Position numbers and translations under genes: made by a program
Part shown: one piece after another, positions 1 to 64,000 of the stretch
How the letters are laid out: every line of letters starts with the position of its first letter
How positions within the stretch are numbered: position 1 is the first letter of the stretch
Notes under the pieces: model-generated
The model's database searches: none
Told to the model about the DNA's origin: nothing
The model's input: only the letters and a program-made list of their open reading frames with translations
Source: Escherichia phage EC128
Sequence record: ON210139.1
Reading direction: 5' to 3' (one strand)
Length of the DNA stretch: 64,000 nucleotides

Positions 1-2
1 AG

Positions 3-686
3 AATGTCGATTATGGCGATAAAGATTTTTATGTATTTGACATTATTGTCACTACAGAAAGTGGTGATGTGACTTATGTCGACGATTATATGATGGAATC
101 ATTCTGCAATACATTTAAATTTAAAATGGCTCCACTTTTAGGTCGCGGTAAATTTGAAGAGCTTATTAAATTGCCAAATGATTTAGATTCTGTCGTTCAA
201 GATTATAATTTTACAGTAGACCATGCTGGATTAGTTGATGCAAATAAATGCGTTTGGAATGCTGAAGCAAAAGGCGAAGTATTTACTGCTGAAGGATATG
301 TATTGAAACCTTGTTATCCTTCTTGGATGCCTAATGGCAATCGTGTAGCTATTAAATGCAAGAACTCTAAATTTAGTGAAAAGAAAAAGTCTGATAAGCC
401 TATTAAAGCTAAAGTTGAGCTGTCAGAAGCTGATAATAAATTGCTGGGAATTTTAGCTTGCTACGTTACACTGAACCGAGTAAATAACGTTATTTCTAAA
501 ATTGGCGAAATTGGTCCTAAAGATTTTGGAAAGGTGATGGGGCTAACTGTTCAAGATATTTTGGAAGAAACTTCTCGTGAAGGTATTACTCTAACTCAAG
601 CAGATAATCCTTCTTTGATTAAAAAGGAATTAGTTAAAATGGTACAAGATGTACTTCGTCCAGCTTGGATTGAGTTGGTGAGCTAA
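3..686 (+). CDS. rnlB: RNA ligase 2-like protein, C-terminal part (5' end outside window)
   Basis: Frame is open from the window edge to the stop at 686; convergent with gene 24 and sharing a hairpin terminator; identity assigned from recalled T4 gene order (24 then rnlB), not verified by alignment. Confidence 0.5.
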
Positions 687-690
687 ATAA

Positions 691-713
691 AAAGGGACCT
701 TTCGGTCCCTTTG
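691..713. terminator. Bidirectional hairpin terminator between rnlB and gene 24
   Basis: GGGACC-tttc-GGTCCC inverted repeat flanked by A/T runs, between convergent genes. Confidence 0.6.
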
Positions 714-715
714 CT

Positions 716-1999
716 TTATTCATCAATAATAATTTTTGGTAATTTAACACCTAATAAAACAGACAAATCTGAACGACCCGCCATTTTATCCATGTCTCCA
801 CCGTCAATTATTCTTGCTTCTTTTTCATCTTTTGCTACGGTGTAAGGATTTGCAGATAAAGCATATCTAACTAATAAACCGATAGACGGTTGTAAGCTTT
901 CTGGATCAACCACAACTTTAAATGCACCTACATGTTCAGGGTCATCTAAGTCGAGACCTTCTGTATACGGAGCATAGAAAATTGATCCAACAATTTCTTT
1001 TTCACCGATATTTTCTACTACGCCAACGATTACATAATCTAATGGGCTGTTAGTATCGCAATAAAGCGGTAAACCATTAGCTAAGAACCCATAGGCATTT
1101 TGTGAAAGATATTTATCATCTTCTGGTTTATGTTTTAACCAACCTGATGCAGCAAGAATCGCAGCGGAACGAGCTGAAGCAACACAGAACGTTGCAGTAT
1201 AAGTTGATTCTTTTTGGATATGCGAAACCATTTCACACACCATTCGGTATAATGAACGACCAGCTTCAGGTGCAGATGCATAACTCAAATCAATGAATCC
1301 AGTATCAGTAATTCCTGTGACTTTATAGCGTTTTGATACTGTAATCAAAGACTGTAGAATATCTTTATTGATTTCATCCGCCATTTCAGTTGCAAGCAAA
1401 TCTTCCAAGAAATTAGGAGCATCGAATCCATTTGCTTCTAAATCTTGTGCTAATTCAACCGTAATGCCAGTTTTAAGTTTACGAGATTTAACAGCGGTTT
1501 GCCATTTATTAATCTGGAATCTAGCATCCGCAATTTCGCTATCAGAGCTTTCAAATTTGCTTGTTGATGCTGCATCAGAAAATAGACGAACCTTTAAAAG
1601 AACAATTGCAATCTGAAGAGCTAGTTCTAAATCGCTTTCTTCAATGGTAGCAAATGGTGTATCTTCTAATACTTTATAAACGATATTATTATATTTGAAT
1701 AAATCGCCTTTATTGAGAGTTAATTTAGACTCTTCTGTTAATTCTGTGATTTGTTCTCGGTCTACGTATCCAGCTTCGCCAGCGTAAGTAGCACCAGTTT
1801 TAAATGTAAATTCGTTGTCTGGGTTAAGGTATTTGATACCATAAAAAGCAGCAACAGGTTGATTAGTTCTTTGCGTTGCTACAATGTCAGAATATATTAA
1901 TTTAGTGGTAGCGCGAGTCAAAGCAACGAGATTTGGGCGACCGATTGAGTTGCTATTCGTTGTGGTTGATTCGCGCAGAAGTTCGTTGATTTTAGCCAT
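716..1999 (-). CDS. 24: Capsid vertex protein gp24
   Basis: 427 aa ORF, paralog-like to the downstream major capsid protein, in the T4 position next to gene 23; length matches recalled T4 gp24. Confidence 0.9.
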   Translation of the reverse strand: MAKINELLRESTTTNSNSIGRPNLVALTRATTKLIYSDIVATQRTNQPVAAFYGIKYLNPDNEFTFKTGATYAGEAGYVDREQITELTEESKLTLNKGDLFKYNNIVYKVLEDTPFATIEESDLELALQIAIVLLKVRLFSDAASTSKFESSDSEIADARFQINKWQTAVKSRKLKTGITVELAQDLEANGFDAPNFLEDLLATEMADEINKDILQSLITVSKRYKVTGITDTGFIDLSYASAPEAGRSLYRMVCEMVSHIQKESTYTATFCVASARSAAILAASGWLKHKPEDDKYLSQNAYGFLANGLPLYCDTNSPLDYVIVGVVENIGEKEIVGSIFYAPYTEGLDLDDPEHVGAFKVVVDPESLQPSIGLLVRYALSANPYTVAKDEKEARIIDGGDMDKMAGRSDLSVLLGVKLPKIIIDE

Positions 2000-2026
2000 T
2001 GCGCTTTCCTTTTGGTTTATATGATT

Positions 2027-2034
2027 TATTTATA
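2027..2034 (-). promoter_or_regulatory. T4-type late promoter (TATAAATA) for gene 24
   Basis: Reverse complement of tatttata about 28 nt upstream of the gene 24 start. Confidence 0.6.
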
Positions 2035-2048
2035 CCATAAAAACAACT

Positions 2049-2070
2049 AAAGGGACCCGAAGGTCCCTTA
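2049..2070 (-). terminator. Hairpin terminator downstream of gene 23
   Basis: GGGACC-cgaa-GGTCCC inverted repeat immediately after the gp23 stop. Confidence 0.6.
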
Positions 2071-2082
2071 AATCGTCAAAGA

Positions 2083-3648
2083 TTAGATACCTTTAACATA
2101 TACACGGCGGAAGTAAGCGTTTTTACCAAGGCTATTCAGAATAGAAGGCATACCACTCTGAATGCGAGAAGCCGGAGCCTGAGCAGCGGATTCTGCAAAT
2201 GGGTTGATACCGATACCGTAACGAGTTTTGAATCCCATTACTGGTTGGAAGTTCTTCGGATCGGAACCACGCAGCGGAGTCAGAGCTACATATGGAGCAT
2301 AGTAAATACCAGCATCCATTTCGTTCGGACCTTTATAACCTACAGTGAAATAATCCTGTTTAGCATACTGGTCGATATATACACGGTATTTACCACCCAG
2401 AACACCAGCAAATACTGACTTGGTAGTATCAGTGTTAAAGCCAGTAGCCAGACCCTGTGCAGCATAAGAAATGCCAGTATCAACTGAAGCCAGAACGTTA
2501 ACTACGTTACGGGAAGCGATAATGAAGTTACCTTCACCACGACCGGTCTGACGAGCAATTTCAACTGCTTCTTTGTCAATCTGGAACAACAGAGCTTTAA
2601 AGGATTCACCCGCCCAGCGAGCACCACGAATATCAATCGGATCCTGGAAGTCAAATACGCCAGCTTTAGAACCCGGAGTCAGGGTCATACCAGATTTACC
2701 AACCTGAGCTGAGTAGTTAATCCAATCAACAACTTCGCGGTTGATTTCCAGCATGATTTCGGTAGCCAGAATACCAGACAGTTCAGCATCAGCATCCATA
2801 CCGTGAACAGCGCGGAGGTCTTGTGCTAATTCGATAGAGTAAGCAGCTTTCAGCTGACGAGATTTAGCTTCGATAACTTGTTTATCGATACGGAAGCCCA
2901 TTTCATTCCACGGGTTATCGGTAGAACCATTGAAACCTTCCTGGAGTTCAGCGATAGAAGTAGCCATACCTTCAGCGATTTCTACCAGTACACCAGCTTC
3001 CATTTGTTTCTTAATTTCAGCATCCAGTTTAGTTGCATCGTTAGCACTAGCATCGATTGTTACTACAGCGGAAGCTTGCAGATACACAGTACCAGTTTCC
3101 TGGAAGAAGTGAGTATAGATGTCACCTACAACAGTTTCTGTGCTAGCAGCCAGAGCTGGGAATTTCTTAGCAGCACCCTGACCAGAGAACATTGCATCTG
3201 GACCATACATTGGGTGGAATGCTTCTTTAGCACCGGAAGCGATTGGGTCTTTACCATATACTGCACGCAGTGCGAATACCTGGCCAGTCGGGCTGTTCAT
3301 CGGCTGAACACCACAAATATCGAAAGCAATCAGGTTAGGAATAGCACGACGTACCATACCCATAACAGCTGGGCCAATCTGAGTTACTGCGCCAGAAGTC
3401 TGACCAGCAGCAATGTTAGTAGCGTTGTAACCGTGATCACCACCGATTTCAGCTTCTGTTAAGAAAGAACCGAACGCCTGAGCAATTTTTTCGTCTTTGT
3501 ACTCTGGAGCTGTCTGGAAATCTTTTTCCTGGTTTTCAAAGATTTTAGCGATAATCGCTTGTTTGCTATTAGCAATTTCCGGTAAACCTTCACCTTCCAG
3601 TAATGGTTTCCATTTGTTCAAAAGTTCAGCTTTAGTTTTGATAGTCAT
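2083..3648 (-). CDS. 23: Major capsid protein gp23
   Basis: 521 aa ORF beginning MTIKTKAELLNKWKPLLEGEGLPEIANSKQAIIAKIFENQ; recognised as T4 gp23. Confidence 0.97.
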   Translation of the reverse strand: MTIKTKAELLNKWKPLLEGEGLPEIANSKQAIIAKIFENQEKDFQTAPEYKDEKIAQAFGSFLTEAEIGGDHGYNATNIAAGQTSGAVTQIGPAVMGMVRRAIPNLIAFDICGVQPMNSPTGQVFALRAVYGKDPIASGAKEAFHPMYGPDAMFSGQGAAKKFPALAASTETVVGDIYTHFFQETGTVYLQASAVVTIDASANDATKLDAEIKKQMEAGVLVEIAEGMATSIAELQEGFNGSTDNPWNEMGFRIDKQVIEAKSRQLKAAYSIELAQDLRAVHGMDADAELSGILATEIMLEINREVVDWINYSAQVGKSGMTLTPGSKAGVFDFQDPIDIRGARWAGESFKALLFQIDKEAVEIARQTGRGEGNFIIASRNVVNVLASVDTGISYAAQGLATGFNTDTTKSVFAGVLGGKYRVYIDQYAKQDYFTVGYKGPNEMDAGIYYAPYVALTPLRGSDPKNFQPVMGFKTRYGIGINPFAESAAQAPASRIQSGMPSILNSLGKNAYFRRVYVKGI

Positions 3649-3666
3649 TTGTGTTAACCTTTAAAA

Positions 3667-4476
3667 TTAGAAACGAGATGCGACTTTCGCATATACACTT
3701 ACAATATCTTCTGCACCAGGTGCAGCTTTATCTTCTACAGCTTCAGTGACGAAATTCAGTCCGGCTGCTTCAGTATCAGGAGTATTTATACTCTCAGTAA
3801 TAGTGCTTTCATCTTTATTAGATTTCTTCACCATTTCTACGATTGCACTCAATTTACTTGAGAATGCATCTGAATAATCCATACCTTCGACCAGAGCAGA
3901 GACTTTTTCTTTTTGAGACTCAGTCAGATCTTTAGTACTTTCGCTCAATGCCACTTCACGCTGCACATAATTGATATATGCGTCACGCTTATTGAGTTCT
4001 TCGAACAGACGAGCTGATTCTTCTTTATGTTCTTGCAGCTCTTCTTCCATTTCAGCTACAATATCAACTGATTCTTCTGGAACAACAACGTTGTGTTCAA
4101 CAAAGAGCTCTTTTAATCCACCAAGCATGGATTCAAACAGTTCGGCTTTGATGCCTTTATCAACTGCTAATTTATTTTCAGCGAGCCATTCTTTTGCAAG
4201 ATGGTCAATGAATTTAGAAGCTTGCTCAGCGATTTTCTTCTCAGCTTTTTCTTCGGCTTCTTCTTTATTTTTTTCTACTTCTTCTTCTGCTTTTTCAGCA
4301 ATTTTAGCGATATGAGATTCAGCTAATTTAACGGCGTGCTGCTTGACGGTAGCTTCGAATACAGTGCCGAAAGTTTCTTTTGCTTCCGGAGAAATATTAA
4401 CTGATTCGAAAATACTATCAAGAGCAACGGAAGCATCAATTTTCTGCGCTTCGGCAATCAGTTGTTCTTTAAGCAT
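3667..4476 (-). CDS. 22: Prohead scaffolding core protein gp22
   Basis: 269 aa acidic, coiled-coil-rich ORF between gene 21 and 23; length matches recalled T4 gp22. Confidence 0.9.
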   Translation of the reverse strand: MLKEQLIAEAQKIDASVALDSIFESVNISPEAKETFGTVFEATVKQHAVKLAESHIAKIAEKAEEEVEKNKEEAEEKAEKKIAEQASKFIDHLAKEWLAENKLAVDKGIKAELFESMLGGLKELFVEHNVVVPEESVDIVAEMEEELQEHKEESARLFEELNKRDAYINYVQREVALSESTKDLTESQKEKVSALVEGMDYSDAFSSKLSAIVEMVKKSNKDESTITESINTPDTEAAGLNFVTEAVEDKAAPGAEDIVSVYAKVASRF

Positions 4477-4506
4477 TTTGTAGTCCTGTTGTTTAGATAA
4501 TAATAT

Positions 4507-5145
4507 TTATAACGCTTTTTTCATGGCCTCTGCGAGAGCCATATAGGCGTCATCGGCACTTGTATCGGCTTCCGCCGTCTGTGATTCGGTAATTTCCTTA
4601 GGAGTTACCCATGCATCTGGAGCACTTGGACCCCATACTGCATCAACACCTACAGTTAATTTGAATCCTTCGTTTACGATACGATAACCTTTATTTGTGT
4701 CAGTCAATGAACCTAATCCACGAGAAGAAACTCCTGGAATCCATCCGGCACGAATATTAGCTGCTAATTTATCTCCAGGACCATGGTCACCTTCAATAAC
4801 ACGAGCTCGTCCGTATACGTCATTTCCTTTCCACCACATATCTTCTATAATGATAGCGGCTTGCATCGGGTCAACATTAGCGCGTGGAGGATGATTTAAT
4901 TCTCCGAGAGCTTGTTTAGTTAAAACTTGCTCATTAATATAGTCTTTTACCGCTTTTTCTAATATACGTTTTGGATAAAGACGTTTATTTCTATTGACGA
5001 CTTCCGCTTGCATGAATATTCCTTCGATGTATAAACCCGGTTTTAAACCTAAGTCTTTTCCATCATGAGATTCAAGCATTGGTACGCCATCAATAATTTC
5101 GCCAGGTTGACCCCAAGTTTCAATTAGTAATTGGGGTTCATTCAT
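4507..5145 (-). CDS. 21: Prohead protease gp21
   Basis: 212 aa ORF in the T4 position between 68 and 22; length matches recalled T4 gp21. Confidence 0.9.
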   Translation of the reverse strand: MNEPQLLIETWGQPGEIIDGVPMLESHDGKDLGLKPGLYIEGIFMQAEVVNRNKRLYPKRILEKAVKDYINEQVLTKQALGELNHPPRANVDPMQAAIIIEDMWWKGNDVYGRARVIEGDHGPGDKLAANIRAGWIPGVSSRGLGSLTDTNKGYRIVNEGFKLTVGVDAVWGPSAPDAWVTPKEITESQTAEADTSADDAYMALAEAMKKAL

Positions 5146-5570
5146 TAGCTTAATCCTAATGCTTTACGGCGTTTAAGAGCTTTTTTACGCTTACGCTGAG
5201 CACGAGATTGACCTGCTGGATTGGCAATCTTCGTTTTGGTAGCTTTACGAGCAATTTGTCTACGTTTTGCTTTAGACAACCCGGTAGTTTGAAATGCATT
5301 ACGTTCGCGGGTTTTGCGATCTTTAGTGCGAGTAATTTCACCACGGGCAGAAACATGTTTAACGATAAATTCATTTAACGGCATATTTTCATTAATAGAA
5401 GCTAATGCAACCGCTAAATCAGTTTCATCATCAAGCATATTCTCGACAATTGTATTTATATCGTCTTTATTTAAAGCGGAAGACAATTCGTCAAAGCGAC
5501 CCTGTGCTTCAGGAATAAGTGCTTCGACATTCTCGAGAACTAATTCATGAGTTTCAGGGATCAGAAGCAT
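5145..5570 (-). CDS. 68: Prohead core protein gp68
   Basis: 141 aa ORF with basic C-terminus, start/stop overlap with neighbours, T4 position. Confidence 0.8.
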
Positions 5571-5808
5571 TATTCATCATCCTCGTCTTCGTCAGAGTCT
5601 TTGTCTTTTTTGTCGTCTTTATCATCACTATCTTCGTCTTCGTCATCATCCTCGTCATCAGGTTCTTCACCTTCGATTAAGAAATTACGAGCGATAGCGA
5701 TTTTTTCTTCTTTAATTAAATCAGTCGTTCTTGCAGCCATGGCTTCAGCAAATAATTTACGAGCGGCTACGAGGTCGTTTGATTTAATAGCTTCAATTAA
5801 ACCTTCCA

Positions 5809-5809
<1 letters not shown>
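5570..5809 (-). CDS. 67: Prohead core protein gp67 (highly acidic C-terminus)
   Basis: 79 aa ORF ending in a D/E-rich tail, between portal and gp68 as in T4. Confidence 0.8.
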
Positions 5810-7434
<1,625 letters not shown>

Positions 7435-7442
7435 TTAAGCAG

Positions 7443-7462
7443 GATGGGGATTTCTCCCCATT
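7443..7462 (-). terminator. Hairpin terminator downstream of gene 19
   Basis: TGGGGA-tttc-TCCCCA inverted repeat just after the gp19 stop. Confidence 0.5.
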
Positions 7463-7466
7463 CATT

Positions 7467-7958
7467 TTATTCCCAATAATCGAGAGCGAGAGTTACTTCA
7501 AAGGTTTGGATTTCATTGTTTGAATCCCAATCTAATTGAAGTTCACCCACGTTGGTAGGCCACAAGCCTTTAATTTCGACTTCTTTTGTTACAGTTTTAG
7601 CGTCACGAGCATATTGGCGAACAACAGCGCTCTTTTTATACTCTGCTGGTTTTCCACCAGTAATTTCGTTCCCTTGCCCAGCAGCAATGCTTTGCCAATC
7701 AACAAACTTCTGGCGAGCATCATGTGCCTCATCGTTCATTACTGTAACAGTCCAGTCATCGAATGTACGATCGCCTGCTACGTTAATTTTACGGTTCATA
7801 AATCCGACTGGAATTTTTTCTACAATACCAGCTGGTAAAGCAGTGGCTTTACATTGAAACGTAAAATTTTGTCCAAGATAAGAAATTTCTACTTGGAATA
7901 AGTTAGGTCGCGCAAAATCACCCGATTCAAACGCGCGTGTTACATCATCTACAAACAT
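7467..7958 (-). CDS. 19: Tail tube protein gp19
   Basis: 163 aa ORF directly downstream of the sheath gene; length matches recalled T4 gp19. Confidence 0.93.
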   Translation of the reverse strand: MFVDDVTRAFESGDFARPNLFQVEISYLGQNFTFQCKATALPAGIVEKIPVGFMNRKINVAGDRTFDDWTVTVMNDEAHDARQKFVDWQSIAAGQGNEITGGKPAEYKKSAVVRQYARDAKTVTKEVEIKGLWPTNVGELQLDWDSNNEIQTFEVTLALDYWE

Positions 7959-7972
7959 ATTAGCCTCTGTAG

Positions 7973-7980
7973 TATTTATA
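7973..7980 (-). promoter_or_regulatory. Late promoter (TATAAATA) for gene 19
   Basis: Reverse complement of tatttata shortly upstream of the gp19 start. Confidence 0.55.
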
Positions 7981-8074
7981 TCCCTATGTTTAACCTAGGG
8001 CATATAGAATTAAAGAATTAAGGATATAGTGTATTTATATGGCCTGCCGAAACAGGCCTTTAGAATGCACCGTA

Positions 8075-10054
8075 TTAACCTGCAAGACCAGTCAACTCAT
8101 CGAAATCTGCACCAGTAGCAGTCGCAACGAAGTTAAGTTGGATATAATTTATACTGCGTGCAGGTTGGATGTAGAATGTTGCAACAAACTCATTTCTATC
8201 AATTACTGACGGAGTGTTATTTGTTGTATCGCAAACTACACGATATTCATAAATTCCACCGAGAGCTTTAATTCCCTGTAAGTACTGGGCAGTTTCTGTG
8301 CGGAATGATGAACGAGTAAACGCATTGTTTAATTCGAACAAACGATATTTTGAACTACGTCCGATATTCGTTTTCAACATATTAAACAGACGACGAACGT
8401 TAATACGATCAAATGGAGAAGGAACAGAAGTAGCTGTTTTATCACCATACAATACGTAACCATCGCCACCTGTACCAGTTACCGGGTTGATAGCTTCTTG
8501 GTATAAACGGTCGCGCTGAGCCTGGCGAGTTTCAATAGCCAGTTTAATAACGTTAAGAATCTGACCACGATTATAACCAGCTGGAGACATCCAAGTCTGA
8601 GATACGTTATCAGTTCTTGCGCATAAACCAGCAATATCAGCTGCTAATGGAACCCAACGATTCACATCATTATATTTGTCATACTGATATTTGTAGTTAC
8701 CATCGATTGCTGCATAGGTTGAACTGATATTAAAGTTGTTATCAGTGTATGAACCTGCTGCAGTTCTCCAATTGACTAAGTTATCAACAGCACGAGTTAC
8801 AGGAATTCCAACTACAGTTTCACGCGGTGGTGAGCACAGTACTAAGCAATCTTGGCGAGCATCACCAATTGAAACGACGTGTTTTTGGACAGTAGATGCT
8901 GTTTCTAAAGATTCGCCGGCGCAAGAACCAGCAATAAACAATTGAACATCTACAGATTCACGGTCAGCAAAGAAGTCCCAAGCTTCCATCAAATCTCCTG
9001 CTGTTACTTCAGCATTTGATGATAATCCACCAGACAGAGTTAAAATTCCAGAGAAGCCTTCTGGCCAGTTTTGTGCAGTTGCAAAAATATATTCTGAACC
9101 ACCTTTTGCGAAAAAGTCATCGATATAGATGTTACTATCGTAAATATCTTTTTCACCACGCTTAGTTGAAAGAACAACGCTTTGAACAATAGCATCATTA
9201 CGACGAACTATAATAGCGTACTGTGAATCAGTTTGCGGTCCATATCCAAACACTGCCTTGGCAGTAGATGCACGAGTACCACCACCTGGATAAATTGGCA
9301 GTAATGCAGAAGCTCCTTTTGCATAGTCAGCTTTAGATACGATTTCAATTTCAATTTTATCGCCTAATTCGCCTGGATAAAGAGCTACTACTCCTGGAAT
9401 TCCGTATTTTTTAAGATTTGCTTGAAAGTCAACCGCTGTCATAGCAGCTTCAGCATTTTCAATTTCAGCTAATAAAATACCAGAATCAGTAATAATTTTT
9501 CCAAGAGTTATTACTGCGGCTAAACCAGAGGAAGACGAAGAAATTTCTGCAGTCCAGTTAGAACCTAATGTTGGGTATTCACCGACTTCTTTAGCTTTAG
9601 CGATAATTTTTGCAGTAGGAATATTAATTTTCTTAATTTTTCCATCTGCGTCTACTTCAGTAATTTTACCTTCAGTTTCAATATCATCTGAAACATATTT
9701 GACCGTGATTTTATCTCCAACTGCATAGTTACTACCTGGGGTAGAAATTGTGTATTCAATATTACCAGCAATCGGAGATGAGTTTTTAGCGGTATCTCTA
9801 TCAACAGCACGAACTACTCGTAAGTCATTTCCGTACTGTAAGAAATTCATCGCAGACATAAAATAGTCAGCAGTTTCAGCGGTTGGTTGACCAAAAGTAT
9901 TAACTAAATCTACTTCATTTGTAACCTGTTTAATCTGAAAAGCAGGACCCCACTGGAATTTACCGGCCAAAGCTGCTGTACCAGTAGAGTTATTAACCAC
10001 GGTGCTTTGAACCGTAGTTTCTTTGAGCTCAATGCCCGGAGATAATAAAGTCAT
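8075..10054 (-). CDS. 18: Contractile tail sheath protein gp18
   Basis: 659 aa ORF in the T4 position; length matches recalled T4 gp18. Confidence 0.95.
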   Translation of the reverse strand: MTLLSPGIELKETTVQSTVVNNSTGTAALAGKFQWGPAFQIKQVTNEVDLVNTFGQPTAETADYFMSAMNFLQYGNDLRVVRAVDRDTAKNSSPIAGNIEYTISTPGSNYAVGDKITVKYVSDDIETEGKITEVDADGKIKKINIPTAKIIAKAKEVGEYPTLGSNWTAEISSSSSGLAAVITLGKIITDSGILLAEIENAEAAMTAVDFQANLKKYGIPGVVALYPGELGDKIEIEIVSKADYAKGASALLPIYPGGGTRASTAKAVFGYGPQTDSQYAIIVRRNDAIVQSVVLSTKRGEKDIYDSNIYIDDFFAKGGSEYIFATAQNWPEGFSGILTLSGGLSSNAEVTAGDLMEAWDFFADRESVDVQLFIAGSCAGESLETASTVQKHVVSIGDARQDCLVLCSPPRETVVGIPVTRAVDNLVNWRTAAGSYTDNNFNISSTYAAIDGNYKYQYDKYNDVNRWVPLAADIAGLCARTDNVSQTWMSPAGYNRGQILNVIKLAIETRQAQRDRLYQEAINPVTGTGGDGYVLYGDKTATSVPSPFDRINVRRLFNMLKTNIGRSSKYRLFELNNAFTRSSFRTETAQYLQGIKALGGIYEYRVVCDTTNNTPSVIDRNEFVATFYIQPARSINYIQLNFVATATGADFDELTGLAG

Positions 10055-10082
10055 TTTTAATCCTCTTTAATATGCTTTAATA

Positions 10083-13223
<3,141 letters not shown>

Positions 13224-13264
13224 GACTTCTCCTAATCTGGGCTTTAATTAGTTTATAATATTTA

Positions 13265-15775
<2,511 letters not shown>

Positions 15776-15788
15776 TTAAAAATCCTTT

Positions 15789-15806
15789 GGGGCCTTGCGG
15801 CCCCAT
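15789..15806 (-). terminator. Hairpin terminator downstream of wac
   Basis: GGGGCC-ttgc-GGCCCC inverted repeat between wac and gene 13. Confidence 0.5.
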
Positions 15807-15807
15807 G

Positions 15808-17259
15808 TTATGCTGGTGATAAAAAGGTAGAAAGTAATACCCATTCGCCGTCTTTACGAACGTAAGCTTGACCATCCTTTGGAGCTTCAGGAATATAACC
15901 TGCTTCCTGTAAAGTCTGAACATCCCCCTGTAATGAAGATACATTACTTTTAATACTACGCATTTCTTGATTAATAGAAGAAATGTTAGTTTCATTAGCT
16001 TTTATTGAATTAGTTAATCCGCGCTCTTCTACCGTTGAACCATTTGGATTTGTGCCGCTTACTAGTTTATTTAGTGTAACAACTTGGCCTTTAATTCCAG
16101 TAGTGTTATTACCAATTTCAACTTGTAAGTTTTGAACATCATTGTTCAGTCTATTAACTGAAGTTTCAACAGTTGAAACCCTATTTAAAAGAGACCCAGG
16201 AGGAGAAGGCTGACCTCCGCTAGAATCAGTTCCAACGATTTGGTTTAACCATGAAACGTTTGCTCGTAGTCCAGATGAAGTGTTTTCACCAACAATTCCA
16301 TTTAAAAACTCAATAGATGTGGTATTATCTTTAATTTGACCTTTAATACTAGAAGGAATATCATCTGAGCCAATTGACGTTTCAATGACAGTCAATCGCT
16401 GTTTAACGCCGCCACTTTTATTTAGTTCATCATTTAAAGCTGAAATTTCTTGACTATTGACATCTGTGATTATTGAAGTATTTCCTGGATATCCAATAGA
16501 AGTTTTGATAGATTTAATTTCGGAACTAAGATTAATCTGCGATTGATCTAAATTATGCATACGTGAATATATGCTTTCACTAAATGAAGATGGTCTTTGT
16601 CCAAGTTCTTGTCTAAGATTTCCAACTTCAATTGTCAGTGAACCTACATCAGATTCAATAAATTTTTCTTCCAAATCACTTAGACGTATTCCTTGGGAAG
16701 TTATAGCATCTGTATTATTAATGATACGGTGCTTCATACCCGTGCTGCTATTTCCTACAACAGGAAGACCATTAATATCTCGTCCAGCATATTGTCCTAA
16801 TTCCCTTTTAATCCACAGCAAATCATTTCTAATCGTTCTATAAACTGAATTTGCTTGCTCATTAAATGGACCTATATCAGAAAGAATGCGGTCAACTGTA
16901 GTATTTGTACCATTTAATATATCAGTGTGTTCATTTGTGAGTGTCTTTAAATTTGATATATCATTTTTATTAACGCTGATCTGCGATAGTGCTTCTATAT
17001 CTCCTGATACATCTAAAATGCCTTGAATTGTTTTAATATCTTCCTGCGATGTTTCAACGGCAGTTTTAAGAATTCCCACATTTTCATCAAGAACTTCGAC
17101 ATTTTTAAACACGGAAACAGTTGGTCTATTCATTGATCCATCGTTTCCATACTTAGTACTAGCTCCTAGTATTTCTTCACCATTTTTAATCCATGAAATA
17201 CGTTCCTGACCTTCGCCAGGAACGCTATCAACAAAAGGTAAATCTTTTAATTCAATCAT
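15808..17259 (-). CDS. wac: Fibritin (neck whiskers)
   Basis: 483 aa ORF, long segmented coiled-coil character, between gene 12 and 13 as in T4. Confidence 0.9.
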
Positions 17260-17268
17260 TTGTAATCC

Positions 17269-18819
17269 TTAGTAATGAATTTTAATAATATAGTTTAATG
17301 ATATATTCCATGGTCTAGTTTCATAACCAATTAATCCTTCACGATTAAGTGTACCAAGGGCATCTCTCGGTCCACCTAATTCAAATCCATCATTGGTGAA
17401 GTATGAAGCGTTATCCCAGTCGGCATATTTTCTAGTTCCAAGATATCCTTGATAAACAGACGCGCCAAATGGACCTTCACTTCTGTTATATTCTCCCCAA
17501 CCACCAGCATGTTTATGGTATGACATTTGTTGTGCCTGAACGCCACCAACATGCATTCCGTCACATCCTACACCAAGTCTATCCTTCCCATAACCATCTT
17601 GTCCACGTTGATTTAAAATATGACCGCCCGTGCCAGCTCCTCTAACAAAAAGACCTCGCATATCAGGAATGCCAGGATTATTCCAATCACCACCAAATCT
17701 TGTTCCAACTGTGTTTCTATAATCAGGATATTGATCTCCTGACACGGTTCCACCATGACACATAATCCAACCAGGAGGAGCTGAATCTCCAGCAAACATC
17801 ATAATAGTTCCAACTGGAACCCTTTCGGACGCATATCTTTCAGTGGCAACAGGTTGATCGCCATTTTTCCACATTCCGCCGCGCGACCAAATTCCATTTG
17901 CTGTGAGATGATCTAAATTTAAAGAACCATTAATAGTTTGTCCACCACGAGTATTAATTACATCTGCGTTCCAGGCTAATGCCCCAGAGCTATCACCTTC
18001 AGGAGCAATACCAGCTTGCGTCGTTAATTTTACTACCCCACGCATAGAACCGGTAGCTCCTCGACCATTTAGTGTTTCACCTGTTACTGCAACATCCCCC
18101 AAATTATTATTAATTTCTGCTTGTGTTCCTAGACGTATAACACCCTTATATTCTTGTGTTGCAACAGAATTCATAAAGGTATACGGAGAAATTGCATATC
18201 CTTCGCGGAGAGTTCCTTGACGAGTTTGTGCAACAGTAGATAATTGAACTACTCCTCTCACAGATTCTGTTGCAGTGTCTTCTGAAGGAGCTATTTGTGA
18301 AATTAATTTTATTGCAAGTTTTTGGGTTTTCAGCGGAGTCATCGCCGTAGTATCATCGACACCAGCCAAAGCTGCAGGCGTAGATGATATTTTAATAACC
18401 CCGTTTGATGACTCAGACGAATATCTATTTTGGAACACATCATCAGTATAGTATTTCAGTTTTTGCGGTGTTATTGATGAATTATTATCTGAGCCTTCTA
18501 ATGTTTCTTCATTTGTTGAATAACGCGTTAAACCATATTTAGTTTCAGTAGCATTTGGATACAATAATCTTGTTGCTAATGTAGCTGGTGTAACGATTTT
18601 AGAATTATTTGTTCCATCTAAAACCTCTTGCTCTGATGCAATCATTGCTATTCCTTTAACTTCCATAGTTGCATCAGGAATACCATTTACGCCGATATTA
18701 CTTATTTTTGATAATGCAGACTGAACCGTCGTAACAGTGTCAGGAAAATTCGATCCCACTGGATCGAATTTAACATATTTTGATTCATTTGATACGTGCT
18801 GATATGTATTATTACTCAT
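17269..18819 (-). CDS. 12: Short tail fibre protein gp12
   Basis: 516 aa ORF in the T4 position; Gly-rich repeats. Confidence 0.9.
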
Positions 18820-19475
18820 GCTATTCTCTCAAAATAATAAAATACTGTAGGTTGTGTGTGACTATCTAACGTGACAGTTTGCGCACCTAATAATTGCCAA
18901 GTTCCATATCCAGGTTTAGAAGGAGAAATTATTTCTTGTTTGAAAGTAATTCCTTTATCAGAGTATTGCTCTAAGATATGTTCTTGGTTATCTAAATACT
19001 TAACTTGTATTTTATTTCCTATGGTAGGATGGTCTTCAAATGAATCAATTGCAATAAATTTTGCAACCATTTCCTGCAGAGCTGTTCTAACGGCACTGGT
19101 AAATTCTATTGAAGTCATTCCATTAGTAGCTTTAACAGGAATGCCAAACATGTTAACAATAACTGGGTCACCTGGTTTGGCTGAAGTATCATTGACAGTT
19201 CCTTCAAATGACCAATAGTCTGTTTGCTGCACGCCAGTAGGAGATACGCCACTTATATTAACTAATACAGCTCCAACCTGTTGCTCTGCCATATTTCTAA
19301 CATCATTAATAGCAGATTCTACATTTGGGTCATAAAACCCTTTTGCTATTTGTGAAATTGTTACAGCACCTACTGGCTGATTATTCATAACCGAAATATC
19401 ATTTTTCTTAGTTCTAAAACCAAGAAAATCTGCTAAGCGGGAAATAACTCCCGCTTTATTATTAAGTAAACTCAT
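18816..19475 (-). CDS. 11: Baseplate wedge protein gp11 (short tail fibre connector)
   Basis: Start at MSLLNNKAG gives 219 aa, the recalled T4 gp11 length; the track ORF extends 6 codons further upstream. Confidence 0.85.
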
Positions 19476-21280
19476 TATGCAATCCTTATCCAACGGTATA
19501 CAGTAATAGACGGTTGAATATTACTAATATTAGCAGGAGGAGTATGTGAAGAGTTTGTTGTTGCGTAGTCTTCACGATATTTTGTATATATAGGACCAGT
19601 TTCATCTGGGTCATATTGGCAACCTCCAATAATAACTGATCCGTTTTCGTCTTCAATTAAAACTCTTTCGTCGGTTTTAGTTGCAGGAAGATTTGCATTC
19701 TCAAGTGTCACTGTTGTTGTTCCAACTGTTCCACCGGCAGTATGTGAAGGATTTCCGCTAGAATCTAAATCATTATTGTTTAATGCAAAGTTTGGATCTG
19801 TAACATCATCATTCCATCCTACTAAAACCTGCCCTTTACCAAATAATTTCCATGAACCAAATCCCATATAAGTCACTGGATTATTTGGATTTATAGCATT
19901 TTCATAAATTGAACCAACAGGATAAATGCTGTCGAAAATAGATGATATTGAATTATACGTTCTAGTATAAGAATCAACTTTTTCAACATTTGGCCAACCG
20001 ATTTTATCAAAATCTGTTAAGGCCACATCACCAGTAACTTCAGTAGATGATCCTTTACTAACATAACGGTCATCAGTCAATTCAATGATGTCATCTTTTT
20101 CTAAAAGAGTTCCTAAATCATTATTGAACCATGTTATAACGATAATGTCACCGGATTCAAATTTTCTATCAAATAAAAGACTGATAGGTTTTCCGTCTTC
20201 ATATTCTATAGAATAATCGGTGTTTGATTCTTTCCATTCGCCGCCAAGAGATATACATCCTTCTTGCGTATCTGAATTAGCACCTTCGCACAAAAACAGA
20301 GGATATCCAGCTGTTCCAGCCTGTTGCTGTAAAATTCCATTAAAACGAACCTCAAGGGAATTAGGATTAATGGGTTCACCAGGAATTAATCCAAATGCAG
20401 AAAATGGAATTGATTTCATCGCCGATAAATCAGTAACGTAAATACTTCCTTCTAATGAAGTCTTTGATGTTAGTTTTGAATCTAGTACTTTTATTTGGCG
20501 TCTTGTATATGAACTTCTCCATTGTGATACACCATCCATAAATGTTTCAATTTGAACGGTGTCACCAATATTACAAGGCTGTCTTAATCGAATATTAAAT
20601 CCATCAAGAGGAACTAATTCGCCTTCATTTTCGCCCGGAGAGCCAAAGTCACTGTTTTCGCTAAATACGTCGCCGTAATACAATTCGTTACCACGATGTT
20701 TTACTCTGATGTTATTGACATTATAACTAGTTCCATTGAAAACATCTAAAAAGTCAGTTTGTCCTTGAACTTCAACTAAAAATTCTTTGCGAGCTACATT
20801 ACTAATATCTGAACTAACAATTTTGTCAATTTGTTTGTTTTTGACATATTCCCAACGTCCTGGAGCGCAATAAACGAGCTCTAAATCACTAAATTGAATA
20901 TTAATTTCAACTGACGATGACGACCCTTTAATCGTATCTCCGGAAGCAGCTACTAGTGTAACTGGGTTGACGTTCCATGTAGCAAATACGTCTCTAGCTC
21001 TAATTACCTTGTTGTAATCATTAACAGTTCCTTTAGGAAGTTGTAGAGTTACTCTTCCAGACGAAGTATTAATGGCATATGATTTTCCCCATTCTGCCGT
21101 TAGTGTTTGTCCAGATGAAGCATCATAAGTTTTCCAGGCACCGGCTGAATATGGAACATCTCCATCACCAAGTTCATAATAAAGTTCATCAAAGTTTTCA
21201 TTTATTTTTATACCACCTTTACGCAGGTAGTCACCGGTACCATCATCAACAACATTACCGATATTAATATTTTGTTTCAT
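19475..21280 (-). CDS. 10: Baseplate wedge protein gp10
   Basis: 601 aa ORF in the T4 position. Confidence 0.9.
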
Positions 21281-22146
21281 TATTGAGCCACCCCGATTTT
21301 CTGCGTAGCGATAACTTTAACTGCTGCTCTCATACCGACAGTTGAAGAACTTATAGTCGCCGTTACATAATTTTCTTTAATACTAAATGCAATATTAGCG
21401 ATTTCGTCTTCTTCGGTTTCATTCCCAACCCGCATGACAGCATATTCAGAAGAAATGACCGTTGAATTAACAGTATCTACAAGAATATTTATTTCTGCTG
21501 TTTTAATTTTTCTTCCATCTACCGATTGGCATGTAACTAGTAATTTAGCCATATTGTATTCAGTGCGATGAAATAGTGGAATATCAACTGATCCAGATGT
21601 AGAAATATTCCATGTACCTTCAGCTGGTGATTCCTTTTGGCCAAACATGCTTTCAATAGAATAATTCCAAACTGACGTAGAATTATCAGATGAAATACAA
21701 CGTAAAGTAACTTTACTATATGGGCTAGTTACTACCAAATTACCTGAAACACCTTTAATTGAATCAATTGCTTGAATTGTTAAAGGATTAGTAACTGATA
21801 TCGATCCGTTAGAATTAATGAATTCAACACAGTCACCGAGTTCTCCTCTTTCAATGATAACTTTAACACCAACAGTAGAGGTATCAATATCATGTCTAGT
21901 ACCAACTTTCACCGGAGTTGCGTACTCTGTGATAGAATGCTTTTGATAATATCCAGTAGCATGGATAATTTGGCCGTCAGCACCAGTACCATTTGCTACT
22001 GCCATTTTACGCTGATCGCCAAACGCGTTATAAATTGCATTAAAATCACTATTAATTTTATTACCACCGTCGAATAAGATATCACCAGTAGAAGCGTTAC
22101 CAATTTCGCCGGTATCAATCAATTTCTTTGGTTCTTGAATGAACAT
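21280..22146 (-). CDS. 9: Baseplate wedge protein gp9 (long tail fibre attachment)
   Basis: 288 aa ORF; T4 position and length. Confidence 0.9.
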   Translation of the reverse strand: MFIQEPKKLIDTGEIGNASTGDILFDGGNKINSDFNAIYNAFGDQRKMAVANGTGADGQIIHATGYYQKHSITEYATPVKVGTRHDIDTSTVGVKVIIERGELGDCVEFINSNGSISVTNPLTIQAIDSIKGVSGNLVVTSPYSKVTLRCISSDNSTSVWNYSIESMFGQKESPAEGTWNISTSGSVDIPLFHRTEYNMAKLLVTCQSVDGRKIKTAEINILVDTVNSTVISSEYAVMRVGNETEEDEIANIAFSIKENYVTATISSSTVGMRAAVKVIATQKIGVAQ

Positions 22147-22170
22147 AGCGGTTTCCTTATGAGTTTATAG

Positions 22171-22178
22171 TATTTATA
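22171..22178 (-). promoter_or_regulatory. Late promoter (TATAAATA) for gene 9
   Basis: Reverse complement of tatttata about 25 nt upstream of the gp9 start. Confidence 0.55.
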
Positions 22179-22186
22179 AAGAAAAA

Positions 22187-22204
22187 GGGAGCCCATGGGC
22201 TCCC
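22187..22204 (-). terminator. Palindromic hairpin terminator downstream of gene 8
   Basis: GGGAGCCCATGGGCTCCC perfect palindrome followed by T-rich run on the minus strand. Confidence 0.55.
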
Positions 22205-22209
22205 TTAAT

Positions 22210-23214
22210 TTAAAATGTAAACAGAATATTGATTTCTTCTGTTTGATCCATTGCCATAATAATAGGTGGCCTATTTTCCATATAAATCATTTCGCCCGAA
22301 TGCCTCATTAAATCTTCCGGATCATAGTAATCCTTTTCAGCTTTAACGTTTGGGTCATTTGGATGAGCTTTAGCTTCAAGAGGATTCGTGATTATTGATA
22401 TTTGTCTAAATCCTTTATTTCCTGGCAATGCAGCTTCAGGAAAATAAACTGAATCTAAGTATGCTTTAAAACGAATAGTATTTGCCTTAACCCGGTAAAT
22501 TAATCCAAAATCATCTTGCTGCCAAGTGAGGTTATCTTCATACCCCCATCTAGTCGGGTCTTCTTTTAATTCCTCGGGCCAAGGAACCACGATATATTCA
22601 TTCGTGCATCTGTTTATAGATACATCAGGCGGAATCTCAAAAAGATATTCCCATACATACCCGTCTCCAGGTTCGATTGTTCCTTCCGCGTCTCCTCGAC
22701 CTTCAGGAGGAGTCATTGACCTAACAGAAGGAGTCCATTTTCCACCTAACTTAAGGCATTCATCCTTATTAGTTAAAGACTCAATTGAGCACATTCCGGT
22801 ATCAGGAACATCTAAACAACGATATACTAACCAGCCTGCGCCTGATTCGGTAGCGTTGTAAGGAGCTGAGTTACACACTACAATATCGTTAATTCTAAAT
22901 GTGTATGGATCCGGATATCTAGTATCTCCCCAATCTCTGCGAGGAATAACAGCATCAAGCATTGATGGAAGAACTTTTACTGTTCCCATCATATGAGTCC
23001 ACATGTCAGTTACACCTAATACAGAATCGGTAGGATAAGGTGGGGCAAAGCCCACCTCATTTTCATTTGATGACCACGGTTCTGATCTTCCAAATGTGAT
23101 AAAGATAGTGTTTTTATCCGGACCACTTCCAATTGAATTATAAAAATTCAACATTTTTTCTGTTCTAAATTTTGAAGTAACTATCGCACGATAGATAACA
23201 CTTGAATCATTCAT
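22210..23214 (-). CDS. 8: Baseplate wedge protein gp8
   Basis: 334 aa ORF; T4 position and length. Confidence 0.9.
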   Translation of the reverse strand: MNDSSVIYRAIVTSKFRTEKMLNFYNSIGSGPDKNTIFITFGRSEPWSSNENEVGFAPPYPTDSVLGVTDMWTHMMGTVKVLPSMLDAVIPRRDWGDTRYPDPYTFRINDIVVCNSAPYNATESGAGWLVYRCLDVPDTGMCSIESLTNKDECLKLGGKWTPSVRSMTPPEGRGDAEGTIEPGDGYVWEYLFEIPPDVSINRCTNEYIVVPWPEELKEDPTRWGYEDNLTWQQDDFGLIYRVKANTIRFKAYLDSVYFPEAALPGNKGFRQISIITNPLEAKAHPNDPNVKAEKDYYDPEDLMRHSGEMIYMENRPPIIMAMDQTEEINILFTF

Positions 23215-26200
23215 CTATTTTAACCTGTGTTGGATTTTCAGGGTCTCTTGGATTTCCTATATTATCTTTTAGACGTTTATTAACTAAATCTCTAAATTGC
23301 GCAAATGTTGTTCCAGATGCATCAAATAAAGGACTCATTAATTTACGTCGTTCAGACGGCAATTGACCTTGAAATATTGAATTATTATTTTCAGCATTAT
23401 AGTCATCAGGAAGAGGATATTCTACACCAGCCATTGGGCCAGGCTCATAAATTGCTTCGCCTGTTACCGAATCATGCTCAATTTCACCAGTTGGAGTCAA
23501 TTTAGCTACTCTATCAGCATATTCAGTAGGCAATCCAGAATCCCATTTATAGTTTTTGTATTTATTAATTATAGTCTCTGTGTGTTTAAGAGTTAAACCA
23601 ACATTAATAAACATCGTTAAAAGGGTAATTGCTATAAATCCAAATCCTACTGGATGAACAAAACGAATAACGTCAGATTTCCAACGAGAAGAAGGTAAAT
23701 TGGATTTAATTTTCATTACATAATATGATCGACTTCTATTAATATAGTCTATATTATTTTGAAGCAAATCCTTTCCTTTAACCCCACGAATAATTTCGCC
23801 TTCAAAACTAGGAAGTCTTTCTGCTTTAACTTCTTGACCAGCAATTAATCGTCCCAAAAGATTATGAATAGTTACGGTCCATTGCAATTTACCATTAGAA
23901 TAGCTTCTTTCTATATAAGTAACATTACATCTTCCTGTAGCTGTATAAATCGTTTGTCCTACTAAGTCTTCTGTCAAAGAATCAGATTGAACGATTATAT
24001 CATATTCAGTACCAGCCCCAGATTCAATTTCAATTTCAACTTCTTCATTATAAAGAACTTTAAAAAGAAATTTGTATGATGCTTCAATTCCTTTAGTAGA
24101 ATAAAAATCATAGCTACGTGATTCAAAAAATCTTGCAACAGCATCACGTTTGTCAGCATTTAAATAAATGTTTCTTTTATATATCTCTGACCACAAATAT
24201 TCCCATGCATGCTCTTCTCGTGGATATTGGTTACGAATTAAATTTCGTAAATTATTATACTGAGTTCCATATCCATCAGAAAGATACTGAATATATGCTT
24301 CGCAAAATGCCTCAAAATTAGAATCCTGTAGCAAATAAGAATCAGGCATCATTGTGCCAATCAATGGTCTTAAATCAGGATCAGCTAATCCATGCTCTTC
24401 TTCCGGGGACCAAGGAGTTTCACGCTCTTGGTTTTGTAAAAATGCTTTTAAAAATATTCCAGTTGGCTTCCAAATTATTTCAACCGTGTCTCTCACTCGA
24501 TAGTTAAAATCATAGTAAGAAATTATTTCACCAGAAGATTTATAAAAAAGCATCCCAGACGCATATTTTTTAAATCCTGTGAATTTAACATTTGGCATTA
24601 CTATCGTACAATCACCATCATCCCAGTATTCATGAACTAATCTATCTGGCGATGTTTCCGGAATATTTTCTATAACTTTGGTGTATTTTAAATCAGCATA
24701 AACTACTACAGCTCTATCAGAGTTGTTTATCCAACAACGTGTGTTAGATTTTTTAGACCAGTTAAAGAATGGTTCAGCATAATATTTCATTGGTTGCGGA
24801 GCAAAGGTTTCCCAATCAGACTTTTCATCTGCTATAAATGCCATCATATGATAATGCTTATCAGCTAACCATTCACGAGGAAATTCATATTTAACAGCAC
24901 CGATTAACTGATATTTCGCTGCAGTTTCAGGGTCATTAACAATGTTATCACTTAAAAATTTAAAATTACTCGAAGATAGAGAAACTAATTTACCGTCAGT
25001 TGACATATTCGCATATCCAGGTTGAATACGTCTTCTTTCTTCTTCAGTGTTGCCAAAAACTCTTTTCCACGTTTTTGTATCATGATTTAAAACGTATATT
25101 CCTTTATCATCAGAATCAATTATTTTTGATGTTCTAGGATTAGCATTTAATGTTTCAACTTCACCAATAATAAGAGCAAAAACTTTATCACCGATAGAAT
25201 CCATTTTATAGCATACTGCTTTAGGATTTCCGGTTATAGTCATTGTATCAGGTTCAAAAAGTCTTTCCGAATATGTTGGAGATAATGGATCAGAATCTAT
25301 AGGTGCATTACTCGTTTTTATGTATCTAACTTTGTCTCTGGCGACAACGTAAATGTAATCATCGGTGCAAGTAATAGCTTCAGCTATACGATACACATTT
25401 GCAGGTAATGTAGCATAAGTACCAAAGATTTCAACATCAAATCCCAAATGAAGTTGACCACCAAGTTTAGCGAATGTTATATCCTGCGAACTAAATCTGA
25501 CATCATCAGCTGACCATCTAACATCAGTAGATTTGCGGCCATAGAAAATCTTGTCGTATCCTAGAACGTATGTTGTGCTCGCAGATTGGTAATATACAGT
25601 CTTAGATAAAGGATATCCTACACGGTCATTGAAGAGCTTTACAGCTTTCCAGGTTTGACCTTTATCATTGGATACTTTAACTACAGGTTGATAACGCTCA
25701 AAAAGATATAGAATCCCTTCTGATTCCATCAAATAAACTCGATTAATATCCTTACATACTTGCTGAATAGAACCTTGTATTTCATGATACTCATTTTCAC
25801 CAATAATAAAATTACTTATTGATGAAACATCAGCATATGATGGGCTGAATTGGAATGATTCATTCATCAATGCAGCCATTATAGTGTCATTATTAAAATT
25901 AACATAGTCAGAATTATTAAGAGTAAATTTTTCCTGAATGAATTTATTAGCTAATTGCATTTCAATCATGTTTTGAAATGTATAAGCGTTTGTAGCAAAA
26001 GTTTCAAACTCTTCGGTATAAATCCAATCAGACTGCTCAAAATCCTGTGCAGCTGTAGCTACTCTAATAATGTACGATGTCAATGGATTAGCATTATCAA
26101 AAAAGAAGCTGTTATTTGCAGTATATCCTAAGTTAATCCATCTGTATTGATTACTCGGGAGATTTTCCCCCGAGTTTGTTTTTGTCTCAGCGATTTCTAC

Positions 26201-26305
26201 AAAATAGTAGAAATTAGCACCAACGTCATCCCAGCGTACTTGCACCTGATTTGCGGATAACTTGGAAATTCTGAGACTAGTGACTGAAGGTGCTTTTACT
26301 GTCAT
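23207..26305 (-). CDS. 7: Baseplate wedge protein gp7
   Basis: 1032 aa ORF; T4 position and length. Confidence 0.93.
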   Translation of the reverse strand: MTVKAPSVTSLRISKLSANQVQVRWDDVGANFYYFVEIAETKTNSGENLPSNQYRWINLGYTANNSFFFDNANPLTSYIIRVATAAQDFEQSDWIYTEEFETFATNAYTFQNMIEMQLANKFIQEKFTLNNSDYVNFNNDTIMAALMNESFQFSPSYADVSSISNFIIGENEYHEIQGSIQQVCKDINRVYLMESEGILYLFERYQPVVKVSNDKGQTWKAVKLFNDRVGYPLSKTVYYQSASTTYVLGYDKIFYGRKSTDVRWSADDVRFSSQDITFAKLGGQLHLGFDVEIFGTYATLPANVYRIAEAITCTDDYIYVVARDKVRYIKTSNAPIDSDPLSPTYSERLFEPDTMTITGNPKAVCYKMDSIGDKVFALIIGEVETLNANPRTSKIIDSDDKGIYVLNHDTKTWKRVFGNTEEERRRIQPGYANMSTDGKLVSLSSSNFKFLSDNIVNDPETAAKYQLIGAVKYEFPREWLADKHYHMMAFIADEKSDWETFAPQPMKYYAEPFFNWSKKSNTRCWINNSDRAVVVYADLKYTKVIENIPETSPDRLVHEYWDDGDCTIVMPNVKFTGFKKYASGMLFYKSSGEIISYYDFNYRVRDTVEIIWKPTGIFLKAFLQNQERETPWSPEEEHGLADPDLRPLIGTMMPDSYLLQDSNFEAFCEAYIQYLSDGYGTQYNNLRNLIRNQYPREEHAWEYLWSEIYKRNIYLNADKRDAVARFFESRSYDFYSTKGIEASYKFLFKVLYNEEVEIEIESGAGTEYDIIVQSDSLTEDLVGQTIYTATGRCNVTYIERSYSNGKLQWTVTIHNLLGRLIAGQEVKAERLPSFEGEIIRGVKGKDLLQNNIDYINRSRSYYVMKIKSNLPSSRWKSDVIRFVHPVGFGFIAITLLTMFINVGLTLKHTETIINKYKNYKWDSGLPTEYADRVAKLTPTGEIEHDSVTGEAIYEPGPMAGVEYPLPDDYNAENNNSIFQGQLPSERRKLMSPLFDASGTTFAQFRDLVNKRLKDNIGNPRDPENPTQVKIDE

Positions 26306-28284
26306 TGTGATATAGGCTCCAAATCGATAGTTAAGTATTGTGGACGTAAGTCATTTTCAAATACAATCAGTGAACCATCGCGAGTAAAGATAACATCATC
26401 AGTTGGGTCAGAATATAATTCAATAGTCTGAACTTCAAATTTTTCAGATGTTAAATTAATTTTAGCGATATTCCAATAAATCATGTCAGCTGGATAATTT
26501 ATTTCACCGATAACATAGTATTTGTCGCGTCCATCAGAATTTGCTAATTTGTTAAAATCATTGCCTGTATACGGCTGAATGTTTTCATTTTCTGTAACAT
26601 CGCCAGAAGCAAATGGACCAATAATAACTTTACCGATTCCTTTAGAATCTCGGTCTGTTGATACTATACGAACGTCATATAATACATCTTCTTCTAAACC
26701 AGTATTAGGATTTACAACCTTTCGTCCAGAATTAAATGAAAACGTATTAGATTCCATAGAACGATCTTTTATTTGATTATTGTATTTAATACCCGCTTCA
26801 GGCGTTTTATAGAAGTTTTGTACTTCACGTACCATTTGAATTGTCGCGGATGAGCCAATGATAGAATGATCTGCATCATCTACATATGTCAACATCTTAG
26901 ATTTAGCGAAAGATGAGTTAAAAATTTCTACATCTTCGGTATAATAACGATCAATTTTATCAATTATTTGACCTTCTAGCCACTGTTCTGATTCTTGCAG
27001 CTTATTTAAAGCATATGTGACTTTTAAATTAGTCTTAACAAAAAGATAATTAGGAGAAATAATTGATGGTGTAATAGGAGCTAAATTATAATCTTTGAGA
27101 TAATTTTTAATATCTTCACGTTGTACAGTAGTTAAATATAGTCCTGATTTAGGTTTAGCAGCAATAAATGCATAACCAGGTTTAGTAGAATCAGTGAAAG
27201 TCTGAACCGCTTGAATAATAGAACCGAATCTTTCTGAAACGAATGTGTCATAGTCAGTTGCAGTTACGCAGCGTTGCTGGGTTTCACGTTTAATAGTACC
27301 CAATTCGCGAATACGTTCAATATCTTCTGGATCGCCGCCGCCATCTGCCCCAACAAAATCTGGGTCATCGTTTGGATTTTCATTAATATTGATGACAGTT
27401 ATATTTGTTAATGTATCTGCATATGAAAATCCGACTGCACCATTCGCATCTGCACCGTTAGTACTGATGTACTCAATAACAATCGTAGAGTTCTGGGTAG
27501 GTTTAAGACCTCCAATATAATTAGCAGTCAATGCTCCTTCTGCCGCATTAACAGAAATCTCGCCTTCACCAAAATAAAACTCAGTATTTCCATCAATAGT
27601 TTCACGCATATAGTAAATCGTTGATGTTGAACCAGCATGAACCATTGACTTTCTTGTCCAGTTAATCCATTCTGCTCCATCAACGTATAGTTTAACTTGG
27701 TTTCTATCTATATTTTTGTCATAAATGATAATAGGTGTTAATTTATCATAAATGATTTCAGTTCTTACTATACGTCCCTGGGCTAATTTTAAACGCGGAA
27801 AATATTGGTTATTTTTATCACGAATAGCAATAACGTCTTCGGTAGAAACGAAGTTATATGGATTAACAGAAGTATCTTTTGCATATGCTAAAAAGCGAGT
27901 TCCGCGAGGAATTGTAATGTAATTCCTATTCAATGCGTCGGTGCATGTTAACATAATTTCGGTCTGCGCAGCGGATTTTGAAGTAGGTAAATATCCGTTA
28001 TCTTGTGCAGCTTGAACAACTGAACTTCGTAAGTTAGCAGTACGCATAAAGCTTTCATACACAGCAGCATTACCAAACTGCTGAATGTATAATGTATTAT
28101 AAGCCAAAAGGTCGCACAGAACGTTTAATCTTGAGCCTTCAAAATCATAATCCAAAAATTCATTTTGGCCATTAAGCCATTCAATGAGGTTTTGTTTTAT
28201 TTCAGCAAACGTACCCCCGACGAATATCTCGGGAATAGCATTTGCTGTTCTTGTTAATTGATAATTTACAGGGGTATTTGCCAT
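26302..28284 (-). CDS. 6: Baseplate wedge protein gp6
   Basis: 660 aa ORF; T4 position and length. Confidence 0.93.
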   Translation of the reverse strand: MANTPVNYQLTRTANAIPEIFVGGTFAEIKQNLIEWLNGQNEFLDYDFEGSRLNVLCDLLAYNTLYIQQFGNAAVYESFMRTANLRSSVVQAAQDNGYLPTSKSAAQTEIMLTCTDALNRNYITIPRGTRFLAYAKDTSVNPYNFVSTEDVIAIRDKNNQYFPRLKLAQGRIVRTEIIYDKLTPIIIYDKNIDRNQVKLYVDGAEWINWTRKSMVHAGSTSTIYYMRETIDGNTEFYFGEGEISVNAAEGALTANYIGGLKPTQNSTIVIEYISTNGADANGAVGFSYADTLTNITVININENPNDDPDFVGADGGGDPEDIERIRELGTIKRETQQRCVTATDYDTFVSERFGSIIQAVQTFTDSTKPGYAFIAAKPKSGLYLTTVQREDIKNYLKDYNLAPITPSIISPNYLFVKTNLKVTYALNKLQESEQWLEGQIIDKIDRYYTEDVEIFNSSFAKSKMLTYVDDADHSIIGSSATIQMVREVQNFYKTPEAGIKYNNQIKDRSMESNTFSFNSGRKVVNPNTGLEEDVLYDVRIVSTDRDSKGIGKVIIGPFASGDVTENENIQPYTGNDFNKLANSDGRDKYYVIGEINYPADMIYWNIAKINLTSEKFEVQTIELYSDPTDDVIFTRDGSLIVFENDLRPQYLTIDLEPISQ

Positions 28285-28292
28285 TTTAAATC

Positions 28293-28586
28293 CTATTTAA
28301 TGAATACTTTAGATGATGCCTGAGCCACAGTATCACCGCATGATATTGGATCAGCCATTTGAACAGCTTTCTTTCCAGTGACATATACCTTAGAAGTTCT
28401 AGGTTGTGTCACTCCGCCATGTGTTTCATATGGCTTTTTAATTTCTGTATGTTCTGTAATTGGATCACCTGCTACGAGAACAGCAATTCCTCCAGTGAAT
28501 ACTTTACTTTGTGTGGCATTCACAACTGTTGGAGGCCATGCTTCATGACCAGCAGTAACACACTTATCATAGCTTAATCCTGACAT
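28293..28586 (-). CDS. 5.4: PAAR-repeat spike tip protein gp5.4
   Basis: 97 aa ORF with PAAR-like short beta repeats, downstream of gene 5/5.1. Confidence 0.8.
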
Positions 28587-29144
28587 TTATGGCCTCTCAT
28601 ATACATAGCTTCTCAATTTATTAGCCCAACGACTCCAATTTCCAACTATAGTTTTTGTATAATTTTTAACAAGAGTTTTTCTTATTGGAGCTGGAGGATT
28701 CGTCGGTTCAGTAGTATCAGAAGATGACCTAGAATTACTGCCAGAACCTCCAGATTCACCTTGTTCTTGGTAGTCATATATCAATGTTACTTCGTAAGTG
28801 AATGTCTTCTGGAGGTTCTGAGGAGCTTTCCATAGATATAACTGAGTATTAGAATCAGTTGGAAGGTCTTCCCATGAAGCAGCGGTTTTAAATTCATTAT
28901 CTAAACGATATTTCAACGCATCATTTCCAAATCCAAATACAGATTCATACGTTCCATATAAACGATTTTCTTCTACTAAAACCCCAGGAGTTTCTTCGTA
29001 ACTAGTTATATTTATAGATACTAACGTTTCACCTGTTTCTAATTGAGCGGTAAAGGTGACGTCGATAGAAGAACCTTCTATGGATTCTCCTAAATCAGCG
29101 CTCATTGGAAGTATATTAGCCAATGTCAATCCTCGATCCATCAA
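28587..29144 (-). CDS. 5.1: Hypothetical protein gp5.1
   Basis: 185 aa ORF overlapping the 3' end of gene 5, T4 position. Confidence 0.7.
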
Positions 29145-30843
29145 TTGTGTATTGACCAGATGAAATAGAACTCATAGATGCCATTTTTTCTGTCCAATCA
29201 CCACCAACGTCCCAATCAACTGTCCCAGCAACTTTCCAAGAAAGATTTCCATTTACTGTGTTAGTTTGATTTCCTTCAACTAAAGTGGTAGCATCTCCTT
29301 TAACTGTAATGTCAGCATTACCTTCAACTACAATAGTAACATTACCTTTGACTAGGATAGTTCCATTACCTTCAACCGTCTTAGTTTCATCGCCACGCAC
29401 AAATATTGTATTGCTTCCATCTATCTGGTGAAGACGATTATCCATGTTGTAATAAATTTCTGATCCACCGACGTTAGTCTTTTTATCACCGGCTACCAAA
29501 AAATTACCGTCAGCGTTGGTTATATCATACAAATTATCAACAGTTTTTCTTGTTCTTCTTCCTGACGGTGATACTTCCTCATATGTTCCAGTAGGATGAA
29601 CTAATCTGTATCGTTCTTGTCCCGGGGTATCGTCAAATTCCTGAATATGACCGCTTTCAGTTTCCATTGTGTGAACATACGGATATTCACCTTTATATGA
29701 AGAAACAGGTTCTTTAAATAAAATTCTCGAATCATTCGGAATAGGAGGGTCAGCTGGATCAGAAGACTTTGCTACAGCAGCAGCCATTGCTGACAAAGAC
29801 CTAGCCGGTGTTTTCACTTCAACACCATATGATTCCAAATTCCCCGTAAGAATAATCATGGTAACACGGGATGCACGGCCTTTTGTTTGTTGATACCACA
29901 ATGAATCACGACCGGCTTTATATGCTTTTTCCCAATCTCCTGCTAACATAGCAGTTAACATTGTGTTAAATTTAGCTACACCGCCAACACCCATCTGAAA
30001 TGCCATATTTTCTAATGCCATTTGGCGAGAACGGTTGACAGCTTGCCAGACTGGTCCTACTTTAGAATGTGATTTAATGTCGCGTTGCATATCAGCCAAA
30101 TCACGTTCAAATAGAGTCGTCGCCTCTTCCATTGTAATAGAACCTGGGTTTCCAGTAATTTCACGACCAACTTGTTTCGATAAAACTTTATTAATTTGAG
30201 CCATATCACGAACTGGCTGCTTCATGATAAGATGACCAATACCAATTGTCGGATATCCTTCAGTATCCCAATAAACTTTTAGTCTTAATCCTTCATCACG
30301 GCGAAGCATTTCAGCCATTGACATATTTGGATTATCATCAGTTGGAATCTCTGATAGTGGTCTATCATCGGGATTTATTGCGGTGTCTAAGTTACTATCT
30401 TGAATAACATTAGAAGAGGAATCATATCCTACATCACCACCTTGGTTTAATACGTTCGTATCATTTCCTAAACGTCTAGGATATTGCCCAGTTGGGTCAG
30501 AAAATCCTTCAAGTCTATTCGGTTTTTCGCGAACTATTCCACCATACGTGCCAAGGACAATTCCGTTAGTTTTCCATTTGTCTAAAAAATGACCATAAAC
30601 TCTAGTTCCTTCTACCGGTCCAGTAACAGAACCTCCAATTCCAGACATTGCTGCAGAAGTTATAGGTTGAATAACTGACATCCATGGTAATTTTTCAGTT
30701 GGAATACCCATTACATCACCTTGCGCTCTTTGTGGTGGATGCAGACCAACCACACGAACACGAACACGACCTAATTTTAATGGGTCCATTCTATCTTCAA
30801 CAACACCAACAAACCAATTAAGGTTATTACTTATCATTTCCAT
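29116..30843 (-). CDS. 5: Baseplate hub / cell-puncturing protein gp5 with tail lysozyme domain
   Basis: 575 aa ORF; internal lysozyme domain (LRRDEGLRLKVYWDTEGYPTIGIGHLI) paralogous to gene e; C-terminal beta-helix repeats. Confidence 0.95.
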   Translation of the reverse strand: MEMISNNLNWFVGVVEDRMDPLKLGRVRVRVVGLHPPQRAQGDVMGIPTEKLPWMSVIQPITSAAMSGIGGSVTGPVEGTRVYGHFLDKWKTNGIVLGTYGGIVREKPNRLEGFSDPTGQYPRRLGNDTNVLNQGGDVGYDSSSNVIQDSNLDTAINPDDRPLSEIPTDDNPNMSMAEMLRRDEGLRLKVYWDTEGYPTIGIGHLIMKQPVRDMAQINKVLSKQVGREITGNPGSITMEEATTLFERDLADMQRDIKSHSKVGPVWQAVNRSRQMALENMAFQMGVGGVAKFNTMLTAMLAGDWEKAYKAGRDSLWYQQTKGRASRVTMIILTGNLESYGVEVKTPARSLSAMAAAVAKSSDPADPPIPNDSRILFKEPVSSYKGEYPYVHTMETESGHIQEFDDTPGQERYRLVHPTGTYEEVSPSGRRTRKTVDNLYDITNADGNFLVAGDKKTNVGGSEIYYNMDNRLHQIDGSNTIFVRGDETKTVEGNGTILVKGNVTIVVEGNADITVKGDATTLVEGNQTNTVNGNLSWKVAGTVDWDVGGDWTEKMASMSSISSGQYTIDGSRIDIG

Positions 30844-31417
30844 AAGATTTCTCCATTATACGTATAAGGTCGTTCATAAATGAATTAATGTCTGATTTTG
30901 CTATTATTTTTATTTGACGAAGTTTTTCATTTTCAAGAACAGCAGCTTCATACGTATCGACCGCAGCAAGCGCTCCTTCATATTGAGGATATTTTTTAGC
31001 TTTATCGCCTTTATCATACCAAACATATGGATTATCATCGTATGATACTAAATTATAAAATTTTTCACCGTTTTCATTCACATGATATACTATTTGGTCT
31101 CCACCTACGTTTTTGTATTTTTGTATAGATGCTTGATAAGCAGCTTCTTGTGAAGTAATCCATCCATAATACGGGTCATAATTATCATTACACATCAATA
31201 AAACCCAATACAACTGCGGATTTCCATATATAGCATTTGCTAATTCTTCCGGGCGTGGTGAACCTTTAATATAATAAGTACGTAAGCGGTATCCCGCAAG
31301 AGCACGTTTGAAATAGTCTTTATAGTTTCTAAAAATATCTGTCATAGGAATAGTCGGCGCGTTTTTATTCACCGTTTTGGCCGCATATTCAATCGGATCA
31401 AAAAATGTAAAGAGCAT
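30827..31417 (-). CDS. 53: Baseplate wedge protein gp53
   Basis: 196 aa ORF; T4 position and length. Confidence 0.9.
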   Translation of the reverse strand: MLFTFFDPIEYAAKTVNKNAPTIPMTDIFRNYKDYFKRALAGYRLRTYYIKGSPRPEELANAIYGNPQLYWVLLMCNDNYDPYYGWITSQEAAYQASIQKYKNVGGDQIVYHVNENGEKFYNLVSYDDNPYVWYDKGDKAKKYPQYEGALAAVDTYEAAVLENEKLRQIKIIAKSDINSFMNDLIRIMEKSYGNDK

Positions 31418-31430
31418 GGGCCCTCCTGTT

Positions 31431-31453
31431 TATAAATATATTATCTATTTATA
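31431..31453. promoter_or_regulatory. Divergent late promoters: TATAAATA on plus (31431-31438) for gene 4 and on minus (31446-31453) for gene 53
   Basis: Two TATAAATA boxes in opposite orientation within the 47-nt gap between divergent genes 53 and 4. Confidence 0.6.
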
Positions 31454-31464
31454 AGGAGAATCCA

Positions 31465-31917
31465 ATGGCATATTCTGGAAAATGGGTTCCTAAAAATATA
31501 TCAAAATATAGAGGTGACCCTAAAAAAATTACGTATAGATCAAATTGGGAAAAATTCTTTTTTGAATGGTTAGATAAAAATCCAGAAATTATTGCATGGG
31601 GTAGTGAAACAGCAGTAATTCCTTATTTTTGTAATGCAGAAGGGAAAAAACGTAGATACTTCATGGATATTTGGATGAAAGATTCTTCTGGACAAGAATT
31701 TTTTATTGAAATAAAACCTAAAAAAGAAACACAACCACCAGTTAAACCAGCACATCTAACAACTGCAGCGAAGAAAAGATTTATGAATGAAATTTATACA
31801 TATTCCGTTAATACCGACAAATGGAAAGCAGCGCAAGCTTTAGCTGAAAAGCGTGGAATAAAATTTAGAATTCTAACAGAAGATGGATTACGAGCTCTTG
31901 GCTTTAAGGGGGCATAA
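31465..31917 (+). CDS. 4: Head completion protein gp4
   Basis: 150 aa ORF, GGAG RBS; T4 position and length. Confidence 0.9.
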
Positions 31918-32741
31918 TGGCTATTTTTCAAATAATTAATGAAAGCACTCCCCAAGTTCCAAAGGTTAAGCAATCATTAAACGAAAAGAAATGGATTCAG
32001 ATAGGTCTTGAATATAAAAAGGCCAAAGCAAAAGGAATGACAGGAAAGCAATTTGCTGAAGAAAGAGGAATCAAATACTCTACGTTTACTTCAGCAATGT
32101 CAAAATATGCTTCAGGAATTAAAACGGCTGAAAAGATTCAAAAGCTTGAATCAAAACCAATGAATAAACTCAATAAGCAAGAAAGACAACTGCTTATGAT
32201 AAATTCATTCAGACAAACATTGCGTGATAAAATTCGTAATGAAGGTGCAGCAATTAATAATAAAACCAGAAAGTGGTTTGCTGAAACTATTAAGCAAGTA
32301 AAAGGACATAAAGTTGTTCGCCCGCAGCCGGGACGAATATATGCTTTTGCTTATGATGCTAAACACAAGGAAACTCTTCCTTATTGGGATAAATTTCCTT
32401 TGATAATTTACCTTGGTTTAGGTAAGCATAATTTAATGTACGGATTAAACTTGCACTATATTCCACCTAAAGCTCGTCAGCAATTCCTAGAAGAGCTTTT
32501 AAAGCAATATGCAAATACACCTACTATTACTAATAAAACGAAATTAAAAATTGATTGGAGTCAAGTGAAAGGATTTAGGGGTGCAGACCAAATGATTAAG
32601 GCATATATACCTGGTAATATTATGGGTAGCCTTGTTGAAATCGCCCCGAAAGATTGGGCGAACGTTGTGTTGATGCCACTCCAAAGCTTCTACTCAAAAG
32701 GAAAACGTTTCTCTGCAAACAAAGTCTGGTCAAATATCTAA
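31917..32741 (+). CDS. 2: DNA end protector protein gp2
   Basis: 274 aa ORF; T4 position and length. Confidence 0.9.
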
Positions 32742-32847
32742 TTCTATTATCTTCCATTCTTTTCTGTTGTTTGTTCTAAATGGAATTGAATGGAAGGGAC
32801 TTAGACCCATTATACCACCAACAGTTATAAAGCATTATGAGGAATAT

Positions 32848-33378
32848 ATGTCGCAAGCTCTGCAACAAATTTTTAACCAAGCAAATACAACTAACTTTGT
32901 AGTATCAATACCACATAGTAATACTACATCTGCTTTTACTTTAAATGCTCAGTCAGTTCCTATTCCAGGAATTAGAATACCTGTTACTGATACCGTGACT
33001 GGGCCGTTTGGATTGGGCCGAGCACAACGTCCAGGTGTTACATTTGAGTATGATCCACTCATTGTGAGATTTATAGTTGATGAAGAACTTAAATCATGGA
33101 TAGGAATGTATGAATGGATGCTAGGAACTAGCAACTATCTTACAGGTGAAAATACTGCCCAAAAAACAGGTCCTGAGTACATTACGCTTTACATCTTAGA
33201 TAATAGCAAAACTGAAATCGTGATGTCAATAAATTTTTATAAGCCTTGGGTTTCTGACCTATCTGAAGTAGAATTTAGCTACACAGAAGATTCAGACCCG
33301 GCTTTAGTATGTACTGCAACGATTCCTTACACATATTTTCAAGTAGAAAAAGATGGAAAAATTATAGCAGAAGTTTAA
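32848..33378 (+). CDS. 3: Tail completion / sheath stabiliser gp3
   Basis: Start at MSQALQQ (ATG 32848) gives 176 aa, the recalled T4 gp3 length; the track ORF starts 27 codons earlier. Confidence 0.8.
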   Translation: MSQALQQIFNQANTTNFVVSIPHSNTTSAFTLNAQSVPIPGIRIPVTDTVTGPFGLGRAQRPGVTFEYDPLIVRFIVDEELKSWIGMYEWMLGTSNYLTGENTAQKTGPEYITLYILDNSKTEIVMSINFYKPWVSDLSEVEFSYTEDSDPALVCTATIPYTYFQVEKDGKIIAEV

Positions 33379-33427
33379 TGCTTCAGTTTTGTGTGTTATA
33401 ATCTTAATTAAATTTGAGGAGAAACAC

Positions 33428-34140
33428 ATGAAACTAATCTTTTTAAGCGGTGTAAAGCGTAGTGGAAAAGATACTACTGCTGATTTTATCATGAGCAATT
33501 ATTCTGCAGTTAAATACCAACTTGCTGGTCCTATTAAGGATGCATTGGCTTATGCATGGGGAGTATTTGCAGCAAACACTGACTATCCTTGCTTAACTCG
33601 TAAAGAGTTTGAAGGAATTGACTATGATCGTGAGACTAATTTAAATCTGACTAAATCAGAAGTAATCACGATTATGGAACAAGCATTTTGCTATCTTAAC
33701 GGTAAAAGCCCAATTAAAGGTGTGTTTGTTTTTGATGACGCAGTTAATTTCGTAGCATTTAACAAGATTGCTGACGTTATAAATAATATTGAAGATCAAT
33801 GGTCAGTCCGTCGTCTGATGCAAGCCCTAGGTACGGATTTGATTGTTAATAACTTCGACCGCATGTATTGGGTAAAATTATTTGCTTTAGATTATCTTGA
33901 TAAATTTAACTCAGGTTATGATTATTATATCGTTCCTGATACTCGTCAAGATCATGAAATGGATGCGGCTAGGGCGATGGGTGCTACAGTAATTCATGTA
34001 GTTCGTCCTGGTCAAAAATCCAATGATACTCATATTACAGAAGCTGGATTGCCAATTCGTGATGGCGATTTAGTAATTACAAACGATGGTTCTCTTGAAG
34101 AACTTTTTTCTAAAATTAAAAATACACTAAAGGTACTATA

Positions 34141-34141
<1 letters not shown>
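33428..34141 (+). CDS. 1: Deoxynucleoside monophosphate kinase gp1
   Basis: Start at MKLIFLSGVKRSGKDTTADF (P-loop) after a GAGGAG RBS; about 237 aa. Confidence 0.9.
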
Positions 34142-34838
<697 letters not shown>

Positions 34839-34850
34839 TTTCACAAAGTT

Positions 34851-34890
34851 GTTTACATACTGATGAGGTAGTGATACTATTATCTCATCA
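34851..34890 (+). promoter_or_regulatory. Early promoter with stem-loop (PeSL-like) upstream of ipI
   Basis: -35 GTTTACA, -10 TGATACTAT embedded in the inverted repeat TGATGAGg...tCTCATCA. Confidence 0.6.
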
Positions 34891-34910
34891 AAATTAATTA
34901 GGAAAATAAA

Positions 34911-35198
34911 ATGAAAACTTTCAAAGAATTTACTTCTACAACTACCCCGGTTTCTACTATTACTGAAGCTACTCTTACTTCTGAAGTTATTAAAGCAAAT
35001 AAAGGACGAGAAGGTAAACCAATGATTAGTTTAGTTGATAGCGAAGAAATCAAAGGTACTGTTTACCTAGGTGATGGGTGGTCTGCTAAAAAGGATGGTG
35101 CTACAATCGTTATCTCTCCTGCTGAAGAAACTGCGTTGTTTAAAGCTAAACACATTTCTGCGGCACATCTCAAGATTATTGCTAAAAATCTTTTGTAA
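34911..35198 (+). CDS. ipI: Internal protein I (capsid-targeted)
   Basis: 95 aa ORF; N-terminal capsid-targeting leader ending ITE|A (gp21 protease site); body matches recalled T4 IPI. Confidence 0.85.
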   Translation: MKTFKEFTSTTTPVSTITEATLTSEVIKANKGREGKPMISLVDSEEIKGTVYLGDGWSAKKDGATIVISPAEETALFKAKHISAAHLKIIAKNLL

Positions 35199-35216
35199 TA
35201 AATATTTCACAAAGTT

Positions 35217-35255
35217 GTTTACATAGGGTTTTAGTAGTGATACTATTACCCTATC
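35217..35255 (+). promoter_or_regulatory. Early promoter with stem-loop (PeSL-like)
   Basis: -35 GTTTACA, -10 TGATACTAT inside the inverted repeat ATAGGGT...ACCCTAT; near-duplicate of the module at 34841-34890. Confidence 0.6.
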
Positions 35256-35274
35256 AACTACTGAGGAGAATAAA

Positions 35275-35460
35275 ATGAAACGTTGTGAATTAATTCGAAA
35301 TGTTGCTATTGCAATTTCTGCTTCTGCTTTTAGTTTTTCAATGTTTGTTGGATTTATATGTGGATTATTAACTACAGCAGAAAATGTGTTTTCACTTGTA
35401 GTAGCATTTTTAATTGGTTTAATCGCTATCGTTATGGATAAAATTTCTAAAGGTGAATAG
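35275..35460 (+). CDS. Small hydrophobic protein (two predicted TM segments)
   Basis: 61 aa ORF, GAGGAG RBS, hydrophobic stretches ISASAFSFSMFVGFICGLL and VVAFLIGLIAIV. Confidence 0.5.
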   Translation: MKRCELIRNVAIAISASAFSFSMFVGFICGLLTTAENVFSLVVAFLIGLIAIVMDKISKGE

Positions 35461-35461
35461 A

Positions 35462-35842
35462 ATGTATAAAGTGTATGCGGATTATCAGGCTAATCCATCT
35501 GAAAAGCCAGGTTGTCAAATTGGATGGGCTCATGATACTTTGCTTGAAGCAGTAGATGCTGCCCAAAAATTGGGATATAAATATGTAGAGATTGTTCAAC
35601 CGTCAGGAAAAGTTATTACTCTTGAAGAGTTCAATAATATTAAACCAAACTTTTTACTTTTTGCAGGTGATAATTATTATCCTCGTGGTGGATATGCTGA
35701 TTTAATCGCGAAAGCCGCTACCGAAGATGAACTTCGTGATATTATTAAAGAAAATGAAAATAAACCGATGTATGGTTCTAATCGTTTTGACTGGTGGCAA
35801 ATTGTAAATGCCCATACGCATACTATTGTTGATGAAGGTTGA
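35462..35842 (+). CDS. Hypothetical protein
   Basis: ORF with AGGTGA RBS before ATG 35462 (track start 35453 is 3 codons earlier). Confidence 0.5.
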   Translation: MYKVYADYQANPSEKPGCQIGWAHDTLLEAVDAAQKLGYKYVEIVQPSGKVITLEEFNNIKPNFLLFAGDNYYPRGGYADLIAKAATEDELRDIIKENENKPMYGSNRFDWWQIVNAHTHTIVDEG

Positions 35843-35844
35843 TA

Positions 35845-36132
35845 ATGATTCTTTATGCGAAAGTATCATCCATTGAAAATGGATATAAATATGATCAAGA
35901 AGCAGCTAAAGCCTTGATTGATGATTATGGCATTTTAACATATTTTGAAGTTGAAAAGGTTTACATTGACCGTTCATCTTCTCAAGTTAAATTAGTAAAG
36001 GAAGACCGTAAATTTAATACAGTAAATTTTGATTTCTTTATTGAAACAGAAAAAGGTCCTCTTGAATATGATATTTTCAAGAATCCTTTGGGTCTTGAAT
36101 GCATCGTAAATATGTATTATCATAAATGGTAA
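35845..36132 (+). CDS. Hypothetical protein
   Basis: Track ORF starts at a TTG (35839); the first ATG at 35845 has a GAAGG RBS. Confidence 0.45.
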   Translation: MILYAKVSSIENGYKYDQEAAKALIDDYGILTYFEVEKVYIDRSSSQVKLVKEDRKFNTVNFDFFIETEKGPLEYDIFKNPLGLECIVNMYYHKW

Positions 36133-36229
36133 ATATGCTTTAAGAATTATTTGTTATTATTAACTCATATCGCACTGATTAATACCCTCTATCATCAAGG
36201 GTTCTTGCTTAAGAGCCTTTGTTAATAAT

Positions 36230-36302
36230 TGGGAATTAGCCAAGTTGGTAAGGCACTGGATTTTGATTCCAGGATGCAAAGGTTCGAGTCCTTTATTCCC
36301 AG
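36230..36302 (+). tRNA. tRNA-Gln (anticodon UUG)
   Basis: Cloverleaf with acceptor TGGGAAT/ATTCCCA, anticodon loop TTTTGAT, T-arm GGTTCGAGTCC. Confidence 0.85.
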
Positions 36303-36303
36303 C

Positions 36304-36390
36304 GCGAGAATGGTCAAATTGGTAAAGGCACAGCACTTAAAATGCTGCGGAATGATTTCCTTGTGGGTTCGAGTCCCACTTCTCGCACCA
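36304..36390 (+). tRNA. tRNA-Leu (anticodon UAA), type II with long variable arm, CCA encoded
   Basis: Acceptor GCGAGAA/TTCTCGC, anticodon loop CTTAAAA, long variable arm, T-arm GGTTCGAGTCC. Confidence 0.85.
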
Positions 36391-36395
36391 AATTT

Positions 36396-36469
<74 letters not shown>

Positions 36470-36479
36470 ATTTAATTTA

Positions 36480-36553
36480 CTCCGTGTAGCTCAGTTTGGT
36501 AGAGCGTCTGCTTTGGGAGCAGAATGTCGTAGGTTCAAATCCTGCCACGGAGA
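36480..36553 (+). tRNA. tRNA-Pro (anticodon UGG)
   Basis: Acceptor CTCCGTG/CACGGAG, D-arm TAGCTCAGTTTGGTAGAGC, anticodon loop TTTGGGA. Confidence 0.85.
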
Positions 36554-36555
36554 CT

Positions 36556-36642
36556 GGAGGCGTGGCAGAGTGGTTTAATGCACCGGTCTTGAAAACCGGC
36601 AGTCGCTCCGGCGACTCATAGGTTCAAATCCTATCGCCTCCG
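36556..36642 (+). tRNA. tRNA-Ser (anticodon UGA), type II
   Basis: Acceptor GGAGGCG/CGCCTCC, anticodon loop CTTGAAA, long variable arm. Confidence 0.85.
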
Positions 36643-36644
36643 TT

Positions 36645-36720
36645 GCTGATTTAGCTCAGTAGGTAGAGCAACTCACTTGTAATGAGAAGGTCGGCGGTTC
36701 GATTCCGTCAATCAGCACCA
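36645..36720 (+). tRNA. tRNA-Thr (anticodon UGU), CCA encoded
   Basis: Acceptor GCTGATT/AATCAGC, anticodon loop CTTGTAA, T-arm GGTTCGATTCC. Confidence 0.85.
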
Positions 36721-36721
36721 A

Positions 36722-36793
36722 GGCCCTGTAGCTGGAAGGTTCAAGCAAGCGACTCATAATCGCCAGATGGTGGTTCAATTCCACCCAGGGCCA
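36722..36793 (+). tRNA. tRNA-Ile (anticodon CAU, presumably lysidine-modified as in T4)
   Basis: Acceptor GGCCCTG/CAGGGCC, anticodon loop CTCATAA; T4 encodes a CAU-anticodon tRNA-Ile (established knowledge). Confidence 0.75.
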
Positions 36794-36834
36794 TATTTTG
36801 GGAACATAAATACTCTTAGAAATAGGAGATATTT

Positions 36835-37500
36835 ATGTTCCATTACACTTATAAAATAACAAATAAAATTAATAATAAAATTTATATTGGTGTGCATTCT
36901 ACCGAAAATTTAGATGATGGATATATGGGTTCTGGTAAATTATTAAAAAGAGCCCAAGATAAATATGGTATAGAAAATTTTTCTAAAGAAATATTAGAGT
37001 ATTTTGATGATAAAGAATCTATGCTTGAAGCCGAGAAAAATATTGTCACAGAAGAGTTTTTAAATAGACCAGATGTGTATAATTTAAAACTTGGCGGTGA
37101 AGGTGGATGGGACCATATAAATATTCCTGGGATGCTAAACCAGAAGAAAGACGCTAGTTTAAAAGGAGCTAAATCGTTTAAGTCACGTTTTAAAAATGAT
37201 ATTTTACTTCAAGAAAAATATCGTAAACATGGTTCAAATGTATTTAAACGCTTGTGGTCAACTCCTGAATACAGGGAAAAATTTTTAAATAATAGCAGAT
37301 TTTTAAATAAGCATCATACTCCTGAAACTATTAATAAAATGAAAGAATCTCACGCCAGAAATAAACACCAACAGGGCGAAAAGAATTCCCAATTTGGTAT
37401 GATGTGGATTCATTCATTAGATGAAAAAGTTTCTAAACGTATTAAGAAAACTGACCCAATTCCAGAAGGATGGTTTAAAGGTCGAAAAATGAAATTTTAA
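36835..37500 (+). CDS. segB: GIY-YIG homing endonuclease SegB inside the tRNA cluster
   Basis: 221 aa ORF with GIY-YIG motif YTYKITNKINNKIYIGVHS; located between the tRNA subclusters as in T4. Confidence 0.85.
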   Translation: MFHYTYKITNKINNKIYIGVHSTENLDDGYMGSGKLLKRAQDKYGIENFSKEILEYFDDKESMLEAEKNIVTEEFLNRPDVYNLKLGGEGGWDHINIPGMLNQKKDASLKGAKSFKSRFKNDILLQEKYRKHGSNVFKRLWSTPEYREKFLNNSRFLNKHHTPETINKMKESHARNKHQQGEKNSQFGMMWIHSLDEKVSKRIKKTDPIPEGWFKGRKMKF

Positions 37501-37503
37501 TTA

Positions 37504-37580
<77 letters not shown>

Positions 37581-37894
37581 AACAAGAAGCCGGGTCGCTA
37601 CCGGTAAGTCGTCGGACTGATGTTCCCTGAGTAAGGAATTGCGTTAATAATCTTTGCGTTTATTGATGCCCTCTTACATCACAGCAGAAACGGCGCACCG
37701 AATTATCGATTCGAGGAAATATCTTTGCCGTAAGCCGAGTAGCGTTTTTGACGGAACGTTCGGATATGGTCGAGATATGGCCTTTTAAAAATATTGAGTA
37801 GCGTCAACTACTTAATAACCGGGTTCAAGTCCCGGCGTTTCGTACAAACACTTGCCTTAGCAGGTGGAACCCCGACAAGGTTGCCGCAAGGCTT
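37581..37894 (+). ncRNA. Stable small RNA region (candidate equivalents of T4 RNA species C and D)
   Basis: About 310 nt without ORFs downstream of tRNA-Arg, containing a tRNA-like T-arm (CCGGGTTCAAGTCCCGG) and hairpins; T4 carries two stable RNAs here; boundaries not determined. Confidence 0.4.
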
Positions 37895-37922
37895 AGCCCC
37901 GACCGAAAGGTTGGGGCTTTTT
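37895..37922 (+). terminator. Rho-independent terminator after the tRNA / stable RNA cluster
   Basis: AGCCCCGACC-gaaa-GGTTGGGGCT hairpin followed by a T run. Confidence 0.75.
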
Positions 37923-37924
37923 AG

Positions 37925-37932
37925 TATAAATA
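37925..37932 (+). promoter_or_regulatory. Late promoter (TATAAATA)
   Basis: TATAAATA 37 nt upstream of the ATG at 37969. Confidence 0.55.
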
Positions 37933-37968
37933 AGTATATTAAAACCACGATTTAAAACAGGAAATAAG

Positions 37969-38262
37969 ATGAAATCATATGCTCAATTTTTAAATGAAGC
38001 GGTGTTAAATGAAGCATCTAGCACCGAAATTCAAGCTGTCGCAAAAGCAGCCATTGCCGCGGGTAAATATTCCTATAAAGATGCTTCCGATGAATCGCGA
38101 TTCCAGTTCGCACGCGACATGAAAGCGGAAGGATTTACGGGAAATGCAGTTAGTATGGCCTGGAAAAGTTTAGTTGCTACTGGAGCTGCTTTTGCAAAGG
38201 CTTCAGGTAAACCTGCTCCTAAAGCAGATCCTAAAGCTGCACAAGAAAAAAAATATTGTTAA
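37969..38262 (+). CDS. Internal-protein-like gene with capsid-targeting leader; frame appears broken at an A8 run, with the continuation open to 38443
   Basis: N-terminus MKSYAQFLNEAVLNEA resembles the T4 internal-protein capsid-targeting sequence with L-x-E sites; A8 tract at 38248-38255 separates it from an overlapping frame (track ORF 38174-38443). Confidence 0.55.
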   Translation: MKSYAQFLNEAVLNEASSTEIQAVAKAAIAAGKYSYKDASDESRFQFARDMKAEGFTGNAVSMAWKSLVATGAAFAKASGKPAPKADPKAAQEKKYC

Positions 38263-38450
38263 AGGAATTATCTCCAAATATGAAGCTATCCTTAAAGAGC
38301 TTTTAGTAATCAAAACTGAAGGCCAAAAGCTAGCTCGTGCTTATAGTTTCAAAGATAATCCGCATGCTCATGACCTAGAGTATGTTGAAGACATCCAAAA
38401 AATTATTAAAGACCGCATTTGGTCTGCTAAACAAATCAAATAACATTCTT

Positions 38451-38477
38451 AGCCCCGACCAAAAGGTTGGGGCTTTT
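38451..38477 (+). terminator. Rho-independent terminator, near-identical copy of the one at 37895
   Basis: AGCCCCGACC-aaaa-GGTTGGGGCTTTT; direct repeat of the hairpin at 37895-37922. Confidence 0.7.
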
Positions 38478-38610
38478 GGTATCTAGGCCTTTCTGGGCCT
38501 CTCTAGGCATTATTTAGTTTCTACCCTTTATAATATATTATCCTATCTTTTAATTGCCCCTCCTGACCCTAGAATTCCCTAAAACTTTTTAAAAATTTTT
38601 TCACAAAACT

Positions 38611-38645
38611 GTTTACATCCCTGTTCTTCCATGGTACTATACAAC
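38611..38645 (+). promoter_or_regulatory. Early promoter (PeSL-like module with conserved leader)
   Basis: -35 GTTTACA, -10 TGGTACTAT, followed by the leader GGTACTATACAACTATCAACTAC also present at 53388 and 55527. Confidence 0.6.
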
Positions 38646-38683
38646 TATCAACTACTGATACAGAAAACAACTTGGAGAACGAA

Positions 38684-38947
38684 ATGGATAATTACGGCGA
38701 ACTGTTCAACTTCTTTATGAAATGTGTTTCAGAAGATTTCGGTCGTACAGTGAATGATATTAAAGTTATCGGTCCTGATCATCCGATGTTTGAAACTTAT
38801 GCGGTAATGGGCAATGAAGACGGTCAGTGGTATACTGTAAAGGTTGTGATTAACATGTTCACTGCTGAAAGTTATGTTAAACTGTCTTCTAAAGTTTACC
38901 ATGATAACGACGAAATCGCAGAAGAATATTTCAATAATATGAAATAA
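38684..38947 (+). CDS. Hypothetical protein
   Basis: ORF with GGAG RBS before ATG 38684 (track start 38672). Confidence 0.5.
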   Translation: MDNYGELFNFFMKCVSEDFGRTVNDIKVIGPDHPMFETYAVMGNEDGQWYTVKVVINMFTAESYVKLSSKVYHDNDEIAEEYFNNMK

Positions 38948-38985
38948 GTTTACATAGGCTCATGATTGAGATATTATGAGCCTAT
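38948..38985 (+). promoter_or_regulatory. Early promoter inside a stem-loop (PeSL-like)
   Basis: -35 GTTTACA and -10 TATTAT enclosed by the 9-bp inverted repeat TAGGCTCAT...ATGAGCCTA. Confidence 0.6.
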
Positions 38986-39003
38986 ACAAATGAGGAAAAC
39001 ATT

Positions 39004-39339
39004 ATGAAACGTAACTTTAGTAAAGCTTTTTGTAATAGAAATAATTATCCTGAAGAGCTTTTTGAATCTAAGGAATTTAAAGAGTTTAACGAACGTTCTC
39101 AAAACATGCCTGTACAATGGGTGTTAGATTATGCCAATCGTATCTTTGAAGGTGTGCGGGATATTTGTCCTGATGATGAAACTCCTTATTTTAAAAAGGC
39201 TTGGGAACTCGTCAATCAAGCATATATCAATGCTTCAGAATCTTATAAAGGTACTGACGATGATTTTACTTTATTGGCTATCAATGATGCCGTTATCGAG
39301 GCCATTGACGTCTTTATCGATGAGATAGACGAAGAATAA
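39004..39339 (+). CDS. Hypothetical acidic protein
   Basis: 111 aa ORF downstream of an early promoter. Confidence 0.5.
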   Translation: MKRNFSKAFCNRNNYPEELFESKEFKEFNERSQNMPVQWVLDYANRIFEGVRDICPDDETPYFKKAWELVNQAYINASESYKGTDDDFTLLAINDAVIEAIDVFIDEIDEE

Positions 39340-39370
39340 GTTTACAATCTATTAAAAACGTGATATTATC
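39340..39370 (+). promoter_or_regulatory. Early promoter
   Basis: -35 GTTTACA, -10 TGATATTAT at T4-early spacing. Confidence 0.5.
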
Positions 39371-39396
39371 TAATTGTATCAATCTAAGGAAATACT

Positions 39397-39990
39397 ATGA
39401 ACACACTGAAGAAAATTGTTGAGTTTATTCGCACTAAACTTGGTTCTGCTATGGCTAAAAATCTATCTGTTGAAGAACAGTATACTGCTGCAGCAGCAAA
39501 ACTACTTGATAAGATTAAAGATCTAAAAACTGCTTCTGTTAAATCTATTAATGAAGAAAAGCGTATTCGTGAACTTATTGTCGAAAAGAATAAGCAGGCC
39601 GAATCAAAAGAGCGTGAAATTCGCAAGCTTCTTTCGGAAGGTCAAGATGTAACAATGCATGCTAAACTTGGTTTACTATATCGTCGAACAGCTGAGCAGT
39701 TGACTACTAAAGCTGATGGTTATGCTGAAATGCGAATTGAAATCGCCAAGAAAGTAGTTGAGTTAGATGATGCTCGCCAAGAACTTGCAGTTAAATTGGA
39801 ATATATCCGTGAAACTCGCGCCGCGAATGCCCTCGGAATTAGTACTGCCGATGATGTAGTTGAAATTGCAGCACTGACTAAGGTTGATATTGAAGATACT
39901 CTTGCTCGAGTTGAAACCTTTAATGGTAATATTTCTGGGGTTGAAACTACCTCTGCCGATGTCCAGGAATATATTAATTCTCTGAAATAA
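39397..39990 (+). CDS. Hypothetical coiled-coil protein
   Basis: 197 aa ORF, heptad-rich, ends before a GGGGC-ttcg-GCCCC hairpin. Confidence 0.5.
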
Positions 39991-39999
39991 TGATAAGGG

Positions 40000-40016
40000 G
40001 CTTCGGCCCCTATTAC
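40000..40016 (+). terminator. Hairpin terminator
   Basis: AGGGGC-ttcg-GCCCCT immediately after the stop at 39990. Confidence 0.5.
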
Positions 40017-40031
40017 TTGGAGTAAATAGGA

Positions 40032-40637
40032 ATGAAAATGCAAAGTGATTTCAATTCAATGTTTGAAGAGTTCCAAAGACAGGTTGATGTTCCAGATCAA
40101 TTACTAAATGCTCTTAAACGTATGGCAGAAGGACGTAATTACTATTGGGGGTCTTCATACGAAACTGATGAAAGTCTTTCTGGATTTTATAAAGGTAAAA
40201 AGTCTTTAATACGTCCTGGAATACTCATTAAAAGTATTGAATCAATTCATTCATTGACGTGTGATTTTGATGTTGAATTTACTGATTTCATTTCTCCTGA
40301 ATGGACAGTTTGTTATTTAAATGACGATTATGATTATCTTGGCGTTTACAGTTTAAGTGACGCATGGTTTAAACGTAATTTACAAAAGTCAAATTTGTTC
40401 TATATTGATACTACGGTAAAATTTCAGGGAAAGAAATATTTCTTTACTCTTATAGTTGACTCTGAAACAAAATATGAAAATAAGCGTATTCTTAATAAAA
40501 AGAATATCTTAACTATCGTTGATGATCTTTTTGATAAATTCGTGGAAAATCCTAATTTTGAAAGCGATTTATTATTAGAAAAATTTGTTAAGGAATGTAG
40601 AGAATATGTCAAAGCCATCACTATACCTTCCAAGTAA
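40032..40637 (+). CDS. Hypothetical protein
   Basis: 201 aa ORF with RBS. Confidence 0.5.
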   Translation: MKMQSDFNSMFEEFQRQVDVPDQLLNALKRMAEGRNYYWGSSYETDESLSGFYKGKKSLIRPGILIKSIESIHSLTCDFDVEFTDFISPEWTVCYLNDDYDYLGVYSLSDAWFKRNLQKSNLFYIDTTVKFQGKKYFFTLIVDSETKYENKRILNKKNILTIVDDLFDKFVENPNFESDLLLEKFVKECREYVKAITIPSK

Positions 40638-40836
40638 ACCTGTGAAGTATGAACTAAAGCGTCAGCTAATTCCTACTGATGTATTAATAGGTCCTGTGAC
40701 AGCTATATCATTTGTAATTCTATTGGTTGTTGGAATGGTTATAGACTTTATGACTGATATTGAATCTGGCGTAATATTTTTGTTAGTATTAATTCTTCCA
40801 TTAGTAGTTCCATTTTTATTGGTACCTGTAAATTGA
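40606..40836 (+). CDS. Small membrane protein
   Basis: About 76 aa from ATG 40606 with hydrophobic segment VTAISFVILLVVGMVIDF...FLLVLILPLVVPFLLVPV; frame stays open after the TGA stop. Confidence 0.4.
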   Translation: MSKPSLYLPSKPVKYELKRQLIPTDVLIGPVTAISFVILLVVGMVIDFMTDIESGVIFLLVLILPLVVPFLLVPVN

Positions 40837-40979
40837 GTAGGATATTGGTATCAAGGAAGGCATTATCGTAAACGTGTACGTGAATGGAAAGCTCAGTGTA
40901 AAAAGATTAAAAAGGAACACCAGCTTAAATTAGATATGCATGAATTTAACGAAATTATGAAATTTGTTAAGGAATCACG

Positions 40980-41354
40980 ATGCAAAAGCCAAAACTAAAT
41001 AAAGTCAAATATTCTTTTTCTGAGTCATTTTTAATTTTTGCTGTGGCGTTGGCTGCAGCTCTTGCTGGTAGTCTTATTGGATTAATGATTGACTGTATTA
41101 TTTTAAACATCCGCAGTAATGTCAGCGGTATAGTAGATATAATAGAAGTTTGGAGTGAACTTCACTATACTAAAATTATTTCATTATTTTCATTCTTTGG
41201 TACCATGTTATATTTTCATTATGATAATTTTAAAATAAATTGGCAAAGAAAAAAAGATTACAAAATACAATTAAAAGAATATAATAGCTACATGTCTTAT
41301 ATTGAAAAAGAATCAATGGAAGAGTTTGTGAGTGATTGTAGGAAAATTAAATGA
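40980..41354 (+). CDS. Membrane protein
   Basis: 124 aa ORF with N-terminal hydrophobic helix FLIFAVALAAALAGSLIGLMI. Confidence 0.5.
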   Translation: MQKPKLNKVKYSFSESFLIFAVALAAALAGSLIGLMIDCIILNIRSNVSGIVDIIEVWSELHYTKIISLFSFFGTMLYFHYDNFKINWQRKKDYKIQLKEYNSYMSYIEKESMEEFVSDCRKIK

Positions 41355-41839
41355 TTTTAAAAACTCGCTGGTATGATTTAGATGATGGGGATGATGGCAT
41401 TTCAGTTGATAGAGTTGACTGGAATGGTTGTTCCGAAGATATGAAAAATTTGTTGATTAGGGAGTTTAGAATGGGATATCAAGCAGCTAAGCCATTTACT
41501 GTAACAGATGATAAGTTCGTATGTATTCAAAACGGTCGCGCTAAGTTAACGAACGCTGATTGGTTCACAGATAAAATTATGATTCTGTGGTATATTATTA
41601 GTCTTCCTGTGACATCATTCGTATTTTGCTTCTTTGGAGAAAGTCCAATGGACAAAACAGGAGATTGGGTTATTTTAACCATACTTGTTAATATTTTTAC
41701 AGCAGCAATATTATCTGGGATATGGTACACGTTCATTGAAATGCCATGGCGTTTACGCAGACAGCAAAAGATTTTTGATGAAAAGAAATATACTCAAAAT
41801 TTAAATAACTTTATCACTGAATGCAGGAAATTAAAATGA
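41351..41839 (+). CDS. Membrane protein
   Basis: 162 aa ORF with two central hydrophobic helices. Confidence 0.5.
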   Translation: MILKTRWYDLDDGDDGISVDRVDWNGCSEDMKNLLIREFRMGYQAAKPFTVTDDKFVCIQNGRAKLTNADWFTDKIMILWYIISLPVTSFVFCFFGESPMDKTGDWVILTILVNIFTAAILSGIWYTFIEMPWRLRRQQKIFDEKKYTQNLNNFITECRKLK

Positions 41840-42276
41840 AAACACTATCAGCTGGTATTATCTTTATGACAGAAGATAAAGATTTATTCATGGGACGGGT
41901 TACTGGTTCTCGTAAGCCTGGAATGATGGCACATCGCTGGGATATTCCAAAAGGCCGTGTAGAAAATTCTGATTTGAGCGCACTAGATGCAGCACGAAGA
42001 GAATGCTTAGAAGAGACCGGTTTTAGCAATTATAATCCAGACCTTCTAGAAGACCTAGGTGTATTTAAATATTCTAGTAATAAAGACTTACAGCTGTTTT
42101 ATTATACGATTCCAGTAGAGCATGAGATGTTTAGAAATTGCCATTGCGAGTCTTATTTTGAAAATAAAGATGGTGTTATGATTCCAGAGATGGATGCTTT
42201 TGCTCTTATTCCTCGTACTCAGTGGCAATATGTGATGGGTCCTTCACTTTACCGAATAATGAACAGCCTCTTTTAA
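41821..42276 (+). CDS. nudE: Nudix hydrolase NudE
   Basis: 151 aa ORF with Nudix box (RRECLEETGF); directly upstream of e as in T4. Confidence 0.85.
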   Translation: MQEIKMKTLSAGIIFMTEDKDLFMGRVTGSRKPGMMAHRWDIPKGRVENSDLSALDAARRECLEETGFSNYNPDLLEDLGVFKYSSNKDLQLFYYTIPVEHEMFRNCHCESYFENKDGVMIPEMDAFALIPRTQWQYVMGPSLYRIMNSLF

Positions 42277-42807
<531 letters not shown>

Positions 42808-42811
42808 AGTT

Positions 42812-42843
42812 GTTTACTTTCTCCTAGAATTGTGATAGTATAT
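42812..42843 (+). promoter_or_regulatory. Early promoter for denV
   Basis: -35 GTTTAC, -10 TAGTAT with upstream TG, in the 59-nt gap between e and denV. Confidence 0.55.
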
Positions 42844-42866
42844 TCACAGTTACTTGGAGGGATAAA

Positions 42867-43283
42867 ATGACTCGTATTAATTTGACTTTAGTATCTGAAC
42901 TTGCTGATCAACATTTAATCGCAGAATACCGTGAATTGCCGCGTGTTTTTGGTATAGTTCGTAAGCATGTGGCAAACGGTAAGCGCGTTAAAGATTTTAA
43001 AATATCTTCTAAATTTATTTTAGGTTCTGGTCATGTTACTTTCTTTTACGATAAGTTAGAATTTTTGCGAAAGCGTCAATCGGACATTATAACGGAATGC
43101 TTAAAACGCGGGTTCAGTATAAAAGATACTGAAGTTCCTGACATCAGCGATATTCCAGTAGAATGGAAAAATGATTATAATCCATGCAAATCAGCTATTA
43201 AGTTGAGTCAACAACGACTCGATGAAAAAATTTTAATGAAGCCACACTGGTATAAGTATTACGGCAAAAATATTTACATTTAA
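42867..43283 (+). CDS. denV: Endonuclease V (pyrimidine dimer DNA glycosylase)
   Basis: 138 aa [20 protein letters not shown]...; recognised as T4 endonuclease V. Confidence 0.95.
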
Positions 43284-43380
43284 ATAACATGGGAATAACC
43301 TGGACCTCATGATTCTGTGAGGGATTCCCGCCAACCTGTAATAAGGTCGAGCCCAAGTGCGGTAATGGGTAAATACAGAA

Positions 43381-43968
43381 ATGGACAATTCATGCGCCAT
43401 GGAATGGCCCAAACCTAGAGATAACAAAATGAGAACATTTTTAACTGGTCCTTATCTATCCCTGATGAATGCTTTTACACACCATTCTGATGCTAGAGTA
43501 GAAGAAATTTGTAAAAACGAATATATCCCGCCATTTGAAGACTTACTTAAACAGTATTGCACACTTCGACTAGACGGTGGACGTCAATCTGGTAAATCAA
43601 TTGCTGTGACTAACTTTGCTGCTAATTGGTTGTATGATGGCGGAACAGTTATTGTTCTTTCTAATACTTCAGCTTACGCTAAAATTTCTGCAAATAACAT
43701 TAAAAAGGAATTTTCGCGTTATTCTAATGATGATATACGTTTTCGTTTATTTACTGATTCTGTACGCAGTTTTATTGGTAATAAAGGAAGCAAGTTCAGA
43801 GGTTTATCGCTTTCGCGAATTTTGTATATAATTGATGAGCCTGTCAAATCTCCTGATATGGATAAGATTTATAGTGTCCATATTGACACTGTACACTGCT
43901 GCTGTAATATTAAATGTTGTATTGGTGGTATTACTCGTCCACAGTTTTTCGTAATCGGAATGCAATGA
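43381..43968 (+). CDS. P-loop NTPase-like protein with C-terminal cysteine cluster
   Basis: Walker A GGRQSGKS and Walker B-like LYIIDE; C-terminal HCCCNIKCC; real start may be the internal Met at 43429. Confidence 0.5.
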   Translation: MDNSCAMEWPKPRDNKMRTFLTGPYLSLMNAFTHHSDARVEEICKNEYIPPFEDLLKQYCTLRLDGGRQSGKSIAVTNFAANWLYDGGTVIVLSNTSAYAKISANNIKKEFSRYSNDDIRFRLFTDSVRSFIGNKGSKFRGLSLSRILYIIDEPVKSPDMDKIYSVHIDTVHCCCNIKCCIGGITRPQFFVIGMQ

Positions 43969-44294
43969 TGACAGACACTCAGCTTTTCGAATATCTTTAT
44001 TTTTCGCCAAAAACTATTAAAAATAAATTGGTGAATCATTTTGAAATTTTGGCAAATAACAACGTCTTGAGCGAATTTTATCCTAAGCAATACAAATTAC
44101 AAAAAGGCGTATTCAAAGGATGTAGAGTTTTATGTACTGCTCCTAATGCACGGCTAATGAATAAAATTCCATATTTTACCATGGAATTTATTGATGGGCC
44201 TTTTAAAGGACTAATCACACAGAGTTTAATGGCATATGATTCTGAGCCATTTTTAATTAAAGAACAATCTTGGATAAATTTATTTTCTAATTGA
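43965..44294 (+). CDS. Hypothetical protein
   Basis: ORF whose ATG overlaps the upstream stop (ATGATGA); track start 43914. Confidence 0.45.
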
Positions 44295-44301
44295 GGTTTA
44301 T

Positions 44302-44664
44302 ATGAAAGCATATCAAATTCTTGAAGGCACACATAAAGGTACTATTTATTTTGAAGATGGTATTCAAGCACGAATTATCGTTTCTAAAACCTTTAAAGAG
44401 GACTCTTTTGTAGACCCAGAAATTTTCTATGGTTTGCATGCCCGTGAAATTGAAATTGAGCAACAGCCTACAGTTAAAATTGAAGGTGGTCAACACCTGA
44501 ACGTTAACGTTCTGCGTCGTGAAACTCTGGAAGATGCAGTTAAGCATCCGGAAAAATATCCGCAGCTGACCATCCGTGTATCCGGTTATGCAGTTCGCTT
44601 TAACTCTCTGACTCCGGAACAGCAGCGCGACGTTATCGCTCGTACCTTTACCGAGAGTTTGTAA
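44302..44664 (+). CDS. Autonomous glycyl-radical cofactor (GrcA/YfiD-like)
   Basis: C-terminus [29 protein letters not shown] matches the glycyl-radical signature of GrcA and pyruvate formate-lyase C-termini. Confidence 0.85.
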
Positions 44665-44885
44665 TGGCAAAGATAATTATTGAAGGTTCTGAAGATGTGC
44701 TAAATGCTTTCGCCGAATGGTTTAGTAATTCAGGCGAACAGCAATTTAACGAAGCATGGAACATGGGTGATATTAATGGAATTTATCCTACTACAGAAAT
44801 TTCTGTTCAGGGATATGGCATTCATGAACCTATTCGTTTAGTTGAATACGATTTATGTACTGGTGAGGAAGTCAAATATGATTGA
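44664..44885 (+). CDS. Hypothetical protein
   Basis: 73 aa ORF with start/stop overlap with neighbours. Confidence 0.5.
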   Translation: MAKIIIEGSEDVLNAFAEWFSNSGEQQFNEAWNMGDINGIYPTTEISVQGYGIHEPIRLVEYDLCTGEEVKYD

Positions 44886-45144
44886 AGATATTAAAGGTTA
44901 TAAGCCACATACTAACGAAAAAATCGGTAAAGTAAATGCTATTAAAGACGCTGAAGTTCGTTTAGGACTTATCTTTGACGCTTTATACGATGAATTCTGG
45001 GAAGCACTAGATAATTGCGAAGACTACGAATTCGCAAAGAATTATGCTGAAAGCCTCGATCAGCTAACTATTGCTAAAACGAAACTCAAAGAAGCTAGTA
45101 TGTGGGCTTGTCGCGCGGTATTCCAACCAGAGGAAAAATATTAA
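44878..45144 (+). CDS. vs.4-like small protein (candidate Acb2 cyclic-oligonucleotide sponge)
   Basis: Fifth ORF counting from denV toward regB, the vs.4 slot in T4; about 88 aa from the ATG after a GAGGAA RBS; assignment by position and size only. Confidence 0.45.
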
Positions 45145-45422
45145 TGGCTCAATTAAGCGCAGGGTTTGGTTATGAGTATTATACTGCCCCTCGTCGTGTA
45201 TCTGTTGCTCCTAAGAAAATTCAAAGTCTTGATGATTTCCAGGAAGTAATTCGTAACGCTTTCCAGGACTATGCGCGTTATCTTAAAGAAGATTCACAGG
45301 ACTGTCTCGAAGAAGATGAAATTGCTTATTATGAGCAGCGTCTTGAACAGCTTAAAAACCTACATGAGGTTCGTGCAGAAGTTACAAAGTCTATGAATAA
45401 ATTGATTAGATTTAAAGAATAA
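45144..45422 (+). CDS. Hypothetical protein (vs.3 position)
   Basis: 92 aa from [13 protein letters not shown]; track ORF starts upstream at 45102. Confidence 0.5.
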
Positions 45423-45424
45423 TT

Positions 45425-45455
45425 GTTTACTTTTCCTCTTGACTGTGGTATAATT
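45425..45455 (+). promoter_or_regulatory. Early promoter for regB
   Basis: -35 GTTTAC, extended -10 TGGTATAAT. Confidence 0.65.
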
Positions 45456-45481
45456 TTTCTATCAGTTAAGAGGAGAATAAC

Positions 45482-45943
45482 ATGACTATCAACACAGAAG
45501 TTTTTATCCGTCGAAATAAGCTCCGTCGTCACTTTGAGTCGGAGTTTCGTCAAATTAACAATGAGATTCGTGAGGCATCAAAAGCAGCAGGAGTCTCATC
45601 GTTTCATCTAAAATATTCTCAACATCTTCTTGATCGTGCAATTCAACGGGAGATTGATGAGACATATGTTTTTGAATTATTCCACAAAATAAAAGACCAT
45701 GTTTTAGAAGTTAATGAATTCCTGAGTATGCCTCCGCGTCCTGACATTGACGAGGATTTTATTGATGGGGTTGAATATCGTCCTGGGCGTTTAGAAATCA
45801 CAGATGGAAATCTTTGGCTTGGATTTACAGTTTGTAAACCTAATGCGAAGTTCAAAGACCCGTCACTTCAATGTAGGATGGCCATTATCAACAGTCGTCG
45901 TTTACCAGGAAAGGCTTCTAAAGCAGTAATTAAAACTCAATGA
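45482..45943 (+). CDS. regB: Endoribonuclease RegB
   Basis: 153 aa ORF, GAGGAG RBS; recognised as T4 RegB by sequence and length. Confidence 0.9.
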   Translation: MTINTEVFIRRNKLRRHFESEFRQINNEIREASKAAGVSSFHLKYSQHLLDRAIQREIDETYVFELFHKIKDHVLEVNEFLSMPPRPDIDEDFIDGVEYRPGRLEITDGNLWLGFTVCKPNAKFKDPSLQCRMAIINSRRLPGKASKAVIKTQ

Positions 45944-45950
45944 GGTAAGC

Positions 45951-46496
45951 ATGAGAAAAGCACTACTCGCTGGTCTATTGGCCATTTCTATGATGGCACA
46001 TAGCTCCGAGCATACTTTCAGTAATGTCCAACTCGATAACATGCGTTACGCGTATCAATTCGGGGAACAATTTTCCAAGGATGGAAAATATAAAACACAT
46101 AAAAATATCCACAAGAGCGGATTAGGTCATATAATGGCTGCTATTTTATGGCAAGAAAGCTCTGCCGGAGTTAATTTAAAATCTAAACCAAAGCATCATG
46201 CCTACGGAATGTTCCAAAACTATTTGCCGACCATGCGAGCAAGAGTTAAGGAACTTGGTTATAATATGACCGATGCTGAAATAAAAAGAATGTTGAATAA
46301 ACGGTCCAATTCAGCTTCCTGGGCGTACATTGAACTTTCTTATTGGTTAAATATACATAAGGGCGATATAAGAAAAGCAATATCCTCTTATAATTCGGGA
46401 TGGAATGTTAAAGCAGGTTCTAAATATGCTTCTGAAGTCCTAGAAAAGGCTAACTACCTTAAAAATAATAAACTGTTGGAAATAGTAAATGACTAA
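45951..46496 (+). CDS. vs.1: Secreted lytic-transglycosylase-like protein
   Basis: 181 aa ORF with N-terminal signal peptide MRKALLAGLLAISMMAHS and a QESS motif reminiscent of SLT-domain catalytic Glu; T4 vs.1 position. Confidence 0.6.
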   Translation: MRKALLAGLLAISMMAHSSEHTFSNVQLDNMRYAYQFGEQFSKDGKYKTHKNIHKSGLGHIMAAILWQESSAGVNLKSKPKHHAYGMFQNYLPTMRARVKELGYNMTDAEIKRMLNKRSNSASWAYIELSYWLNIHKGDIRKAISSYNSGWNVKAGSKYASEVLEKANYLKNNKLLEIVND

Positions 46497-46830
46497 AATT
46501 TTGGTTTTATGTGTAGGATTAATTTCATTTTCTGCGTTAGCAGATATATCATATTCTGAAGTTAGAGAGTATGTAAACCGTACTGCCGCGGATTATTGTG
46601 GGAAAAATAAAGCATGCCAAGCTGAATTTGCGCAGAAATTAATATATGCATATAAAGACGGAGAAAGAGATAAATCAAGCAGATATAAAAATGATACATT
46701 GTTAAAACGATATGCTAAAAAGTGGAATACTTTAGAATGTTCAGTTGCGGAGGAGAAAGATAAAGCCGCTTGTCATTCAATGGTTGACCGTTTGGTAGAT
46801 TCTTATAATCGAGGATTGAGTACTAGATGA
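46489..46830 (+). CDS. vs: Valyl-tRNA synthetase modifier-like protein with signal peptide
   Basis: 113 aa ORF with N-terminal signal-like MTKILVLCVGLISFSALA; T4 vs position and similar size. Confidence 0.55.
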   Translation: MTKILVLCVGLISFSALADISYSEVREYVNRTAADYCGKNKACQAEFAQKLIYAYKDGERDKSSRYKNDTLLKRYAKKWNTLECSVAEEKDKAACHSMVDRLVDSYNRGLSTR

Positions 46831-47306
46831 TTGTAAAATATATCAAGGGCGATATTGTCGCCCTATTTCTTCAAGGTAATATTATTGCGCACGGGTGTAA
46901 CTGTTTTCATACTATGGGTTCAGGTGTAGCGGGTCAATTAGCAAGGGCCTATCCTAAAATTTTAGAAATAGATAAAACCACTACCGAGTACGGTTCTCGT
47001 GATAAATTAGGCGATATGTCTATTGTTTTTAAACATAATCCTACAGGATTTGGTATATGCTATAACCTGTATACACAATACGAACCGGGTCCTAATCTTG
47101 ATTATGGTGCTTTAGTAAACTGCATGATAGAATTAAATCTACAGGCAGAGACTCTTTTGTTTAAACCAGTAATTTACATTCCACGCATAGGTTGTGGTAT
47201 TGCTGGCGGCGATTGGGATAAGGTTTCTAAATTAATCGACATGTTTACTCCTGATATTGATTTGATAGTGGTGGATTATGAAAGTACATTACCCGCATCC
47301 GTTTGA
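46827..47306 (+). CDS. Macro-domain protein (ADP-ribose binding / processing)
   Basis: N-terminal KGDIVA...IAHGCNCFHTMGSGVAGQLARAYP and C-terminal IPRIGCGIAGGDWDKV resemble macro-domain diphosphate-binding loops. Confidence 0.6.
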   Translation: MIVKYIKGDIVALFLQGNIIAHGCNCFHTMGSGVAGQLARAYPKILEIDKTTTEYGSRDKLGDMSIVFKHNPTGFGICYNLYTQYEPGPNLDYGALVNCMIELNLQAETLLFKPVIYIPRIGCGIAGGDWDKVSKLIDMFTPDIDLIVVDYESTLPASV

Positions 47307-47490
47307 TCCTAAAAACAAAGCGGAAATTATTCGTCAATGGGAACGCATTTGCCGTACTAAATGCCCAATTAATAGTCCTCATGATGTAGATAAAGACTAT
47401 ATTGGAACATTCGTTGAATATACCTTTATTGATAGGAAAGGTCGTAAACAACATGTAGAAGAATATTGCTTAAAGGTTACATGGTTATGA
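47278..47490 (+). CDS. Hypothetical protein
   Basis: 70 aa ORF overlapping neighbours. Confidence 0.4.
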   Translation: MKVHYPHPFDPKNKAEIIRQWERICRTKCPINSPHDVDKDYIGTFVEYTFIDRKGRKQHVEEYCLKVTWL

Positions 47491-47693
47491 GCCAAACTAG
47501 TATTCTTAAAAATGCCCATTGTGAAAATTGTAAATGGCCTGTTGTTTTTGCTTTATGTAATGATGAAATGGCCTGTGATTTTGACTATTGGTGCTATTGT
47601 TCTAATAAAGGATGCATCAATCATAAAGGTGAAGGATTTTATTCAGGATTTTATCCTTATCCTGATTTCGTTAAAGAAGGTAAACCAAAATGA
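47466..47693 (+). CDS. Cys/His-rich small protein
   Basis: 75 aa ORF with CENCKW...CNDEMACDFDYWCYCSNKGCINH metal-binding-like pattern. Confidence 0.45.
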   Translation: MLKGYMVMSQTSILKNAHCENCKWPVVFALCNDEMACDFDYWCYCSNKGCINHKGEGFYSGFYPYPDFVKEGKPK

Positions 47694-47863
47694 ATAATTT
47701 TGAGTTACAATATGAAGTGTTACGTGAACTTGATAATTTAATTGAACTCGCTGTTAATAAAGGTTTTGCCATTGGAATTGGTCAAAAAGATACTGATCAT
47801 TTAACTATGGAAATATTTAAGCAAAAACGAATTATTTTAAAACTTCTGGAAATTAATATATGA
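47690..47863 (+). CDS. Hypothetical small protein
   Basis: 57 aa ORF (below track cut-off) filling the gap, ATGA overlap with the next ORF. Confidence 0.35.
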   Translation: MNNFELQYEVLRELDNLIELAVNKGFAIGIGQKDTDHLTMEIFKQKRIILKLLEINI

Positions 47864-48045
47864 GTCTGAGCAAAGAACAAAAAGATAAATTGTTTGAGCT
47901 TATCCATGAACTTCTAGATGAGCATACAGAAGTAAACACCTTTTATGATGAATACGGCCCGCTATCTCCCGAACAGCAAGAAGAATTTGCTGACCGGTTT
48001 GATAAGAAAGAAAACGAATTAATAGCTTATGTGAATACGCTTTAA
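47860..48045 (+). CDS. Hypothetical acidic protein
   Basis: 61 aa ORF. Confidence 0.4.
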   Translation: MSLSKEQKDKLFELIHELLDEHTEVNTFYDEYGPLSPEQQEEFADRFDKKENELIAYVNTL

Positions 48046-48054
48046 GAAGGTGAT

Positions 48055-48636
48055 ATGGCGAGTTTAATTTTTACTTATGCGGCAATGAATGCTGGAAAAT
48101 CTGCTTCTCTTTTGACTGCTGCACATAATTATAAAGAACGCGGAATGAGTGTATTAGTTCTTAAGCCTGCTATTGATACTCGCGATTCTGTCTGTGAAGT
48201 CGTTTCTCGCATTGGAATTAAGCAGGAAGCGAATATTATTACGGATGATATGGATATTTTTGAGTTCTATAAATGGGCTGAAGCACAAAAAGATATTCAT
48301 TGTGTATTTGTAGATGAGGCCCAGTTTTTAAAAACTGAACAGGTGCATCAATTAAGCCGAATTGTTGATACATATAATGTTCCTGTTATGGCTTATGGGC
48401 TAAGGACTGATTTCGCTGGAAAATTATTTGAAGGTTCTAAAGAACTTTTAGCGATTGCAGATAAACTTATTGAACTAAAAGCAGTTTGTCATTGCGGCAA
48501 AAAAGCGATTATGACAGCTCGATTAATGGAAGATGGAACACCAGTTAAAGAAGGTAATCAAATCTGTATTGGTGATGAAATTTATGTTTCTTTGTGTAGA
48601 AAACATTGGAATGAATTAACTAAAAAGCTCGGTTAG
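48055..48636 (+). CDS. tk: Thymidine kinase
   Basis: 193 aa ORF with P-loop AAMNAGKSASLL and C-terminal CHCGKK...C zinc ribbon typical of type II thymidine kinases. Confidence 0.93.
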   Translation: MASLIFTYAAMNAGKSASLLTAAHNYKERGMSVLVLKPAIDTRDSVCEVVSRIGIKQEANIITDDMDIFEFYKWAEAQKDIHCVFVDEAQFLKTEQVHQLSRIVDTYNVPVMAYGLRTDFAGKLFEGSKELLAIADKLIELKAVCHCGKKAIMTARLMEDGTPVKEGNQICIGDEIYVSLCRKHWNELTKKLG

Positions 48637-48645
48637 TGCAAAAGT

Positions 48646-48653
48646 TATAAATA
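48646..48653 (+). promoter_or_regulatory. Late promoter (TATAAATA)
   Basis: TATAAATA upstream of the 48679 ORF and rI. Confidence 0.5.
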
Positions 48654-48678
48654 GGTTTATCTAACTAAAGGGGTATAT

Positions 48679-48891
48679 ATGCTACAATTAACTGAAAAGC
48701 AACTTCGCAATCTTACTGTTCTTCAATTAGATGAAATTCGTAGGGAAGTTGGAAATATCATTTCAGCTTTGCGTCGAGAAGTATCACTCAACCAATCTCC
48801 GGCAGACTATACTAGATTGCGAAATTTTGAAAAATACCTTGATAAAGTTAAGGCCGTGCACCGGCACAAAGTAAATACAGGACAAAAATGA
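48679..48891 (+). CDS. Hypothetical protein (rI.-1 position)
   Basis: 70 aa ORF between tk and rI. Confidence 0.5.
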
Positions 48892-48903
48892 TAGGAGGCC
48901 TTT

Positions 48904-49197
48904 ATGGCCTTAAAAGCAACGGCACTATTTGCCATGCTAGGATTAGCGTTTGCTTTATCTCCACCAATTGAAGCGAATGTCGATCCTCATTTTGATAAAT
49001 TTATGGAATCTGGTATTAGACACGTTTATATGCTTTTTGAAAACAAAAGCGTAGAATCATCTGAACAGTTCTATAGTTTTATGCGAACGACTTATAAAAA
49101 TGACCCGTGCTCTTCCGATTTTGAATGTATAGAGCGAGGCGCGGAGATGGCACAATCATACGCTAGAATTATGAACATTAAATTGGAGACTGAATGA
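48904..49197 (+). CDS. rI: Lysis inhibition regulator RI (periplasmic antiholin)
   Basis: 97 aa ORF with N-terminal signal-anchor MALKATALFAMLGLAFALS; T4 position and length. Confidence 0.85.
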   Translation: MALKATALFAMLGLAFALSPPIEANVDPHFDKFMESGIRHVYMLFENKSVESSEQFYSFMRTTYKNDPCSSDFECIERGAEMAQSYARIMNIKLETE

Positions 49198-49580
49198 AAT
49201 TCAGCGACTTTTCACAAAGTGGAAAACCTTCAAAGGCAGATGAATACTTAGGTTTATTAATGGCTGCACAAGCTTATTTTCATTCTGCGCATTTTGAAAC
49301 TAAAAGTTATGCTAGACACAAAGCATACGATTTTATTTTCTCTGAGTTGCCAGATTTGATTGATAAATTTGGTGAGCAATATTTGGGGTATTCTGGTAGA
49401 AAATACACGCCTTCTATTCCAGATGCCAGTAAACTTCCTACCGACACAATTAAAATGATTGATCGCATACTAGACCAATCTAACAGCATTTACAAAGAAA
49501 TGCCTCCAGCCATTCAAAGCACGATAGATGATATTACTGGAATGTTTTACCAGAGCAAATATCTTCTTTCCCTCGAATAA
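49194..49580 (+). CDS. rI.1: Hypothetical protein rI.1
   Basis: 128 aa ORF overlapping the rI stop. Confidence 0.6.
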
Positions 49581-49584
49581 CATT

Positions 49585-49608
49585 AGTCTCCTTCGGGAGA
49601 CTTTTTTC
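49585..49608 (+). terminator. Rho-independent terminator after rI.1
   Basis: AGTCTCC-ttcg-GGAGACT hairpin followed by TTTTTTC. Confidence 0.75.
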
Positions 49609-49617
49609 ATTTTACCG

Positions 49618-49650
49618 GTTTACTTTCCATTTGAGCTGTGATACTATACA
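49618..49650 (+). promoter_or_regulatory. Early promoter
   Basis: -35 GTTTAC, -10 TGATACTAT. Confidence 0.6.
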
Positions 49651-49675
49651 ACCATCGGATAAAGAGGAGAACATC

Positions 49676-49864
49676 ATGAAAATTGAAGCACTTAATCAAG
49701 AAGGAAATATCTACGTCATCATTAACGGCGATTTTTTCGTCGACATGGATGAAGTTACCAGTGAAGAACTTGAAGAACTTCTTAAGAAACGTTATGATAT
49801 GTGTGATGAAGCTGCAACTCATATGGCGTGTGCAATATTCTCTCTTTCATATGTGGTGGAATAA
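49676..49864 (+). CDS. Hypothetical acidic protein
   Basis: About 62 aa from [10 protein letters not shown] after an AAGAGGAG RBS; track start 49631. Confidence 0.45.
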
Positions 49865-50067
49865 TGATTAGTATCGAACAAGCAGATAAAATTAAAGAAT
49901 TGGTAGCTTTAATTCGCAAAGCAGATGAGGAACTTAGTGACTTTGCTTGGTTTTCGGCAGGCATTGCAAATAAAGGTATTGAAGAATTTGAAGCTAAAGT
50001 TGATAATGCTGTAGAAGCTTTAGATATGTTTCTTGATGAAATTATCGATCACAATACGAGAGTTTAA
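49864..50067 (+). CDS. Hypothetical acidic protein
   Basis: 67 aa ORF. Confidence 0.45.
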   Translation: MISIEQADKIKELVALIRKADEELSDFAWFSAGIANKGIEEFEAKVDNAVEALDMFLDEIIDHNTRV

Positions 50068-50069
50068 GT

Positions 50070-50264
50070 ATGCTGACACACGAACAGTTTGAAAAAATCA
50101 TTAAATTAGCACGTGATGTTGAAATAGATTCATATCAATTAGCAGTTGAGCATTGTGAAGGATATTCATACGAAGGTATAGCAGCAGCTAAAAGAGATTT
50201 GGATGAATCTAAAGCTAAGTTAGTTCAATATCTTGAAATGATTAGGTGGAATAATGAAAACTGA
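50070..50264 (+). CDS. Hypothetical protein
   Basis: 64 aa ORF. Confidence 0.45.
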   Translation: MLTHEQFEKIIKLARDVEIDSYQLAVEHCEGYSYEGIAAAKRDLDESKAKLVQYLEMIRWNNEN

Positions 50265-50427
50265 AAAGCAGATGTTTTTAATGAAGCTAATTGAAGAATA
50301 TGCTAATGCAGTTTCTGACTATGAGTGTTCTTCTCGTGAAAGGGGTATAGCTTTCGCAAAGGAAGAAATGAAAATCATGGTTGATGCTCATACAAAGCTT
50401 CAGAATTTTATCGAAAACGTCATTTAA
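50254..50427 (+). CDS. Hypothetical small protein
   Basis: 57 aa ORF (below track cut-off). Confidence 0.35.
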   Translation: MKTEKQMFLMKLIEEYANAVSDYECSSRERGIAFAKEEMKIMVDAHTKLQNFIENVI

Positions 50428-50429
50428 TG

Positions 50430-50472
50430 GTTTACAAGTTGGCAAGGTTATGGTATAGTAATCTTGTCAACT
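50430..50472 (+). promoter_or_regulatory. Early promoter inside a stem-loop (PeSL-like)
   Basis: -35 GTTTACA, -10 TGGTATAGT flanked by the imperfect inverted repeat AGTTGGCAAG...CTTGTCAACT. Confidence 0.6.
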
Positions 50473-50487
50473 GCCAAGGAGAAGAGA

Positions 50488-50592
50488 ATGAAAGTTTTGT
50501 TTGTTGTGTATGTGATGATTCAATATAATTACCCAATGTTTACTTATAATCTGGTGAACAACATTATTGATATTATTCAAAGGAGTATGTAA
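50488..50592 (+). CDS. Short hydrophobic peptide
   Basis: 34-codon ORF MKVLFVVYVMIQYNYPMF... after a GAGAAGAGA RBS. Confidence 0.25.
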   Translation: MKVLFVVYVMIQYNYPMFTYNLVNNIIDIIQRSM

Positions 50593-50777
50593 TGACAAGT
50601 GAGCAGGCTTTTAAATTAAGAGAATTAATTGAGACGTATAGTAAAGCTGTTCATACATCAACAATTATTGATGAATCAGCTTTCTCCGGACATGCTAACA
50701 AGATTAAATACAAAACTCTTATGGAAGAAGCTAAAGTAAATCTTGATTCTTATATTGAAACTTTAATTGGTAAATAA
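50592..50777 (+). CDS. Hypothetical protein
   Basis: 61 aa ORF with AAGGAG RBS. Confidence 0.45.
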   Translation: MTSEQAFKLRELIETYSKAVHTSTIIDESAFSGHANKIKYKTLMEEAKVNLDSYIETLIGK

Positions 50778-50778
50778 T

Positions 50779-50928
50779 ATGAAAGCTGTAATTGAAACAA
50801 CTGATTTGTTCGGTGACCTAGTTATCGAAAAACGCGGTAATGTATACGTTCTGACGCAGGAAGACGATAGTATTACTATTCTTCCTATGGAACTGGCTGC
50901 GATTTTATCTTATGCTCCCTCAAACTAA
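50779..50928 (+). CDS. Hypothetical small protein
   Basis: 49 aa ORF (below track cut-off). Confidence 0.3.
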   Translation: MKAVIETTDLFGDLVIEKRGNVYVLTQEDDSITILPMELAAILSYAPSN

Positions 50929-51307
50929 TATTACAGGTGACCTCCAAGTTCGTTTTTATCGTGGCCTTTACGGCGGTAATATTGAAACTGAATTTATGTG
51001 TCTTTCTATCAACAATTGGGCAACATTCGTTGCCAAGGTGAAAGAATTCTTAGAATCTGAAACAGTCGAAACACCCGAAAAGGCTAAACTTCAATGGGCT
51101 AAAGATCGCGGTGCTAACATTATTAATCCAGTAGCTGCAAACTATACTACGACTTTGGATGTCAAGACTTCTTATGAAGATGGCGATGTCGTACTTGTTC
51201 GCCAAAATGATGATTCTCGAGCACATATTGTCACATTTACCAAAGACGAAGCTATTGCGCTAAAGACTTATCTTGATTCTGTCATTCCAACTATGATTTC
51301 AAAGTGA
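50912..51307 (+). CDS. Hypothetical protein
   Basis: 131 aa ORF; start uncertain, no clear RBS. Confidence 0.4.
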   Translation: MLPQTNITGDLQVRFYRGLYGGNIETEFMCLSINNWATFVAKVKEFLESETVETPEKAKLQWAKDRGANIINPVAANYTTTLDVKTSYEDGDVVLVRQNDDSRAHIVTFTKDEAIALKTYLDSVIPTMISK

Positions 51308-51313
51308 GGAAAT

Positions 51314-51841
51314 ATGTTTATTTCAAGTGGAAGTGGTTTAATTCGTGTTGAATTTAAAAATGACATCTTTCTTATTCAAGGAGATGATATTATTAAAATG
51401 AGTTATGACGAAATCAAGAAAATTTGTCATGCTCTTGAAAGTCATGGAAAAGTGAACGCTGTTATTGATATTGGCGATTTATGGGTGACACTTTATGAAG
51501 TATCCGAAGGATTTAACATTGAAGATGAAAATAACATTTTAGCTATTGATAAAAGAAGTGATTTGTTTGATGTATTAAAAGTTTATGAACAGTCAAATGG
51601 CGGAAGAAAAGCTGCATTGATTTATCAAAAACCACATTCATGTGGAACTGCTTCAATCATTTCAAATATTGAAGATGAAGATGAAGTTGATACTTATATG
51701 TGTGTTTTAAAAGCTGGTGGTGACCGTCATCCGGATTTTATTTCTATTCGTCAAAACAATGGAGAAATTTCATTATCAAAATCAGAAGCTGAAGCTATGA
51801 TTAAGTATTTAACAACTGTTACGCCTTCAATGAAAGGATAA
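51314..51841 (+). CDS. Hypothetical protein
   Basis: 175 aa ORF with GAGGA RBS. Confidence 0.5.
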   Translation: MFISSGSGLIRVEFKNDIFLIQGDDIIKMSYDEIKKICHALESHGKVNAVIDIGDLWVTLYEVSEGFNIEDENNILAIDKRSDLFDVLKVYEQSNGGRKAALIYQKPHSCGTASIISNIEDEDEVDTYMCVLKAGGDRHPDFISIRQNNGEISLSKSEAEAMIKYLTTVTPSMKG

Positions 51842-51843
51842 TT

Positions 51844-52305
51844 ATGATTATTAATGAAAACTCTTGGCACTATAAATTATTCAAATTGTTTAACGATGAA
51901 TGGCAACGACCTAAGACACTATGCGCATATTTTTGGTCTATTGCTATTCCTACATTTTTCGTTTCTATTTTTGGATGTGCTATACTCGTAGGGCTAACAA
52001 TTATTTGCGCAGAAAGCCTACAGCGTTGGCTTATTTTTGGTAGTTTATGGACTTTGCTTCCATCAGCATTTATACTTGCGCTTTTGGTTGTTTTACTTAT
52101 TATCGGTTCATTTGTTATTCCTGCACATTTGCGTGAAAAATATAAAGATTATAAATGGAAAAAGGATTATGCTTTACACGTAGAAAATATTGATAGGGCG
52201 TATAAAGGTTTACCTCCTATTCAACCAAAGAAATCGATTATCGTTGAATTTTTAAAAGCTCGTAAAGCTAAAGTATGTCCTGTTATTGAATATAAGGCTG
52301 AATGA
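51844..52305 (+). CDS. Integral membrane protein (two to three TM helices)
   Basis: 153 aa ORF with hydrophobic helices FWSIAIPTFFVSIFGCAILVGLTIICA and LWTLLPSAFILALLVVLLIIGSFVIP. Confidence 0.55.
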   Translation: MIINENSWHYKLFKLFNDEWQRPKTLCAYFWSIAIPTFFVSIFGCAILVGLTIICAESLQRWLIFGSLWTLLPSAFILALLVVLLIIGSFVIPAHLREKYKDYKWKKDYALHVENIDRAYKGLPPIQPKKSIIVEFLKARKAKVCPVIEYKAE

Positions 52306-53315
52306 TGAAAACAGTAATGAAAAGTTATTTTGGCAGTCATCTTTATGGAACTTCTACTCCAGAATCTGATGTAGATTTTAAAGAAATCTTTGTTCCTCCT
52401 GCTCGCGATATTCTTATCGGAAGTGTCAAAGAGCACATGAGTAAAAACACTAACAACACATCATCTAAAAACACTAAAGATGATATTGACCATGAACTAT
52501 ACAGTCTTAAATATTTCTTTAAATTAGCAGCAGATGGTGAAACTGTAGCATTGGATATGCTTCACACTCCACCTGAACTAGTGGTTAAATCTGATTTGCC
52601 TGATGTGTGGAAGTTTATTCAAGACAACCGTTCTCGTTTTTATACGACTAACATGAAATCATATTTAGGATATGTCCGCAAGCAAGCTTCTAAATACGGT
52701 GTCAAGGGTTCTCGTTTGGCTGCATTACGTGATGTATTGAAAGTAGTTAATCAAATCCCTGAGCAATGGATTGATTACCAAGAAGATGGTTCTATTAAGC
52801 AGCGTCGCACTAAAGTTGAAGATATTAAGCATCGTCTTCCAGAAAACGAATTCTGTGAATGGGTGTTCCATAATCATGAGAAAACAGGCCCACAAACGTT
52901 CTACACTGTGTTGGGTCGTAAATATCAGACAACTCTTTCTCTTATTGAGCTTAAGCAGTCACTGAACAAATTAGATGCTGAATACGGTGAACGTGCTCGT
53001 AAGGCCGAAGCCAATGAAGGTATTGACTGGAAAGCTCTGAGCCATGCCTGCCGTGGTGGACTTCAACTATTGGAAATTTACAAAACTGGCGACTTGATTT
53101 ATCCACTCCAAGATGCTCCATTTATTCTCGACGTGAAGTTGGGTAAACATCCATTTAAAACAGTTCAAGAGTTTTTGGAAGATGTGGTCGATCAAGTAGA
53201 AGCAGCATCTACTGAAGCTTCTAAGAACGGTATGCCTAAAACAGTAGACATGAGTTTCTGGGATGACTTCCTTGAGAAGGTCTATCTTGAAAACCACCGA
53301 AGTTATTATAAATGA
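52302..53315 (+). CDS. Nucleotidyltransferase-fold protein (Pol-beta-like NTase)
   Basis: N-terminal YFGSHLYGTSTPESDVDFKEIFV fits the NTase G[GS]-x9-13-D-x-[DE] motif; a candidate third acidic residue in ETVALDMLH. Confidence 0.6.
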   Translation: MMKTVMKSYFGSHLYGTSTPESDVDFKEIFVPPARDILIGSVKEHMSKNTNNTSSKNTKDDIDHELYSLKYFFKLAADGETVALDMLHTPPELVVKSDLPDVWKFIQDNRSRFYTTNMKSYLGYVRKQASKYGVKGSRLAALRDVLKVVNQIPEQWIDYQEDGSIKQRRTKVEDIKHRLPENEFCEWVFHNHEKTGPQTFYTVLGRKYQTTLSLIELKQSLNKLDAEYGERARKAEANEGIDWKALSHACRGGLQLLEIYKTGDLIYPLQDAPFILDVKLGKHPFKTVQEFLEDVVDQVEAASTEASKNGMPKTVDMSFWDDFLEKVYLENHRSYYK

Positions 53316-53317
53316 TA

Positions 53318-53343
53318 GGGAGCCTTCGGGCTCCCTTTTTTTA
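53318..53343 (+). terminator. Rho-independent terminator
   Basis: GGGAGCC-ttcg-GGCTCCC hairpin followed by TTTTTTT. Confidence 0.8.
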
Positions 53344-53366
53344 TTTCAAAAATTTTTCACAAAACG

Positions 53367-53400
53367 GTTTACAAGCATAAAGCTTTATGGTACTATACAA
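53367..53400 (+). promoter_or_regulatory. Early promoter (PeSL-like module with conserved leader)
   Basis: -35 GTTTACA, -10 TGGTACTAT, and the leader GGTACTATACAACTATCAACTACTGATACAGA shared with the module at 38611. Confidence 0.6.
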
Positions 53401-53433
53401 CTATCAACTACTGATACAGATTTGGAGAATAAA

Positions 53434-54402
53434 ATGAAAACTGTAACTATCAATAAGGGTATCTACTTCGGTAAAGAAATCTCTGGAACTTTTGAGCTCT
53501 TAGGTGAATGGTTCCCAGATAATGCTCCGGTAGATGCACAAGGAGATGGTAAAGTTTTTGTTGAAATTGACGGTAAGCGTCGCGGTGTTTGGGTTTACAA
53601 ATCAGACATTTCATATGATGGTGTAAAAGTTGAAGAAGTTAAAGAATCATATGAAGATATGAAAACCCGCATTAATAAAAGATTTAATGTTATGGGAATG
53701 ATGACGAATGGTATTATTAACGGAAACATTCGTTCATTAATTATCTCTGGTGCGGCGGGTATTGGTAAAACGTATTCTTTAGATAAAGCTTTGAATAAAG
53801 CAAATGATAATGGATACATTGAATATAAAAGCATTAACGGTAAAATCTCCGGTATCGGTCTTTATGAACAACTTTGGAATAATCGTGAAGAGAATTCTGT
53901 CCTTTTGATTGATGATGTGGATGTTTTCTCTGATATGGACATTCTTAATCTTCTGAAAGCTGCTCTGGACACTGGAGAGACCCGTAAAGTCTGCTGGAGC
54001 ACTGCATCTTCTTACTTAGAAGAAAAAGGCATTGAGCGTGAGTTTGAATTTAAAGGAACGATTGTTTTTATCACAAACGTTGACATTGACCGCGAATTAG
54101 ACCGTGGTACTAAACTTGCTCCACATTTACAAGCATTAGTGTCCCGCTCAGTTTATTTAGATTTGGGTGTTCACACTAATGAAGAAATTATGGTCAGGGT
54201 TGAAGATGTTATTCTTTCAACTGACATGATGCAAAAGCGCGGTCTTTCTGATGAAGAAACTTATAAAGCATTATCATGGATGAAAGTCAATGTTAATCGT
54301 TTACGCAATGTTTCACTGCGTACTGCTCTTTATCTTGCTGACTTTATTATGACCGACAAAAACGGTTGGGAAGAAATCGCTGAAACAGTATTATTAAAAT
54401 GA
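53434..54402 (+). CDS. AAA+ ATPase
   Basis: Start at MKTVTINKG after a GGAG RBS (track ORF starts upstream); Walker A GAAGIGKT, Walker B VLLIDDVD, sensor-like FITNV. Confidence 0.65.
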   Translation: MKTVTINKGIYFGKEISGTFELLGEWFPDNAPVDAQGDGKVFVEIDGKRRGVWVYKSDISYDGVKVEEVKESYEDMKTRINKRFNVMGMMTNGIINGNIRSLIISGAAGIGKTYSLDKALNKANDNGYIEYKSINGKISGIGLYEQLWNNREENSVLLIDDVDVFSDMDILNLLKAALDTGETRKVCWSTASSYLEEKGIEREFEFKGTIVFITNVDIDRELDRGTKLAPHLQALVSRSVYLDLGVHTNEEIMVRVEDVILSTDMMQKRGLSDEETYKALSWMKVNVNRLRNVSLRTALYLADFIMTDKNGWEEIAETVLLK

Positions 54403-55118
54403 AAAAATATTTTACTATCTATAAAACTGAAATATTAAATTTAAAGACAGGTATTAAGAAATACTATTATGGTCGACATATAACTAATAATATCAATGAT
54501 TCGTATGTTGGTAGTGGAAATTATATAGAACGTGTAAAAGTGTCAAATGACCACATATTATCAAAAACGGTTTTAGAAGTTTTTGATAATTATGATAAAA
54601 TGGTACAAGCTGAAATATTATATATCATGGCAGGTAAATTGAAATATGGGAAAAACTGTGTTAACCTGTCATACGGGGGTGAAGGAGGAAAGGTTGCAGA
54701 TGAAACTAGGATAAAATGCAAAAAGCATTCTATAAATTTATGGAAAAATCCTAATCATATACAGCATATGAAGAAAAAGATGAAAGAGGTCACATCCACG
54801 CCGGAAGCTAAATTAAACACTTCAATAAAAACTTCGCAACGATATAAGGACCCGGTTTTTGTTAGAAAAGTTAGTAATATTATTAAAAAGAAACTAAGCA
54901 ATCCTGTAGTAAAAGAAAAGCATATTAATGGAATTAAAGCTGCAAAGCGTTCTCATTTAACTATATGGCAGTATGAAGATGAATTATTCGAGCTCTGGAA
55001 AGAAACTAAATGTGGATGGAGAAAATTTACAAAGGAAGCTATAAAACACGGATATCCAAATGAACCGTATCGTAGTATGGTATCAACTTTTCAGAAAAGA
55101 CATTTAGAAGAATCCTAA
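54399..55118 (+). CDS. Seg-like GIY-YIG homing endonuclease
   Basis: N-terminus YFTIYKTEILNLKTGIKKYYYGRH plus VGSG...NLSYGGEGG aligns with the SegB ORF at 36835 (YTYKIT..IYIGVHS, MGSG..NLKLGGEGG). Confidence 0.75.
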   Translation: MKKYFTIYKTEILNLKTGIKKYYYGRHITNNINDSYVGSGNYIERVKVSNDHILSKTVLEVFDNYDKMVQAEILYIMAGKLKYGKNCVNLSYGGEGGKVADETRIKCKKHSINLWKNPNHIQHMKKKMKEVTSTPEAKLNTSIKTSQRYKDPVFVRKVSNIIKKKLSNPVVKEKHINGIKAAKRSHLTIWQYEDELFELWKETKCGWRKFTKEAIKHGYPNEPYRSMVSTFQKRHLEES

Positions 55119-55200
55119 GACAAAAAGGCAGTTCAGAAATAGATTATATGGACTGCCATTAAAAAGATGACTAGAATTAAACTGGTGAATGGAGGTAGTG

Positions 55201-55503
55201 ATGTTATACTCAAAGGCTCGTGAAATTTACGAAACTAAGATTAAAGAAGCTGTATTTCAGTTCGCAACGACAATGCGATGGACAAATGATTGGGAGTATT
55301 CAAAAAATCATAAGAAGCCCATGGTGACAAGAAAGGCTCATATGTTAGTGTTAATAGACCGTGAGCAGATTAAAGCCCGAGAAGCCCTCCAGAATCATAA
55401 AAAGGCTGCCTTTGAATGGTTTATGGATAACACTGCTCCTGAGACTAAGAAAGCGGTAAGCGCGTGGTTCAGTGGAAAAAATTGTGAAAGAAGTTTCTTT
55501 TAG
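55201..55503 (+). CDS. Hypothetical protein
   Basis: About 100 aa from the ATG after a GGAGG RBS (track start 55189). Confidence 0.45.
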   Translation: MLYSKAREIYETKIKEAVFQFATTMRWTNDWEYSKNHKKPMVTRKAHMLVLIDREQIKAREALQNHKKAAFEWFMDNTAPETKKAVSAWFSGKNCERSFF

Positions 55504-55505
55504 TG

Positions 55506-55540
55506 GTTTACAAGACCGTTCCTCTGTGGTACTATACAAC
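55506..55540 (+). promoter_or_regulatory. Early promoter (PeSL-like module with conserved leader)
   Basis: -35 GTTTACA, -10 TGGTACTAT and leader GGTACTATACAACTATCAACTAC. Confidence 0.6.
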
Positions 55541-55563
55541 TATCAACTACGGAGGAACAGAAA

Positions 55564-56091
55564 ATGAACGCTAAAGATATTTTCAACCTGGTAAATTACA
55601 ACGATGGTAAATTTAAATCAGAAGCACAAAGCAAGTTCTTTAATGACATCTCAATCGGAGGTGAAATCACTGTTAATGGAGGACAAATTTACAAATCCCG
55701 TTGGAATTGGATCGTTATTATCGATGAGATTGGTATTGTAGAAATTTACAAGAATACGAATAAAAATCGTACATTACACTGGTCTCGTGATACTAACGAA
55801 CAGTACAAAAAGGATAAAGCATCTAAATTATCTCGTGTAACTCAAGAAGATATTGAGTTCATCAAGAAAGATATTTTAATGTATGATAACTTAATTGCTG
55901 AAGAGCAAGCTGTTATTGATAAATTTGACGAAATTAAAGCTTCTCGTGAAATTCCTGATTTTATGAAAGAATCAGTAAATGAACGATACTCTCTCATTTC
56001 AGAGCGTATTGAAACTTACAAAAAGCAAAGAGCTGAACGCCAAAATACTCTTCGGAAGTTTGAAGAACGGTTAAAGACGGTACTCGCATAA
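55564..56091 (+). CDS. Hypothetical protein with C-terminal coiled coil
   Basis: 175 aa ORF with GGAGG RBS. Confidence 0.5.
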   Translation: MNAKDIFNLVNYNDGKFKSEAQSKFFNDISIGGEITVNGGQIYKSRWNWIVIIDEIGIVEIYKNTNKNRTLHWSRDTNEQYKKDKASKLSRVTQEDIEFIKKDILMYDNLIAEEQAVIDKFDEIKASREIPDFMKESVNERYSLISERIETYKKQRAERQNTLRKFEERLKTVLA

Positions 56092-56092
56092 C

Positions 56093-56117
56093 TGCTTTAT
56101 ACCAAGGATGGTATAAT
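56093..56117 (+). promoter_or_regulatory. Candidate MotA-dependent middle promoter
   Basis: TGCTTTA (MotA-box-like) 12 nt upstream of -10 TATAAT with TG extension. Confidence 0.4.
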
Positions 56118-56146
56118 GGTTCTAAGCCCTTTTAATTGAGATTATT

Positions 56147-56548
56147 ATGAAACAGTTGATAATTAAAAGATTGAATTTATTGATATGTTGTTTATGTATA
56201 GTAATTGCATATGGTTATTATGCTATTAATGATTATATGCATTATAAAGATTATGATGTTACTGTAGTTAATACCCTTACAGGAACTCAAGGAAAGGGGT
56301 CTAGTTTATCGTTTATTGCTGTATATGAACTAAATGACGGTTATAGATTTAGTGAATATATTTCACCAGAGATGTATTCTTCAATAGAAAAAGGCGATAA
56401 TATTACTGTAAGTTTACGTCCTTTCGACGTAAAACAGACATGGTTTGATAATATTGTTTGGTTCTTTGGAATGGTATTAGTTCAATCTGTGTGTGGTGCT
56501 TATATAGTCTTTTCAATCTTATTCTGTGTATTTAGTAAAATTGAGTGA
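56147..56548 (+). CDS. Membrane protein (N- and C-terminal TM helices)
   Basis: 133 aa ORF with hydrophobic helices LNLLICCLCIVIAYGYYAI and IVWFFGMVLVQSVCGAYIVFSILFCVF. Confidence 0.5.
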   Translation: MKQLIIKRLNLLICCLCIVIAYGYYAINDYMHYKDYDVTVVNTLTGTQGKGSSLSFIAVYELNDGYRFSEYISPEMYSSIEKGDNITVSLRPFDVKQTWFDNIVWFFGMVLVQSVCGAYIVFSILFCVFSKIE

Positions 56549-56555
56549 GGAAAAT

Positions 56556-57443
56556 ATGTCAGCGGTAATTAATAATGTCAATGCAGTAATTAAATCTTTA
56601 GTTAATAAAAAATCAAATGAATGGACTGTACTTCAACGCGACAAGTCAGATAAATTTTTTCATAAATTTAACCCAGTACTAAATTTAAATGTTATTGATA
56701 AAGATGTTCACGCCGAAATTTTAGATAAGTTTAAAGTTGATATTGGATTTGGATTAGAAAAACATTTACAACGAACAAACGAGTCTGGAATGCTTTTATC
56801 TAATCGCATCATGAAAGCCCTTAATAAAATTGGAGCATTGTCTCGCATTAACGCGAGTGAAATTCTTCGCAATTATAATAAAGGATATGACCTTTATGGC
56901 CGACTAATGCCAAAATTATCATTCGACCAAATGATTGCGGATTTGTGGGAAAATCAACGACGATTATTAGCATTAGGTGCTCGATTAGCTAAAGGTCTAG
57001 ATAAACAAATGATTTTTAAAACTAATAATACAGAAGACCTTAAATGCTTTAAATTTAGTACTCGTGGAGATGATTATTACGTCAGAGCTCACTCTACAGA
57101 TTATGTTAATATGGGGCATCATCTCTGTTTAGCTTTTGAAGTTTTAAAAGAAGCTGGAACATTAGAATATGTGTCTGGTGCTAAATGCCCGATTGGTTCA
57201 AGTTGTATTTTAATTTATCGCCCGGATGAATCCAGTTCATCTAAATTGCCTACAAAACCTGCACCAGTTCGTAGTAACGAAAAACATTCTGAACAAATTG
57301 ATTATTTTAATAAGCAAATTGAAGAGCTGAATATTTCTATTCAACGATATGACGATGAAATTTTCAGACTATCTGGATTGAGTAGTAAAGCTAAATCTGA
57401 ACGTGAAAAATTAATTAAAATTGTTGATTTACTTAAATCTTAA
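56556..57443 (+). CDS. Paralog 1 of a four-member tandem family (globular N-domain plus C-terminal coiled coil)
   Basis: About 295 aa from MSAVINN; shares the central motif L-x3-(R/K)(R/K)-x-L-x3-A-x-L-x-G-x-D and a C-terminal heptad-rich tail with the next three ORFs. Confidence 0.55.
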   Translation: MSAVINNVNAVIKSLVNKKSNEWTVLQRDKSDKFFHKFNPVLNLNVIDKDVHAEILDKFKVDIGFGLEKHLQRTNESGMLLSNRIMKALNKIGALSRINASEILRNYNKGYDLYGRLMPKLSFDQMIADLWENQRRLLALGARLAKGLDKQMIFKTNNTEDLKCFKFSTRGDDYYVRAHSTDYVNMGHHLCLAFEVLKEAGTLEYVSGAKCPIGSSCILIYRPDESSSSKLPTKPAPVRSNEKHSEQIDYFNKQIEELNISIQRYDDEIFRLSGLSSKAKSEREKLIKIVDLLKS

Positions 57444-57451
57444 GGAACACC

Positions 57452-58471
57452 ATGAAAACTCGTTCTCAAATTGAAGATATGGTTCGTAATGCCAGTTATA
57501 CTCGTGATGTTATGACATTTTTGTGCCAAAATAATTTAGACCCTGATAAAGTTAATCGTGATATTCACTTTAAATATCTAAATAGCATTGAATTGTTACG
57601 TCATTTTAGTAAAGCGGGGTATATTACACAAATGACTGCTCGTGAGCAGCTCACCGATTTCTGTAAAACTATTGATTATAAAAATCCTCTATTTGTTCAA
57701 GGCGTTGGTCAGAGTAAGGTCGATTTATCATCTGGATTTTTCAATCCAAATCATTATCGTCTTGAATGGAGATTTATTGCTCTATTCCGTAAACAATTAA
57801 AGCAAATTTTGTCTACTGCTAGTCGATTAAAAGGTTCTGATATTAACTTAAAGAATCTGAAATTTGATGGTTATACTCTTCAAATGGAAGTAAGACCATC
57901 TAAAGAAAATAATAGAACTGCACGAATTAGCTTTAAGCCTAATACTAAAAATTCTCTTTCAATTTGTGAATGCCTTAAATCGCAGTTGACAGAAGCATTT
58001 AAGTATATGGATGTTGTTGCTGCTGTTCAATCTAAGATTTTACCTCGTTTTGAGCGAAATTGGGAACATACAACAACATATGAACTTGATATGATCGTTT
58101 CATTTAAATACGATTTTTTGAGAAAGGACGAAGTCCCGCAAGAGAAAAAGCAAGAAGTGCAAGATAACTTAAATTTATCCAATTACTCATCAAACGATCC
58201 TAAATTTTGGATGTATAGTTCAGGTAATAAAGATGCATGGAAATTCAATAAAGTGAATTTTCTTCCTGTTGAAAATCCGAGTCTTAAACCTGTTGAAAAA
58301 TGGCACGCGGATGCGATTGAGAAGTCTATCAAGGCAGTAGATGATGAACTCGTTAAAGCAACTAATGAAGTGTTAGAAGCTGAAAAGATGTTAGAAAAAG
58401 CTCAAGAAAAAGTCAAAAATCTCGCGAAGCAACGTTCTAAACTGAACAATGCACTAAATGCACTAAACTAG
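57452..58471 (+). CDS. Paralog 2 of the four-member tandem family
   Basis: 339 aa; N-terminus MKTRSQIEDMV like paralog 4; motif FRKQLKQILSTASRLKGSD; C-terminal coiled coil. Confidence 0.55.
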   Translation: MKTRSQIEDMVRNASYTRDVMTFLCQNNLDPDKVNRDIHFKYLNSIELLRHFSKAGYITQMTAREQLTDFCKTIDYKNPLFVQGVGQSKVDLSSGFFNPNHYRLEWRFIALFRKQLKQILSTASRLKGSDINLKNLKFDGYTLQMEVRPSKENNRTARISFKPNTKNSLSICECLKSQLTEAFKYMDVVAAVQSKILPRFERNWEHTTTYELDMIVSFKYDFLRKDEVPQEKKQEVQDNLNLSNYSSNDPKFWMYSSGNKDAWKFNKVNFLPVENPSLKPVEKWHADAIEKSIKAVDDELVKATNEVLEAEKMLEKAQEKVKNLAKQRSKLNNALNALN

Positions 58472-58500
58472 TTTACTTTGCCACAAGGATGTGGTATAAT
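58471..58500 (+). promoter_or_regulatory. Early promoter
   Basis: -35 GTTTAC, extended -10 TGGTATAAT. Confidence 0.6.
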
Positions 58501-58528
58501 GTTCTTACTTTCTACTGAGGAGATTATT

Positions 58529-59530
58529 ATGACTCGTAACGAATATATCAAATCATTCAATAGCGTTATTGATGATAAAGTTAAACCTGTGTTTAGTCAG
58601 AATAGTGTTATTTCCATTATCAATCAATGGCTAAATAATATTGATGTAAGCATTGTTTCTTCCAGCAAATTTATTCACGAAGTTCGTGAAATTTCTAGTC
58701 GTACAGATAAAGATGACATTAAGAAAACCTTTAAAGGGTCTCGTCTTCTTTCATACTTAGTCAACAGAGATATTCTTGGTAAATTTGGGAAAGAAATTAA
58801 ACGAACTAAAGATGTAATAGGATACAGTTGGTTCGGTGATGTTAATTCTTATCATCTTAATAATAAAGAAGACCCTGAGAATATTTTTACTCGTCGTTGG
58901 ATTAGTAATTTTAGACTTTTCAAGAAGCAAATTCTAAAATCAGCTTCTAAATTATGCTATGGTGATTATCGTCAAATCCATCCTTGGGCTTCTGATATGA
59001 TTATCATAAAAGAATATGAGCTTGATAAAAATAAAGCAGCTATTTTTGTGAATTATGAATTTTTTACACCAGAAGCTAATCAAAAGAACATTAATAAATT
59101 TTTCTCAATTGCTAGCGATATAACTCGTCAGTTAGAGACCGCATTACTTTGTATGGAAACAGTAGAAAATATTCATACTTATCCTTTTAAGAATATATGC
59201 GGTTGGGAAGGATATAAAATTGTAGTTAGTCTCCGTGAAGTAAAGTGTGCGTACTCACCGACTGATAAAGAAATTTACCAACAAAAATGTGATGAAATTG
59301 TGAATACTCCTAAAGAAGAAACTACCCTTGAGGAACTAATGGAATGTCTTGACGATTCGCCTGAACCAGTAGAAATTCGTCCAGAAGTTATTGCACTAGA
59401 AAAAGCTTATAAAGAAGTTCTAGAAATTTCTAATAAAGCGCAGAAAGAATATGAGCAGGCTAAAAGGATTTGGGAAGAATCTGTTAATCGCCTGGATCGT
59501 CTTGAACAAGCTTTACAGTTAATTAAGTAA
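58529..59530 (+). CDS. Paralog 3 of the four-member tandem family
   Basis: 333 aa from MTRNEYIKSF after a GAGGAG RBS; motif FRLFKKQILKSASKLCYGD; C-terminal coiled coil. Confidence 0.55.
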   Translation: MTRNEYIKSFNSVIDDKVKPVFSQNSVISIINQWLNNIDVSIVSSSKFIHEVREISSRTDKDDIKKTFKGSRLLSYLVNRDILGKFGKEIKRTKDVIGYSWFGDVNSYHLNNKEDPENIFTRRWISNFRLFKKQILKSASKLCYGDYRQIHPWASDMIIIKEYELDKNKAAIFVNYEFFTPEANQKNINKFFSIASDITRQLETALLCMETVENIHTYPFKNICGWEGYKIVVSLREVKCAYSPTDKEIYQQKCDEIVNTPKEETTLEELMECLDDSPEPVEIRPEVIALEKAYKEVLEISNKAQKEYEQAKRIWEESVNRLDRLEQALQLIK

Positions 59531-59582
59531 TTTAAAGCCAAGGATGGCTCGGAGTATAAATCATTAACCAAGTGAGAAGAAC

Positions 59583-60512
59583 ATGAAAACTCGTAAACAT
59601 TATATTGATTATTTTGACAGCCTTATTACTAAACATCGTAATTATCAGATCGGGCACAGAGCAGTAATCAATAATATTCTTCGTGATTTCCTTCAATATG
59701 TTGGCCAGGAAAATCATATCTGTAAAGATACTCAGAACGCTTATTCTCATTCGTTAGGCAATTTGCTTCAATGGTTTAAACGTTCTCGTCTGTTATCTTC
59801 TACTGTAGCTCGTGATAACATTGAAAACTTTATGAAGCCGAGCTTCATTAAATCTGCGACATCTATAACCGATTTGGTTGAATTTACTATTGTTAACGAT
59901 GTTAAAAAGACCCATTTGGCTGATTGGTTATCTACCATTCCCGAAACTAAATTTGCTGATAAATTCGCTTGTCAATTCAATGACCAAGTGAATATGCTTT
60001 TTAAGCATGCTCGTAAACTATTTACCGCGGGCGATGACCGTACAAATACAGTTCATGTTAAGGATTGGGTTATTGCTGATGAAGTAACACATAAGCCAGG
60101 TGGTTCATCAGTATTAATTAATATCCAGGTTCCTTATTATTACTCACGTAATCTCGGCACCATGAACTCTAGAGAAATTAATAAGCACAACAAAACTATT
60201 CGTTCGTTGTCTTATAAACTCCGCATGATGTTAAAAATCATGGACGTAGTAGAAATGTATGACGAAACCGAAGATAATGGTTCAATGCTGTACAGTTCAC
60301 GCATTCTAATTAAACTGAAGAACCCTAATACATATAAGCCAGTTGTAAAAGAACCTAAAGCAGAAAAGGCTGATAACCTGAGTGAAGAACGCGAATATCT
60401 CAAATCTCGACTGGTTGAAGTTGAAGCCCAGATTGCCGAACACACCAAATTGTTAAAAGCTCTTAATGCAAAAGCAAATGGTTTACGTAATGCTATTGAG
60501 GTACTGAAATGA
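59583..60512 (+). CDS. Paralog 4 of the four-member tandem family
   Basis: 309 aa; MKTRKHYIDYF; motif LFKHARKLFTAGDD; C-terminal coiled coil. Confidence 0.55.
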   Translation: MKTRKHYIDYFDSLITKHRNYQIGHRAVINNILRDFLQYVGQENHICKDTQNAYSHSLGNLLQWFKRSRLLSSTVARDNIENFMKPSFIKSATSITDLVEFTIVNDVKKTHLADWLSTIPETKFADKFACQFNDQVNMLFKHARKLFTAGDDRTNTVHVKDWVIADEVTHKPGGSSVLINIQVPYYYSRNLGTMNSREINKHNKTIRSLSYKLRMMLKIMDVVEMYDETEDNGSMLYSSRILIKLKNPNTYKPVVKEPKAEKADNLSEEREYLKSRLVEVEAQIAEHTKLLKALNAKANGLRNAIEVLK

Positions 60513-60805
60513 AAAAGCGCTTATTAGAAGATATTGCCGAAGCTTCAGATTTTCCTGAATGGACTCCATGCGCTGGGTTTGATAAAGGGCTGCTAGTTAC
60601 CGACGATTTAGACTTTAAACCTCCAGCATGGGATGCCATTATGGCTATGGTTAGTCGTCGTGAGCAATCTTCTAAGAATGTTCCAAACTGCCCAAAGTGT
60701 GGTACTGAACAGGTACAATTAGTTCATTGGCAGACTAGTATTCTTCGTTATAAATGTCGTCATTGCAAACACCGATTTAACCGAGAAGAAAATGACCAAG
60801 CGTAA
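60509..60805 (+). CDS. Small zinc-ribbon protein
   Basis: 98 aa ORF with C-terminal CPKCG...x17...CRHCKH pair of CxxC motifs. Confidence 0.5.
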
Positions 60806-61034
60806 AGAATATATGGAGATTGCTGAAAAGGCAGTCCGTGAATTAGCAATAGCGTATTATAATGAACATGGTAAATTTCCTGATAGATACAGCGTGCTTA
60901 AATCTGCTTTAACTCGTTCATATAAAAATATGCTATCAGAAGTAAGTGATATTATATACAAACATAAAGAACAAACAGGCCAAAGTCTTGATTACGACGA
61001 GACTTTTAAACAAGTATTAGGAATTAAGGAATAA
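60792..61034 (+). CDS. Hypothetical protein
   Basis: 80 aa ORF immediately upstream of nrdC. Confidence 0.5.
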
Positions 61035-61035
61035 T

Positions 61036-61299
61036 ATGTTTAAAGTATATGGTTATGATAGCAACATCCACAAATGCGTGTATTGCGATAATGCAAAACG
61101 TCTTTTGACCGTGAAGAAACAGCCGTTTGAATTTATCAACATTATGCCGGAAAAAGGTGTTTTTGATGATGAGAAAATCGCTGAGCTTCTGACTAAACTA
61201 GGTCGTGATACTCAAATCGGCTTAACAATGCCTCAGGTATTTGCTCCTGATGGAAGTCATATTGGTGGATTTGACCAATTGCGGGAATACTTTAAATGA
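61036..61299 (+). CDS. nrdC: Phage glutaredoxin/thioredoxin NrdC
   Basis: 87 aa ORF with active-site CVYC; recognised as T4 NrdC. Confidence 0.93.
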   Translation: MFKVYGYDSNIHKCVYCDNAKRLLTVKKQPFEFINIMPEKGVFDDEKIAELLTKLGRDTQIGLTMPQVFAPDGSHIGGFDQLREYFK

Positions 61300-61511
61300 T
61301 GCTCGAAGGAACTGATTATATCCATGATTACCGCGGAAGCGCGGTATATGTAGGTGATGAAGTTGTAGTTTATTATGGGTATGGAACTTTGATGACAGCA
61401 AAGGTTATTCAAATTAAAAATAATCGTGCTAAACTTGAAGTTTATTATTCTAATGGTGAAAAGTCTATTTCTAAGTGGAAATATGGCGATTGTATGGTCA
61501 AACTGGGGTAA
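61296..61511 (+). CDS. Hypothetical protein
   Basis: 71 aa ORF. Confidence 0.45.
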   Translation: MMLEGTDYIHDYRGSAVYVGDEVVVYYGYGTLMTAKVIQIKNNRAKLEVYYSNGEKSISKWKYGDCMVKLG

Positions 61512-61513
61512 AT

Positions 61514-61684
61514 ATGATTTACGATATTAATGTAGCAAGAGCTCCGTCAATGGTTACTATTCCTGCTAAAGAACTAGATCGTCTTCATAAAATTGAAGAA
61601 CTTCTTTGGGAAATTGAATCTGATTTGCCATCAGGATTAGAATCCTGGATTGATTATGAAGAACTTAATAAGCTTCGGGGTTAA
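61514..61684 (+). CDS. Hypothetical small protein
   Basis: About 56 aa from MIYDINV after a GGGG RBS; track ORF starts upstream. Confidence 0.35.
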   Translation: MIYDINVARAPSMVTIPAKELDRLHKIEELLWEIESDLPSGLESWIDYEELNKLRG

Positions 61685-61806
61685 ACCTTGGTGGGCGGCT
61701 AGATGGGAAACTGTAGAGCCAGAGCCGGAAGAACCGGTTTACACTGATGAAGAAACAGTATATAATGAACCAACGATAAATGACTTAATTGATATGGAGA
61801 TGGGAC

Positions 61807-62292
61807 ATGATTACAGTAGATAAGTGGTTTAGAATTAATCGTGCTGATACAGGGCTATGTAATTACTGGCCGGAACTTAGTGCAGGTACTGTCTTTAAAG
61901 TTCGTGAACTTGCAAAAGAATGTGAAGATGATATAGAGCCTGACACTGGAATTGTTGAAATTGAACTTTCCGACGGAAAGATTATTAATATCTATGATAA
62001 GCCAATTACATATTGGTGCTTATGGAATACTGAATCAGTCGAAAATGGCGAAATTGAAGAAGTTGTAGAGCGAACTAATCAAGTTGTTCAGAAGCCTAAA
62101 GCCGATTTTCAAGGTGAACGTATTTCATACGCACTAGCTAAATTAGCTGCGCAAGAAAATAACGATGGCTATGAAGGTAACCTGATGCAAGCTGCCGCAG
62201 AGTACATTGAATGGCTTGAAACTCAAATTTCTTTTTCTGACCAAAAGATTCGGCAATATAAGCGATTGAATCAAATGTTTTACAATACTTGA
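61807..62292 (+). CDS. pin: Pin-like protein (candidate Lon protease inhibitor)
   Basis: Start at MITVDKWF gives 161 aa, the recalled T4 Pin length; sits between nrdC and gene 49 as in T4; by position and size only. Confidence 0.5.
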   Translation: MITVDKWFRINRADTGLCNYWPELSAGTVFKVRELAKECEDDIEPDTGIVEIELSDGKIINIYDKPITYWCLWNTESVENGEIEEVVERTNQVVQKPKADFQGERISYALAKLAAQENNDGYEGNLMQAAAEYIEWLETQISFSDQKIRQYKRLNQMFYNT

Positions 62293-62333
62293 AAATAATA
62301 AATACCCTTATCTATTTAAGGTAAGGGTTTATT

Positions 62334-62807
62334 ATGTTATTGACTGGCAAATTATATAAAAAAGAAAAACAGAAATTTTATGATGCACAAAATGGTAAAT
62401 GCTTAATTTGCCAACGAGAACTAAATCCTGACGTTCAAGCTAATCACCTCGACCATGACCATGAATTAAATGGACCAAAAGCAGGAAAGGTACGTGGATT
62501 GCTTTGTAATCTATGCAATGCCGCAGAAGGTCAAATGAAGCATAAATTTAATCGTTCTGGCTTAAAGGGACAGGGTGTTGATTATCTTGAATGGTTAGAA
62601 AATTTACTTACTTACTTAAAATCCGATTACACCCAAAATAATATTCACCCTAACTTCGTTGGAGATAAATCAAAGGAATTTTCTCGTTTAGGAAAAGAGG
62701 AAATGATGGCTGAGATGCTTCAAAGAGGATTTGAATATAATGAATCTGACACCAAAACACAATTAATAGCTTCATTTAAGAAGCAGCTTAGAAAGAGTTT
62801 AAAATGA
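62334..62807 (+). CDS. 49: Endonuclease VII (Holliday junction resolvase)
   Basis: 157 aa ORF with zinc site CLIC...CNLC and HNH-like NHLDHDHELNG; recognised as T4 gp49. Confidence 0.93.
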   Translation: MLLTGKLYKKEKQKFYDAQNGKCLICQRELNPDVQANHLDHDHELNGPKAGKVRGLLCNLCNAAEGQMKHKFNRSGLKGQGVDYLEWLENLLTYLKSDYTQNNIHPNFVGDKSKEFSRLGKEEMMAEMLQRGFEYNESDTKTQLIASFKKQLRKSLK

Positions 62808-63341
62808 CAATTGAAAAAGAAATTGAAGGATTGATTCATAAAACTAATAAAGACCTTTTGAACGAGAATGCTAATAAAGATTCTCGTGTTTTTCCAACTC
62901 AACGGGACCTTATGGCTGGTATTGTGTCTAAACACATTGCCAAAAATATGGTCCCGTCTTTTATTATGAAAGCGCATGAAAGCGGAATTATCCATTTCCA
63001 TGATATTGATTATTCCCCTGCTCTTCCATTTACTAATTGCTGTTTAGTAGATTTAAAAGGAATGCTTGAGAACGGATTTAAGCTCGGTAATGCACAGATT
63101 GAAACTCCTAAATCAATTGGCGTTGCTACTGCAATTATGGCACAAATTACTGCACAGGTTGCTTCCCATCAATATGGCGGAACGACTTTTGCGAATGTAG
63201 ATAAAGTACTTTCTCCTTATGTTAAACGCACCTATGCAAAACATATTGAAGATGCAGAAAAATGGCAAATCGCCGATGCGTTGAATTATGCTCAATCTAA
63301 AACAGAAAAAGACGTATACGATGCATTCCAAGCTTATGAGT
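62804..63341 (+). CDS. nrdD: Anaerobic ribonucleoside-triphosphate reductase NrdD, exon 1 (interrupted by a group I intron)
   Basis: Frame open from MTIEKEIEGL to 63349; proposed 5' splice site after U63341, where exon UAUGAGU can pair with intron GCUCAUG (P1 with terminal U-G). Confidence 0.75.
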
Positions 63342-63545
63342 TAACGTAAGTCAAGCTCATGTAAAATCTGCCTAAAACGGGAAACTCTCACTGAGACAAT
63401 CCGTTGCTAAATCAGCGGTAGCTGTAAATGCCCAACGACTATCCCTGATGAATGTAAGGGAGTAGGGTCAAGCGACCCGAAACGGCAGACAACTCTTAGA
63501 GTTGAAGATATAGTCTGAACTGCATGGCGACATGCAGCTGTTTAT

Positions 63546-63569
63546 CCTCGTATAAATACGAATACGAGG
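63546..63569 (+). promoter_or_regulatory. Late promoter TATAAATA within a hairpin that also contains the I-TevII Shine-Dalgarno
   Basis: CCTCGTAT-aaatacga-ATACGAGG inverted repeat; TATAAATA at 63551-63558; GAGG RBS lies in the 3' arm, 8 nt before the ATG. Confidence 0.55.
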
Positions 63570-63576
63570 TGAAACG

Positions 63577-64000
63577 ATGAAATGGAAATTAAGAAAAAGC
63601 TTAAAAATTGACAATTCTGTAGCATTTACCTATATGGTAAGATTTCCTGATAAGTCTTTTTATATAGGTTTTAAAAAATTCAAAACTATATATGGTAAAG
63701 ATACAAATTGGAAAGAATACAATTCGTCATCTAAGCTTGTTAAAGAAAAGCTTAAAGATTATAAAGCTAAGTGGATAATTCTTCAAGTTTTTGATTCTTA
63801 TGAATCGGCCCTTAAACATGAAGAAATGCTTATTAGGAAACATTTTAATAACGAATTTATTCTTAATAAATCTATAGGTGGATATAAATTTAACAAATAT
63901 CCGGATTCAGAAGAACATAAGCAAAAACTTAGTAATGCCCATAAAGGTAAAATCTTATCTTTAAAACATAAAGATAAGATACGAGAGAAATTGATTGAGC
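63577..64000 (+). CDS. I-TevII: Intron-encoded GIY-YIG homing endonuclease I-TevII (3' end outside window)
   Basis: MKWKLRKSLKIDNSVAFTYMVRFPDKSFYIGF contains the GIY-YIG motif; sits inside the nrdD intron. Confidence 0.8.
   Translation, partial: MKWKLRKSLKIDNSVAFTYMVRFPDKSFYIGFKKFKTIYGKDTNWKEYNSSSKLVKEKLKDYKAKWIILQVFDSYESALKHEEMLIRKHFNNEFILNKSIGGYKFNKYPDSEEHKQKLSNAHKGKILSLKHKDKIREKLIE

Follow-up and report, generated by a model that had tools for sequence, protein, structure and literature searches.

DarT toxins provide a widespread defence against phages by ADP-ribosylating DNA, and T-even phages escape it by means of orphan 'eraser' enzymes, AdfN acting against DarTG1 and AdfM against DarTG2. 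In T4, the NADAR protein AdfN (gp30.3) is effective against DarTG1 alone, and phages lacking both adfA and adfN are still resistant to DarTG2 (PMC11825919), so that another factor was to be expected. The gap left by that study was filled by a preprint of November 2025, in which tk.4 emerged from transposon sequencing of T4 as the sole gene to be depleted on a DarTG2-expressing host, a clean tk.4 knockout rendered T4 sensitive to DarTG2, and the gene was renamed adfM, for anti-DarT factor Macrodomain (bioRxiv 10.1101/2025.11.20.689424). The evidence for T4 AdfM is genetic, and the removal of ADP-ribose from DNA was inferred by the authors of the same preprint.

Enzymatic work has been done on other macrodomains. 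The stand-alone macrodomain SCO6735 of Streptomyces coelicolor splits ADP-ribose from thymidines in DNA and confers protection against DarT. Where DarG (K80) and TARG1 (K84) have their catalytic lysine, it carries an essential Gln85, which is held by Asn27 (PMC9411070). Human TARG1 also strips thymidine-linked ADP-ribose from DNA (PMC8501950). Among phage proteins, gp104 of PhiKZ was independently named 'AdfM' and in vitro frees a TNTC oligonucleotide of DarT2 adducts, with reduced activity of an Asn23 mutant (PMC13309987, 2026 Cell Reports).

Genomic context of the macrodomain gene

The window analysed here comprises 64,000 nucleotides of Escherichia phage EC128 (ON210139.1) and contains, on the plus strand, an ORF for a protein of 159 aa that a preliminary description had placed between vs and tk and interpreted as a macro-domain protein. 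The ORF list and direct reading of the sequence, including its ATG start codon, bore out the ORF, and its location was also right, with vs directly upstream and four small ORFs preceding tk at 48055..48636. The coordinates of all features are collected in the table below.

Features of the tk.4/adfM locus in the window
Feature	Position	Strand	Basis
tk.4/adfM orthologue, stand-alone macrodomain protein, 159 aa	46827..47306, stop codon included	+	ORF list, Pfam, AF2, Foldseek, T4 slot
ATGA start/stop overlap of vs stop and tk.4 start	46827..46830	+	direct sequence reading
Hairpin of 8 bp, AGGGCGATATTGTCGCCCT, with a U-rich run after it, 20 nt into the ORF	46846..46864	+	terminator-like scan
First glycine-rich/catalytic loop, residues 22-43, with H22, G23, N25, C26, G33 and A35 invariant	46890..46955	+	84 homologues
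Divergent cassette, DNA identity to T4 52-67%	46935..47300	+	sliding identity
Codons of N80-L-Y-T-Q84, with Q84 where DarG/TARG1 have their catalytic Lys	47064..47078	+	three MAFFT modes
Predicted diphosphate-binding loop, residues 118-133, IPRIGCGIAGGDWDKV	47178..47225	+	alignment; P119, G122, G124 and W130 invariant

The gene order is regB, vs.1 (SLT domain), vs, the macrodomain gene, tk.3 (DUF7202), three small ORFs and tk, and the neighbouring products comprise RegB, an SLT-domain protein, Vs, a DUF7202 protein, a phage zinc-binding protein, a DUF7438 protein and thymidine kinase. Because this order matches that of T4, where the same slot is occupied by Tk.4 (NP_049723, 155 aa), and because the two proteins align with 58% identity over 155 aa without gaps, the ORF is, judged by synteny and alignment, this phage's orthologue of T4 tk.4 (adfM), a known gene that had gone unrecognised in the preliminary description. 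The 2.8 kb around tk.4 share 98-99% identity with many Tequatrovirus genomes, and on these sequence grounds the source of the window is a Tequatrovirus.

The start codon of tk.4 overlaps the stop codon of vs in an ATGA motif, a layout also found in T4, and we infer that the two genes are translationally coupled through this overlap. At its 3' end, tk.4 shares 29 nt with tk.3 (47278..47490). A toxin-antitoxin arrangement with an adjacent ADP-ribosyltransferase or sirtuin was considered and rejected, since the eight ORFs neighbouring tk.4 include no gene for DarT, an ADP-ribosyltransferase (ART) or a sirtuin. The promoter scan returned 13 sites compared to 18.3 ± 3.7 in shuffled sequence, i.e. 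no enrichment, and the sole good promoter-like site (45426-45454) lies upstream of regB; we thus make no claim of a promoter or terminator belonging to tk.4 itself. The hairpin near the start of the ORF has a dG of -11.9 kcal/mol and a sequence identical in T4 and HY01, and it may be a mere by-product of the coding sequence.

Fold and classification of the protein

The assignment to the macro domains, which had been made from two glycine-rich loops, is corroborated by the Pfam score, by the predicted fold and its Foldseek matches, and by the conserved residues of the ADP-ribose loops. Both loops are present as originally described: residues 22-43 read HGCNCFHTMGSGVAGQLARAYP and residues 118-133 read IPRIGCGIAGGDWDKV. 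The match to the macro domains greatly exceeds what chance would give. The Pfam Macro model (PF01661) matches with E=5.8e-8 and 33.1 bits, above its gathering cut-off of 22, over model positions 2-117 (116/118 covered). A structure prediction had been proposed as a check, and the AlphaFold2 model, which was computed from an alignment of 84 homologues with the T4 sequence left out, has a mean pLDDT of 93.5 and a pTM of 0.89 and shows the three-layer alpha/beta/alpha macro fold. The predicted ADP-ribose binding site has its glycine-rich loops and conserved Asn in place.

When the model was compared to the PDB with Foldseek, 181 structures matched at E≤0.001 with macrodomains at the head, and the top 50 matches are all macrodomains or designs on a macrodomain scaffold, with TM scores of up to 0.84. 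Human TARG1/OARD1 (4j5r) is the best match (E=1.4e-10, TM 0.74/0.84), and DarG of Thermus aquaticus (5m31/5m3e; E=2.3e-9), DarG of Mycobacterium tuberculosis (5m3i; E=1.1e-8), both with TM of about 0.75, and SCO6735 (5e3b; E=2.9e-8) also belong to the matches, as do the structures of yeast Poa1p (6lfq-6lfu) and of BT1257 from Bacteroides (2afc/2fg1), both among the top ones. In a sequence search of the PDB, BT1257 scored best (1.6e-10). The hits of this search, like Foldseek ranks 1-26, all belong to the ALC1-like/TARG1-like class, and SARS-CoV-2 Mac1 first appears at Foldseek rank 27. By sequence and structure together, the closest relatives are TARG1, DarG, SCO6735, Poa1p and ALC1, and not MacroD, PARG or viral Mac1. 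On these comparisons and the predicted model, the window protein is a single-domain orphan macrodomain of the ALC1-like/TARG1-like class.

The match to Poa1p, which ranked third in the PDB sequence search (E=1.5e-9), bears on the question of the substrate. Poa1p is a known phosphatase of small molecules, and the main role of the window protein could accordingly be the hydrolysis of soluble ADP-ribose derivatives, with ADP-ribose-1''-phosphate, O-acetyl-ADP-ribose, ADP-ribose-based immune signals and toxic metabolites as candidate substrates. This idea underlies the annotation of the gene and hence its long-standing 'phosphatase / A1pp' label: T4 Tk.4 is recorded as 'phosphatase; contains A1pp phosphatase motif', and PHROG 335, which the window protein matches with E=1.6e-71, is named 'phosphatase'. 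Residues 7-83 of Poa1p align with the window protein through a near-identical HxCNC...G.G.A.QLA..YPK loop (HGCNC in the window protein, HSCNC in Poa1p), and Iyer et al. argued in 2022 that most phage macrodomains target low-molecular-weight, soluble ADP-ribose derivatives (PMC9503650); both points count against an action on DNA. Of the two Poa1p residues mutated in 6lfs and 6lft, His23 aligns in HMMER with H22 and Ser30 with Thr29, which is unconserved in the family; the C-terminal half aligned poorly. However, the 'phosphatase' label is a homology-transferred annotation that never came from an assay, and the similarity to Poa1p lies mainly in the N-terminal half. Since, in addition, the only known phenotype of an orthologue concerns DarTG2, a DNA modifier (bioRxiv 10.1101/2025.11.20.689424), we regard soluble derivatives as a distinctly unlikely main substrate. 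Activities on soluble substrates and on DNA could coexist in one protein.

Active-site residues

Residue equivalences were derived from a sequence alignment, on which three MAFFT modes agreed, of 83 family members with the PDB sequences of SCO6735, BT1257 and the T. aquaticus and M. tuberculosis DarG proteins, and with the verified TARG1 sequence. In this alignment, H22 of the window protein corresponds to H24 of SCO6735, N25 to N27 of SCO6735, N22 of DarG and N23 of PhiKZ AdfM, and G122/G124 to G126/G128 of SCO6735. In all three modes, Q84 falls on Q85 of SCO6735 and on the lysine of TARG1 (K84), DarG (K80) and the FPTK motif of PhiKZ AdfM. The catalytic dyad Lys84/Asp125 of TARG1 is replaced by Gln84/Ala126 in the window protein. 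A pairwise HMMER alignment to BT1257 placed the Gln region differently; this placement was set aside in favour of the family-anchored MAFFT alignment, because its three modes gave one result and brought the T-[K/Q] and N-x-x-x-Q motifs into register.

Among the residues that are invariant across the 84-sequence family are H22, N25, N80, Q84, P119, G122, G124 and W130. All 83 family members have Gln at position 84, as do all eight of the distant phage homologues, and the H/N/N/Q signature as a whole is kept in these eight, whose phages are from unrelated groups (Ounavirinae, Pakpunavirus, Saclayvirus, Stephanstirmvirinae, a 157-kb Salmonella phage, a jumbo phage, Tulanevirus and a Streptomyces phage). 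Three further residues, C26, D49 and Y82, are invariant in the Tk.4 family and absent from SCO6735 and BT1257. The importance of the shared residues has been demonstrated elsewhere: in SCO6735, Q85A is inactive and N27S and G128E lose activity (PMC9411070), and mutation of the conserved Asn lowers activity in SCO6735 and DarG (PMC9411070) as well as in PhiKZ AdfM (PMC13309987).

SCO6735 and BT1257 thus share with the window protein the ALC1-like class, a stand-alone organisation without a partner toxin, and a set of site residues comprising the Gln at the catalytic position, the Asn, the His and a GCGxAGGxW loop. The diphosphate loop of the window protein, GCGIAGGDW, equals the family consensus and resembles the GCGLAGGxW of both proteins. 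They differ from it in an overall identity of only about 25-28% and in being cellular proteins rather than products of a phage counter-defence gene. SCO6735 also has Lys34 and Lys89, which position the DNA and are replaced by Ser32 and Gly88 in the window protein, and a mobile loop after the Gln that is longer by 6-7 residues; these differences count against an SCO6735-like activity on DNA. Taken as a family trait, the aligned residues suggest that T4-type AdfM proteins are of a Gln type like SCO6735 and not of a Lys type like DarG.

Catalytically dead macrodomains can still interfere with DarT, as SCO6735 Q85A, DarG K80A and TARG1 K84A all inhibit the toxin in vitro, SCO6735 most strongly (PMC9411070). 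The window protein could therefore protect mainly without catalysis, either as an inhibitor that binds DarT2 or as a binder of ADP-ribosylated DNA or of ADP-ribose, and the cassette-like divergence of the gene described below would suit co-evolution with a binding partner. In contrast, H22, N25, Q84, G122 and G124 are strictly invariant even between distant phage families, which argues for enzymatic selection, and the window protein has no counterpart of the C-terminal DarT-binding domain of DarG, making protection of this kind highly improbable as its principal role.

Relationship to DarG and PhiKZ AdfM

For both the window and the T4 allele, the best-scoring model in NCBIfam and in PADLOC is that of DarG, in its macro part only. 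The NCBIfam DarG equivalog (NF048014) scores 27.8 bits, compared to a cut-off of 250, over model positions 2-142 of 338. The DarG proteins share with the window protein the fold, the conserved catalytic-site Asn and, as an inferred substrate, the thymidine modified by DarT2. They differ in carrying Lys80 in place of Gln84 (M. tuberculosis DarG likewise has a Lys, in all three MAFFT modes), in possessing a C-terminal DarT-binding domain within the 338-position model, and in being encoded beside darT, whereas the window protein is a macrodomain only. An identity as DarG was therefore rejected on the score far below the equivalog cut-off, the missing C-terminal domain and catalytic Lys, and the absence of a neighbouring darT.

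Gp104 of PhiKZ, a chimallivirus DarG2-like antitoxin, is likewise a phage-encoded orphan macrodomain directed against DarTG2, and its conserved Asn (N23) matters for activity. In contrast to the window protein, it is of the true DarG type with an FPTK lysine motif and is imported into the phage nucleus. This is reflected in the matches to M. tuberculosis DarG, with E=9.4e-25 for gp104 vs. 4.8e-5 for the window protein, while the two phage proteins are only marginally similar to each other (BLAST E=0.007-0.019, with E=0.007 over 33 aa). We thus rejected a close kinship with gp104, the only phage AdfM with enzymology. Judging from these sequence relationships, the name AdfM spans two lineages, a T4 type and a PhiKZ type.

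Divergence of the tk.4 alleles

The window allele and T4 tk.4/adfM share the slot between vs and tk.3, the length class (159 vs. 155 aa), the fold family, the nearly identical first 40 residues and the signature H22/N25/N80/Y82/Q84/G122/G124/W130. In contrast, 42% of the amino acid positions differ, including some in the diphosphate loop (GAGIGKGNW in T4), and the window protein has a C-terminal extension of four residues together with the overlap into tk.3. The flanking proteins are far closer to those of T4, with identities of 94% for Vs, 93% for Tk.3, 99.5% for Tk, 100% for rI.1 and 97% for rI. Sliding identity at the DNA level is approximately 100% up to about position 46,845 and at least 90% after about 47,320. 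The low identity in between, flanked on both sides by conserved sequence, shows that the C-terminal two-thirds of tk.4 were swapped as a cassette; this segment takes in most of the substrate-facing half, diphosphate loop included.

Both allele types are common, the window type occurring with at least 90% identity in 312 records and the T4 type, again with at least 90% identity, in 224 records, T2 among them. Sequences that match the window protein with an identity of 99% or more are found in 112 phage records. At E<1e-5, homologues are present in 2,777 of 50,697 phage records from many host genera, and with these records and 795 clusters the Tk.4 family is well covered. The gene has been deposited under the names 'Macro domain-containing protein', 'phosphatase', 'RNase III inhibitor' and 'Poa1p-like'.

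Predicted function in counter-defence

The preliminary description had offered three functions for the protein, namely the reversal of host ADP-ribosylation, the removal of ADP-ribose from DNA or protein in response to DarT-type defence, and the degradation of ADP-ribose-derived immune signals. Among these, counter-defence against DarT is favoured because T4 tk.4 is needed on a DarTG2 host, and it is supported by direct experiments in the syntenic T4 orthologue, both by transposon sequencing and by the knockout (bioRxiv 10.1101/2025.11.20.689424). No result of the present analysis supports the reversal of protein ADP-ribosylation or the degradation of ADP-ribose-derived signals. From the combined comparison, we consider it likely that the window protein hydrolyses DarT2-made thymidine-ADP-ribose on phage DNA with a chemistry like that of SCO6735. 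The DarTG2 phenotype is known from the T4 allele, and the 58%-identical window allele presumably has the same substrate, with the same roles for Q84 and N25; the 42% of positions that differ from T4 AdfM count against this reading.

In the proposed mechanism, the protein would be co-transcribed from the regB-vs.1-vs-tk.4 gene string, presumably early, and its translation would be coupled to that of vs. Once the host toxin DarT2 has attached ADP-ribose to thymidines in single-stranded phage DNA, the window protein would bind the adduct, with Asn25 locking Gln84, which in turn would hold the distal ribose, and with the glycine-rich loops gripping the diphosphate. Hydrolysis of the ribose-base bond would then be carried out by water and involve no catalytic lysine, freeing ADP-ribose and restoring replicable DNA, and the abortive defence by DarTG2 would thereby be neutralised.

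The target of the enzyme could also be protein. T4-like phages ADP-ribosylate many host proteins, which speaks for a role in protein de-ADP-ribosylation that would remove either marks imposed by the host or the phage's own Alt/ModA/ModB marks, tuning their effects. Alt, ModA and ModB modify arginine, which counts against such a role, as activity on arginine linkages is not reported in the studies of ALC1-like-class macrodomains consulted here; furthermore, no transferase gene adjoins tk.4. TARG1 and SCO6735 do act on Glu/Asp protein-linked ADP-ribose as well (PMC9411070), but no protein-related phenotype has been reported for T4 tk.4 (bioRxiv 10.1101/2025.11.20.689424), and we consider proteins a very unlikely target.

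Adducts on nucleic acids are possible substrates of ALC1-like macrodomains, and some defences use ADP-ribosyltransferases that target RNA (PMC11618068), so that the protein might instead remove ADP-ribose from RNA, e.g. by reversing the action of CmdTAC-type mRNA ADP-ribosyltransferases. However, CmdTAC reportedly defends robustly against T-even phages carrying tk.4 (PMC11618068). On this account, tk.4 evidently does not neutralise CmdTAC, and de-ADP-ribosylation of RNA appears extremely improbable.

Implications for AdfM in T-even phages

Previous work has already described the gene family, including its macro-domain nature and its role against DarTG2, and the exact protein is present in public phage records; the findings will be unsurprising to specialists. 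Modestly new are the diverged allele, the probable Gln type of the T4 AdfM family and the two lineages that appear to be united under one AdfM name. For annotation, the labels 'phosphatase' and 'RNase III inhibitor' that this gene bears in many phage records should be replaced. With Gln in place of Lys in the putative active site, SCO6735 would be a better mechanistic model than DarG, pointing to N25 and Q84 as the residues of interest.

A further possibility, which we put forward tentatively and consider rather unlikely, is that the two Tequatrovirus tk.4 alleles became non-interchangeable through an arms race and that the T4-type AdfM family represents an independent, lysine-free recruitment against DarT2. 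If this were true, the window allele would differ from that of T4 in what it reverses, be it the variants of DarT2, the sequence contexts or the linkages of ADP-ribose, and it may also differ in blocking the toxin through binding. The T4-type AdfM family, found in approximately 5% of sequenced phages, would then use a Gln/water chemistry unlike that of DarG and PhiKZ AdfM and would constitute a second macrodomain recruitment against DarT2. As a natural and strongly diverged AdfM allele, the window gene offers a ready tool for studying the determinants of specificity in this family.

Allelic variation in tk.4 and neighbouring genes

Divergence of the EC128 tk.4 gene from T4 is confined to the C-terminal two-thirds of the gene, with a DNA identity of 52-67% across 46935-47300, and the sequence flanking this segment is 90-100% identical to T4. 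This identity profile is that of a cassette-like allele swap within tk.4. The EC128-type and T4-type alleles, with 312 and 224 records, respectively, at a minimum identity of 90%, are both common among deposited Tequatrovirus genomes. The EC128 protein has a C-terminal extension of four residues (PASV), and tk.4 overlaps tk.3 in a different frame by 29 nt (47278-47306), compared to 4 nt (ATGA) in T4. Near the start of the gene lies a hairpin that T4 and HY01 share without a sequence difference; it may serve in attenuation or as a signal for RNA processing, or may be a mere by-product of the coding sequence.

Variability is also found in vs, where DNA identity with T4 drops to 82-88% in the 5' part (46492-46605), which encodes a signal-peptide-like N-terminus, and is 97-100% in the remainder. 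The tk.3-tk interval (47466-48045) differs from that of T4: it lacks a Tk.1 equivalent, and the second of its three ORFs has neither a Pfam match nor a local T4 match.

Features of the tk.4 region and tk.4 homologues in other phages
Feature	Sequence	Coordinates	Description
Hairpin	EC128	46846-46864	8-bp perfect AGGGCGATATTGTCGCCCT, then U-rich run; 20 nt inside tk.4 ORF; dG -11.9 kcal/mol
Cys-rich ORF	EC128	47466..47693	75 aa; Pfam Phage_zn_bind PF23895, E=7.5e-29
ORF	EC128	47690..47863	57 aa
DUF7438 ORF	EC128	47860..48045	61 aa; 54% identical to T4 Tk.2
Homologue	Pseudomonas phage PaZq-1 (locus L005)	1-783	two genes from nicotinamide phosphoribosyltransferase (NAD salvage) gene
Homologue	Acinetobacter phage HB01 (locus L006)	1-1036	baseplate-hub genes on one side, tail genes on the other
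gp165	Streptomyces phage Moab (locus L003)	1504-1977	Gln-type macrodomain

Relationships to other macrodomains

The name AdfM has been given to both T4 Tk.4 and PhiKZ gp104, and thus collides. The sequence relationship between the two is only marginal: gp104 (sequence from PMC13309987) is DarG-type, with the FPTK lysine and a match to Mtb DarG (E=9.4e-25), whereas T4 Tk.4 is Gln-type and SCO6735-like.

The homologues in PaZq-1 and HB01 lie in very different gene contexts. Moab gp165, which is very close to the cellular macrodomains SCO6735 (E=5e-36) and BT1257 (E=4e-39), has been described as a member of a sirtuin-Macro gene pair (Iyer et al. 2022, PMC9503650), a setting in which this Gln-type clade of macrodomains has different gene neighbours.

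Follow-up and report, generated by a model that had tools for sequence, protein, structure and literature searches.

We analyzed a 64,000-nucleotide stretch of the genome of Escherichia phage EC128 (ON210139.1; hereafter the window), which belongs to a T-even phage sharing about 98% identity with AR1, RB32, and T6, and which carries on its plus strand an open reading frame (ORF) of 337 amino acids at 52302-53315, with a protein that starts MMKTVMKSYFGSHLYGTSTPESDVDFKEIFV (Table 1). These coordinates, taken over from an initial annotation made from the sequence alone, agree with both the ORF listing and the sequence, as does the placement of the gene in the rI-nrdC island, with rI at 48904-49197 and nrdC.x genes downstream of it. 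The database-annotated start is the second ATG, at 52305, yielding a protein of 336 amino acids, and the ATGATGA at the start of the gene shares bases with the stop codon of the ORF before it. T4T nrdC.11 is 97% identical to the ORF over its full length and hence its ortholog, and PHROG 388 ("nucleotidyltransferase") matches it with an E value of 3.7e-137. On this sequence evidence the ORF is the catalogued T4 gene nrdC.11, which encodes an RlaP-family nucleotidyltransferase and whose identity was already known.

NrdC.11 of T4, an uncharacterized protein of 38.9 kDa, is encoded at the same place of the rI-nrdC early region, upstream of nrdC.10. The surroundings differ in that the HNH homing endonuclease gene mobD directly precedes nrdC.11 in T4, whereas unrelated ORFs stand there in this phage, and in that a seg-like endonuclease gene has been inserted after nrdC.10 here, unlike in T4. 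The immediate neighbors of nrdC.11 encode a membrane and a y05I-like protein along with a P-loop NTPase and a homing endonuclease; no ligase, kinase, or phosphatase gene adjoins it in this phage. The sole ligase in the window is Rnl2 at its left end, some 51 kb away, and any association between the two is therefore one at the level of the genome only. The phage also carries eight tRNA genes. The RlaP family was reportedly named by Burroughs and Aravind in 2016. The RefSeq product name for T4 NrdC.11 is "nucleotidyltransferase," and the annotation of KVP40 cites SP:P39242. NrdC.11 was matched to the nucleotidyltransferase group COG3541 in 2006 (PMC1524935), and a 2025 preprint lists the T4 protein as an RlaP member in cluster 5 of the PF10127 sequence similarity network (SSN) (PMC12776372).

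Table 1. Features of the nrdC.11 locus and of the ligase gene at the left end of the window.
Feature	Position	Strand	Evidence
rnlB (T4 RNA ligase 2), C-terminal part, truncated by the left window edge	3..686	+	Pfam T4_Rnl2_C, E 4.8e-24; RNA_ligase, E 2.9e-8
nrdC.11 CDS, long-form RlaP-family nucleotidyltransferase	52302..53315	+	ORF listing, T4T ortholog, PF10127, PHROG 388
N-terminal Pol-beta nucleotidyltransferase core, aa 1-98	52302..52595	+	predicted strands 3-10, 24-31, 45-49, 62-68; predicted helices 69-77, 81-87
hG[GS] motif, G11-S12	52332..52337	+	conserved in 147/147; aligns to G37-S38 of canonical RlaP
D23-x-D25, first pair of catalytic carboxylates, where strand 24-31 begins	52368..52376	+	146/147, the other one gapped; equivalent to D49/D51 of canonical RlaP
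D63 in DDIDHE, putative third catalytic carboxylate, strand 62-68	52488..52490	+	143 D and 4 E of 147; equivalent to invariant D88 of canonical RlaP
D85 in ETVALDMLH, fourth conserved acid, predicted helix 81-87	52554..52556	+	143 D, 1 E, 2 N, 1 A of 147; equivalent to invariant E110 of canonical RlaP
Variable beta-rich insert between helical segments, aa 153-210	52758..52931	+	many indels among homologs; strands 155-159, 165-169, 185-192, 196-203, 206-209
C-terminal helical domain, aa 214-336	52941..53312	+	near-invariant R231, D242, K244, H248, R251, P268, K279
Intrinsic-terminator-like hairpin AGGGAGCC-TTCG-GGCTCCCT, then TTTTTTTATTT	53317..53346	+	terminator scan: stem of 8 pairs (6 G-C)
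Promoter-like site GTTTACA-17-TACTAT with upstream TG, ahead of nrdC.10	53368..53396	+	promoter scan, 9/12 matches with TG
nrdC.10, P-loop NTPase, 322 aa, Walker A GAAGIGKT, Walker B LLIDDVD	53434..54402	+	99% identical to T4T nrdC.10; PHROG 1250 (unknown function)

Downstream, a stem-loop of eight pairs with a T-run occupies 53317-53336, one base past the nrdC.11 stop codon, in agreement with the terminator claimed earlier, and nrdC.11 would be the last gene of a transcription unit closed by this predicted terminator. The next gene had been described as an independently promoted AAA+ ATPase, a description that stands in part. NrdC.10 does have Walker A and B motifs, its start codon at 53434 is preceded by GGAG, and ahead of it lies a promoter-like site that we take to resemble the T4 early-promoter consensus, with sites of the same type at 50431-50459 and 55507-55535. 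However, promoter-like matches in the region number 40 against 38.7 expected from shuffled sequence, i.e., no excess, and Pfam AAA/STAND matches to NrdC.10 all fall below their cut-offs. A promoter ahead of nrdC.10 is plausible at most. A single-sequence model of NrdC.10 reached a pLDDT of 37, and a profile search of the PDB with this protein returned nothing significant. The suggested link between the two genes did not hold either: nrdC.10 adjoins nrdC.11 in T4 and in Acinetobacter phage KARL-1, but is absent from the KVP40 and Rhodobacter phage RcXuper loci and is not a neighbor in the bacterial loci described below, and the NrdC.10 homologs of distant phages are not adjacent to an RlaP gene. 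With adjacency found in close relatives only, we rejected NrdC.10 as a system component of NrdC.11 and regard it as a mere syntenic neighbor.

The family assignment of NrdC.11 itself follows from profile comparisons. The Pfam RlaP model PF10127 matches the ORF with 44.4 bits (cut-off 23; E = 2.2e-11) over aa 7-135, corresponding to profile positions 23-142 of 249, and the same model is matched by 39 of 40 diverse homologs. In Pfam, RlaP is the sole significant match, with none to Mab-21, SMODS, AbiEii, or NTP_transf_2 at E ≤ 0.1. Alignment with hhalign against 18 canonical short RlaPs gave a probability of 91.8% and an E value of 7.5e-7, placing D23/D25/D63 on D49/D51/D88. These sequence comparisons place the nrdC.11 product in the RlaP (RNA-ligase-associated Pol-beta) family, as a divergent member of the long form, and the earlier call of a phage-encoded nucleotidyltransferase (NTase) of the Pol-beta fold is borne out by the Pfam match together with the predicted structure. 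The structure model is confident (pLDDT 93.8) and has NTase topology, such that a prediction lacking the fold, which had been named as counterevidence, was not seen. Its best matches among solved structures are NTases, and its matches in BFVD are viral "nucleotidyltransferases." Searching a PDB copy that evidently lacks the crystal structure of P. fluorescens RlaP (PfRlaP), either by the protein sequence or by a profile of 40 sequences, gave nothing significant. The closest solved structures, Hailong HalB (PDB 9dbh) and the Exiguobacterium NTase-like protein 3c18, share 11-15% identity with the model over 115-127 aligned residues, at Foldseek E values above 1e-3 and TM-scores of 0.25-0.40. HalB acts with the HalA effector in a defense system and makes oligodeoxyadenylate; its likeness to NrdC.11 is confined to the generic NTase core, no sequence-level relationship was found, and the phage has no HalA-like partner.

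Conservation was assessed in a set of 147 sequences, comprising the query and 146 representatives of 50%-identity clusters. The GS...DxD signature on which the initial annotation was based is retained in 146 to 147 of these, far beyond chance, and the loss of triad acids in homologs, also named as counterevidence, did not appear, as D23 and D25 are kept in 146/147 and the D63 position is acidic in 147/147. The third catalytic acid had been sought in ETVALDMLH, at D85, but this is a helix residue that aligns to the invariant Glu of canonical RlaP, E110, and D85 is probably not the third metal ligand. D63 fits instead: it lies on a strand, is acidic throughout the set, and aligns to D88, and it is therefore likely to be the third metal ligand, an assignment based on the secondary structure of the model, conservation, and alignment, from which we infer the role in metal binding. 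The catalytic triad of the long-form clade, as read from the alignment, is thus likely D23/D25/D63.

Beyond the core, the long form departs from the canonical short RlaPs, exemplified by those of Pseudomonas fluorescens and Pseudomonas aeruginosa in rtcB-rlaP-rtcA operons. The two have in common the Pol-beta NTase core, with the G-S, the DxD, and the third Asp at equivalent positions, and a conserved acid in the following helix, though this acid is E110 in the canonical proteins and D85 in NrdC.11. Only about 95-130 N-terminal residues of NrdC.11 can be aligned with canonical RlaP. The long form is 60-80 residues longer, includes the variable beta-rich insert (aa 153-210), a fragment that matched no Pfam family above noise, and ends in a C-terminal domain with conserved residues of its own (R231, K244, H248, R251). 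In the crystal structure of PfRlaP, the NTase domain is accompanied by a cleft-forming C-terminal helical domain, the last helix of which packs back on the NTase domain. In the NrdC.11 model, helical segments come after an NTase core, but the C-terminal two-thirds of the protein are not alignable to canonical RlaP. Homology of a second segment between long and short forms was given a probability of 0.3% by hhalign with alternative alignments, and HMM matches between the second domains were colinear but insignificant (canonical positions ~127-215 versus long-form aa ~200-300). By eye, a K-x3-[Y/H]-x2-R spacing is common to both forms (K244/H248/R251 versus K167/Y171/R174). The near-invariant residues R231, D242, K244, H248, R251, P268, and K279 are candidates for binding NTP or RNA.

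Among phage records, the short RlaP occurs in 80, mostly of jumbo phages and none of them T-even, and the long form in 1564, with single phages having one form or the other. Our context set of cellular relatives comprised 80 bacterial or archaeal loci encoding full-length long-form proteins with 30-53% identity. RtcB, Pnkp, Hen1, or Ro60 is encoded within 6 kb of the long-form NTase in 14 of the 80, and in a locus beyond those 14 (L075) the directly upstream ORF clusters by BLAST with the RtcA of locus L039. Such a neighbor is in many cases immediately contiguous with the NTase gene. In L077, the NTase gene begins 4 nt after the end of RtcB; in L051, a kinase-phosphatase-Rnl1-type ligase fusion is followed by the NTase gene after 3 nt. 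The gene row of L082 reads Hen1, Pnkp, NTase, short RlaP, and RNA ligase, and that of L039 reads Ro60, RtcB, RtcA, NTase, short RlaP, and Hen1, with Pnkp further on. About 80% of the bacterial loci are without a recognizable RNA-repair neighbor, and the conserved neighbors across the 80 related loci are RNA-repair genes or a second RlaP.

Biochemical data on RlaPs come only from the short forms of P. fluorescens and P. aeruginosa, members of SSN cluster 1a (PMC12776372). These enzymes add one or two NMPs to an RNA 3'-OH, with a preference for cleaved-tRNA mimics and Mn2+, are inactive on DNA and proteins, leaving E. coli proteins unlabeled, and improve the aminoacylation of repaired tRNA that was formerly short of one nucleotide (PMC12776372). 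In jumbo phages, the distribution of RlaP mirrors that of RNA ligases (PMC7824862). The detectable similarity of NrdC.11 to the RlaPs of SSN cluster 1a extends over only the ~95-residue core.

T4 encodes Pnkp and Rnl1, which together repair tRNA-Lys after its cleavage by PrrC; the concept of RNA repair as a counter-defense of phages was founded on this case. RloC-type nucleases also remove the wobble nucleotide, which has been proposed to defeat repair by Pnkp and Rnl1. We propose, with somewhat better than even confidence, that NrdC.11 would be a template-independent enzyme that adds NMPs to RNA 3'-OH ends and feeds into Pnkp/Rnl repair in T4 when tRNAs have been cut by anticodon nucleases that excise nucleotides. 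NTP would be bound with two divalent metals through D23, D25, and D63, with Mn2+ being the metal preferred by characterized RlaPs, and one or two NMPs would be transferred, template-free, to the 3'-OH of a broken RNA. The likely substrate would be a tRNA 5' half left after an RloC-type host nuclease had cut and trimmed the anticodon loop, removing the wobble nucleotide. T4 Pnkp would act first, taking the 2',3'-cyclic or 3'-phosphate off and phosphorylating the 5' end; next, the lost nucleotide would be put back by NrdC.11, leaving the loop to be sealed by T4 Rnl1 or Rnl2. NrdC.11 would provide the "fill" between "heal" and "seal," and would be dispensable on laboratory hosts without such nucleases. 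The T4 segment nrdC.11-mobD.3 can be deleted (PMC9825161), which fits the expectation for a conditional counter-defense gene. The repair-gene neighborhoods of the bacterial relatives, the RNA ligase 2 gene of the same genome, and the tRNA gene cluster around the RcXuper homolog also speak for fill-in; the lack of an adjoining repair gene in this phage and the many bacterial loci without such neighbors speak against it. An observation that speaks against fill-in by NrdC.11 is that the C-terminal two-thirds, where the determinant of the substrate would be expected, share no alignable sequence with canonical RlaP and contain a beta-rich insert specific to the subfamily.

The relationship between the two RlaP forms bears on a related reading. 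Of 71 bacterial loci, 19 carry the genes of the long form and of a canonical short RlaP as a tandem pair, and this adjacent co-occurrence identifies the two as paralogs, presumably with distinct roles. It also argues that the long-form and canonical RlaP are not redundant, as we think probable, and that the long form may act differently from the characterized enzyme. Long-form RlaPs could then be a functionally distinct partner of the short RlaPs, with a C-terminal substrate domain of their own, and T-even phages would rely on the long form alone to fill in nucleotides lost to RloC-type nucleases, making heal-fill-seal repair a counter-counter-defense; we put this forward tentatively, as an unlikely but serious alternative. 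In a still less likely variant, the target of the long form would be something other than RNA, for instance a HEPN nuclease of the host, or its product would be a nucleotide signal.

NrdC.11 might also be an RNA 3'-end NTase without a role in break repair, tailing host or phage RNAs and so altering their stability, or repairing or maturing tRNA 3' (CCA) ends, be it on the eight tRNAs of the phage or on host tRNAs damaged at the acceptor end. We consider this improbable, though the fold and family are the same as those underlying the fill-in of broken tRNAs, and though the phage has its own tRNA genes, the RcXuper homolog is encoded inside a tRNA gene cluster, and the majority of bacterial loci are without ligase neighbors. 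Those contexts that do exist are ligase, healing, and Ro60 systems for internal breaks. T4 relies on the host CCA-adding enzyme for those of its tRNAs without encoded CCA, as described in the classical T4 tRNA literature, which argues against a phage CCA-repair activity. CCA-adding enzymes and other template-independent RNA 3'-end NTases of phages do share the chemistry proposed here, transfer of NMP to an RNA 3'-OH via the Pol-beta triad, but NrdC.11 has no match to the PolyA_pol/CCA Pfam families and is without the head, neck, and body domains that confer CCA specificity. In phages, their proposed purpose, restoring RNA ends, is the same as well (PMC7824862). Characterized RlaPs, unlike CCA-adding enzymes, have little NTP specificity and label full-length tRNA, rRNA, and fragments in total RNA, yet their addition ends after one or two nucleotides, unlike that of tailing enzymes (PMC12776372).

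The families suggested by the initial annotation, namely CD-NTase, SMODS, MNT, and AbiEii, found no HMM or fold support in Pfam, PADLOC, NCBIfam, or Foldseek, and these roles, along with those of the KNTase-like enzymes, were rejected on HMM, fold, and gene-context evidence. An MNT-like (type VII antitoxin) enzyme would modify proteins, AMPylating and thereby neutralizing a host HEPN-type RNase such as the nuclease domain of PrrC or RloC, or other HEPN toxins. A Foldseek match to the MNT-HEPN complex 7ae9 (E 0.34) and a weak NCBIfam MntA match over the GS motif point in this direction, but the latter falls well short of its cut-off (13.3 versus 60 bits) and spans 18 residues only, and NrdC.11, at 337 amino acids, is far from the ~100-140 amino acids of MNTs. 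A HEPN gene is not among the adjacent genes, inspection of the alignment found no HEPN Rx4-6H motif in NrdC.11, and PADLOC gave no match. MNT-HEPN systems, like the kanamycin nucleotidyltransferase ANT(4'), have no HMM-level match to NrdC.11 and act on different substrates (protein and small molecule, respectively). With E. coli proteins left unlabeled by the Pseudomonas RlaPs (PMC12776372), we judge a protein-modifying role very improbable.

The same annotation had suggested that NrdC.11 could make or modify a nucleotide signal, nucleotidylate a host target, or serve as a decoy, for which we found no support, given that the characterized Pseudomonas RlaPs act on RNA 3'-OH ends and that relatives reside in RNA-repair operons. 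A signal synthase or decoy, whether cGAS/DncV/SMODS-like or Hailong HalB-like, would trigger or silence host defense. The fold class is common to NrdC.11 and CD-NTases, and a Pseudomonas RlaP accepts dATP as a donor (PMC12776372), but the HalB likeness is that of the generic core described above, and cGAS, DncV, and OAS structures are absent from the top fold matches. The PADLOC models for CBASS CD-NTase, SMODS, and AbiE have no match to NrdC.11 even at E ≤ 1, and the Pfam SMODS and Mab-21 families none at the threshold given above. No gene for a signal effector or receptor was found in the window neighborhood or in the 80 related loci, and the bacterial context is one of RNA repair, not of CBASS, Thoeris, Pycsar, or Hailong. 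We therefore give a signaling or decoy role scarcely any credence, and the CBASS-, Thoeris-, or Pycsar-type experiments that had been suggested are unlikely to be informative. Equally hard to credit is a toxin-type NTase (AbiEii/MenT) that would block tRNA charging by nucleotide addition to acceptor stems and help shut off host translation, or a small-molecule (kanamycin/lincosamide) NTase: the Pol-beta fold is shared and the 3' ends of full-length tRNAs can be extended by RlaPs in vitro (PMC12776372), but Pfam and PADLOC gave no AbiEii match, an AbiEi-like partner gene is absent, structure matches are limited to the core at 10-12% identity, operon contexts are repair systems, and antibiotic modification has no rationale in a lytic phage.

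The idea that RlaP family members restore missing nucleotides has already been published; what we add here is that the T4-type proteins constitute a separate long-form clade, itself embedded in RNA-repair operons. If NrdC.11 does restore the nucleotide missing from cleaved host tRNAs, the arms-race loop between anticodon nucleases and phage RNA repair would be closed, and a gene found in more than 1500 sequenced phages would have a function.

The product of nrdC.11, an ORF whose position and length were borne out by the ORF listing and the sequence (see table), is almost certainly a nucleotidyltransferase (NTase) of the RlaP family. The Pfam RlaP model (PF10127, 'RNA repair pathway DNA polymerase beta family') matched aa 7-135 with 44.4 bits (E 2.2e-11; gathering score 23), PHROG 388 'nucleotidyltransferase' matched at E 3.7e-137, and the wider family comprises 2904 clusters at 90% identity, or 3499 representatives at 50% identity (831 below 1e-30). 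Across the query and 146 representatives, G11 and S12 were invariant, D23 and D25 were present in 146 of the 147 sequences, and R231, K244, H248, R251, Y132 and P268 were essentially invariant. Together, these matches and this conservation demonstrate that the Pol-beta NTase signature (GS, then DxD) reported in the initial annotation is real and not a chance resemblance. The AlphaFold2 model (mean pLDDT 93.8, pTM 0.80, from a 40-sequence alignment) has an alpha/beta NTase core at the N-terminus, then a helical region, a beta-rich insert (aa 153-210) and a C-terminal helical domain; the insert varies strongly across homologs. NrdC.11 has already been annotated and belongs to a named family, and the function proposed for it is in print as a hypothesis. 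The RefSeq product name is 'nucleotidyltransferase', and in Nolan et al. 2006 nrdC.11 orthologs already matched COG3541 nucleotidyltransferase and nrdC.10 weakly matched AAA ATPases (PMC1524935). Many GenBank phage records label NrdC.11 and NrdC.10 'thioredoxin', and 'HNH homing endonuclease' and 'molybdopterin-guanine dinucleotide biosynthesis protein MobD' also occur in some; such labels look like errors that spread from the nrdC.x and mobD gene names, not from homology.

The Asp of ETVALDMLH (D85) had been proposed as the third catalytic acid, a proposal we revise here. The model puts D85 in helix 81-87 and D63 (of DDIDHE) on strand 62-68, the expected place of this fold's third carboxylate; D63 is acidic in 147/147 sequences (143 D, 4 E), and D85 is D or E in 144/147. 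Profile-profile alignment of the NrdC.11 family with 18 canonical short-form RlaPs recovered from bacterial loci (probability 91.8%, E 7.5e-7, aa 3-96) paired D23/D25 with D49/D51, D63 with the invariant D88 and D85 with the invariant E110. According to the structural work on PfRlaP, three aspartates are strictly conserved (PMC12776372), and canonical RlaP has Glu at the D85-equivalent position; we therefore infer from the alignment and predicted secondary structure that D23, D25 and D63 form the catalytic triad, and that D85 is a fourth conserved acidic residue.

RlaP takes its name from association with RNA ligase genes (Burroughs and Aravind 2016, as cited in PMC12776372 and PMC7824862). 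In a December 2025 preprint (PMC12776372), the P. fluorescens and P. aeruginosa RlaPs put one or two NMPs onto RNA 3'-OH ends, favored cleaved-tRNA mimics and Mn2+, modified neither DNA nor proteins, and raised aminoacylation of a repaired tRNA missing one anticodon-loop nucleotide; its authors proposed RlaP as an antidote to nucleotide-excising 'smart' ribotoxins such as RloC, and marked T4 NrdC.11 as a functionally uncharacterized RlaP (SSN cluster 5). However, NrdC.11 is a divergent long form of RlaP. The Pfam model reaches only its first 135 residues, hhalign pairs only aa 3-96 with canonical RlaP and returned no second aligned segment, and HMM matches to the C-terminal region were colinear with canonical RlaP and insignificant. 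Given this divergence beyond the N-terminal core, we examined which genes surround members of the long-form subfamily.

Prokaryotes, sampled at one genome per species, yielded 80 loci with full-length NrdC.11 relatives (30-53% identity), whose neighbors were classed by ORF clustering and Pfam scans. RNA-repair genes lay within 6 kb of the long-form NTase in 14 of the 80, and in a fifteenth, L075, the ORF just upstream of the NTase gene groups by BLAST with the RtcA of locus L039. RtcB occurred in nine long-form loci, at one of which (L077) it ends 4 nt ahead of the NTase gene, and Ro60/TROVE in four; Pnkp and Hen1 were among the neighboring repair genes, and at L051 a kinase-phosphatase-Rnl1-type ligase fusion ends 3 nt ahead of the NTase gene. 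Locus L082 reads Hen1, Pnkp, long NTase, short RlaP, RNA ligase, and L039 carries a full island of Ro60, RtcB, RtcA, long NTase, short RlaP, Hen1 and an AAA_5 ATPase, then Pnkp. With repair genes beside long-form NTases, the RNA-ligase association therefore holds for this clade too, and not solely for the characterized one. Furthermore, a canonical short RlaP lay immediately downstream of the long form, on the same strand, in 19 of the 71 loci whose downstream sequence was long enough; the three short forms checked against Pfam were full-length PF10127 matches (E 1e-51 to 1e-67). Tandem pairs often had no other repair gene close by, and the module stands sometimes in RtcB/RtcA/Hen1-Pnkp/Ro60 islands and sometimes alone amid housekeeping genes; we found no mention of it in the literature examined. 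The tandem paralogs argue for related yet non-redundant roles, and short-form biochemistry therefore transfers to the long form only with limits.

Within those limits, NrdC.11 probably acts on RNA 3' ends. D23, D25 and D63 would support two-metal catalysis of template-free NMP addition at the 3'-OH of broken RNA, which the C-terminal domain and insert may grip through conserved basic residues. During infection, the enzyme would work after end-healing by Pnkp and before sealing by Rnl, putting back nucleotides excised by RloC-type anticodon nucleases; we regard this full scenario of healing, restoration and sealing as evenly poised between right and wrong. As a single explanation spanning family, RNA 3'-end activity and repair, we favor it with modest confidence. 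No ligase gene adjoins nrdC.11 in the phage; the T4 Pnkp and Rnl1 genes sit elsewhere in T-even genomes, and the window holds part of RNA ligase 2 and a tRNA cluster. An RNA 3'-end function other than repair is unlikely. The nrdC.11-mobD.3 segment is dispensable in T4 (PMC9825161), which would fit a function that is conditional and depends on the host.

The initial annotation was right about the NTase fold and wrong about its candidate families, with RlaP, the sole significant family in a Pfam scan, taking their place. PADLOC models (CBASS CD-NTases, SMODS, AbiE) gave zero matches to NrdC.11 at E<=1, NCBIfam MntA scored 13 bits, short of its cut-off of 60, and cGAS, DncV and OAS structures were absent from the top fold matches; the signaling-synthase, minimal-antitoxin and AbiE-toxin readings are therefore without specific support. 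MNT-like AMPylation of host HEPN nucleases is very unlikely, and signal synthesis or a HalB-like decoy, or a toxin-type or small-molecule NTase, are each more improbable still.

Features of the nrdC.11 region and loci with tandem long and short RlaPs
Feature	Location	Strand	Remarks
RNA ligase 2, C-terminal part	3-686	+	left window edge; T4_Rnl2_C, E 4.8e-24
Eight tRNA genes, clustered	36230-37580	+	Gln, Leu, Gly, Pro, Ser, Thr, Met-type CAT, Arg
y05I-like protein	51314-51841		upstream of nrdC.11, in segment replacing mobD.1/mobD
Membrane protein	51844-52305		directly upstream of nrdC.11, same replacement segment
nrdC.11 ORF	52302-53315	+	337 aa, N-terminus MMKTVMKSYFGSHLYGTSTPESDVDFKEIFV
Intrinsic terminator	53317-53336		hairpin + T-run immediately 3' of nrdC.11 stop
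Promoter-like site	53368-53396		GTTTACA-17-TACTAT, TG upstream; precedes nrdC.10
seg-like homing endonuclease gene	54399-55118		PHROG 314; overlaps nrdC.10 stop; inserted relative to T4 (segment 54382-55114)
Tandem pair	L082:5992-7802
Tandem pair	L077:2956-4895
Tandem pair	L039:6004-7746
16 further tandem loci	L010, L012, L023, L027, L029, L035, L036, L049, L057, L060, L063, L068, L070, L075, L084, L085

The window is a T-even (Tequatrovirus-like) genome segment, with 51300-55200 at 97-98% identity to Escherichia phages FL44, AR1, RB32, RB14 and T6, and the rI-nrdC location agrees with the gene order of the T4 early region: tk, rI.1, rI (48904-49197), rI.-1, small mobD.x ORFs, nrdC.11, nrdC.10, nrdC.9 and onward. 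The nrdC.11 product is 97% identical to that of phage T4T; databases mostly take the second ATG as its start (52305, 336 aa), and the ATGATGA at the start shares bases with the stop codon of the membrane-protein ORF before it. The nrdC.11-nrdC.10 block (52301-54381) is 97% conserved relative to T4 and its flanks are rearranged, with other ORFs in 50604-52300 where T4 has mobD.1 and the HNH endonuclease gene mobD; the breakpoints fall at gene boundaries.

The terminator ascribed to nrdC.11 is convincing. As to the claim of an independently promoted AAA+ ATPase downstream, NrdC.10 has Walker A and B motifs, and the promoter-like site, with a GGAG preceding the ATG at 53434, would fit an independent early promoter, but such matches as a class showed no enrichment over shuffled sequence, and AAA/STAND Pfam matches were sub-threshold only. 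Three near-identical promoter-like sites (the nrdC.10 site, 50431-50459 and 55507-55535; TTTACA, 17-nt spacer, TATAGT or TACTAT, upstream TG) stand ahead of + strand gene groups, and the nrdC.11 terminator shares its TTCG loop with another at 49585-49602, which suggests short early transcription units. A mechanically listed 379-aa ORF (53263-54402) begins inside nrdC.11 and crosses the terminator; the true nrdC.10 (53434-54402, 322 aa) starts as in the T4 annotation. NrdC.10, an N-terminal beta-rich region plus a P-loop domain of no assignable family, occurs in 1312 phage records, jumbo phages included, and is 66% identical to its counterpart in Acinetobacter phage KARL-1 (L003:5613-6617), compared to 53% for NrdC.11. 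Its gene adjoins the NTase gene in T4 and an Acinetobacter phage, but its homologs in Vibrio, Erwinia and other distant phages do not, it is missing from the KVP40 and RcXuper NTase loci, and it is no neighbor in the bacterial loci; we therefore rejected NrdC.10 as a functional partner and regard it as a syntenic neighbor only.

Each phage carries either a long or a short RlaP: the long form in 1564 phage records, mostly Straboviridae, and the short in 80, mostly jumbo phages and zero T-even phages; a search of the window found the long form only. In Rhodobacter phage RcXuper, a 28%-identical NrdC.11 homolog (L004:5001-5990) is embedded in a large cluster of tRNA genes, of which tRNA-Tyr comes directly after it and many others lie no more than 5 kb away, a setting that hints at a tRNA-related role. 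Among the structural relatives in BFVD are NTases of giant viruses (Klosneuvirus, Terrestrivirus, Yasminevirus), some of them fusions with proteins annotated as nucleases, as well as HE65 proteins of baculoviruses; RlaP-like modules may therefore be widespread also in eukaryotic large DNA viruses.

Follow-up and report, generated by a model that had tools for sequence, protein, structure and literature searches.

A probable Seg-family homing endonuclease cassette at the stop codon of nrdC.10 in a T-even phage

A gene for an AAA+ ATPase whose end is overlapped by the start of a GIY-YIG endonuclease gene raises the question of whether the two form a paired unit, as the title of a first-pass annotation of this DNA implied, or whether the endonuclease gene is a selfish insertion. 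We addressed it in a 64,000-nt stretch of Escherichia phage EC128 (ON210139.1), here called the window, which is T-even phage (Tequatrovirus) DNA whose plus strand corresponds to the minus strand of T4. RB32, T6, AR1, RB33 and others share 98-98.6% identity with the region around the two genes, whose features are collected in Table 1.

Table 1. Features of the nrdC.10/nrdC.9 region, in window coordinates.
Feature	Position	Strand	Details
Terminator-like GC hairpin and T-run, 3' of nrdC.11	53317..53336	+	8-bp stem, 6 GC pairs, then TTTTTTATTT; consensus scan only
Sigma-70 / T4-early-type promoter-like site upstream of nrdC.10	53368..53396	+	TTTACA-17-TACTAT with TG; consensus scan
nrdC.10, 322-aa AAA+-fold ATPase	53434..54402	+	orthologous to T4/RB32 nrdC.10
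Mobile cassette, 733 bp	54382..55114	+	junction alignments with T4, T2, teqhal, Shfl2, ACG-C40, OES_C-3, sb3
Recoded nrdC.10 3' end, cassette-supplied	54382..54402	+	GAA ACA GTA TTA TTA AAA TGA = ETVLLK*
ATGA stop/start overlap, nrdC.10 / Seg-like ORF	54399..54402	+	...TTA AAA TGA / ATG AAA AAA; conserved in L009
Seg-like free-standing homing endonuclease ORF, 239 aa, intact	54399..55118	+	
GIY-YIG catalytic domain, ~aa 1-99	54399..54695	+	TIY 6-8, YYG 23-25, E72, N89, GGEGG 93-97
Helical linker, degenerate NUMOD3-like repeats, ~aa 100-186	54696..54956	+	five consecutive helices, 101-186
C-terminal helical domain, ~aa 187-239	54957..55115	+	W..YEDELFELW...F.K.AI..GYP..PY
nrdC.9 (DUF7203), downstream flank of insertion	55189..55503	+	

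The identification of the upstream gene as an AAA+-fold P-loop ATPase, T4 nrdC.10, is supported. A mechanical list of open reading frames starts it at 53263, and we used the start annotated in T4 and RB32, which is preceded by GGAG and had also been taken by the first-pass annotation (53434). The Walker A (GAAGIGKT) and Walker B (VLLIDDVD) motifs reported there lie at residues 106-113 and 156-163 and are not degenerate, as G106, G109, G111, K112, T113, D160 and D161 are invariant in a 27-sequence alignment reaching down to 54% identity, together with the sensor-1 N215 and with R238, R291 and R296. The predicted structure (pLDDT 89.9) has an alpha/beta core and a helical lid (residues 249-320), and Foldseek matched it at probability 1.0 to dynein AAA, ORC/Cdc6, RuvB, Hda and RFC, with TM-scores of only ~0.4. 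Pfam AAA_14/16/22 scored the protein at 21-22 bits, under their gathering cut-offs of 27-33 bits, and phmmer against PDB sequences returned noise only. The extra N-terminal domain had been put at about 110 aa, which proved too long: in the model it is a small, all-beta domain of about 60-70 aa, with five beta strands in residues 3-61 and a linker to residue 72, and the AAA+ module begins at helix 73-96. Relatives of this domain were sought and none were detected, and it gave no match in Pfam and NCBIfam scans.

The assignment of the downstream ORF to a Seg-like, GIY-YIG class was borne out by similarity to T4 SegA-F, by Pfam matches of its homologues and by a profile alignment to I-TevI. BLASTP matched SegB (6e-12), SegE (2e-8), SegF (2e-8), SegA (3e-8), SegC (7e-7) and SegD (7e-6), and the ORF also matched phrog_314 (5.6e-30). 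The alignment to SegB within the window, as previously claimed, was recovered by tblastn (E 3e-10), 175 residues aligning at 27% identity from the YYYG/KIYIG motif onward; this SegB ORF (36835-37500) is itself 97% identical to T4 SegB. A word-indexed search for homologues returned only 2 clusters, and an exhaustive search gave 1436 matches. An alignment of 39 homologues shows no variation at G25, E72 and N89 and almost none at Y8 and Y23. In an hhalign comparison with I-TevI (probability 88%) the catalytic residues line up, the two tyrosines with Y6 and Y17, and E72 and N89 with E75 and N90. The I-TevI R27 region faces a gap in this alignment, R26 of the window protein is not conserved, and the Seg-type family has, after YYG, a nearly invariant H27 and invariant D34, Y36, G38 and G40. 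The window protein, or its first 100 aa, gave no match to Pfam GIY-YIG (PF01541) or SegE_GIY-YIG (PF19835) even at E<=10, and these models match 11 and 15 of the 39 homologues, respectively, so that its membership is only transitive; NUMOD3 likewise matches 17 of the 39 and not the window protein. In the predicted model the protein has the three-stranded sheet with flanking helices (beta-beta-alpha-beta-alpha) of GIY-YIG domains. Foldseek, phmmer and a family-profile hmmsearch against the PDB gave nothing beyond noise, and neither the whole protein nor its first 100 or last 59 aa had a match in Pfam and NCBIfam scans. The C-terminal domain, presumed to be a sequence-specific DNA-binding module, is also found in HNH MobD-type endonucleases. 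Taken together, homologues, profile comparison and predicted fold support the downstream gene as a probable Seg-like GIY-YIG homing-endonuclease gene. It is already annotated, as 'similar to seg' in RB32 (ORF093c) and likewise in the T6 record; our literature search on nrdC.10, nrdC.9 and the endonuclease gene returned no paper on the Seg-like gene and no biochemical or genetic characterisation of it. Some database labels are misleading: AR1 and RB68 list the Seg-like gene as 'segE', and a T6 record gives nrdC.9 as 'HNH homing endonuclease'.

Synteny was compared with T4 and RB-type genomes. The order nrdC.11 / nrdC.10 / endonuclease / nrdC.9 is common to the window, RB32, T6, AR1, RB33 and others, and T4 is without the endonuclease at the nrdC.10/nrdC.9 junction. 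The T4 nrdC island does hold the HNH endonuclease MobD, as first stated, with mobD directly upstream of nrdC.11. The further proposal that a different endonuclease family occupies the island here holds only in part: there is no MobD at that place in the window, but the Seg gene sits elsewhere than the mobD site, two genes downstream of it, and the mobD position is taken by an unrelated 153-aa membrane-protein ORF (51844-52305) that the RB32 annotation describes as 'replaces mobD'. In matches from KMB22 and NIC06P2, extra DNA sits between nrdC.11 and nrdC.10, away from the endonuclease junction. On the downstream side, nrdC.9 likely has its true start at the ATG at 55201, which is preceded by GGAGG.

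The endonuclease gene lies on a sharply delimited segment, the cassette of Table 1, whose bounds, drawn by comparison with T4, are approximate; when T2-type endonuclease-free alleles are used instead, the left shared flank is ~2 nt longer (GCTGA). The cassette takes the place of ~35 bp of endonuclease-free alleles, GGTTACTCTTCTGAAATAA(A)TTCATAAGAGGCCTT, and has a GC content of 29.7%, compared with 36-40% in the flanks. It was found in 66 records, in one copy each and at 97-99.6% identity, always at the nrdC.10/nrdC.9 junction, and this junction is uninterrupted in 430 records, giving the cassette a share of 13% of ~496. When 8 carrier phages were compared with 7 endonuclease-free ones, all fixed differences fell inside 54382-55114 and flanking SNPs were shuffled between the groups; co-conversion tracts, looked for as fixed flanking polymorphisms between the same phages, were absent outside the cassette. 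The endonuclease ORF was intact in 7 of the 7 full-length copies sampled. Frameshifted copies occur in the RB3/RB10 (+7 G) and AR1/G157lw (-1 nt) records, and those of RB3 (+7 G) and AR1 (-1 T) could be sequencing errors.

The left end of the cassette falls inside the coding sequence of nrdC.10. In endonuclease-free alleles the tail reads GAG GTT ACT CTT CTG AAA TAA (EVTLLK*), differing from the cassette form at 12 of 21 nt. The EVTLLK type is the norm among nrdC.10 homologues and was present in all 6 sampled endonuclease-free Tequatroviruses, and ETVLLK was found in 0 of the 118 listed nrdC.10 cluster representatives with a readable tail. A JS98-like phage, L009, carries at the same site a 44%-identical endonuclease with the ETVLLK* tail and the ATGA overlap; its ATPase shares 98% identity with the nrdC.10 of JS98, a protein that has an EVTLLK end. 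These sequence comparisons indicate that the recoded tail belongs to the mobile element. In a third lineage, L024, the nrdC.10 homologue ends in EVTLLKL* and is followed immediately, across a spacer of 8 nt, by an endonuclease relative (46% identity), showing that the overlap is not universal. In all three lineages a conserved MKKY... N-terminus of its own opens the endonuclease. What we appear to add to prior annotation is this detail, that the cassette replaces ~35 bp and supplies a recoded nrdC.10 tail. The T4 allele is odd in that GAG is changed to ACGG exactly at the left cassette boundary, frameshifting the ATPase tail to TGYSSEINS*. We tentatively raise the idea, which we regard as rather doubtful, that the lineage has specialised on the nrdC.10 stop region, with the unit of ETVLLK* and the ATGA junction kept across two genera, the endonuclease-free sequence from GAG GTT ACT CTT CTG AAA TAA onward serving as homing site, and the T4 allele being a scar or a cleavage-resistant form.

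Against this background we considered whether nrdC.10 and the GIY-YIG protein could be a functional two-gene ATPase-nuclease module, for instance in anti-defence or inter-phage exclusion, with stoichiometry set by translational coupling. Such a module would be consistent with the fact that endonuclease relatives always adjoin nrdC.10 and that the overlap is conserved between two lineages with endonucleases only 44% identical, and pairs of an ATPase and a nuclease are a common design of defence systems. The first-pass annotation had asked whether the two genes ever co-occur: they do, in the 66 carrier records, but ~430 of the ~496 close relatives, and every one of the 118 listed cluster representatives with a readable tail, have nrdC.10 without the nuclease. 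Because the ATPase is so often found without the endonuclease across relatives, the paired unit is disfavoured and a selfish insertion favoured. In addition, nrdC.10 is still intact in records with frameshifted endonuclease copies, L024 lacks the overlap, and the nuclease has the full Seg architecture of GIY-YIG domain, NUMOD3-like linker and a DNA-binding tail also found in MobD. PADLOC models match neither nrdC.10 nor nrdC.11, and the nuclease matches only 'HEase' models. A defence-system-like ATPase-nuclease pair was rejected since the ATPase has no PADLOC match, and the module in general is, in our judgement, very improbable. The evidence points instead to the cassette as an optional, sharply bounded selfish insertion and not half of a functional pair with the ATPase.

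The ATGA overlap itself is as first described, with the TGA of nrdC.10 (54400-54402) lying over the endonuclease ATG (54399-54401). No GGAG, GAGG or AGGA was found within 25 nt upstream of this ATG, while GGAG precedes nrdC.10, nrdC.8 and segB. Given the overlap and an endonuclease ORF without a Shine-Dalgarno sequence, translational coupling is reasonable to propose, and it is plausible that the endonuclease is translated by termination-reinitiation coupled to nrdC.10. A late promoter, a hairpin sequestering the ribosome-binding site or a terminator near the start is known for I-TevI, segB and mobE. Here, the late-promoter motif TATAAATA is absent between 48653 and 63551, no RNA structure or sequestering hairpin was detected at the junction (z = 0.18), and a terminator was looked for near the seg start and none was found. 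Upstream, the terminator-like hairpin may mark the start of a separate nrdC.10 transcription unit, and the promoter-like site that follows it is the only such signal that might drive nrdC.10 and seg. Such overlaps have precedents in T4, where mobE has UAAUGA after nrdA and segC, segF, mobA and mobC overlap upstream genes, and for overlapping endonuclease genes without a recognisable initiation region coupling or re-initiation has been proposed to hold levels low (PMC2988022). In the window, the TTTACA-17-TACTAT-type motif recurs at 55507-55535, upstream of nrdC.8, and is promoter-like by consensus only; an ATGA overlap is present at a second endonuclease gene as well (14037-14849, minus strand).

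The same junction could be imagined to yield an ATPase-endonuclease fusion by programmed -1 frameshifting, since seg is read in the -1 frame with respect to nrdC.10, across an A/T-rich junction (TTA TTA AAA TGA AAA AAT). However, no X XXY YYZ slippery heptamer occurs in the nrdC.10 frame before the stop and there is no downstream stimulatory structure (the same z = 0.18), and the fusion was rejected on the absence of both. The stop codon and spacer that separate the genes in L024, and the conserved endonuclease N-terminus in three lineages, also speak against it, leaving it next to no probability.

The ORF might alternatively be a Seg-derived gene that no longer homes: it could be a decaying fixed relic, or encode a DNA-binding or nuclease protein domesticated for a different role, for example SegB-like amplification breaks. 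There is a precedent in T6, whose SegB promotes amplification of anti-defence loci, off-target breaks driving segmental amplification (PMC13096335). Polymorphic codons are synonymous versus nonsynonymous at 20:9 in the endonuclease and 38:2 in nrdC.10, so that constraint appears weaker on the endonuclease; this relaxation, the frameshifted copies, the divergence of the window protein from any Pfam GIY-YIG model and the gap at the I-TevI Arg27 region would all suit a gene that has stopped homing. On the other side stand the intact ORF in every sampled full-length copy, the catalytic Tyr, Tyr, Glu and Asn, invariant or nearly so in the 39 homologues, and the patchy distribution with shuffled flanking haplotypes, which suggests ongoing horizontal spread or loss rather than fixation. 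We consider this explanation improbable, though less so than the module.

We therefore favour, with considerable confidence, a Seg-family homing endonuclease gene on a 733-bp cassette at the nrdC.10 stop, with the ATPase as host gene and not as partner. The cassette would have inserted at the stop-codon region of a conserved early gene, where it overwrites six final codons plus ~15 nt of 3' UTR in the endonuclease-free allele and compensates with its own, differently encoded tail; because it brings this ETVLLK* end, the ATPase would stay intact. Having neither promoter nor ribosome-binding site of its own, the endonuclease would depend on the early transcript of nrdC.10, whose ribosomes would stop at the TGA and re-initiate at the overlapping ATG, keeping the enzyme's level low. 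In mixed infection the enzyme may then cut endonuclease-free genomes in or near the replaced ~35 bp, in or near GAGGTTACTCTTCTGAAATAA for the T2-type (EVTLLK) allele, a placement that we infer from only 15 genomes and hold cautiously, since the cuts of characterised Seg enzymes, according to work on SegF and SegG, reportedly often lie hundreds of bp away from where their genes are inserted. Double-strand-break repair would copy the cassette over, the intronless homing or marker exclusion that is said to have been shown for SegB, C, E, F and G.

In conclusion, the locus holds a T-even phage parasite of an ordinary and previously annotated kind, not an ATPase-nuclease machine. Its description extends the inventory of T-even homing endonucleases by a Seg paralogue whose insertion site is defined and corrects the database labels mentioned above, and it matters little beyond phage-genome bookkeeping. 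It nevertheless suggests how a selfish gene can enter a conserved gene at its extreme end without imposing a cost, by carrying re-encoded last codons and using the host stop codon as its own translation start. The recoded end also gives a concrete prediction for the target site and for the immunity of carrier genomes to their own enzyme.

Compared with known systems, nrdC.10 resembles initiator, clamp-loader and RuvB-type AAA+ proteins in Walker A, Walker B, sensor-1 Asn, conserved arginines and C-terminal helical lid, and differs from them in a Walker B with DD rather than DE and in its phage-specific all-beta N-domain of ~60 aa. With respect to the GIY-YIG prototype, the I-TevI catalytic domain (PDB 1LN0), the Seg-like ORF has 18% identity, is free-standing and not intron-encoded, and has the Arg27/His region replaced by the Seg-specific H.T...D.Y.GSG segment. 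It shares with T4 SegA-SegF the N-terminal motif set Y...Y.G.H.T...D.Y.GSG...E...N..GG.GG, a putative three-part plan of catalytic domain, NUMOD3-type helical linker and C-terminal DNA-binding tail, and its low-GC intergenic insertion between conserved genes, optional among T-even phages. Unlike the T4 Seg proteins, it is at most 34% identical to any of them (partial alignments), with 27% to the best-scoring SegB, it is inserted at nrdC.10/nrdC.9, where T4 has none, and its C-terminal domain resembles that of MobD and not that of SegB. Finally, as in mobE, segC, segF, mobA and mobC, the endonuclease start lies over the stop region of a host gene without a recognisable translation-initiation region, whereas here the overlapped host-gene end is part of the cassette and recoded, with the junction kept in a second genus.

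The window is Tequatrovirus (T-even) sequence, read from the complement of the strand used in the T4 map, and positions 53200-55400 are 98-98.6% identical to FL23, RB32, RB33, T6, AR1 and others. Gene order matches the RB32 record (nrdC.11, nrdC.10, ORF093c, nrdC.9). The end of nrdC.10 reads ...TTA AAA TGA; in the -1 frame the seg-like ORF starts with ATG AAA AAA. This confirms the ATGA overlap between ATPase and endonuclease reported in the first-pass annotation.

Features of the region and related ORFs (window coordinates)
Feature	Position	Strand	Basis or remark
HNH mob-like endonuclease ORF, 270 aa	14037-14849	-	Pfam HNH_4; between genes 13 and 14
Predicted membrane-protein ORF, 153 aa	51844-52305		phrog_944; at mobD position
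nrdC.11, nucleotidyltransferase	52302-53315	+	Pfam RlaP
Terminator-like hairpin	53317-53336		upstream of nrdC.10
Early-promoter-like site	53368-53396		upstream of nrdC.10
nrdC.10, AAA+-fold ATPase	53434-54402	+	RB32 gene order; AAA+ motifs
Cassette, 733 bp	54382-55114		alignment with T4
seg-like ORF	54399-55118	+	RB32 ORF093c counterpart
nrdC.9	55189 (or 55201)-55503	+	DUF7203
I-TevII, N-terminal 141 aa	63577-63999		cut by window end

No Pfam or NCBIfam model matched the 239-aa endonuclease; phrog_314 "homing endonuclease" did, at 5.6e-30, as did the PADLOC HEase models. By BLASTP against T4 proteins it resembles SegB (6e-12, 27% identity), SegE and SegF (both 2e-8), SegA (3e-8), SegC (7e-7) and SegD (7e-6). 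An exhaustive search gave 1436 relatives. Across an alignment of 39 of these, conservation is complete at G25, D34, Y36, G38, G40, E72, N89 and G93 and almost complete at Y8, Y23 and H27; Pfam NUMOD3 (17/39), SegE_GIY-YIG (15/39) and GIY-YIG (11/39) matches occur among them. Profile comparison with I-TevI (88% probability, E 3e-6) paired TIY with GIY, YYG with YVG, E72 with E75 and N89 with N90; nothing in the protein clearly corresponds to the Arg27 region of I-TevI. In the predicted structure (pLDDT 95), a beta-beta-alpha-beta-alpha N-domain is followed by five linker helices and then by a small helical C-terminal domain. BLASTP, the relatives' Pfam matches, the I-TevI profile and the predicted fold uphold the original call of a SegB-like enzyme and argue that the product is a Seg-type GIY-YIG endonuclease. 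Its C-terminal domain is common to MobD-type HNH endonucleases (T4 MobD, E 5e-6; the ORF at the mobD position of a JS98-like contig, about E 1e-8), which is the familiar module shuffling of phage homing endonucleases. That metagenomic contig (L009, Logan SRR25011262) encodes there, at 3004-3768, a 254-aa HNH endonuclease whose NUMOD3-like linker and C-terminal domain resemble the GIY-YIG protein (31% identity, E ~1e-8), suggesting a DNA-binding module common to both nuclease families.

Alignment with T4 showed that the cassette replaces 38 bp. It occurs in 66 phage records, always as a single copy with 97-99.6% identity, while the junction is uninterrupted in 430, which speaks against the paired unit suggested by the title of the first-pass annotation. 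Between eight carriers and seven endonuclease-free genomes, fixed differences are confined to the cassette, and flanking SNPs are shuffled among both groups. GC content is 29.7% in the cassette, 29.3% in segB and 36-40% in neighbouring genes. The ORF is split by a +7 G insertion in the RB3 and RB10 records (run at about 1794-1800 of the RB3 locus) and truncated by a 1-nt deletion in AR1 and G157lw (about 1975 of the AR1 locus); these frameshifts may be true gene decay or else sequencing errors. Across seven intact copies, 20 of the polymorphic codons are synonymous and 9 nonsynonymous; the corresponding figures for nrdC.10 in the same phages are 38 and 2. Patchy presence, boundaries, low GC, disrupted copies and codon polymorphism are in keeping with the homing life cycle of a selfish element, and this genomic comparison indicates that the endonuclease gene is an optional insertion and no partner of the ATPase. 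DNA upstream of nrdC.10 is likewise variable, both at 53316-53433 and further upstream (loci L003, L006, L007, L021, L022). About 260-475 bp of additional DNA lies just upstream of nrdC.10 in KMB22 and NIC06P2, with a 66-aa ORF in the former; in T2 an ADP-ribosyltransferase gene occupies the nrdC.11 position, and in ACG-C40 and OES_C-3 this region contains a small ORF and a DUF4031 gene.

The cassette also rewrites the end of its neighbour. In T4-like phages, nrdC.10 homologues terminate in ...IAEVTLLK or near variants, encoded as GCT GAG GTT ACT CTT CTG AAA TAA in 6/6 endonuclease-free Tequatroviruses sampled (T2, teqhal, Shfl2, ACG-C40, OES_C-3 and sb3). Carriers read GCT GAA ACA GTA TTA TTA AAA TGA (ETVLLK*), a tail of equal length with two residues swapped and 12/21 nt different. 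The cassette thus overwrites the final six codons together with roughly 15 nt of 3' UTR; the tail that it supplies is equivalent, and the stop codon of this tail overlaps the endonuclease ATG. In L009 the endonuclease is only 44% identical and the tail is again ETVLLK*, even though the ATPase there is 98% identical to that of JS98, whose nrdC.10 tail is EVTLLK; the gene caller made the L009 endonuclease ORF too short, the real start being MKKYYYVYKTT at the ATGA overlap. In a third lineage (contig L024, 46% identity) the gene directly follows an nrdC.10 homologue that ends in EVTLLKL*, and a spacer of 8 nt separates the two. These placements tie the endonuclease lineage to the nrdC.10 3' end in three phage lineages, and the recoded tail and ATGA junction travel with it in two of them. 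The L024 spacer falls inside AAATTATAAATACACGTATG (~2985-3003, ENA ERZ27235396), which includes the T4 late-promoter consensus TATAAATA; this match may be chance in AT-rich DNA. T4 itself carries an odd allele (locus L001 10344-11321; NC_000866 54343-55320): ACGG stands in place of GAG, precisely at the left edge of the cassette site (window ~54380-54402), and the resulting frameshift gives a tail of ...IATGYSSEINS* (325 aa), unlike the ...IAEVTLLK* (322 aa) of T2, five more endonuclease-free phages and homologues generally. The ancestral VTLLK* codons persist in another frame, and about 75 records have the T4 form.

Beyond the replaced ~35 bp, the sampled carriers and endonuclease-free genomes show no difference that separates the two groups. 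If immunity of carriers is a matter of sequence, the enzyme is predicted to recognise or cut a site overlapping GAGGTTACTCTTCTGAAATAA(A)TTCATAAGAGGCCTT. SegF and SegG cleave at a distance from their own genes.

Homologues of nrdC.10 (about 1000 clusters) come exclusively from T4-like phages or metagenomic contigs. Across 27 sequences, down to 54% identity, Walker A (G106, G109, G111, K112, T113), Walker B (D160-D161), N215 (sensor 1), R238, R291 and R296 are invariant, so the ATPase motifs first noted are intact and not degenerate. Foldseek with the AlphaFold model (pLDDT 89.9) matched AAA+ structures with probability 1.0 but TM of only ~0.4 (dynein AAA modules, ORC/Cdc6, RuvB, Hda, RFC, sigma-54 activators), and Pfam AAA models scored under their cut-offs. 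An extra N-terminal domain is present as proposed, at about 60-70 rather than 110 aa, since the model places five beta strands in residues 3-61 and the long helix 73-96 is already part of the AAA+ module; a Pfam scan of this domain gave no match. Literature mention of nrdC.10, as far as we found, is confined to a weak AAA match (PMC1524935), and one public record mislabels it 'clamp loader of DNA polymerase'.

T4 does carry the HNH gene mobD in the island, as the first-pass annotation stated, directly upstream of nrdC.11, and MobD is absent from that position in the window. The Seg gene does not replace it, since it lies at another junction, two genes downstream; the mobD position holds the membrane-protein ORF, which the RB32 record remarks "replaces mobD". 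Elsewhere, the HNH ORF between genes 13 and 14, a site without a gene in T4, is 46% identical to T4 MobD over its N-terminal 117 aa. Like the seg-like ORF, it begins in an ATGA overlap, here with the stop codon of gene 13. The I-TevII N-terminus, 98.6% identical to T4's, indicates that the nrdD intron endonuclease is present in this phage.

The seg-like annotation dates back to the RB32 record, and a published inventory of T4-related genomes lists two Seg-like genes in RB32, six in T6 and two in RB14 (PMC2993671, Table 5). Our literature search found no paper characterising this gene, which is an uncharacterised representative of a well-known kind in an equally well-known arrangement. We have seen no description of a recoded, portable gene end kept across genera, a tidy detail that is unsurprising for this class. 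Annotation errors have spread in the island: the gene is named 'segE' in AR1 and RB68, nrdC.9 is called 'HNH homing endonuclease' in T6 NC_054907, and nrdC.6 to nrdC.11 'thioredoxin' in many RAST-annotated genomes.

Unlike neighbouring genes, which have GGAG or GGAGG before their (likely) starts, the seg-like ORF has no Shine-Dalgarno sequence in the 25 nt preceding its ATG. No TATAAATA late promoter occurs within 48653-63551, and no RNA structure was found at the nrdC.10/seg junction. Together with the overlap, these observations make termination-reinitiation the simplest reading, whereby ribosomes ending nrdC.10 would re-initiate at the overlapping endonuclease ATG. This putative mode matches that proposed for mobE, segC, segF, mobA and mobC (PMC2988022).

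Follow-up and report, generated by a model that had tools for sequence, protein, structure and literature searches.

What the four consecutive genes at positions 56556-60512 of the window (the whole 64,000-nucleotide stretch of Escherichia phage EC128, ON210139.1) do for the phage, and whether they form one family, is the question raised by this locus. The array comes from a Tequatrovirus, that is, a relative of T4, the best-studied lytic phage, in which no function has been assigned to three of the four genes and, for the fourth, a phenotype but no mechanism has been published. Membership of all four in one family with one architecture would turn the only published result, that on nrdC.5, into a cheap and concrete experiment on nrdC.6, nrdC.4 and nrdC.3. 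The sensor of Avs7 and Dsr1 is, in addition, reused by many defence systems.

Identity and architecture of the array

The four plus-strand ORFs listed in the preliminary description are all present, with ATG starts and Shine-Dalgarno-like sequences (Table 1). By identity and synteny, their products p1, p2, p3 and p4 are the orthologues of T4 nrdC.6, nrdC.5, nrdC.4 and nrdC.3. p1 matches the phrog_2257 profile over its full length (E 1.5e-147), and PF26899 (Phage_T4_Y05B) is present on all 109 of its homologues. p2 matches Pfam DUF7235 (PF23882) over its full length with 416.6 bits (cut-off 30; E 9e-125), is assigned to PHROG 2351, equals T4 NrdC.5 in length and lies syntenically between nrdC.6 and nrdC.4. 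The assignment of p3 and p4 to PF26897 (Phage_T4_Y04OP) was taken from the records of close homologues, and the p4 allele is only 60% identical to T4 nrdC.3. The small membrane protein noted upstream of the array is nrdC.7, a predicted membrane protein in the T4 annotation as well. Only in Tequatrovirus does it separate the promoter from nrdC.6; it is absent in VR7, IME281 and JK45 and stands outside the nrdC.6-nrdC.3 family.

Table 1. Genes and predicted promoters of the nrdC.6-nrdC.3 array (positions in the window)
Feature	Position	Strand	Parts	Basis
Middle-type promoter (predicted), upstream of nrdC.7/nrdC.6	56093-56117	+	MotA box TGCTTTA 56093-56099; 12-nt spacer with CCAAGGATGG 56102-56111; TATAAT 56112-56117	Consensus match
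nrdC.7 homologue, small predicted membrane protein	56147-56548	+		T4 annotation; phrog_2547; PF26908 (Phage_T4_Y05C)
p1, nrdC.6 homologue, 295 aa	56556-57443	+	Linker aa 223-240; coiled coil aa 241-295 (57276-57440); motif A 56814-56882; motif B 56943-57002	phrog_2257; PF26899; AlphaFold2 model, pLDDT 77
p2, nrdC.5 homologue, 339 aa	57452-58471	+	Core aa 55-225; disordered linker aa 226-280; coiled coil aa 281-339 (58292-58468); motif A 57599-57667; motif B 57785-57841	DUF7235; 92% identity to T4 NrdC.5; AlphaFold2 model
Early-type promoter (predicted), upstream of nrdC.4	58471-58500	+	GTTTAC 58471-58476, overlapping the nrdC.5 stop codon; spacer with hairpin-like CCACAAGGATGTGG; TGgTATAAT 58492-58500	Consensus and positional conservation
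p3, nrdC.4 homologue, 333 aa	58529-59530	+	Core; acidic linker aa 251-283; coiled coil aa 284-333 (59378-59527); motif A 58724-58792; motif B 58910-58966	phrog_1435, E 3.5e-166; PF26897 on close homologues; hhalign to nrdC.5 and nrdC.3
Degenerate cassette (candidate promoter), upstream of nrdC.3	59531-59560	+	TTTAAA, then gCCAAGGATGGctcggag, then TATAAA	
p4, nrdC.3 homologue and nrdC.4 paralogue, 309 aa	59583-60512	+	Coiled coil aa 263-309 (60369-60509); motif A 59769-59837; motif B 59997-60038	phrog_1435, E 4.2e-116; BLASTP to p3, E 7e-8

All four proteins consist of a basic alpha/beta domain, a linker and a heptad-rich C-terminal helix of 47-59 residues. In the AlphaFold2 models of p1 and p2, the alpha/beta region is folded, the linker has low confidence and the C-terminus forms a long helix; the order of elements, HH(motif)-EE-H-EE-linker-long helix, is identical. 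In all four tails, the heptad a/d positions are hydrophobic at fractions of 0.69-0.88, compared with 0.15-0.24 elsewhere. The common architecture proposed in the preliminary description therefore stands, with a narrower claim for the tail: the coiled coil is kept within each orthologue set, and across paralogues only the heptads and a terminal L-x-x-A/I-(L/I/V)-x-x-L-K recur. The recurring central motif was recovered by hhalign, which aligns it in register across all families and also aligns a second, collinear motif located upstream of it (K-x-F-K-x-S/G-x-L-S...F-x-K). The N-terminal likeness reported for p2 and p4, with its M(K)TR start, extends to p3. The N-terminus and the linker are the most variable segments.

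Hydrophobic residues make up most of the invariant columns, the remainder being a few Arg, Lys and Asn. The family alignments show no conserved set of Cys, His or acidic residues, and no Pfam enzyme domains were found in the four proteins, which favours a non-enzymatic reading. The thioredoxin or glutaredoxin label carried by many GenBank records derives from the gene names ‘nrdC.x’ and was rejected, as the four proteins have no Pfam match of this kind and none contains CxxC; correcting this widespread mislabelling is relevant to therapy phages chosen or engineered by host range. Whole-protein pI values of 9.2-9.4 for p1, p2 and p4 and 6.2 for p3, with globular domains at 9.0-9.6, also rule out acidic DNA mimics of the Ocr/Arn anti-restriction type.

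Kinship of the four proteins

Pairwise BLASTP among the four proteins gave no significant match except for p3-p4, so that profile comparisons were required. p3 and p4 share one PHROG and one Pfam family and align with an hhalign probability of 97.9%. The nrdC.5 family matches nrdC.4/nrdC.3 at 94.7% (E 6e-8), and at 92% (E 5.7e-7) once the coiled coil is removed. These three proteins have a homologous globular core; the case for homology is strong for nrdC.4 and nrdC.3 and good for nrdC.5 with this pair. The four-way paralogy claimed at the outset thus holds for p2, p3 and p4 and is probable for p1.

For nrdC.6, the hhalign probabilities against the other families reach only 3-22% (P 1e-3 to 1e-2), Pfam and PHROGs both hold it as a separate family, and natural fusions (Manna; P0076) show the coiled-coil module to be exchangeable. 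It could be that nrdC.6 is unrelated to the other three, that its size, helix motif and tail are convergent or that only the C-terminal module was acquired, which would leave a family of three. We regard this as unlikely, since motifs A and B of nrdC.6 are collinear with those of the others and its score of 33 against the merged profile (P 9.6e-4) exceeds all 40 column shuffles (mean 14, maximum 20). Trimmed of the coiled coil, the comparisons of nrdC.6 with the other families give P values of 0.005-0.012. A syntenic 338-aa protein of phage Q7622 links the families by way of motif B and the beta core, matching nrdC.6 with E 4e-8 (1.2e-4 when trimmed) and nrdC.4/nrdC.3 with E 1.8e-5 (7.9e-4 when trimmed); its full-length scores are inflated by the coiled coil. 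Furthermore, the secondary-structure order agrees, and Foldseek searches with the p1 and p2 models share two significant BFVD neighbours, PM2 A0A0A0PZG4 (1e-5 and 2e-6) and CBH8 A0A1Z1LY96 (4e-6 and 3e-4). Because these features coincide with weak collinear profile matches and with the CCAAGGATGG promoter cassette that also precedes nrdC.6, its membership of the same superfamily as nrdC.5, nrdC.4 and nrdC.3 is probable. P0076, which joins a foreign N-terminal domain to an nrdC.5 coiled coil, was set aside as evidence, as it lies on an 803-nt contig that may be an assembly chimera.

Over their full length, the four proteins belong to PF26899, PF23882 (DUF7235) and PF26897, and of PHROGs 2257, 2351 and 1435. 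Pfam had already merged nrdC.4 with nrdC.3, and the databases treat the three resulting families as unrelated and of unknown function. What is new here is the tie between nrdC.5 and nrdC.4/nrdC.3, which nrdC.6 probably joins. Among the neighbouring genes, nrdC.8 ends in a helical tail and gave one BFVD match of 175 aa, yet it was rejected as a member because it has profile similarity to none of the families and is far more conserved; nrdC.10 is an unrelated P-loop NTPase. An exhaustive search of representative clusters with the p3+p4 profile returned only 10 representatives, none of which led outside the family, and no homologue from bacteria; a search for related loci with p3 as the sole query gave just five near-identical ones. 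The profiles had no significant match among PDB sequences, and hence there is no solved structure.

Promoter cassettes, distribution and selection

Both the middle and the early promoter of the preliminary description match the T4 consensus. The middle-type cassette is also found upstream of nrdC.6 in T4, VR7, IME281, P896, ABTNLsp5 and two metagenomic contigs. T4, G8 and other Tequatroviruses have the identical early-type promoter, and its position is kept in VR7, IME281, JK45, P896, ABTNLsp5, DK-13 and AV111, across four genera. For the nrdC.3-like gene, the cassette that is degenerate here is canonical in JK45 and AV111 (TTTACaaCCAAGGATGGttggagTATAAT). CCAAGGA(T/C)GG cassettes precede each unit by about 50 nt, including 3/3 units in these two phages. 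Every unit is thus provided with its own predicted sigma-70-type promoter cassette with CCAAGGATGG as a common spacer element, an arrangement that fits the duplication of promoter-plus-gene units. A further exact copy of CCAAGGATGG occurs at 46075, within a coding region.

Nearly all Tequatrovirus genomes (about 465-500 of about 500) carry the array. The survey of T4-like genomes that had been suggested showed that copy number varies by genus: Tequatrovirus has four copies and Mosigvirus-like phages, Dhakavirus and Gaprivervirus have three, whereas a single copy is found in Jiaodavirus, Kanagawavirus and Acinetobacter phages. In addition, genes of the array are sporadically deleted, fused or reduced to pseudogenes (deletions or fusions in Manna, Pinarejo, G8, Sf25 and P0056), which supports the view of the array as dispensable and variable. 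In T4 itself, nrdC.6 is frameshifted. The rates do not demonstrate the suggested diversifying selection: gene-wide dN/dS is 0.13-0.27 in the array, above the 0.02-0.10 of the flanking genes and well below 1. nrdC.3 exists as distinct alleles (60% identity, dS > 1), and these differences look like replacement by an old allele, not rapid adaptive change. Together with the frameshifted nrdC.6 of T4, the nrdC.3 alleles offer ready-made natural variants.

Function of the array and comparison with known systems

Plasmid-expressed T4 nrdC.5 allows a deletion phage to plate again on E. coli MG1655 carrying dsr1 from ECOR17 (Srikant, Guegler & Laub, eLife 2022, PMC9391042), so that nrdC.5 alone, as the T4 allele, suffices to neutralise the Dsr1 sirtuin defence. 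The anti-defence or host-specificity role guessed from sequence is therefore borne out for this one member, p2 being the orthologue of T4 NrdC.5. That study gives no mechanism, does not address the paralogues and contains none of the superfamily, architecture or promoter cassette links described here. The literature on nrdC.5 under another name or with a characterised mechanism yielded nothing beyond the 2022 paper, and nrdC.6, nrdC.4 and nrdC.3 have no recorded phenotype. Dsr1 itself responds to the major capsid protein as its trigger, through an Avs7-type sensor (PMC13581612).

On balance, we lean towards the four genes being a diverged, non-enzymatic accessory family made in early to mid infection that disarms bacterial immune proteins; since nrdC.5 is a known anti-Dsr1 factor, the other three are good candidates for immune-evasion genes. 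The ancestor would have been a single gene upstream of nrdC, as still seen in Jiaodavirus, Kanagawavirus and Acinetobacter T4-like phages, from which tandem duplication of promoter-plus-gene units may have produced the array. The proteins would act stoichiometrically. The globular domain may bind an immune sensor, Dsr1 in the case of nrdC.5, and by analogy with DSAD1 and DSR2 this binding would block the activation of the Dsr1 NADase, with the coiled coil providing avidity through oligomerisation. Paralogues could then cover different sensors or sensor variants, and the array would widen the host range.

Near-universal presence in Tequatrovirus and purifying selection on all four genes would also fit a conserved non-immune role, and the basic globular domains could bind nucleic acid instead. 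Taken with the lack of phenotype reports for nrdC.6, nrdC.4 and nrdC.3, this raises the alternative that nrdC.5 is the sole anti-defence gene and that the other three serve unrelated host-takeover or regulatory roles, such as binding nucleic acid or host proteins. We give this only a small chance: the paralogues keep the architecture, the promoter cassette and a position beside a proven anti-defence gene, and their sporadic loss, fusion and allelic replacement are typical of accessory counter-defence loci. A somewhat less probable alternative is that the proteins attach to unassembled virion proteins of the phage itself, so that pattern-recognition immune receptors do not detect these, and that their fold was taken from a virion protein which naturally docks onto other structural proteins; the targets would be the capsid protein for nrdC.5 and other structural proteins for its paralogues. 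The least probable version derives the family from a virion tail-terminator or tail-completion fold, or has it mimic one, duplicated into early decoys or shields against virion-sensing receptors (Dsr1 with Avs7-type and other Avs families), one receptor per paralogue and co-regulated through CCAAGGATGG. Since the trigger of Dsr1 is the major capsid protein, nrdC.5 as a tail-terminator decoy for Dsr1 was downgraded.

Compared with tail terminator and completion proteins (lambda gpU, P74-26, T5 p142, SaPI1 DUF3168), the four proteins show 5-12% identity without profile similarity, and unrelated alpha/beta sandwiches score alike; membership was rejected. The nrdC genes also differ in being early or middle genes outside the structural module, with an extra N-terminal region, a linker and a coiled coil. 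With DSAD1 of phage SPbeta, the likeness is a functional analogy only, and no sequence or fold similarity to it was found for the four proteins. DSAD1 is reported to stop the NAD-depleting SIR2 defence DSR2 by binding its sensor region in competition with the structural-protein trigger. As for T4 NrdC.5, p2 is its orthologue, profile comparison gives p3 and p4 the same globular core, which p1 probably has too; the anti-Dsr1 activity was demonstrated for the T4 allele only, from which p2 differs at 8% of residues. The ‘anti-toxin-antitoxin island’ dmd-tifA-adfA of T4 is likewise an early accessory cluster, variable and dispensable in the laboratory, in which each gene acts against a different host defence. 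Its genes are unrelated in sequence, whereas the nrdC.6-nrdC.3 array represents an expansion of paralogues built on one architecture.

Identity and relatedness of the four genes

The window is a Tequatrovirus segment; over the array stretch it shares 97% identity with phage AV119 and ~90% with T4. The four consecutive plus-strand ORFs of the preliminary description are present exactly as claimed, and position and similarity assigned them to T4 nrdC.6, nrdC.5, nrdC.4 and nrdC.3 (proteins p1–p4, respectively), annotated in T4 as hypothetical proteins flanked by nrdC.7 and nrdC.2. Among the matches to window 55500-61300, many GenBank records call every nrdC.1–nrdC.11 gene "thioredoxin" (up to 12 per locus), labels that apparently spread from the nrdC.x gene names. 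This label was rejected for the four proteins, which are without a thioredoxin domain and in none of which a CxxC motif was found.

Coordinates of the array genes, promoter cassettes, neighbouring features and structural variants (window positions unless a relative is named)
Feature	Location	Strand	Details
nrdC.10	53434-54402		
239-aa ORF	54399-55118		between nrdC.10 and nrdC.9
nrdC.8	55564-56091		
Middle-type promoter	56093-56117		MotA box TGCTTTA, 12-nt spacer, TATAAT
p1 (nrdC.6 homologue)	56556-57443	+	ATG start, ribosome-binding site; phrog_2257 / PF26899
p2 (nrdC.5 homologue)	57452-58471	+	ATG start, ribosome-binding site; phrog_2351 / PF23882 (DUF7235)
Early-type promoter	58471-58500		GTTTAC, spacer, TGgTATAAT
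p3 (nrdC.4 homologue)	58529-59530	+	ATG start, ribosome-binding site; phrog_1435 / PF26897 (Phage_T4_Y04OP)
Third cassette	59531-59560		degenerate; upstream of nrdC.3
p4 (nrdC.3 homologue)	59583-60512	+	ATG start, ribosome-binding site; phrog_1435 / PF26897 (Phage_T4_Y04OP)
Spacer element, window	56102-56111; 58480-58493; 59538-59547		
Spacer element, relatives	L010 4870/5926/6946; L017 4370/5426/6443		
Divergent block	59615-60814		nrdC.3 and first half of nrdC.2 (zinc-ribbon gene)
Region downstream of nrdC	61300-61683		small ORFs
Manna variant	L011 4215-5252		in-frame nrdC.6(1-269)::nrdC.4(251-333), joint just before coiled coil; nrdC.5 lost
Pinarejo variant	L012 5001-5141		nrdC.6 reduced to last 47 codons
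G8 variant	L002 4512-5544		nrdC.4 split
Sf25 variant	P0077		nrdC.6 with 83-residue internal duplication
Fusion variant	P0056, one contig		nrdC.5::nrdC.3 fusion

By BLASTP, the sole link among the four proteins was p3–p4 (E 7e-8, 24% identity, 271 residues). Profiles that combined the Tequatrovirus, Mosigvirus-like, Dhakavirus and Gaprivervirus orthologues connected nrdC.4 with nrdC.3 at 97.9% probability, and nrdC.5 with nrdC.4/3 at 94.7% (E 6e-8, 175 columns of the globular part) or, after trimming of all coiled coils, at 92% (E 5.7e-7). The claim of four tandem paralogues stands for these three genes, p3 and p4 being uncharacterised paralogues of p2, and is weaker for nrdC.6.

A less likely alternative places nrdC.6 outside the family. 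Its link to each single family was weak (P 0.004-0.012); the merged nrdC.5/4/3 profile gave P 9.6e-4 and a score of 33, whereas 40 column shuffles averaged 14 and never exceeded 20. The nrdC.6 alignments were collinear, and two motifs were in register across all four proteins in the profile alignment: the recurring central motif of the preliminary description (motif B) and a second motif upstream of it (motif A; KALNKIGALSRINASEILRNYNK / RHFSKAGYITQMTAREQLTDFCK / KTFKGSRLLSYLVNRDILGKFGK / QWFKRSRLLSSTVARDNIENFMK). Membership gains further support from Enterobacter phage Q7622, whose syntenic protein (338 aa) is similar to nrdC.6 and nrdC.4/3 alike (trimmed E 1.2e-4 and 7.9e-4, respectively), with motif B inside both alignments. 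The AlphaFold2 models of p1 (pLDDT 77) and p2 (69; core about 85) also share their order of elements from motif B on, namely a helix pair, beta-hairpin, helix, beta-hairpin, disordered linker and long C-terminal helix, and their common significant BFVD matches are two uncharacterised T4-like phage proteins (PM2 A0A0A0PZG4 and CBH8 A0A1Z1LY96). Together with the promoter cassette described below, this evidence makes it quite likely that nrdC.6 belongs with nrdC.5/4/3, and p1 is probably an uncharacterised paralogue of p2.

Protein architecture and promoter cassettes

The proposed coiled-coil tail was recovered in all four proteins, whose C-terminal 47-59 residues show clear heptad periodicity, with hydrophobic occupancy at a/d of 0.69-0.88 versus 0.15-0.24 elsewhere. 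L-x-x-A/I-(L/I/V)-x-x-L-K closes every tail, at most 1 residue from the C-terminus. The globular domains have a basic pI of 9.0-9.6, and Pro, Glu, Lys, Ser, Thr and Gln are abundant in the linkers. Across ~50 Tequatrovirus cluster representatives, nrdC.5 was most variable in the N-terminal 54 residues (57% variable sites) and the linker (82%), and least variable in the core (22%) and the coiled coil (39%). Besides a few Arg, Lys and Asn columns, the invariant positions of the families are chiefly hydrophobic, and no catalytic-type constellation was seen among them; no solved structure was found for any of the families.

Both promoters noted earlier, before and inside the array, fit the T4 consensus, and the position of the early one, at the nrdC.5/nrdC.4 junction, is exactly kept in four genera. 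All three window cassettes share a spacer element, CCAAGGATGG, which in the early promoter takes the hairpin-like form CCACAAGGATGTGG. In several genera, the 10-bp element CCAAGGA(T/C)GG was observed between the -35 and -10 of the cassette upstream of every array unit. Furthermore, JK45 and AV111 contain three cassettes, each ~50 nt upstream of one of three paralogues, the nrdC.6-like gene included. This pattern fits duplication of a promoter-plus-gene unit, a shared regulator, or both, and the spacer element might serve a regulator as its operator, fold into an RNA hairpin, or simply be left over from duplication.

Distribution, variation and neighbouring genes

A tblastn search of 50,697 phage records identified nrdC.6 in 741, nrdC.3 in 653, nrdC.5 in 584 and nrdC.4 in 553. 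These are all enterobacterial Tevenvirinae. Copy number across T4-like genomes varies by group from one to four genes. Tequatrovirus carries all four genes, Mosigvirus-like phages (JK45, AV111) carry nrdC.6-, nrdC.5- and nrdC.3-like genes, and Dhakavirus and Gaprivervirus carry nrdC.6, nrdC.5 and nrdC.4. In more distant phages a single syntenic gene is left upstream of nrdC, as in JD18 (324 aa, nrdC.4/3-like, 94%), Q7622 (338 aa) and Acinetobacter phage Lazarus (343 aa, coiled-coil tail). The last of these shares 36% identity with an fHyAci03 gene of about 333 aa, and the p1 model matched a 335-aa fHyAci03 protein.

Relative to the window, dN/dS was 0.13-0.27 in the four genes and 0.02-0.10 in flanking genes, which indicates faster evolution under purifying selection, with no gene-wide positive selection; the suggested diversifying selection was therefore not borne out at the gene-wide level. 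The nrdC.3 alleles are deeply diverged. The window allele shares 60% identity with the T4 type (dS > 1) and 76-80% with the Mosigvirus type, a sequence pattern suggesting that the allele moved between genera. The divergent block is a mosaic hot spot with 55-66% nucleotide identity to T4 in surroundings of 90-100%. Structural variants of the array are common. Additionally, nrdC.6 of the T4 reference (NC_000866) has a 1-nt deletion relative to the window and other relatives, aligned to 57330, which shifts the frame just before the coiled coil and removes it (275 aa versus 295); the coding sequence for the coiled coil persists downstream but is out of frame.

In the neighbouring region, nrdC.10 encodes a P-loop NTPase with weak Pfam matches (AAA / nSTAND3-type). 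The adjacent 239-aa ORF is not in T4 or most fetched relatives, has a 98.7% identical copy in one relative (L003), and gave no match in a Pfam search; a GIY-YIG-like N-terminus, judged by eye (YYYGRH...YVGSG), makes a Seg-like homing endonuclease probable. Unlike the four paralogues, to which no relationship was found, nrdC.8 shows very strong conservation from genus to genus, and it ends in a helical tail. The region downstream of nrdC showed no similarity to T4, whose genes there are 49.3-49.1, and among its small ORFs is one whose G8 equivalent is annotated "antitoxin from a toxin-antitoxin system".

Proposed function and comparison with known systems

Srikant, Guegler and Laub (eLife 2022) described a T4 deletion clone blocked on ECOR17 by the sirtuin defence Dsr1; on MG1655 with dsr1, expression of nrdC.5 was by itself enough to restore plating (PMC9391042). 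The mechanism is not given there, and the neighbouring paralogues are not addressed in the text. According to a 2026 Nature paper, E. coli Dsr1 senses the major capsid protein through an Avs7-type sensor (PMC13581612). Our literature search turned up no subsequent study of nrdC.5, nrdC.6, nrdC.4 or nrdC.3. p2 is the orthologue of a known anti-defence protein, and the guess of a host-specificity or anti-defence role holds for nrdC.5 and is a prediction for the other three. Overall, the preliminary observation was real and its interpretation well aimed.

We propose that these proteins may act as stoichiometric inhibitors, produced before late structural proteins are made. Their globular domain would bind an immune sensor (Dsr1 in the case of nrdC.5), the coiled coil would oligomerise the inhibitor, and the paralogues would widen coverage to other sensors. 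A less likely alternative is that they hide structural proteins of the phage itself from the sensors. In another, also less likely, nrdC.5, the member with the published activity, would be the sole anti-defence gene of the four; the common architecture and promoter cassette extend to its neighbours.

The central function, anti-defence, has already been reported for one of the members; what goes beyond this is a testable prediction. To our knowledge, the link between the families in one superfamily, the architecture common to them, their shared promoter cassette and the one-to-three/four-gene expansion are new, as would be a tail-terminator-like fold. Membership in the DSAD1 family found support in neither sequence nor fold; the analogy with DSAD1, which acts on DSR2, would be a functional one.

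Follow-up and report, generated by a model that had tools for sequence, protein, structure and literature searches.

A T4-type group I intron in the nrdD gene of Escherichia phage EC128, and the hairpin and predicted late promoter at the start of its I-TevII endonuclease gene

Results

Gene content and relatives of the locus

The window, meaning the whole 64,000-nucleotide stretch of Escherichia phage EC128 DNA that was analysed, closes on a region (62800-64000) in which gene 49, nrdD and the homing endonuclease gene I-TevII follow one another, and the parts of nrdD, its intron and I-TevII described below are on the plus strand. When this region was compared by megablast with 50,697 phage records it showed 98.1% DNA identity to phage T4 over 1201 nt; the closest full-length match was vB_EcoM-RPN226, at 98.7%, with T4 and its laboratory variants at 98.1%. 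The matching records are annotated as gp49 endonuclease VII, nrdD and I-TevII homing endonuclease, and the gene order of T4 (49 / nrdD / I-TevII) is that of the window. The T4 record AF158101.6 gives nrdD as a CDS joined from two pieces, and there I-TevII carries the remark "encoded by group 1A intron in nrdD; GIY-YIG family". Differences between T4 and the window number 23 in the 1201 nt, of which six fall within the intron. Because the matches are full-length and of T4 type, and none is identical, this stretch of EC128 is assigned by sequence comparison to a T4-like Tequatrovirus that is here identical to no deposited record. The window stops at codon 141 of the 258 codons of I-TevII, and the 3' third of the intron, together with the 3' splice site, lies beyond base 64000.

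In the stretch 61500-64000, which was read directly, two overlapping open reading frames precede I-TevII. A 157-aa ORF (62334-62807), recognised by Pfam as recombination endonuclease VII (gene 49), is followed by a 181-aa ORF (62804-63349) with the terminal sequence ...AYELT*, which contains exon 1 of nrdD (sunY; 62804..63341), the gene for the large subunit of anaerobic ribonucleoside-triphosphate reductase. Pfam family PF13597 (NRDD, for the N-terminal portion of the anaerobic ribonucleotide reductase NrdD) matched exon 1 at 1.4e-40, and the T4 annotation agrees with the nrdD identity that had been proposed in an earlier note, made from the sequence alone. The ORF runs past the exon to an in-frame UAA (63347..63349), situated 6-8 nt into the intron in the loop of P1, at which translation of exon 1 on unspliced RNA would end.

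In several deposited genomes (RPN226 and the pSe_SNUABM_01 / vB_EcoM_F1 / SA20RB lineage) nrdD is annotated as two separate CDSs with no intron feature, exon 1 being carried on as far as the stop codon in the intron and exon 2 opening at an internal ATG. A further observation concerns the 3' end of gene 49, where a sequence resembling a T4 middle promoter (GCTT, spacer, TATAAT) was noticed at ~62717-62742, 60-90 nt 5' of the nrdD ATG, the equivalent site in SA20RB being annotated as a middle promoter. On its consensus match, this sequence is a candidate promoter for the read-through transcripts that the I-TevII hairpin described below would control.

Position of the intron

The insertion point was examined independently of the Rfam model, with a query in which the terminal 150 nt of exon 1, from the window, were fused to the initial 150 nt of exon 2 of T4. 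The uninterrupted exon junction was found, in one piece and at ~97% identity, in 621 phage records. Against one of the intronless records, slur07, matching of the window ended 0 nt past 63341, and the 3' end of the T4 intron matched 0 nt of the exon-1 end. With an overlap of 0 nt at both intron ends the boundaries are unambiguous, and this alignment places the 5' splice site exactly at 63341|63342 (...UAUGAGU | UAACGU...). The corresponding 3' boundary in T4 reads ...CACAUUG | AUGAAG, from intron into exon 2. A U at the end of the 5' exon and a G at the end of the T4 intron follow the end rules of group I introns, and the T4 exons, once joined, give a single open NrdD frame of 605 codons.

The exon sequences flanking the insertion site differ between alleles, being GAGU|AUGAAGUGAACACG where the intron is present and GAAU|AUGAAGUAAAUACU where it is absent (63330-63341 of the window compared with 340-380 of a retrieved intronless locus, L007), and the G at 63340 provides one half of a G-C pair in P1. 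The allele differences in exon 2 sit where I-TevII would be expected to act, and would fit either co-conversion or protection against cleavage.

The intron core

The group I intron has its catalytic core (P1-P9) at 63342..63537, wholly upstream of the I-TevII ORF. A search with group I covariance models, suggested in the earlier note, matched Rfam RF00028 (Intron_gpI) at 63306-63537 over the full model (1-253 of 253), with 98.2 bits against a gathering score of 50 and an E value of 5.9e-26. This match, the intronless alleles and the covariation described below all bear out the note's naming of a group I intron. The P1 stem-loop (63335..63361) pairs exon UAUGAGU (63335-63341) with the internal guide GCUCAUG (63355-63361), giving seven pairs with a U.G at both ends (U63335.G63361 and, at the splice site, U63341.G63355). 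This is the helix that the note had drawn at the end of exon 1, terminal U-G included, and the same helix was predicted by RNAalifold (columns 36-43 / 55-62), which added U63342-A63354 to make a helix of 7-8 bp, paired in 7/7 sequences. P1 is invariant across the seven aligned sequences and therefore offers no covariation support. The P1 of the Rfam alignment itself, which sets AGACGUAUA against UAUGAGU-U, contains four non-standard pairs and was rejected as a misalignment, the other P1 being recovered by RNAalifold.

The alignment used for these predictions (MAFFT, RNAalifold; n=7) comprised the window, T4, RPN226 and Manna together with the divergent pSe_SNUABM_01, vB_EcoM_F1 and SA20RB, whose nrdD intron has the insertion site and P1 of the window and a homologous core with compensatory changes. 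Such changes, in which both sides of a pair are altered and the pairing is kept, were found in 12 of the 61 predicted pairs, across two lineages only, and lie in the helices 63367-72/63484-89, 63376-81/63400-05, 63413-16/63421-24, 63442-46/63457-61 and 63465-69/63474-78. This pattern of covariation is consistent with a functional ribozyme, the number of independent events being small because just two lineages were compared. The core differences between T4 and the window (63417, 63497 and 63528) all fall in loops of predicted core hairpins. A pairing proposed by RNAalifold between CGUAU of the exon (63313-63317) and AUACG in the 3' arm of the hairpin upstream of I-TevII was discarded as an artefact, attributed to misalignment by MAFFT of the 5' arm in the second lineage.

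The core ends with P9 (63520..63537), a hairpin of CUGCAUG-GCGA-CAUGCAG with a GNRA loop, which is the last helix of the Rfam model and was predicted by RNAalifold with seven pairs. A simple scan scored this segment as "terminator-like", but it is the P9 helix of the ribozyme and was not retained as a terminator. The equivalent of P9 in SA20RB (2225-2252 of the retrieved locus, L006) is annotated as a rho-independent terminator, and this is likely to be a mis-annotated ribozyme helix.

The I-TevII gene

Codons 1-141 of I-TevII, a homing endonuclease of the GIY-YIG family, occupy 63577..64000, where the ORF runs off the window. The encoded protein is 98.6% identical to T4 I-TevII over the 141 aa. 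The Pfam match to PF19835 (SegE_GIY-YIG) is barely above its cut-off (25.9 bits vs 25), and NUMOD3 scored below its own (19.7 bits vs 20.4). The T4 identity and the GIY-YIG match confirm the endonuclease, and the ATG at 63577, that had been named beforehand.

Searches by tblastn divided the phage I-TevII proteins into two groups, one of 24 records at >=90% identity and one of 44 records at ~57%, and no phage record was identical over the 141 aa. Relative to both T4 and RPN226, two amino acids are changed in the window: A12D (63611), just before the GIY motif, and Y89H (63841), in the catalytic domain. The I-TevII homologue of vB_EcoM_F1 is broken into two ORFs (1744-2313 and 2342-2515), and may be degenerate.

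The hairpin and predicted late promoter upstream of I-TevII

Between P9 and the I-TevII start codon lies an interrupted hairpin (63539..63576) that covers the ribosome-binding site. Its inner stem of 8 bp pairs CCUCGUAU (CCTCGTAT) at 63546-63553 with AUACGAGG (ATACGAGG) at 63562-63569, around an 8-nt loop, AAATACGA (63554-61). Past a 2x2 internal loop, an outer stem of 5 bp (UGUUU, 63539-63543, with AAACG, 63572-63576) carries the pairing up to the base before the AUG. The Shine-Dalgarno sequence, GAGG (63566..63569), is part of the 3' arm, 7 nt before the AUG, and is invariant in 7/7 aligned sequences. Folding of 63538-63600 gave -15.5 kcal/mol, compared with -5.7 +/- 2.1 for shuffled sequences (z -4.57), and none of the 200 shuffles was as stable.

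The octamer TATAAATA (63551..63558), an exact match to the -10 box of T4 late promoters, takes in the final 3 nt of the hairpin's 5' arm and 5 nt of its loop, 18 nt 5' of the I-TevII start; the same box is annotated in SA20RB. Taken alone the octamer is weak evidence, since 21 copies occur on both strands of the A+T-rich 64-kb window against ~10 expected, and the argument for a late promoter is built instead on the placement of the box, its conservation and the published mapping in T4. In T4 late promoters TATAAATA occupies -13 to -6, a geometry that should put the late start near 63564, within the 3' arm, 2 nt before GAGG and past the whole of the 5' arm. An RNA beginning at 63564 was predicted to fold with no stable structure over the Shine-Dalgarno.

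The earlier note had described a hairpin before the ATG with GAGG buried in its 3' arm, and a late promoter towards its loop side, and its readings of hairpin, late promoter, P1 and splice site all proved accurate to the base. It had also placed the late start inside the hairpin, which the geometry upholds, but at ~63560 rather than ~63564. A literature search for recent data on I-TevII transcription starts found nothing relevant.

The only difference from T4 within the hairpin is at 63559, a loop position directly after TATAAATA, where the T of T4 is replaced by C. No match to the exact 24-nt hairpin with C63559 was found in IMG/VR. This base and the two amino acid replacements make up the intron differences from T4 outside the core, and C63559, A12D and Y89H could alter regulation or activity in EC128.

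Conservation in a second lineage

The Tequatrovirus lineage of pSe_SNUABM_01, vB_EcoM_F1 and SA20RB shares 69.5% DNA identity with the window over the 5' part of the intron and 57% protein identity in I-TevII. Upstream of its I-TevII ORF the sequence reads UCAUCUUGUAUAAAUAAGAUUAUCUUAUGAAUACGAGGUGAAACAAUG, in which TATAAATA is kept and the 3' arm containing GAGG is identical. The 5' arm, UCAUCUUGUAU, still pairs, with two G-C pairs changed to G.U and a longer stem, and an 11-nt insertion in the loop folds into a small stem by itself. Initiation six nt beyond TATAAATA would again fall 3' of the 5' arm, and the depositors of SA20RB had annotated its TATAAATA box as a T4 late promoter. Because the stem changes of this lineage are one-sided (G-C to G.U), they amount to conservation, not covariation, and could partly reflect shared ancestry.

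Pairing between the start and the end of the I-TevII ORF

A segment (63569-63594) that takes in the spacer, the I-TevII AUG and the codons next to it, as well as CUGUUUAU (63538-63545), is complementary to the last codons of the ORF, some 770 nt downstream, in both lineages. The ORF-end partner lies outside the window and was taken from the retrieved T4 locus (L001, ~4015-4050) and, for the second lineage, from positions 1729-1762 with 2483-2510 of another (L003). When the 3' end of the T4 intron was appended and the RNA folded, the inner hairpin was kept, CUGUUUAU paired with AUAAACGG, and GUGAAACGAUGA (63569-80) paired with ACAUUGUUUCAU at the end of the ORF. In the second lineage the equivalent helix has 19 bp, and when the remainder of the intron was considered as partner for the ORF-start segment, the 3' end of the ORF ranked near the top in both lineages. 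The local outer stem, UGUUU/AAACG, competes with this long-range helix, which probably corresponds to P9.1, the ORF forming a loop outside it, and which published sunY structures may already include. That full-length RNA has in this helix a second lock, able to bury the AUG whether or not the local hairpin forms, is an unlikely proposition. If true, it could couple translation of the endonuclease to folding of the intron.

Discussion

This analysis established the identity of a nrdD intron locus in phage EC128, its match to the group I intron model, the insertion point, covariation in the core, and the stability and conservation of the hairpin that precedes I-TevII. Very probably the best explanation of the locus is a T4-type nrdD group I intron in which I-TevII is governed by a switch composed of a late promoter and a hairpin over the ribosome-binding site, and nothing found here contradicts it. 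The same arrangement is seen in the T4 nrdD intron (AF158101.6, complement 43535-46385), which occupies the same host gene, is inserted after ...GCUUAUGAGU, and has P1, core, hairpin, TATAAATA, GAGG and AUG as in the window.

The regulation of these genes in T4 has been described in some detail. The promoters of the three T4 intron endonucleases were located by primer extension (PMC2988022, ref. 48, which is Gott et al. 1988, Genes Dev 2:1791), and expression of the intron ORFs is confined to late infection and depends on gp55 (Gott et al. 1988, as cited in PMC2988022). For all three endonucleases the Shine-Dalgarno is sequestered in a very stable RNA structure (PMC2988022), with the late promoter sited so that late transcripts cannot form that structure, and with "similar arrangements... 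for I-TevII" (PMC2988022, sections 9 and 12); the I-TevII hairpin is drawn in Figure 5 of the same paper, and PMC2790892 and PMC3014915 concur with the mechanism. Read-through transcription from upstream (PMC2988022) and guanosine-dependent self-splicing (cited in PMC2988022) are also published for T4. The logic set out in the earlier note, that I-TevII is silent on the early pre-mRNA and translated from late transcripts that initiate within the hairpin, thus matches a mechanism that was already known, having been described for T4 in 1988, and the EC128 case is correct but ordinary.

Applied to EC128, the sequence of events would be as follows. Early and middle transcripts would read through nrdD, and on these RNAs the 13-bp interrupted hairpin (63539-63576) would base-pair GAGG together with the spacer as far as the nucleotide preceding the AUG, blocking the loading of ribosomes, such that no endonuclease would be made and the intron would fold and splice undisturbed. 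Ribosomes arriving from exon 1 would be halted by the UAA at 63347. Late in infection, RNA polymerase modified by gp55 would initiate from the TATAAATA box inside the hairpin, at about 63564, and because the resulting RNA would lack the 5' arm, its Shine-Dalgarno would be free and I-TevII would be translated. In this account splicing, the late transcript and late-only expression are taken from the T4 literature, and the exact late start in EC128 is inferred from promoter geometry.

Other readings of the hairpin have to be weighed against this switch. It might serve the intron RNA chiefly as structure or as a terminator, for example as a peripheral helix, or as an intrinsic terminator following the ribozyme core, its overlap with the Shine-Dalgarno and TATAAATA being incidental, and both the terminator-like score of the neighbouring P9 helix (63520-63537), annotated as a rho-independent terminator in SA20RB, and the ability of CUGUUUAU, just 5' of the hairpin, to pair alternatively with AUAAACGG after the ORF in T4 would fit such a role. 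The stem itself (63546-63569), however, is followed by no U-run and was not listed by the terminator scan. No variation was seen in GAGG, the AUG or the 7-nt spacer between them, the Shine-Dalgarno is still buried in the lineage with the remodelled loop, and published expression data link the structure to translation (PMC2988022, PMC3014915), all of which leave a purely structural role very unlikely. A coincidence of hairpin, TATAAATA and GAGG in A+T-rich DNA is less probable again and can be discounted almost entirely: chance would supply about ten such octamers per 64 kb over both strands, but the stability of the hairpin was equalled by 0/200 shuffles, the box lies 18 nt 5' of a confirmed gene start, and the arrangement recurs in the lineage at 57% identity and is published for T4 (PMC2988022).

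A different proposal accepts the hairpin as a secondary element and makes transcriptional autorepression, of the kind demonstrated for I-TevI, the main control, exerted through I-TevII bound to a homing-site-like operator that overlaps the late promoter. For I-TevII, a putative operator at a position overlapping its promoter has been reported, although it was not experimentally demonstrated (PMC2988022, section 10, Figure 4B). In the window the best 20-nt match within 63530-63590 to the homing site (-10 to +10, centred on the insertion site) is at 63554-63573. This match is 13/20 in the window and 14/20 in T4, C63559 accounting for the lower value, but 146 of 500 shuffled sequences reached >=13 and 35 of 500 reached >=14, so the match alone is not above chance. 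An operator would, moreover, be complementary to the hairpin mechanism and not an alternative to it, and there is very little reason to regard autorepression as the principal control at this locus.

The switch proposed for I-TevII has close counterparts in T4. The td intron with I-TevI is a different intron, in a different host gene and with a different endonuclease, but like the window it combines a GIY-YIG endonuclease with a Shine-Dalgarno held in a hairpin on early and middle RNA and a late RNA that cannot form the stem. For I-TevI, the hairpin was deleted, the link to splicing efficiency was tested directly and autorepression was shown, whereas for I-TevII these points have been inferred (PMC2988022, PMC3014915); the hairpin that was tested directly by mutation is the one of I-TevI and not that of I-TevII (Gibb and Edgell 2010, as described in PMC3014915). 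Hairpins that sequester the ribosome-binding site are also found at the T4 genes e, soc and 49, where the long early RNA is untranslatable and the late RNA starts inside or after the stem (PMC3014915), but unlike I-TevII these are not genes of mobile elements and have no ribozyme context. The window contains one of these as well. Directly before the gene 49 ATG at 62334, a hairpin at 62295-62335 covers the AAGG ribosome-binding site (-16.4 kcal/mol, z -2.95); it is the known translational hairpin of that gene (PMC3014915), and repeats the logic of the I-TevII hairpin 1.2 kb upstream of it.

Persistence of the switch in a lineage whose I-TevII shares 57% protein identity offers a small measure of comparative support, which was not found stated in the literature examined. 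The locus as a whole is a textbook case of a selfish endonuclease gene, carried in a self-splicing intron, that is kept silent until late in infection, thereby sparing the splicing of an essential host gene.
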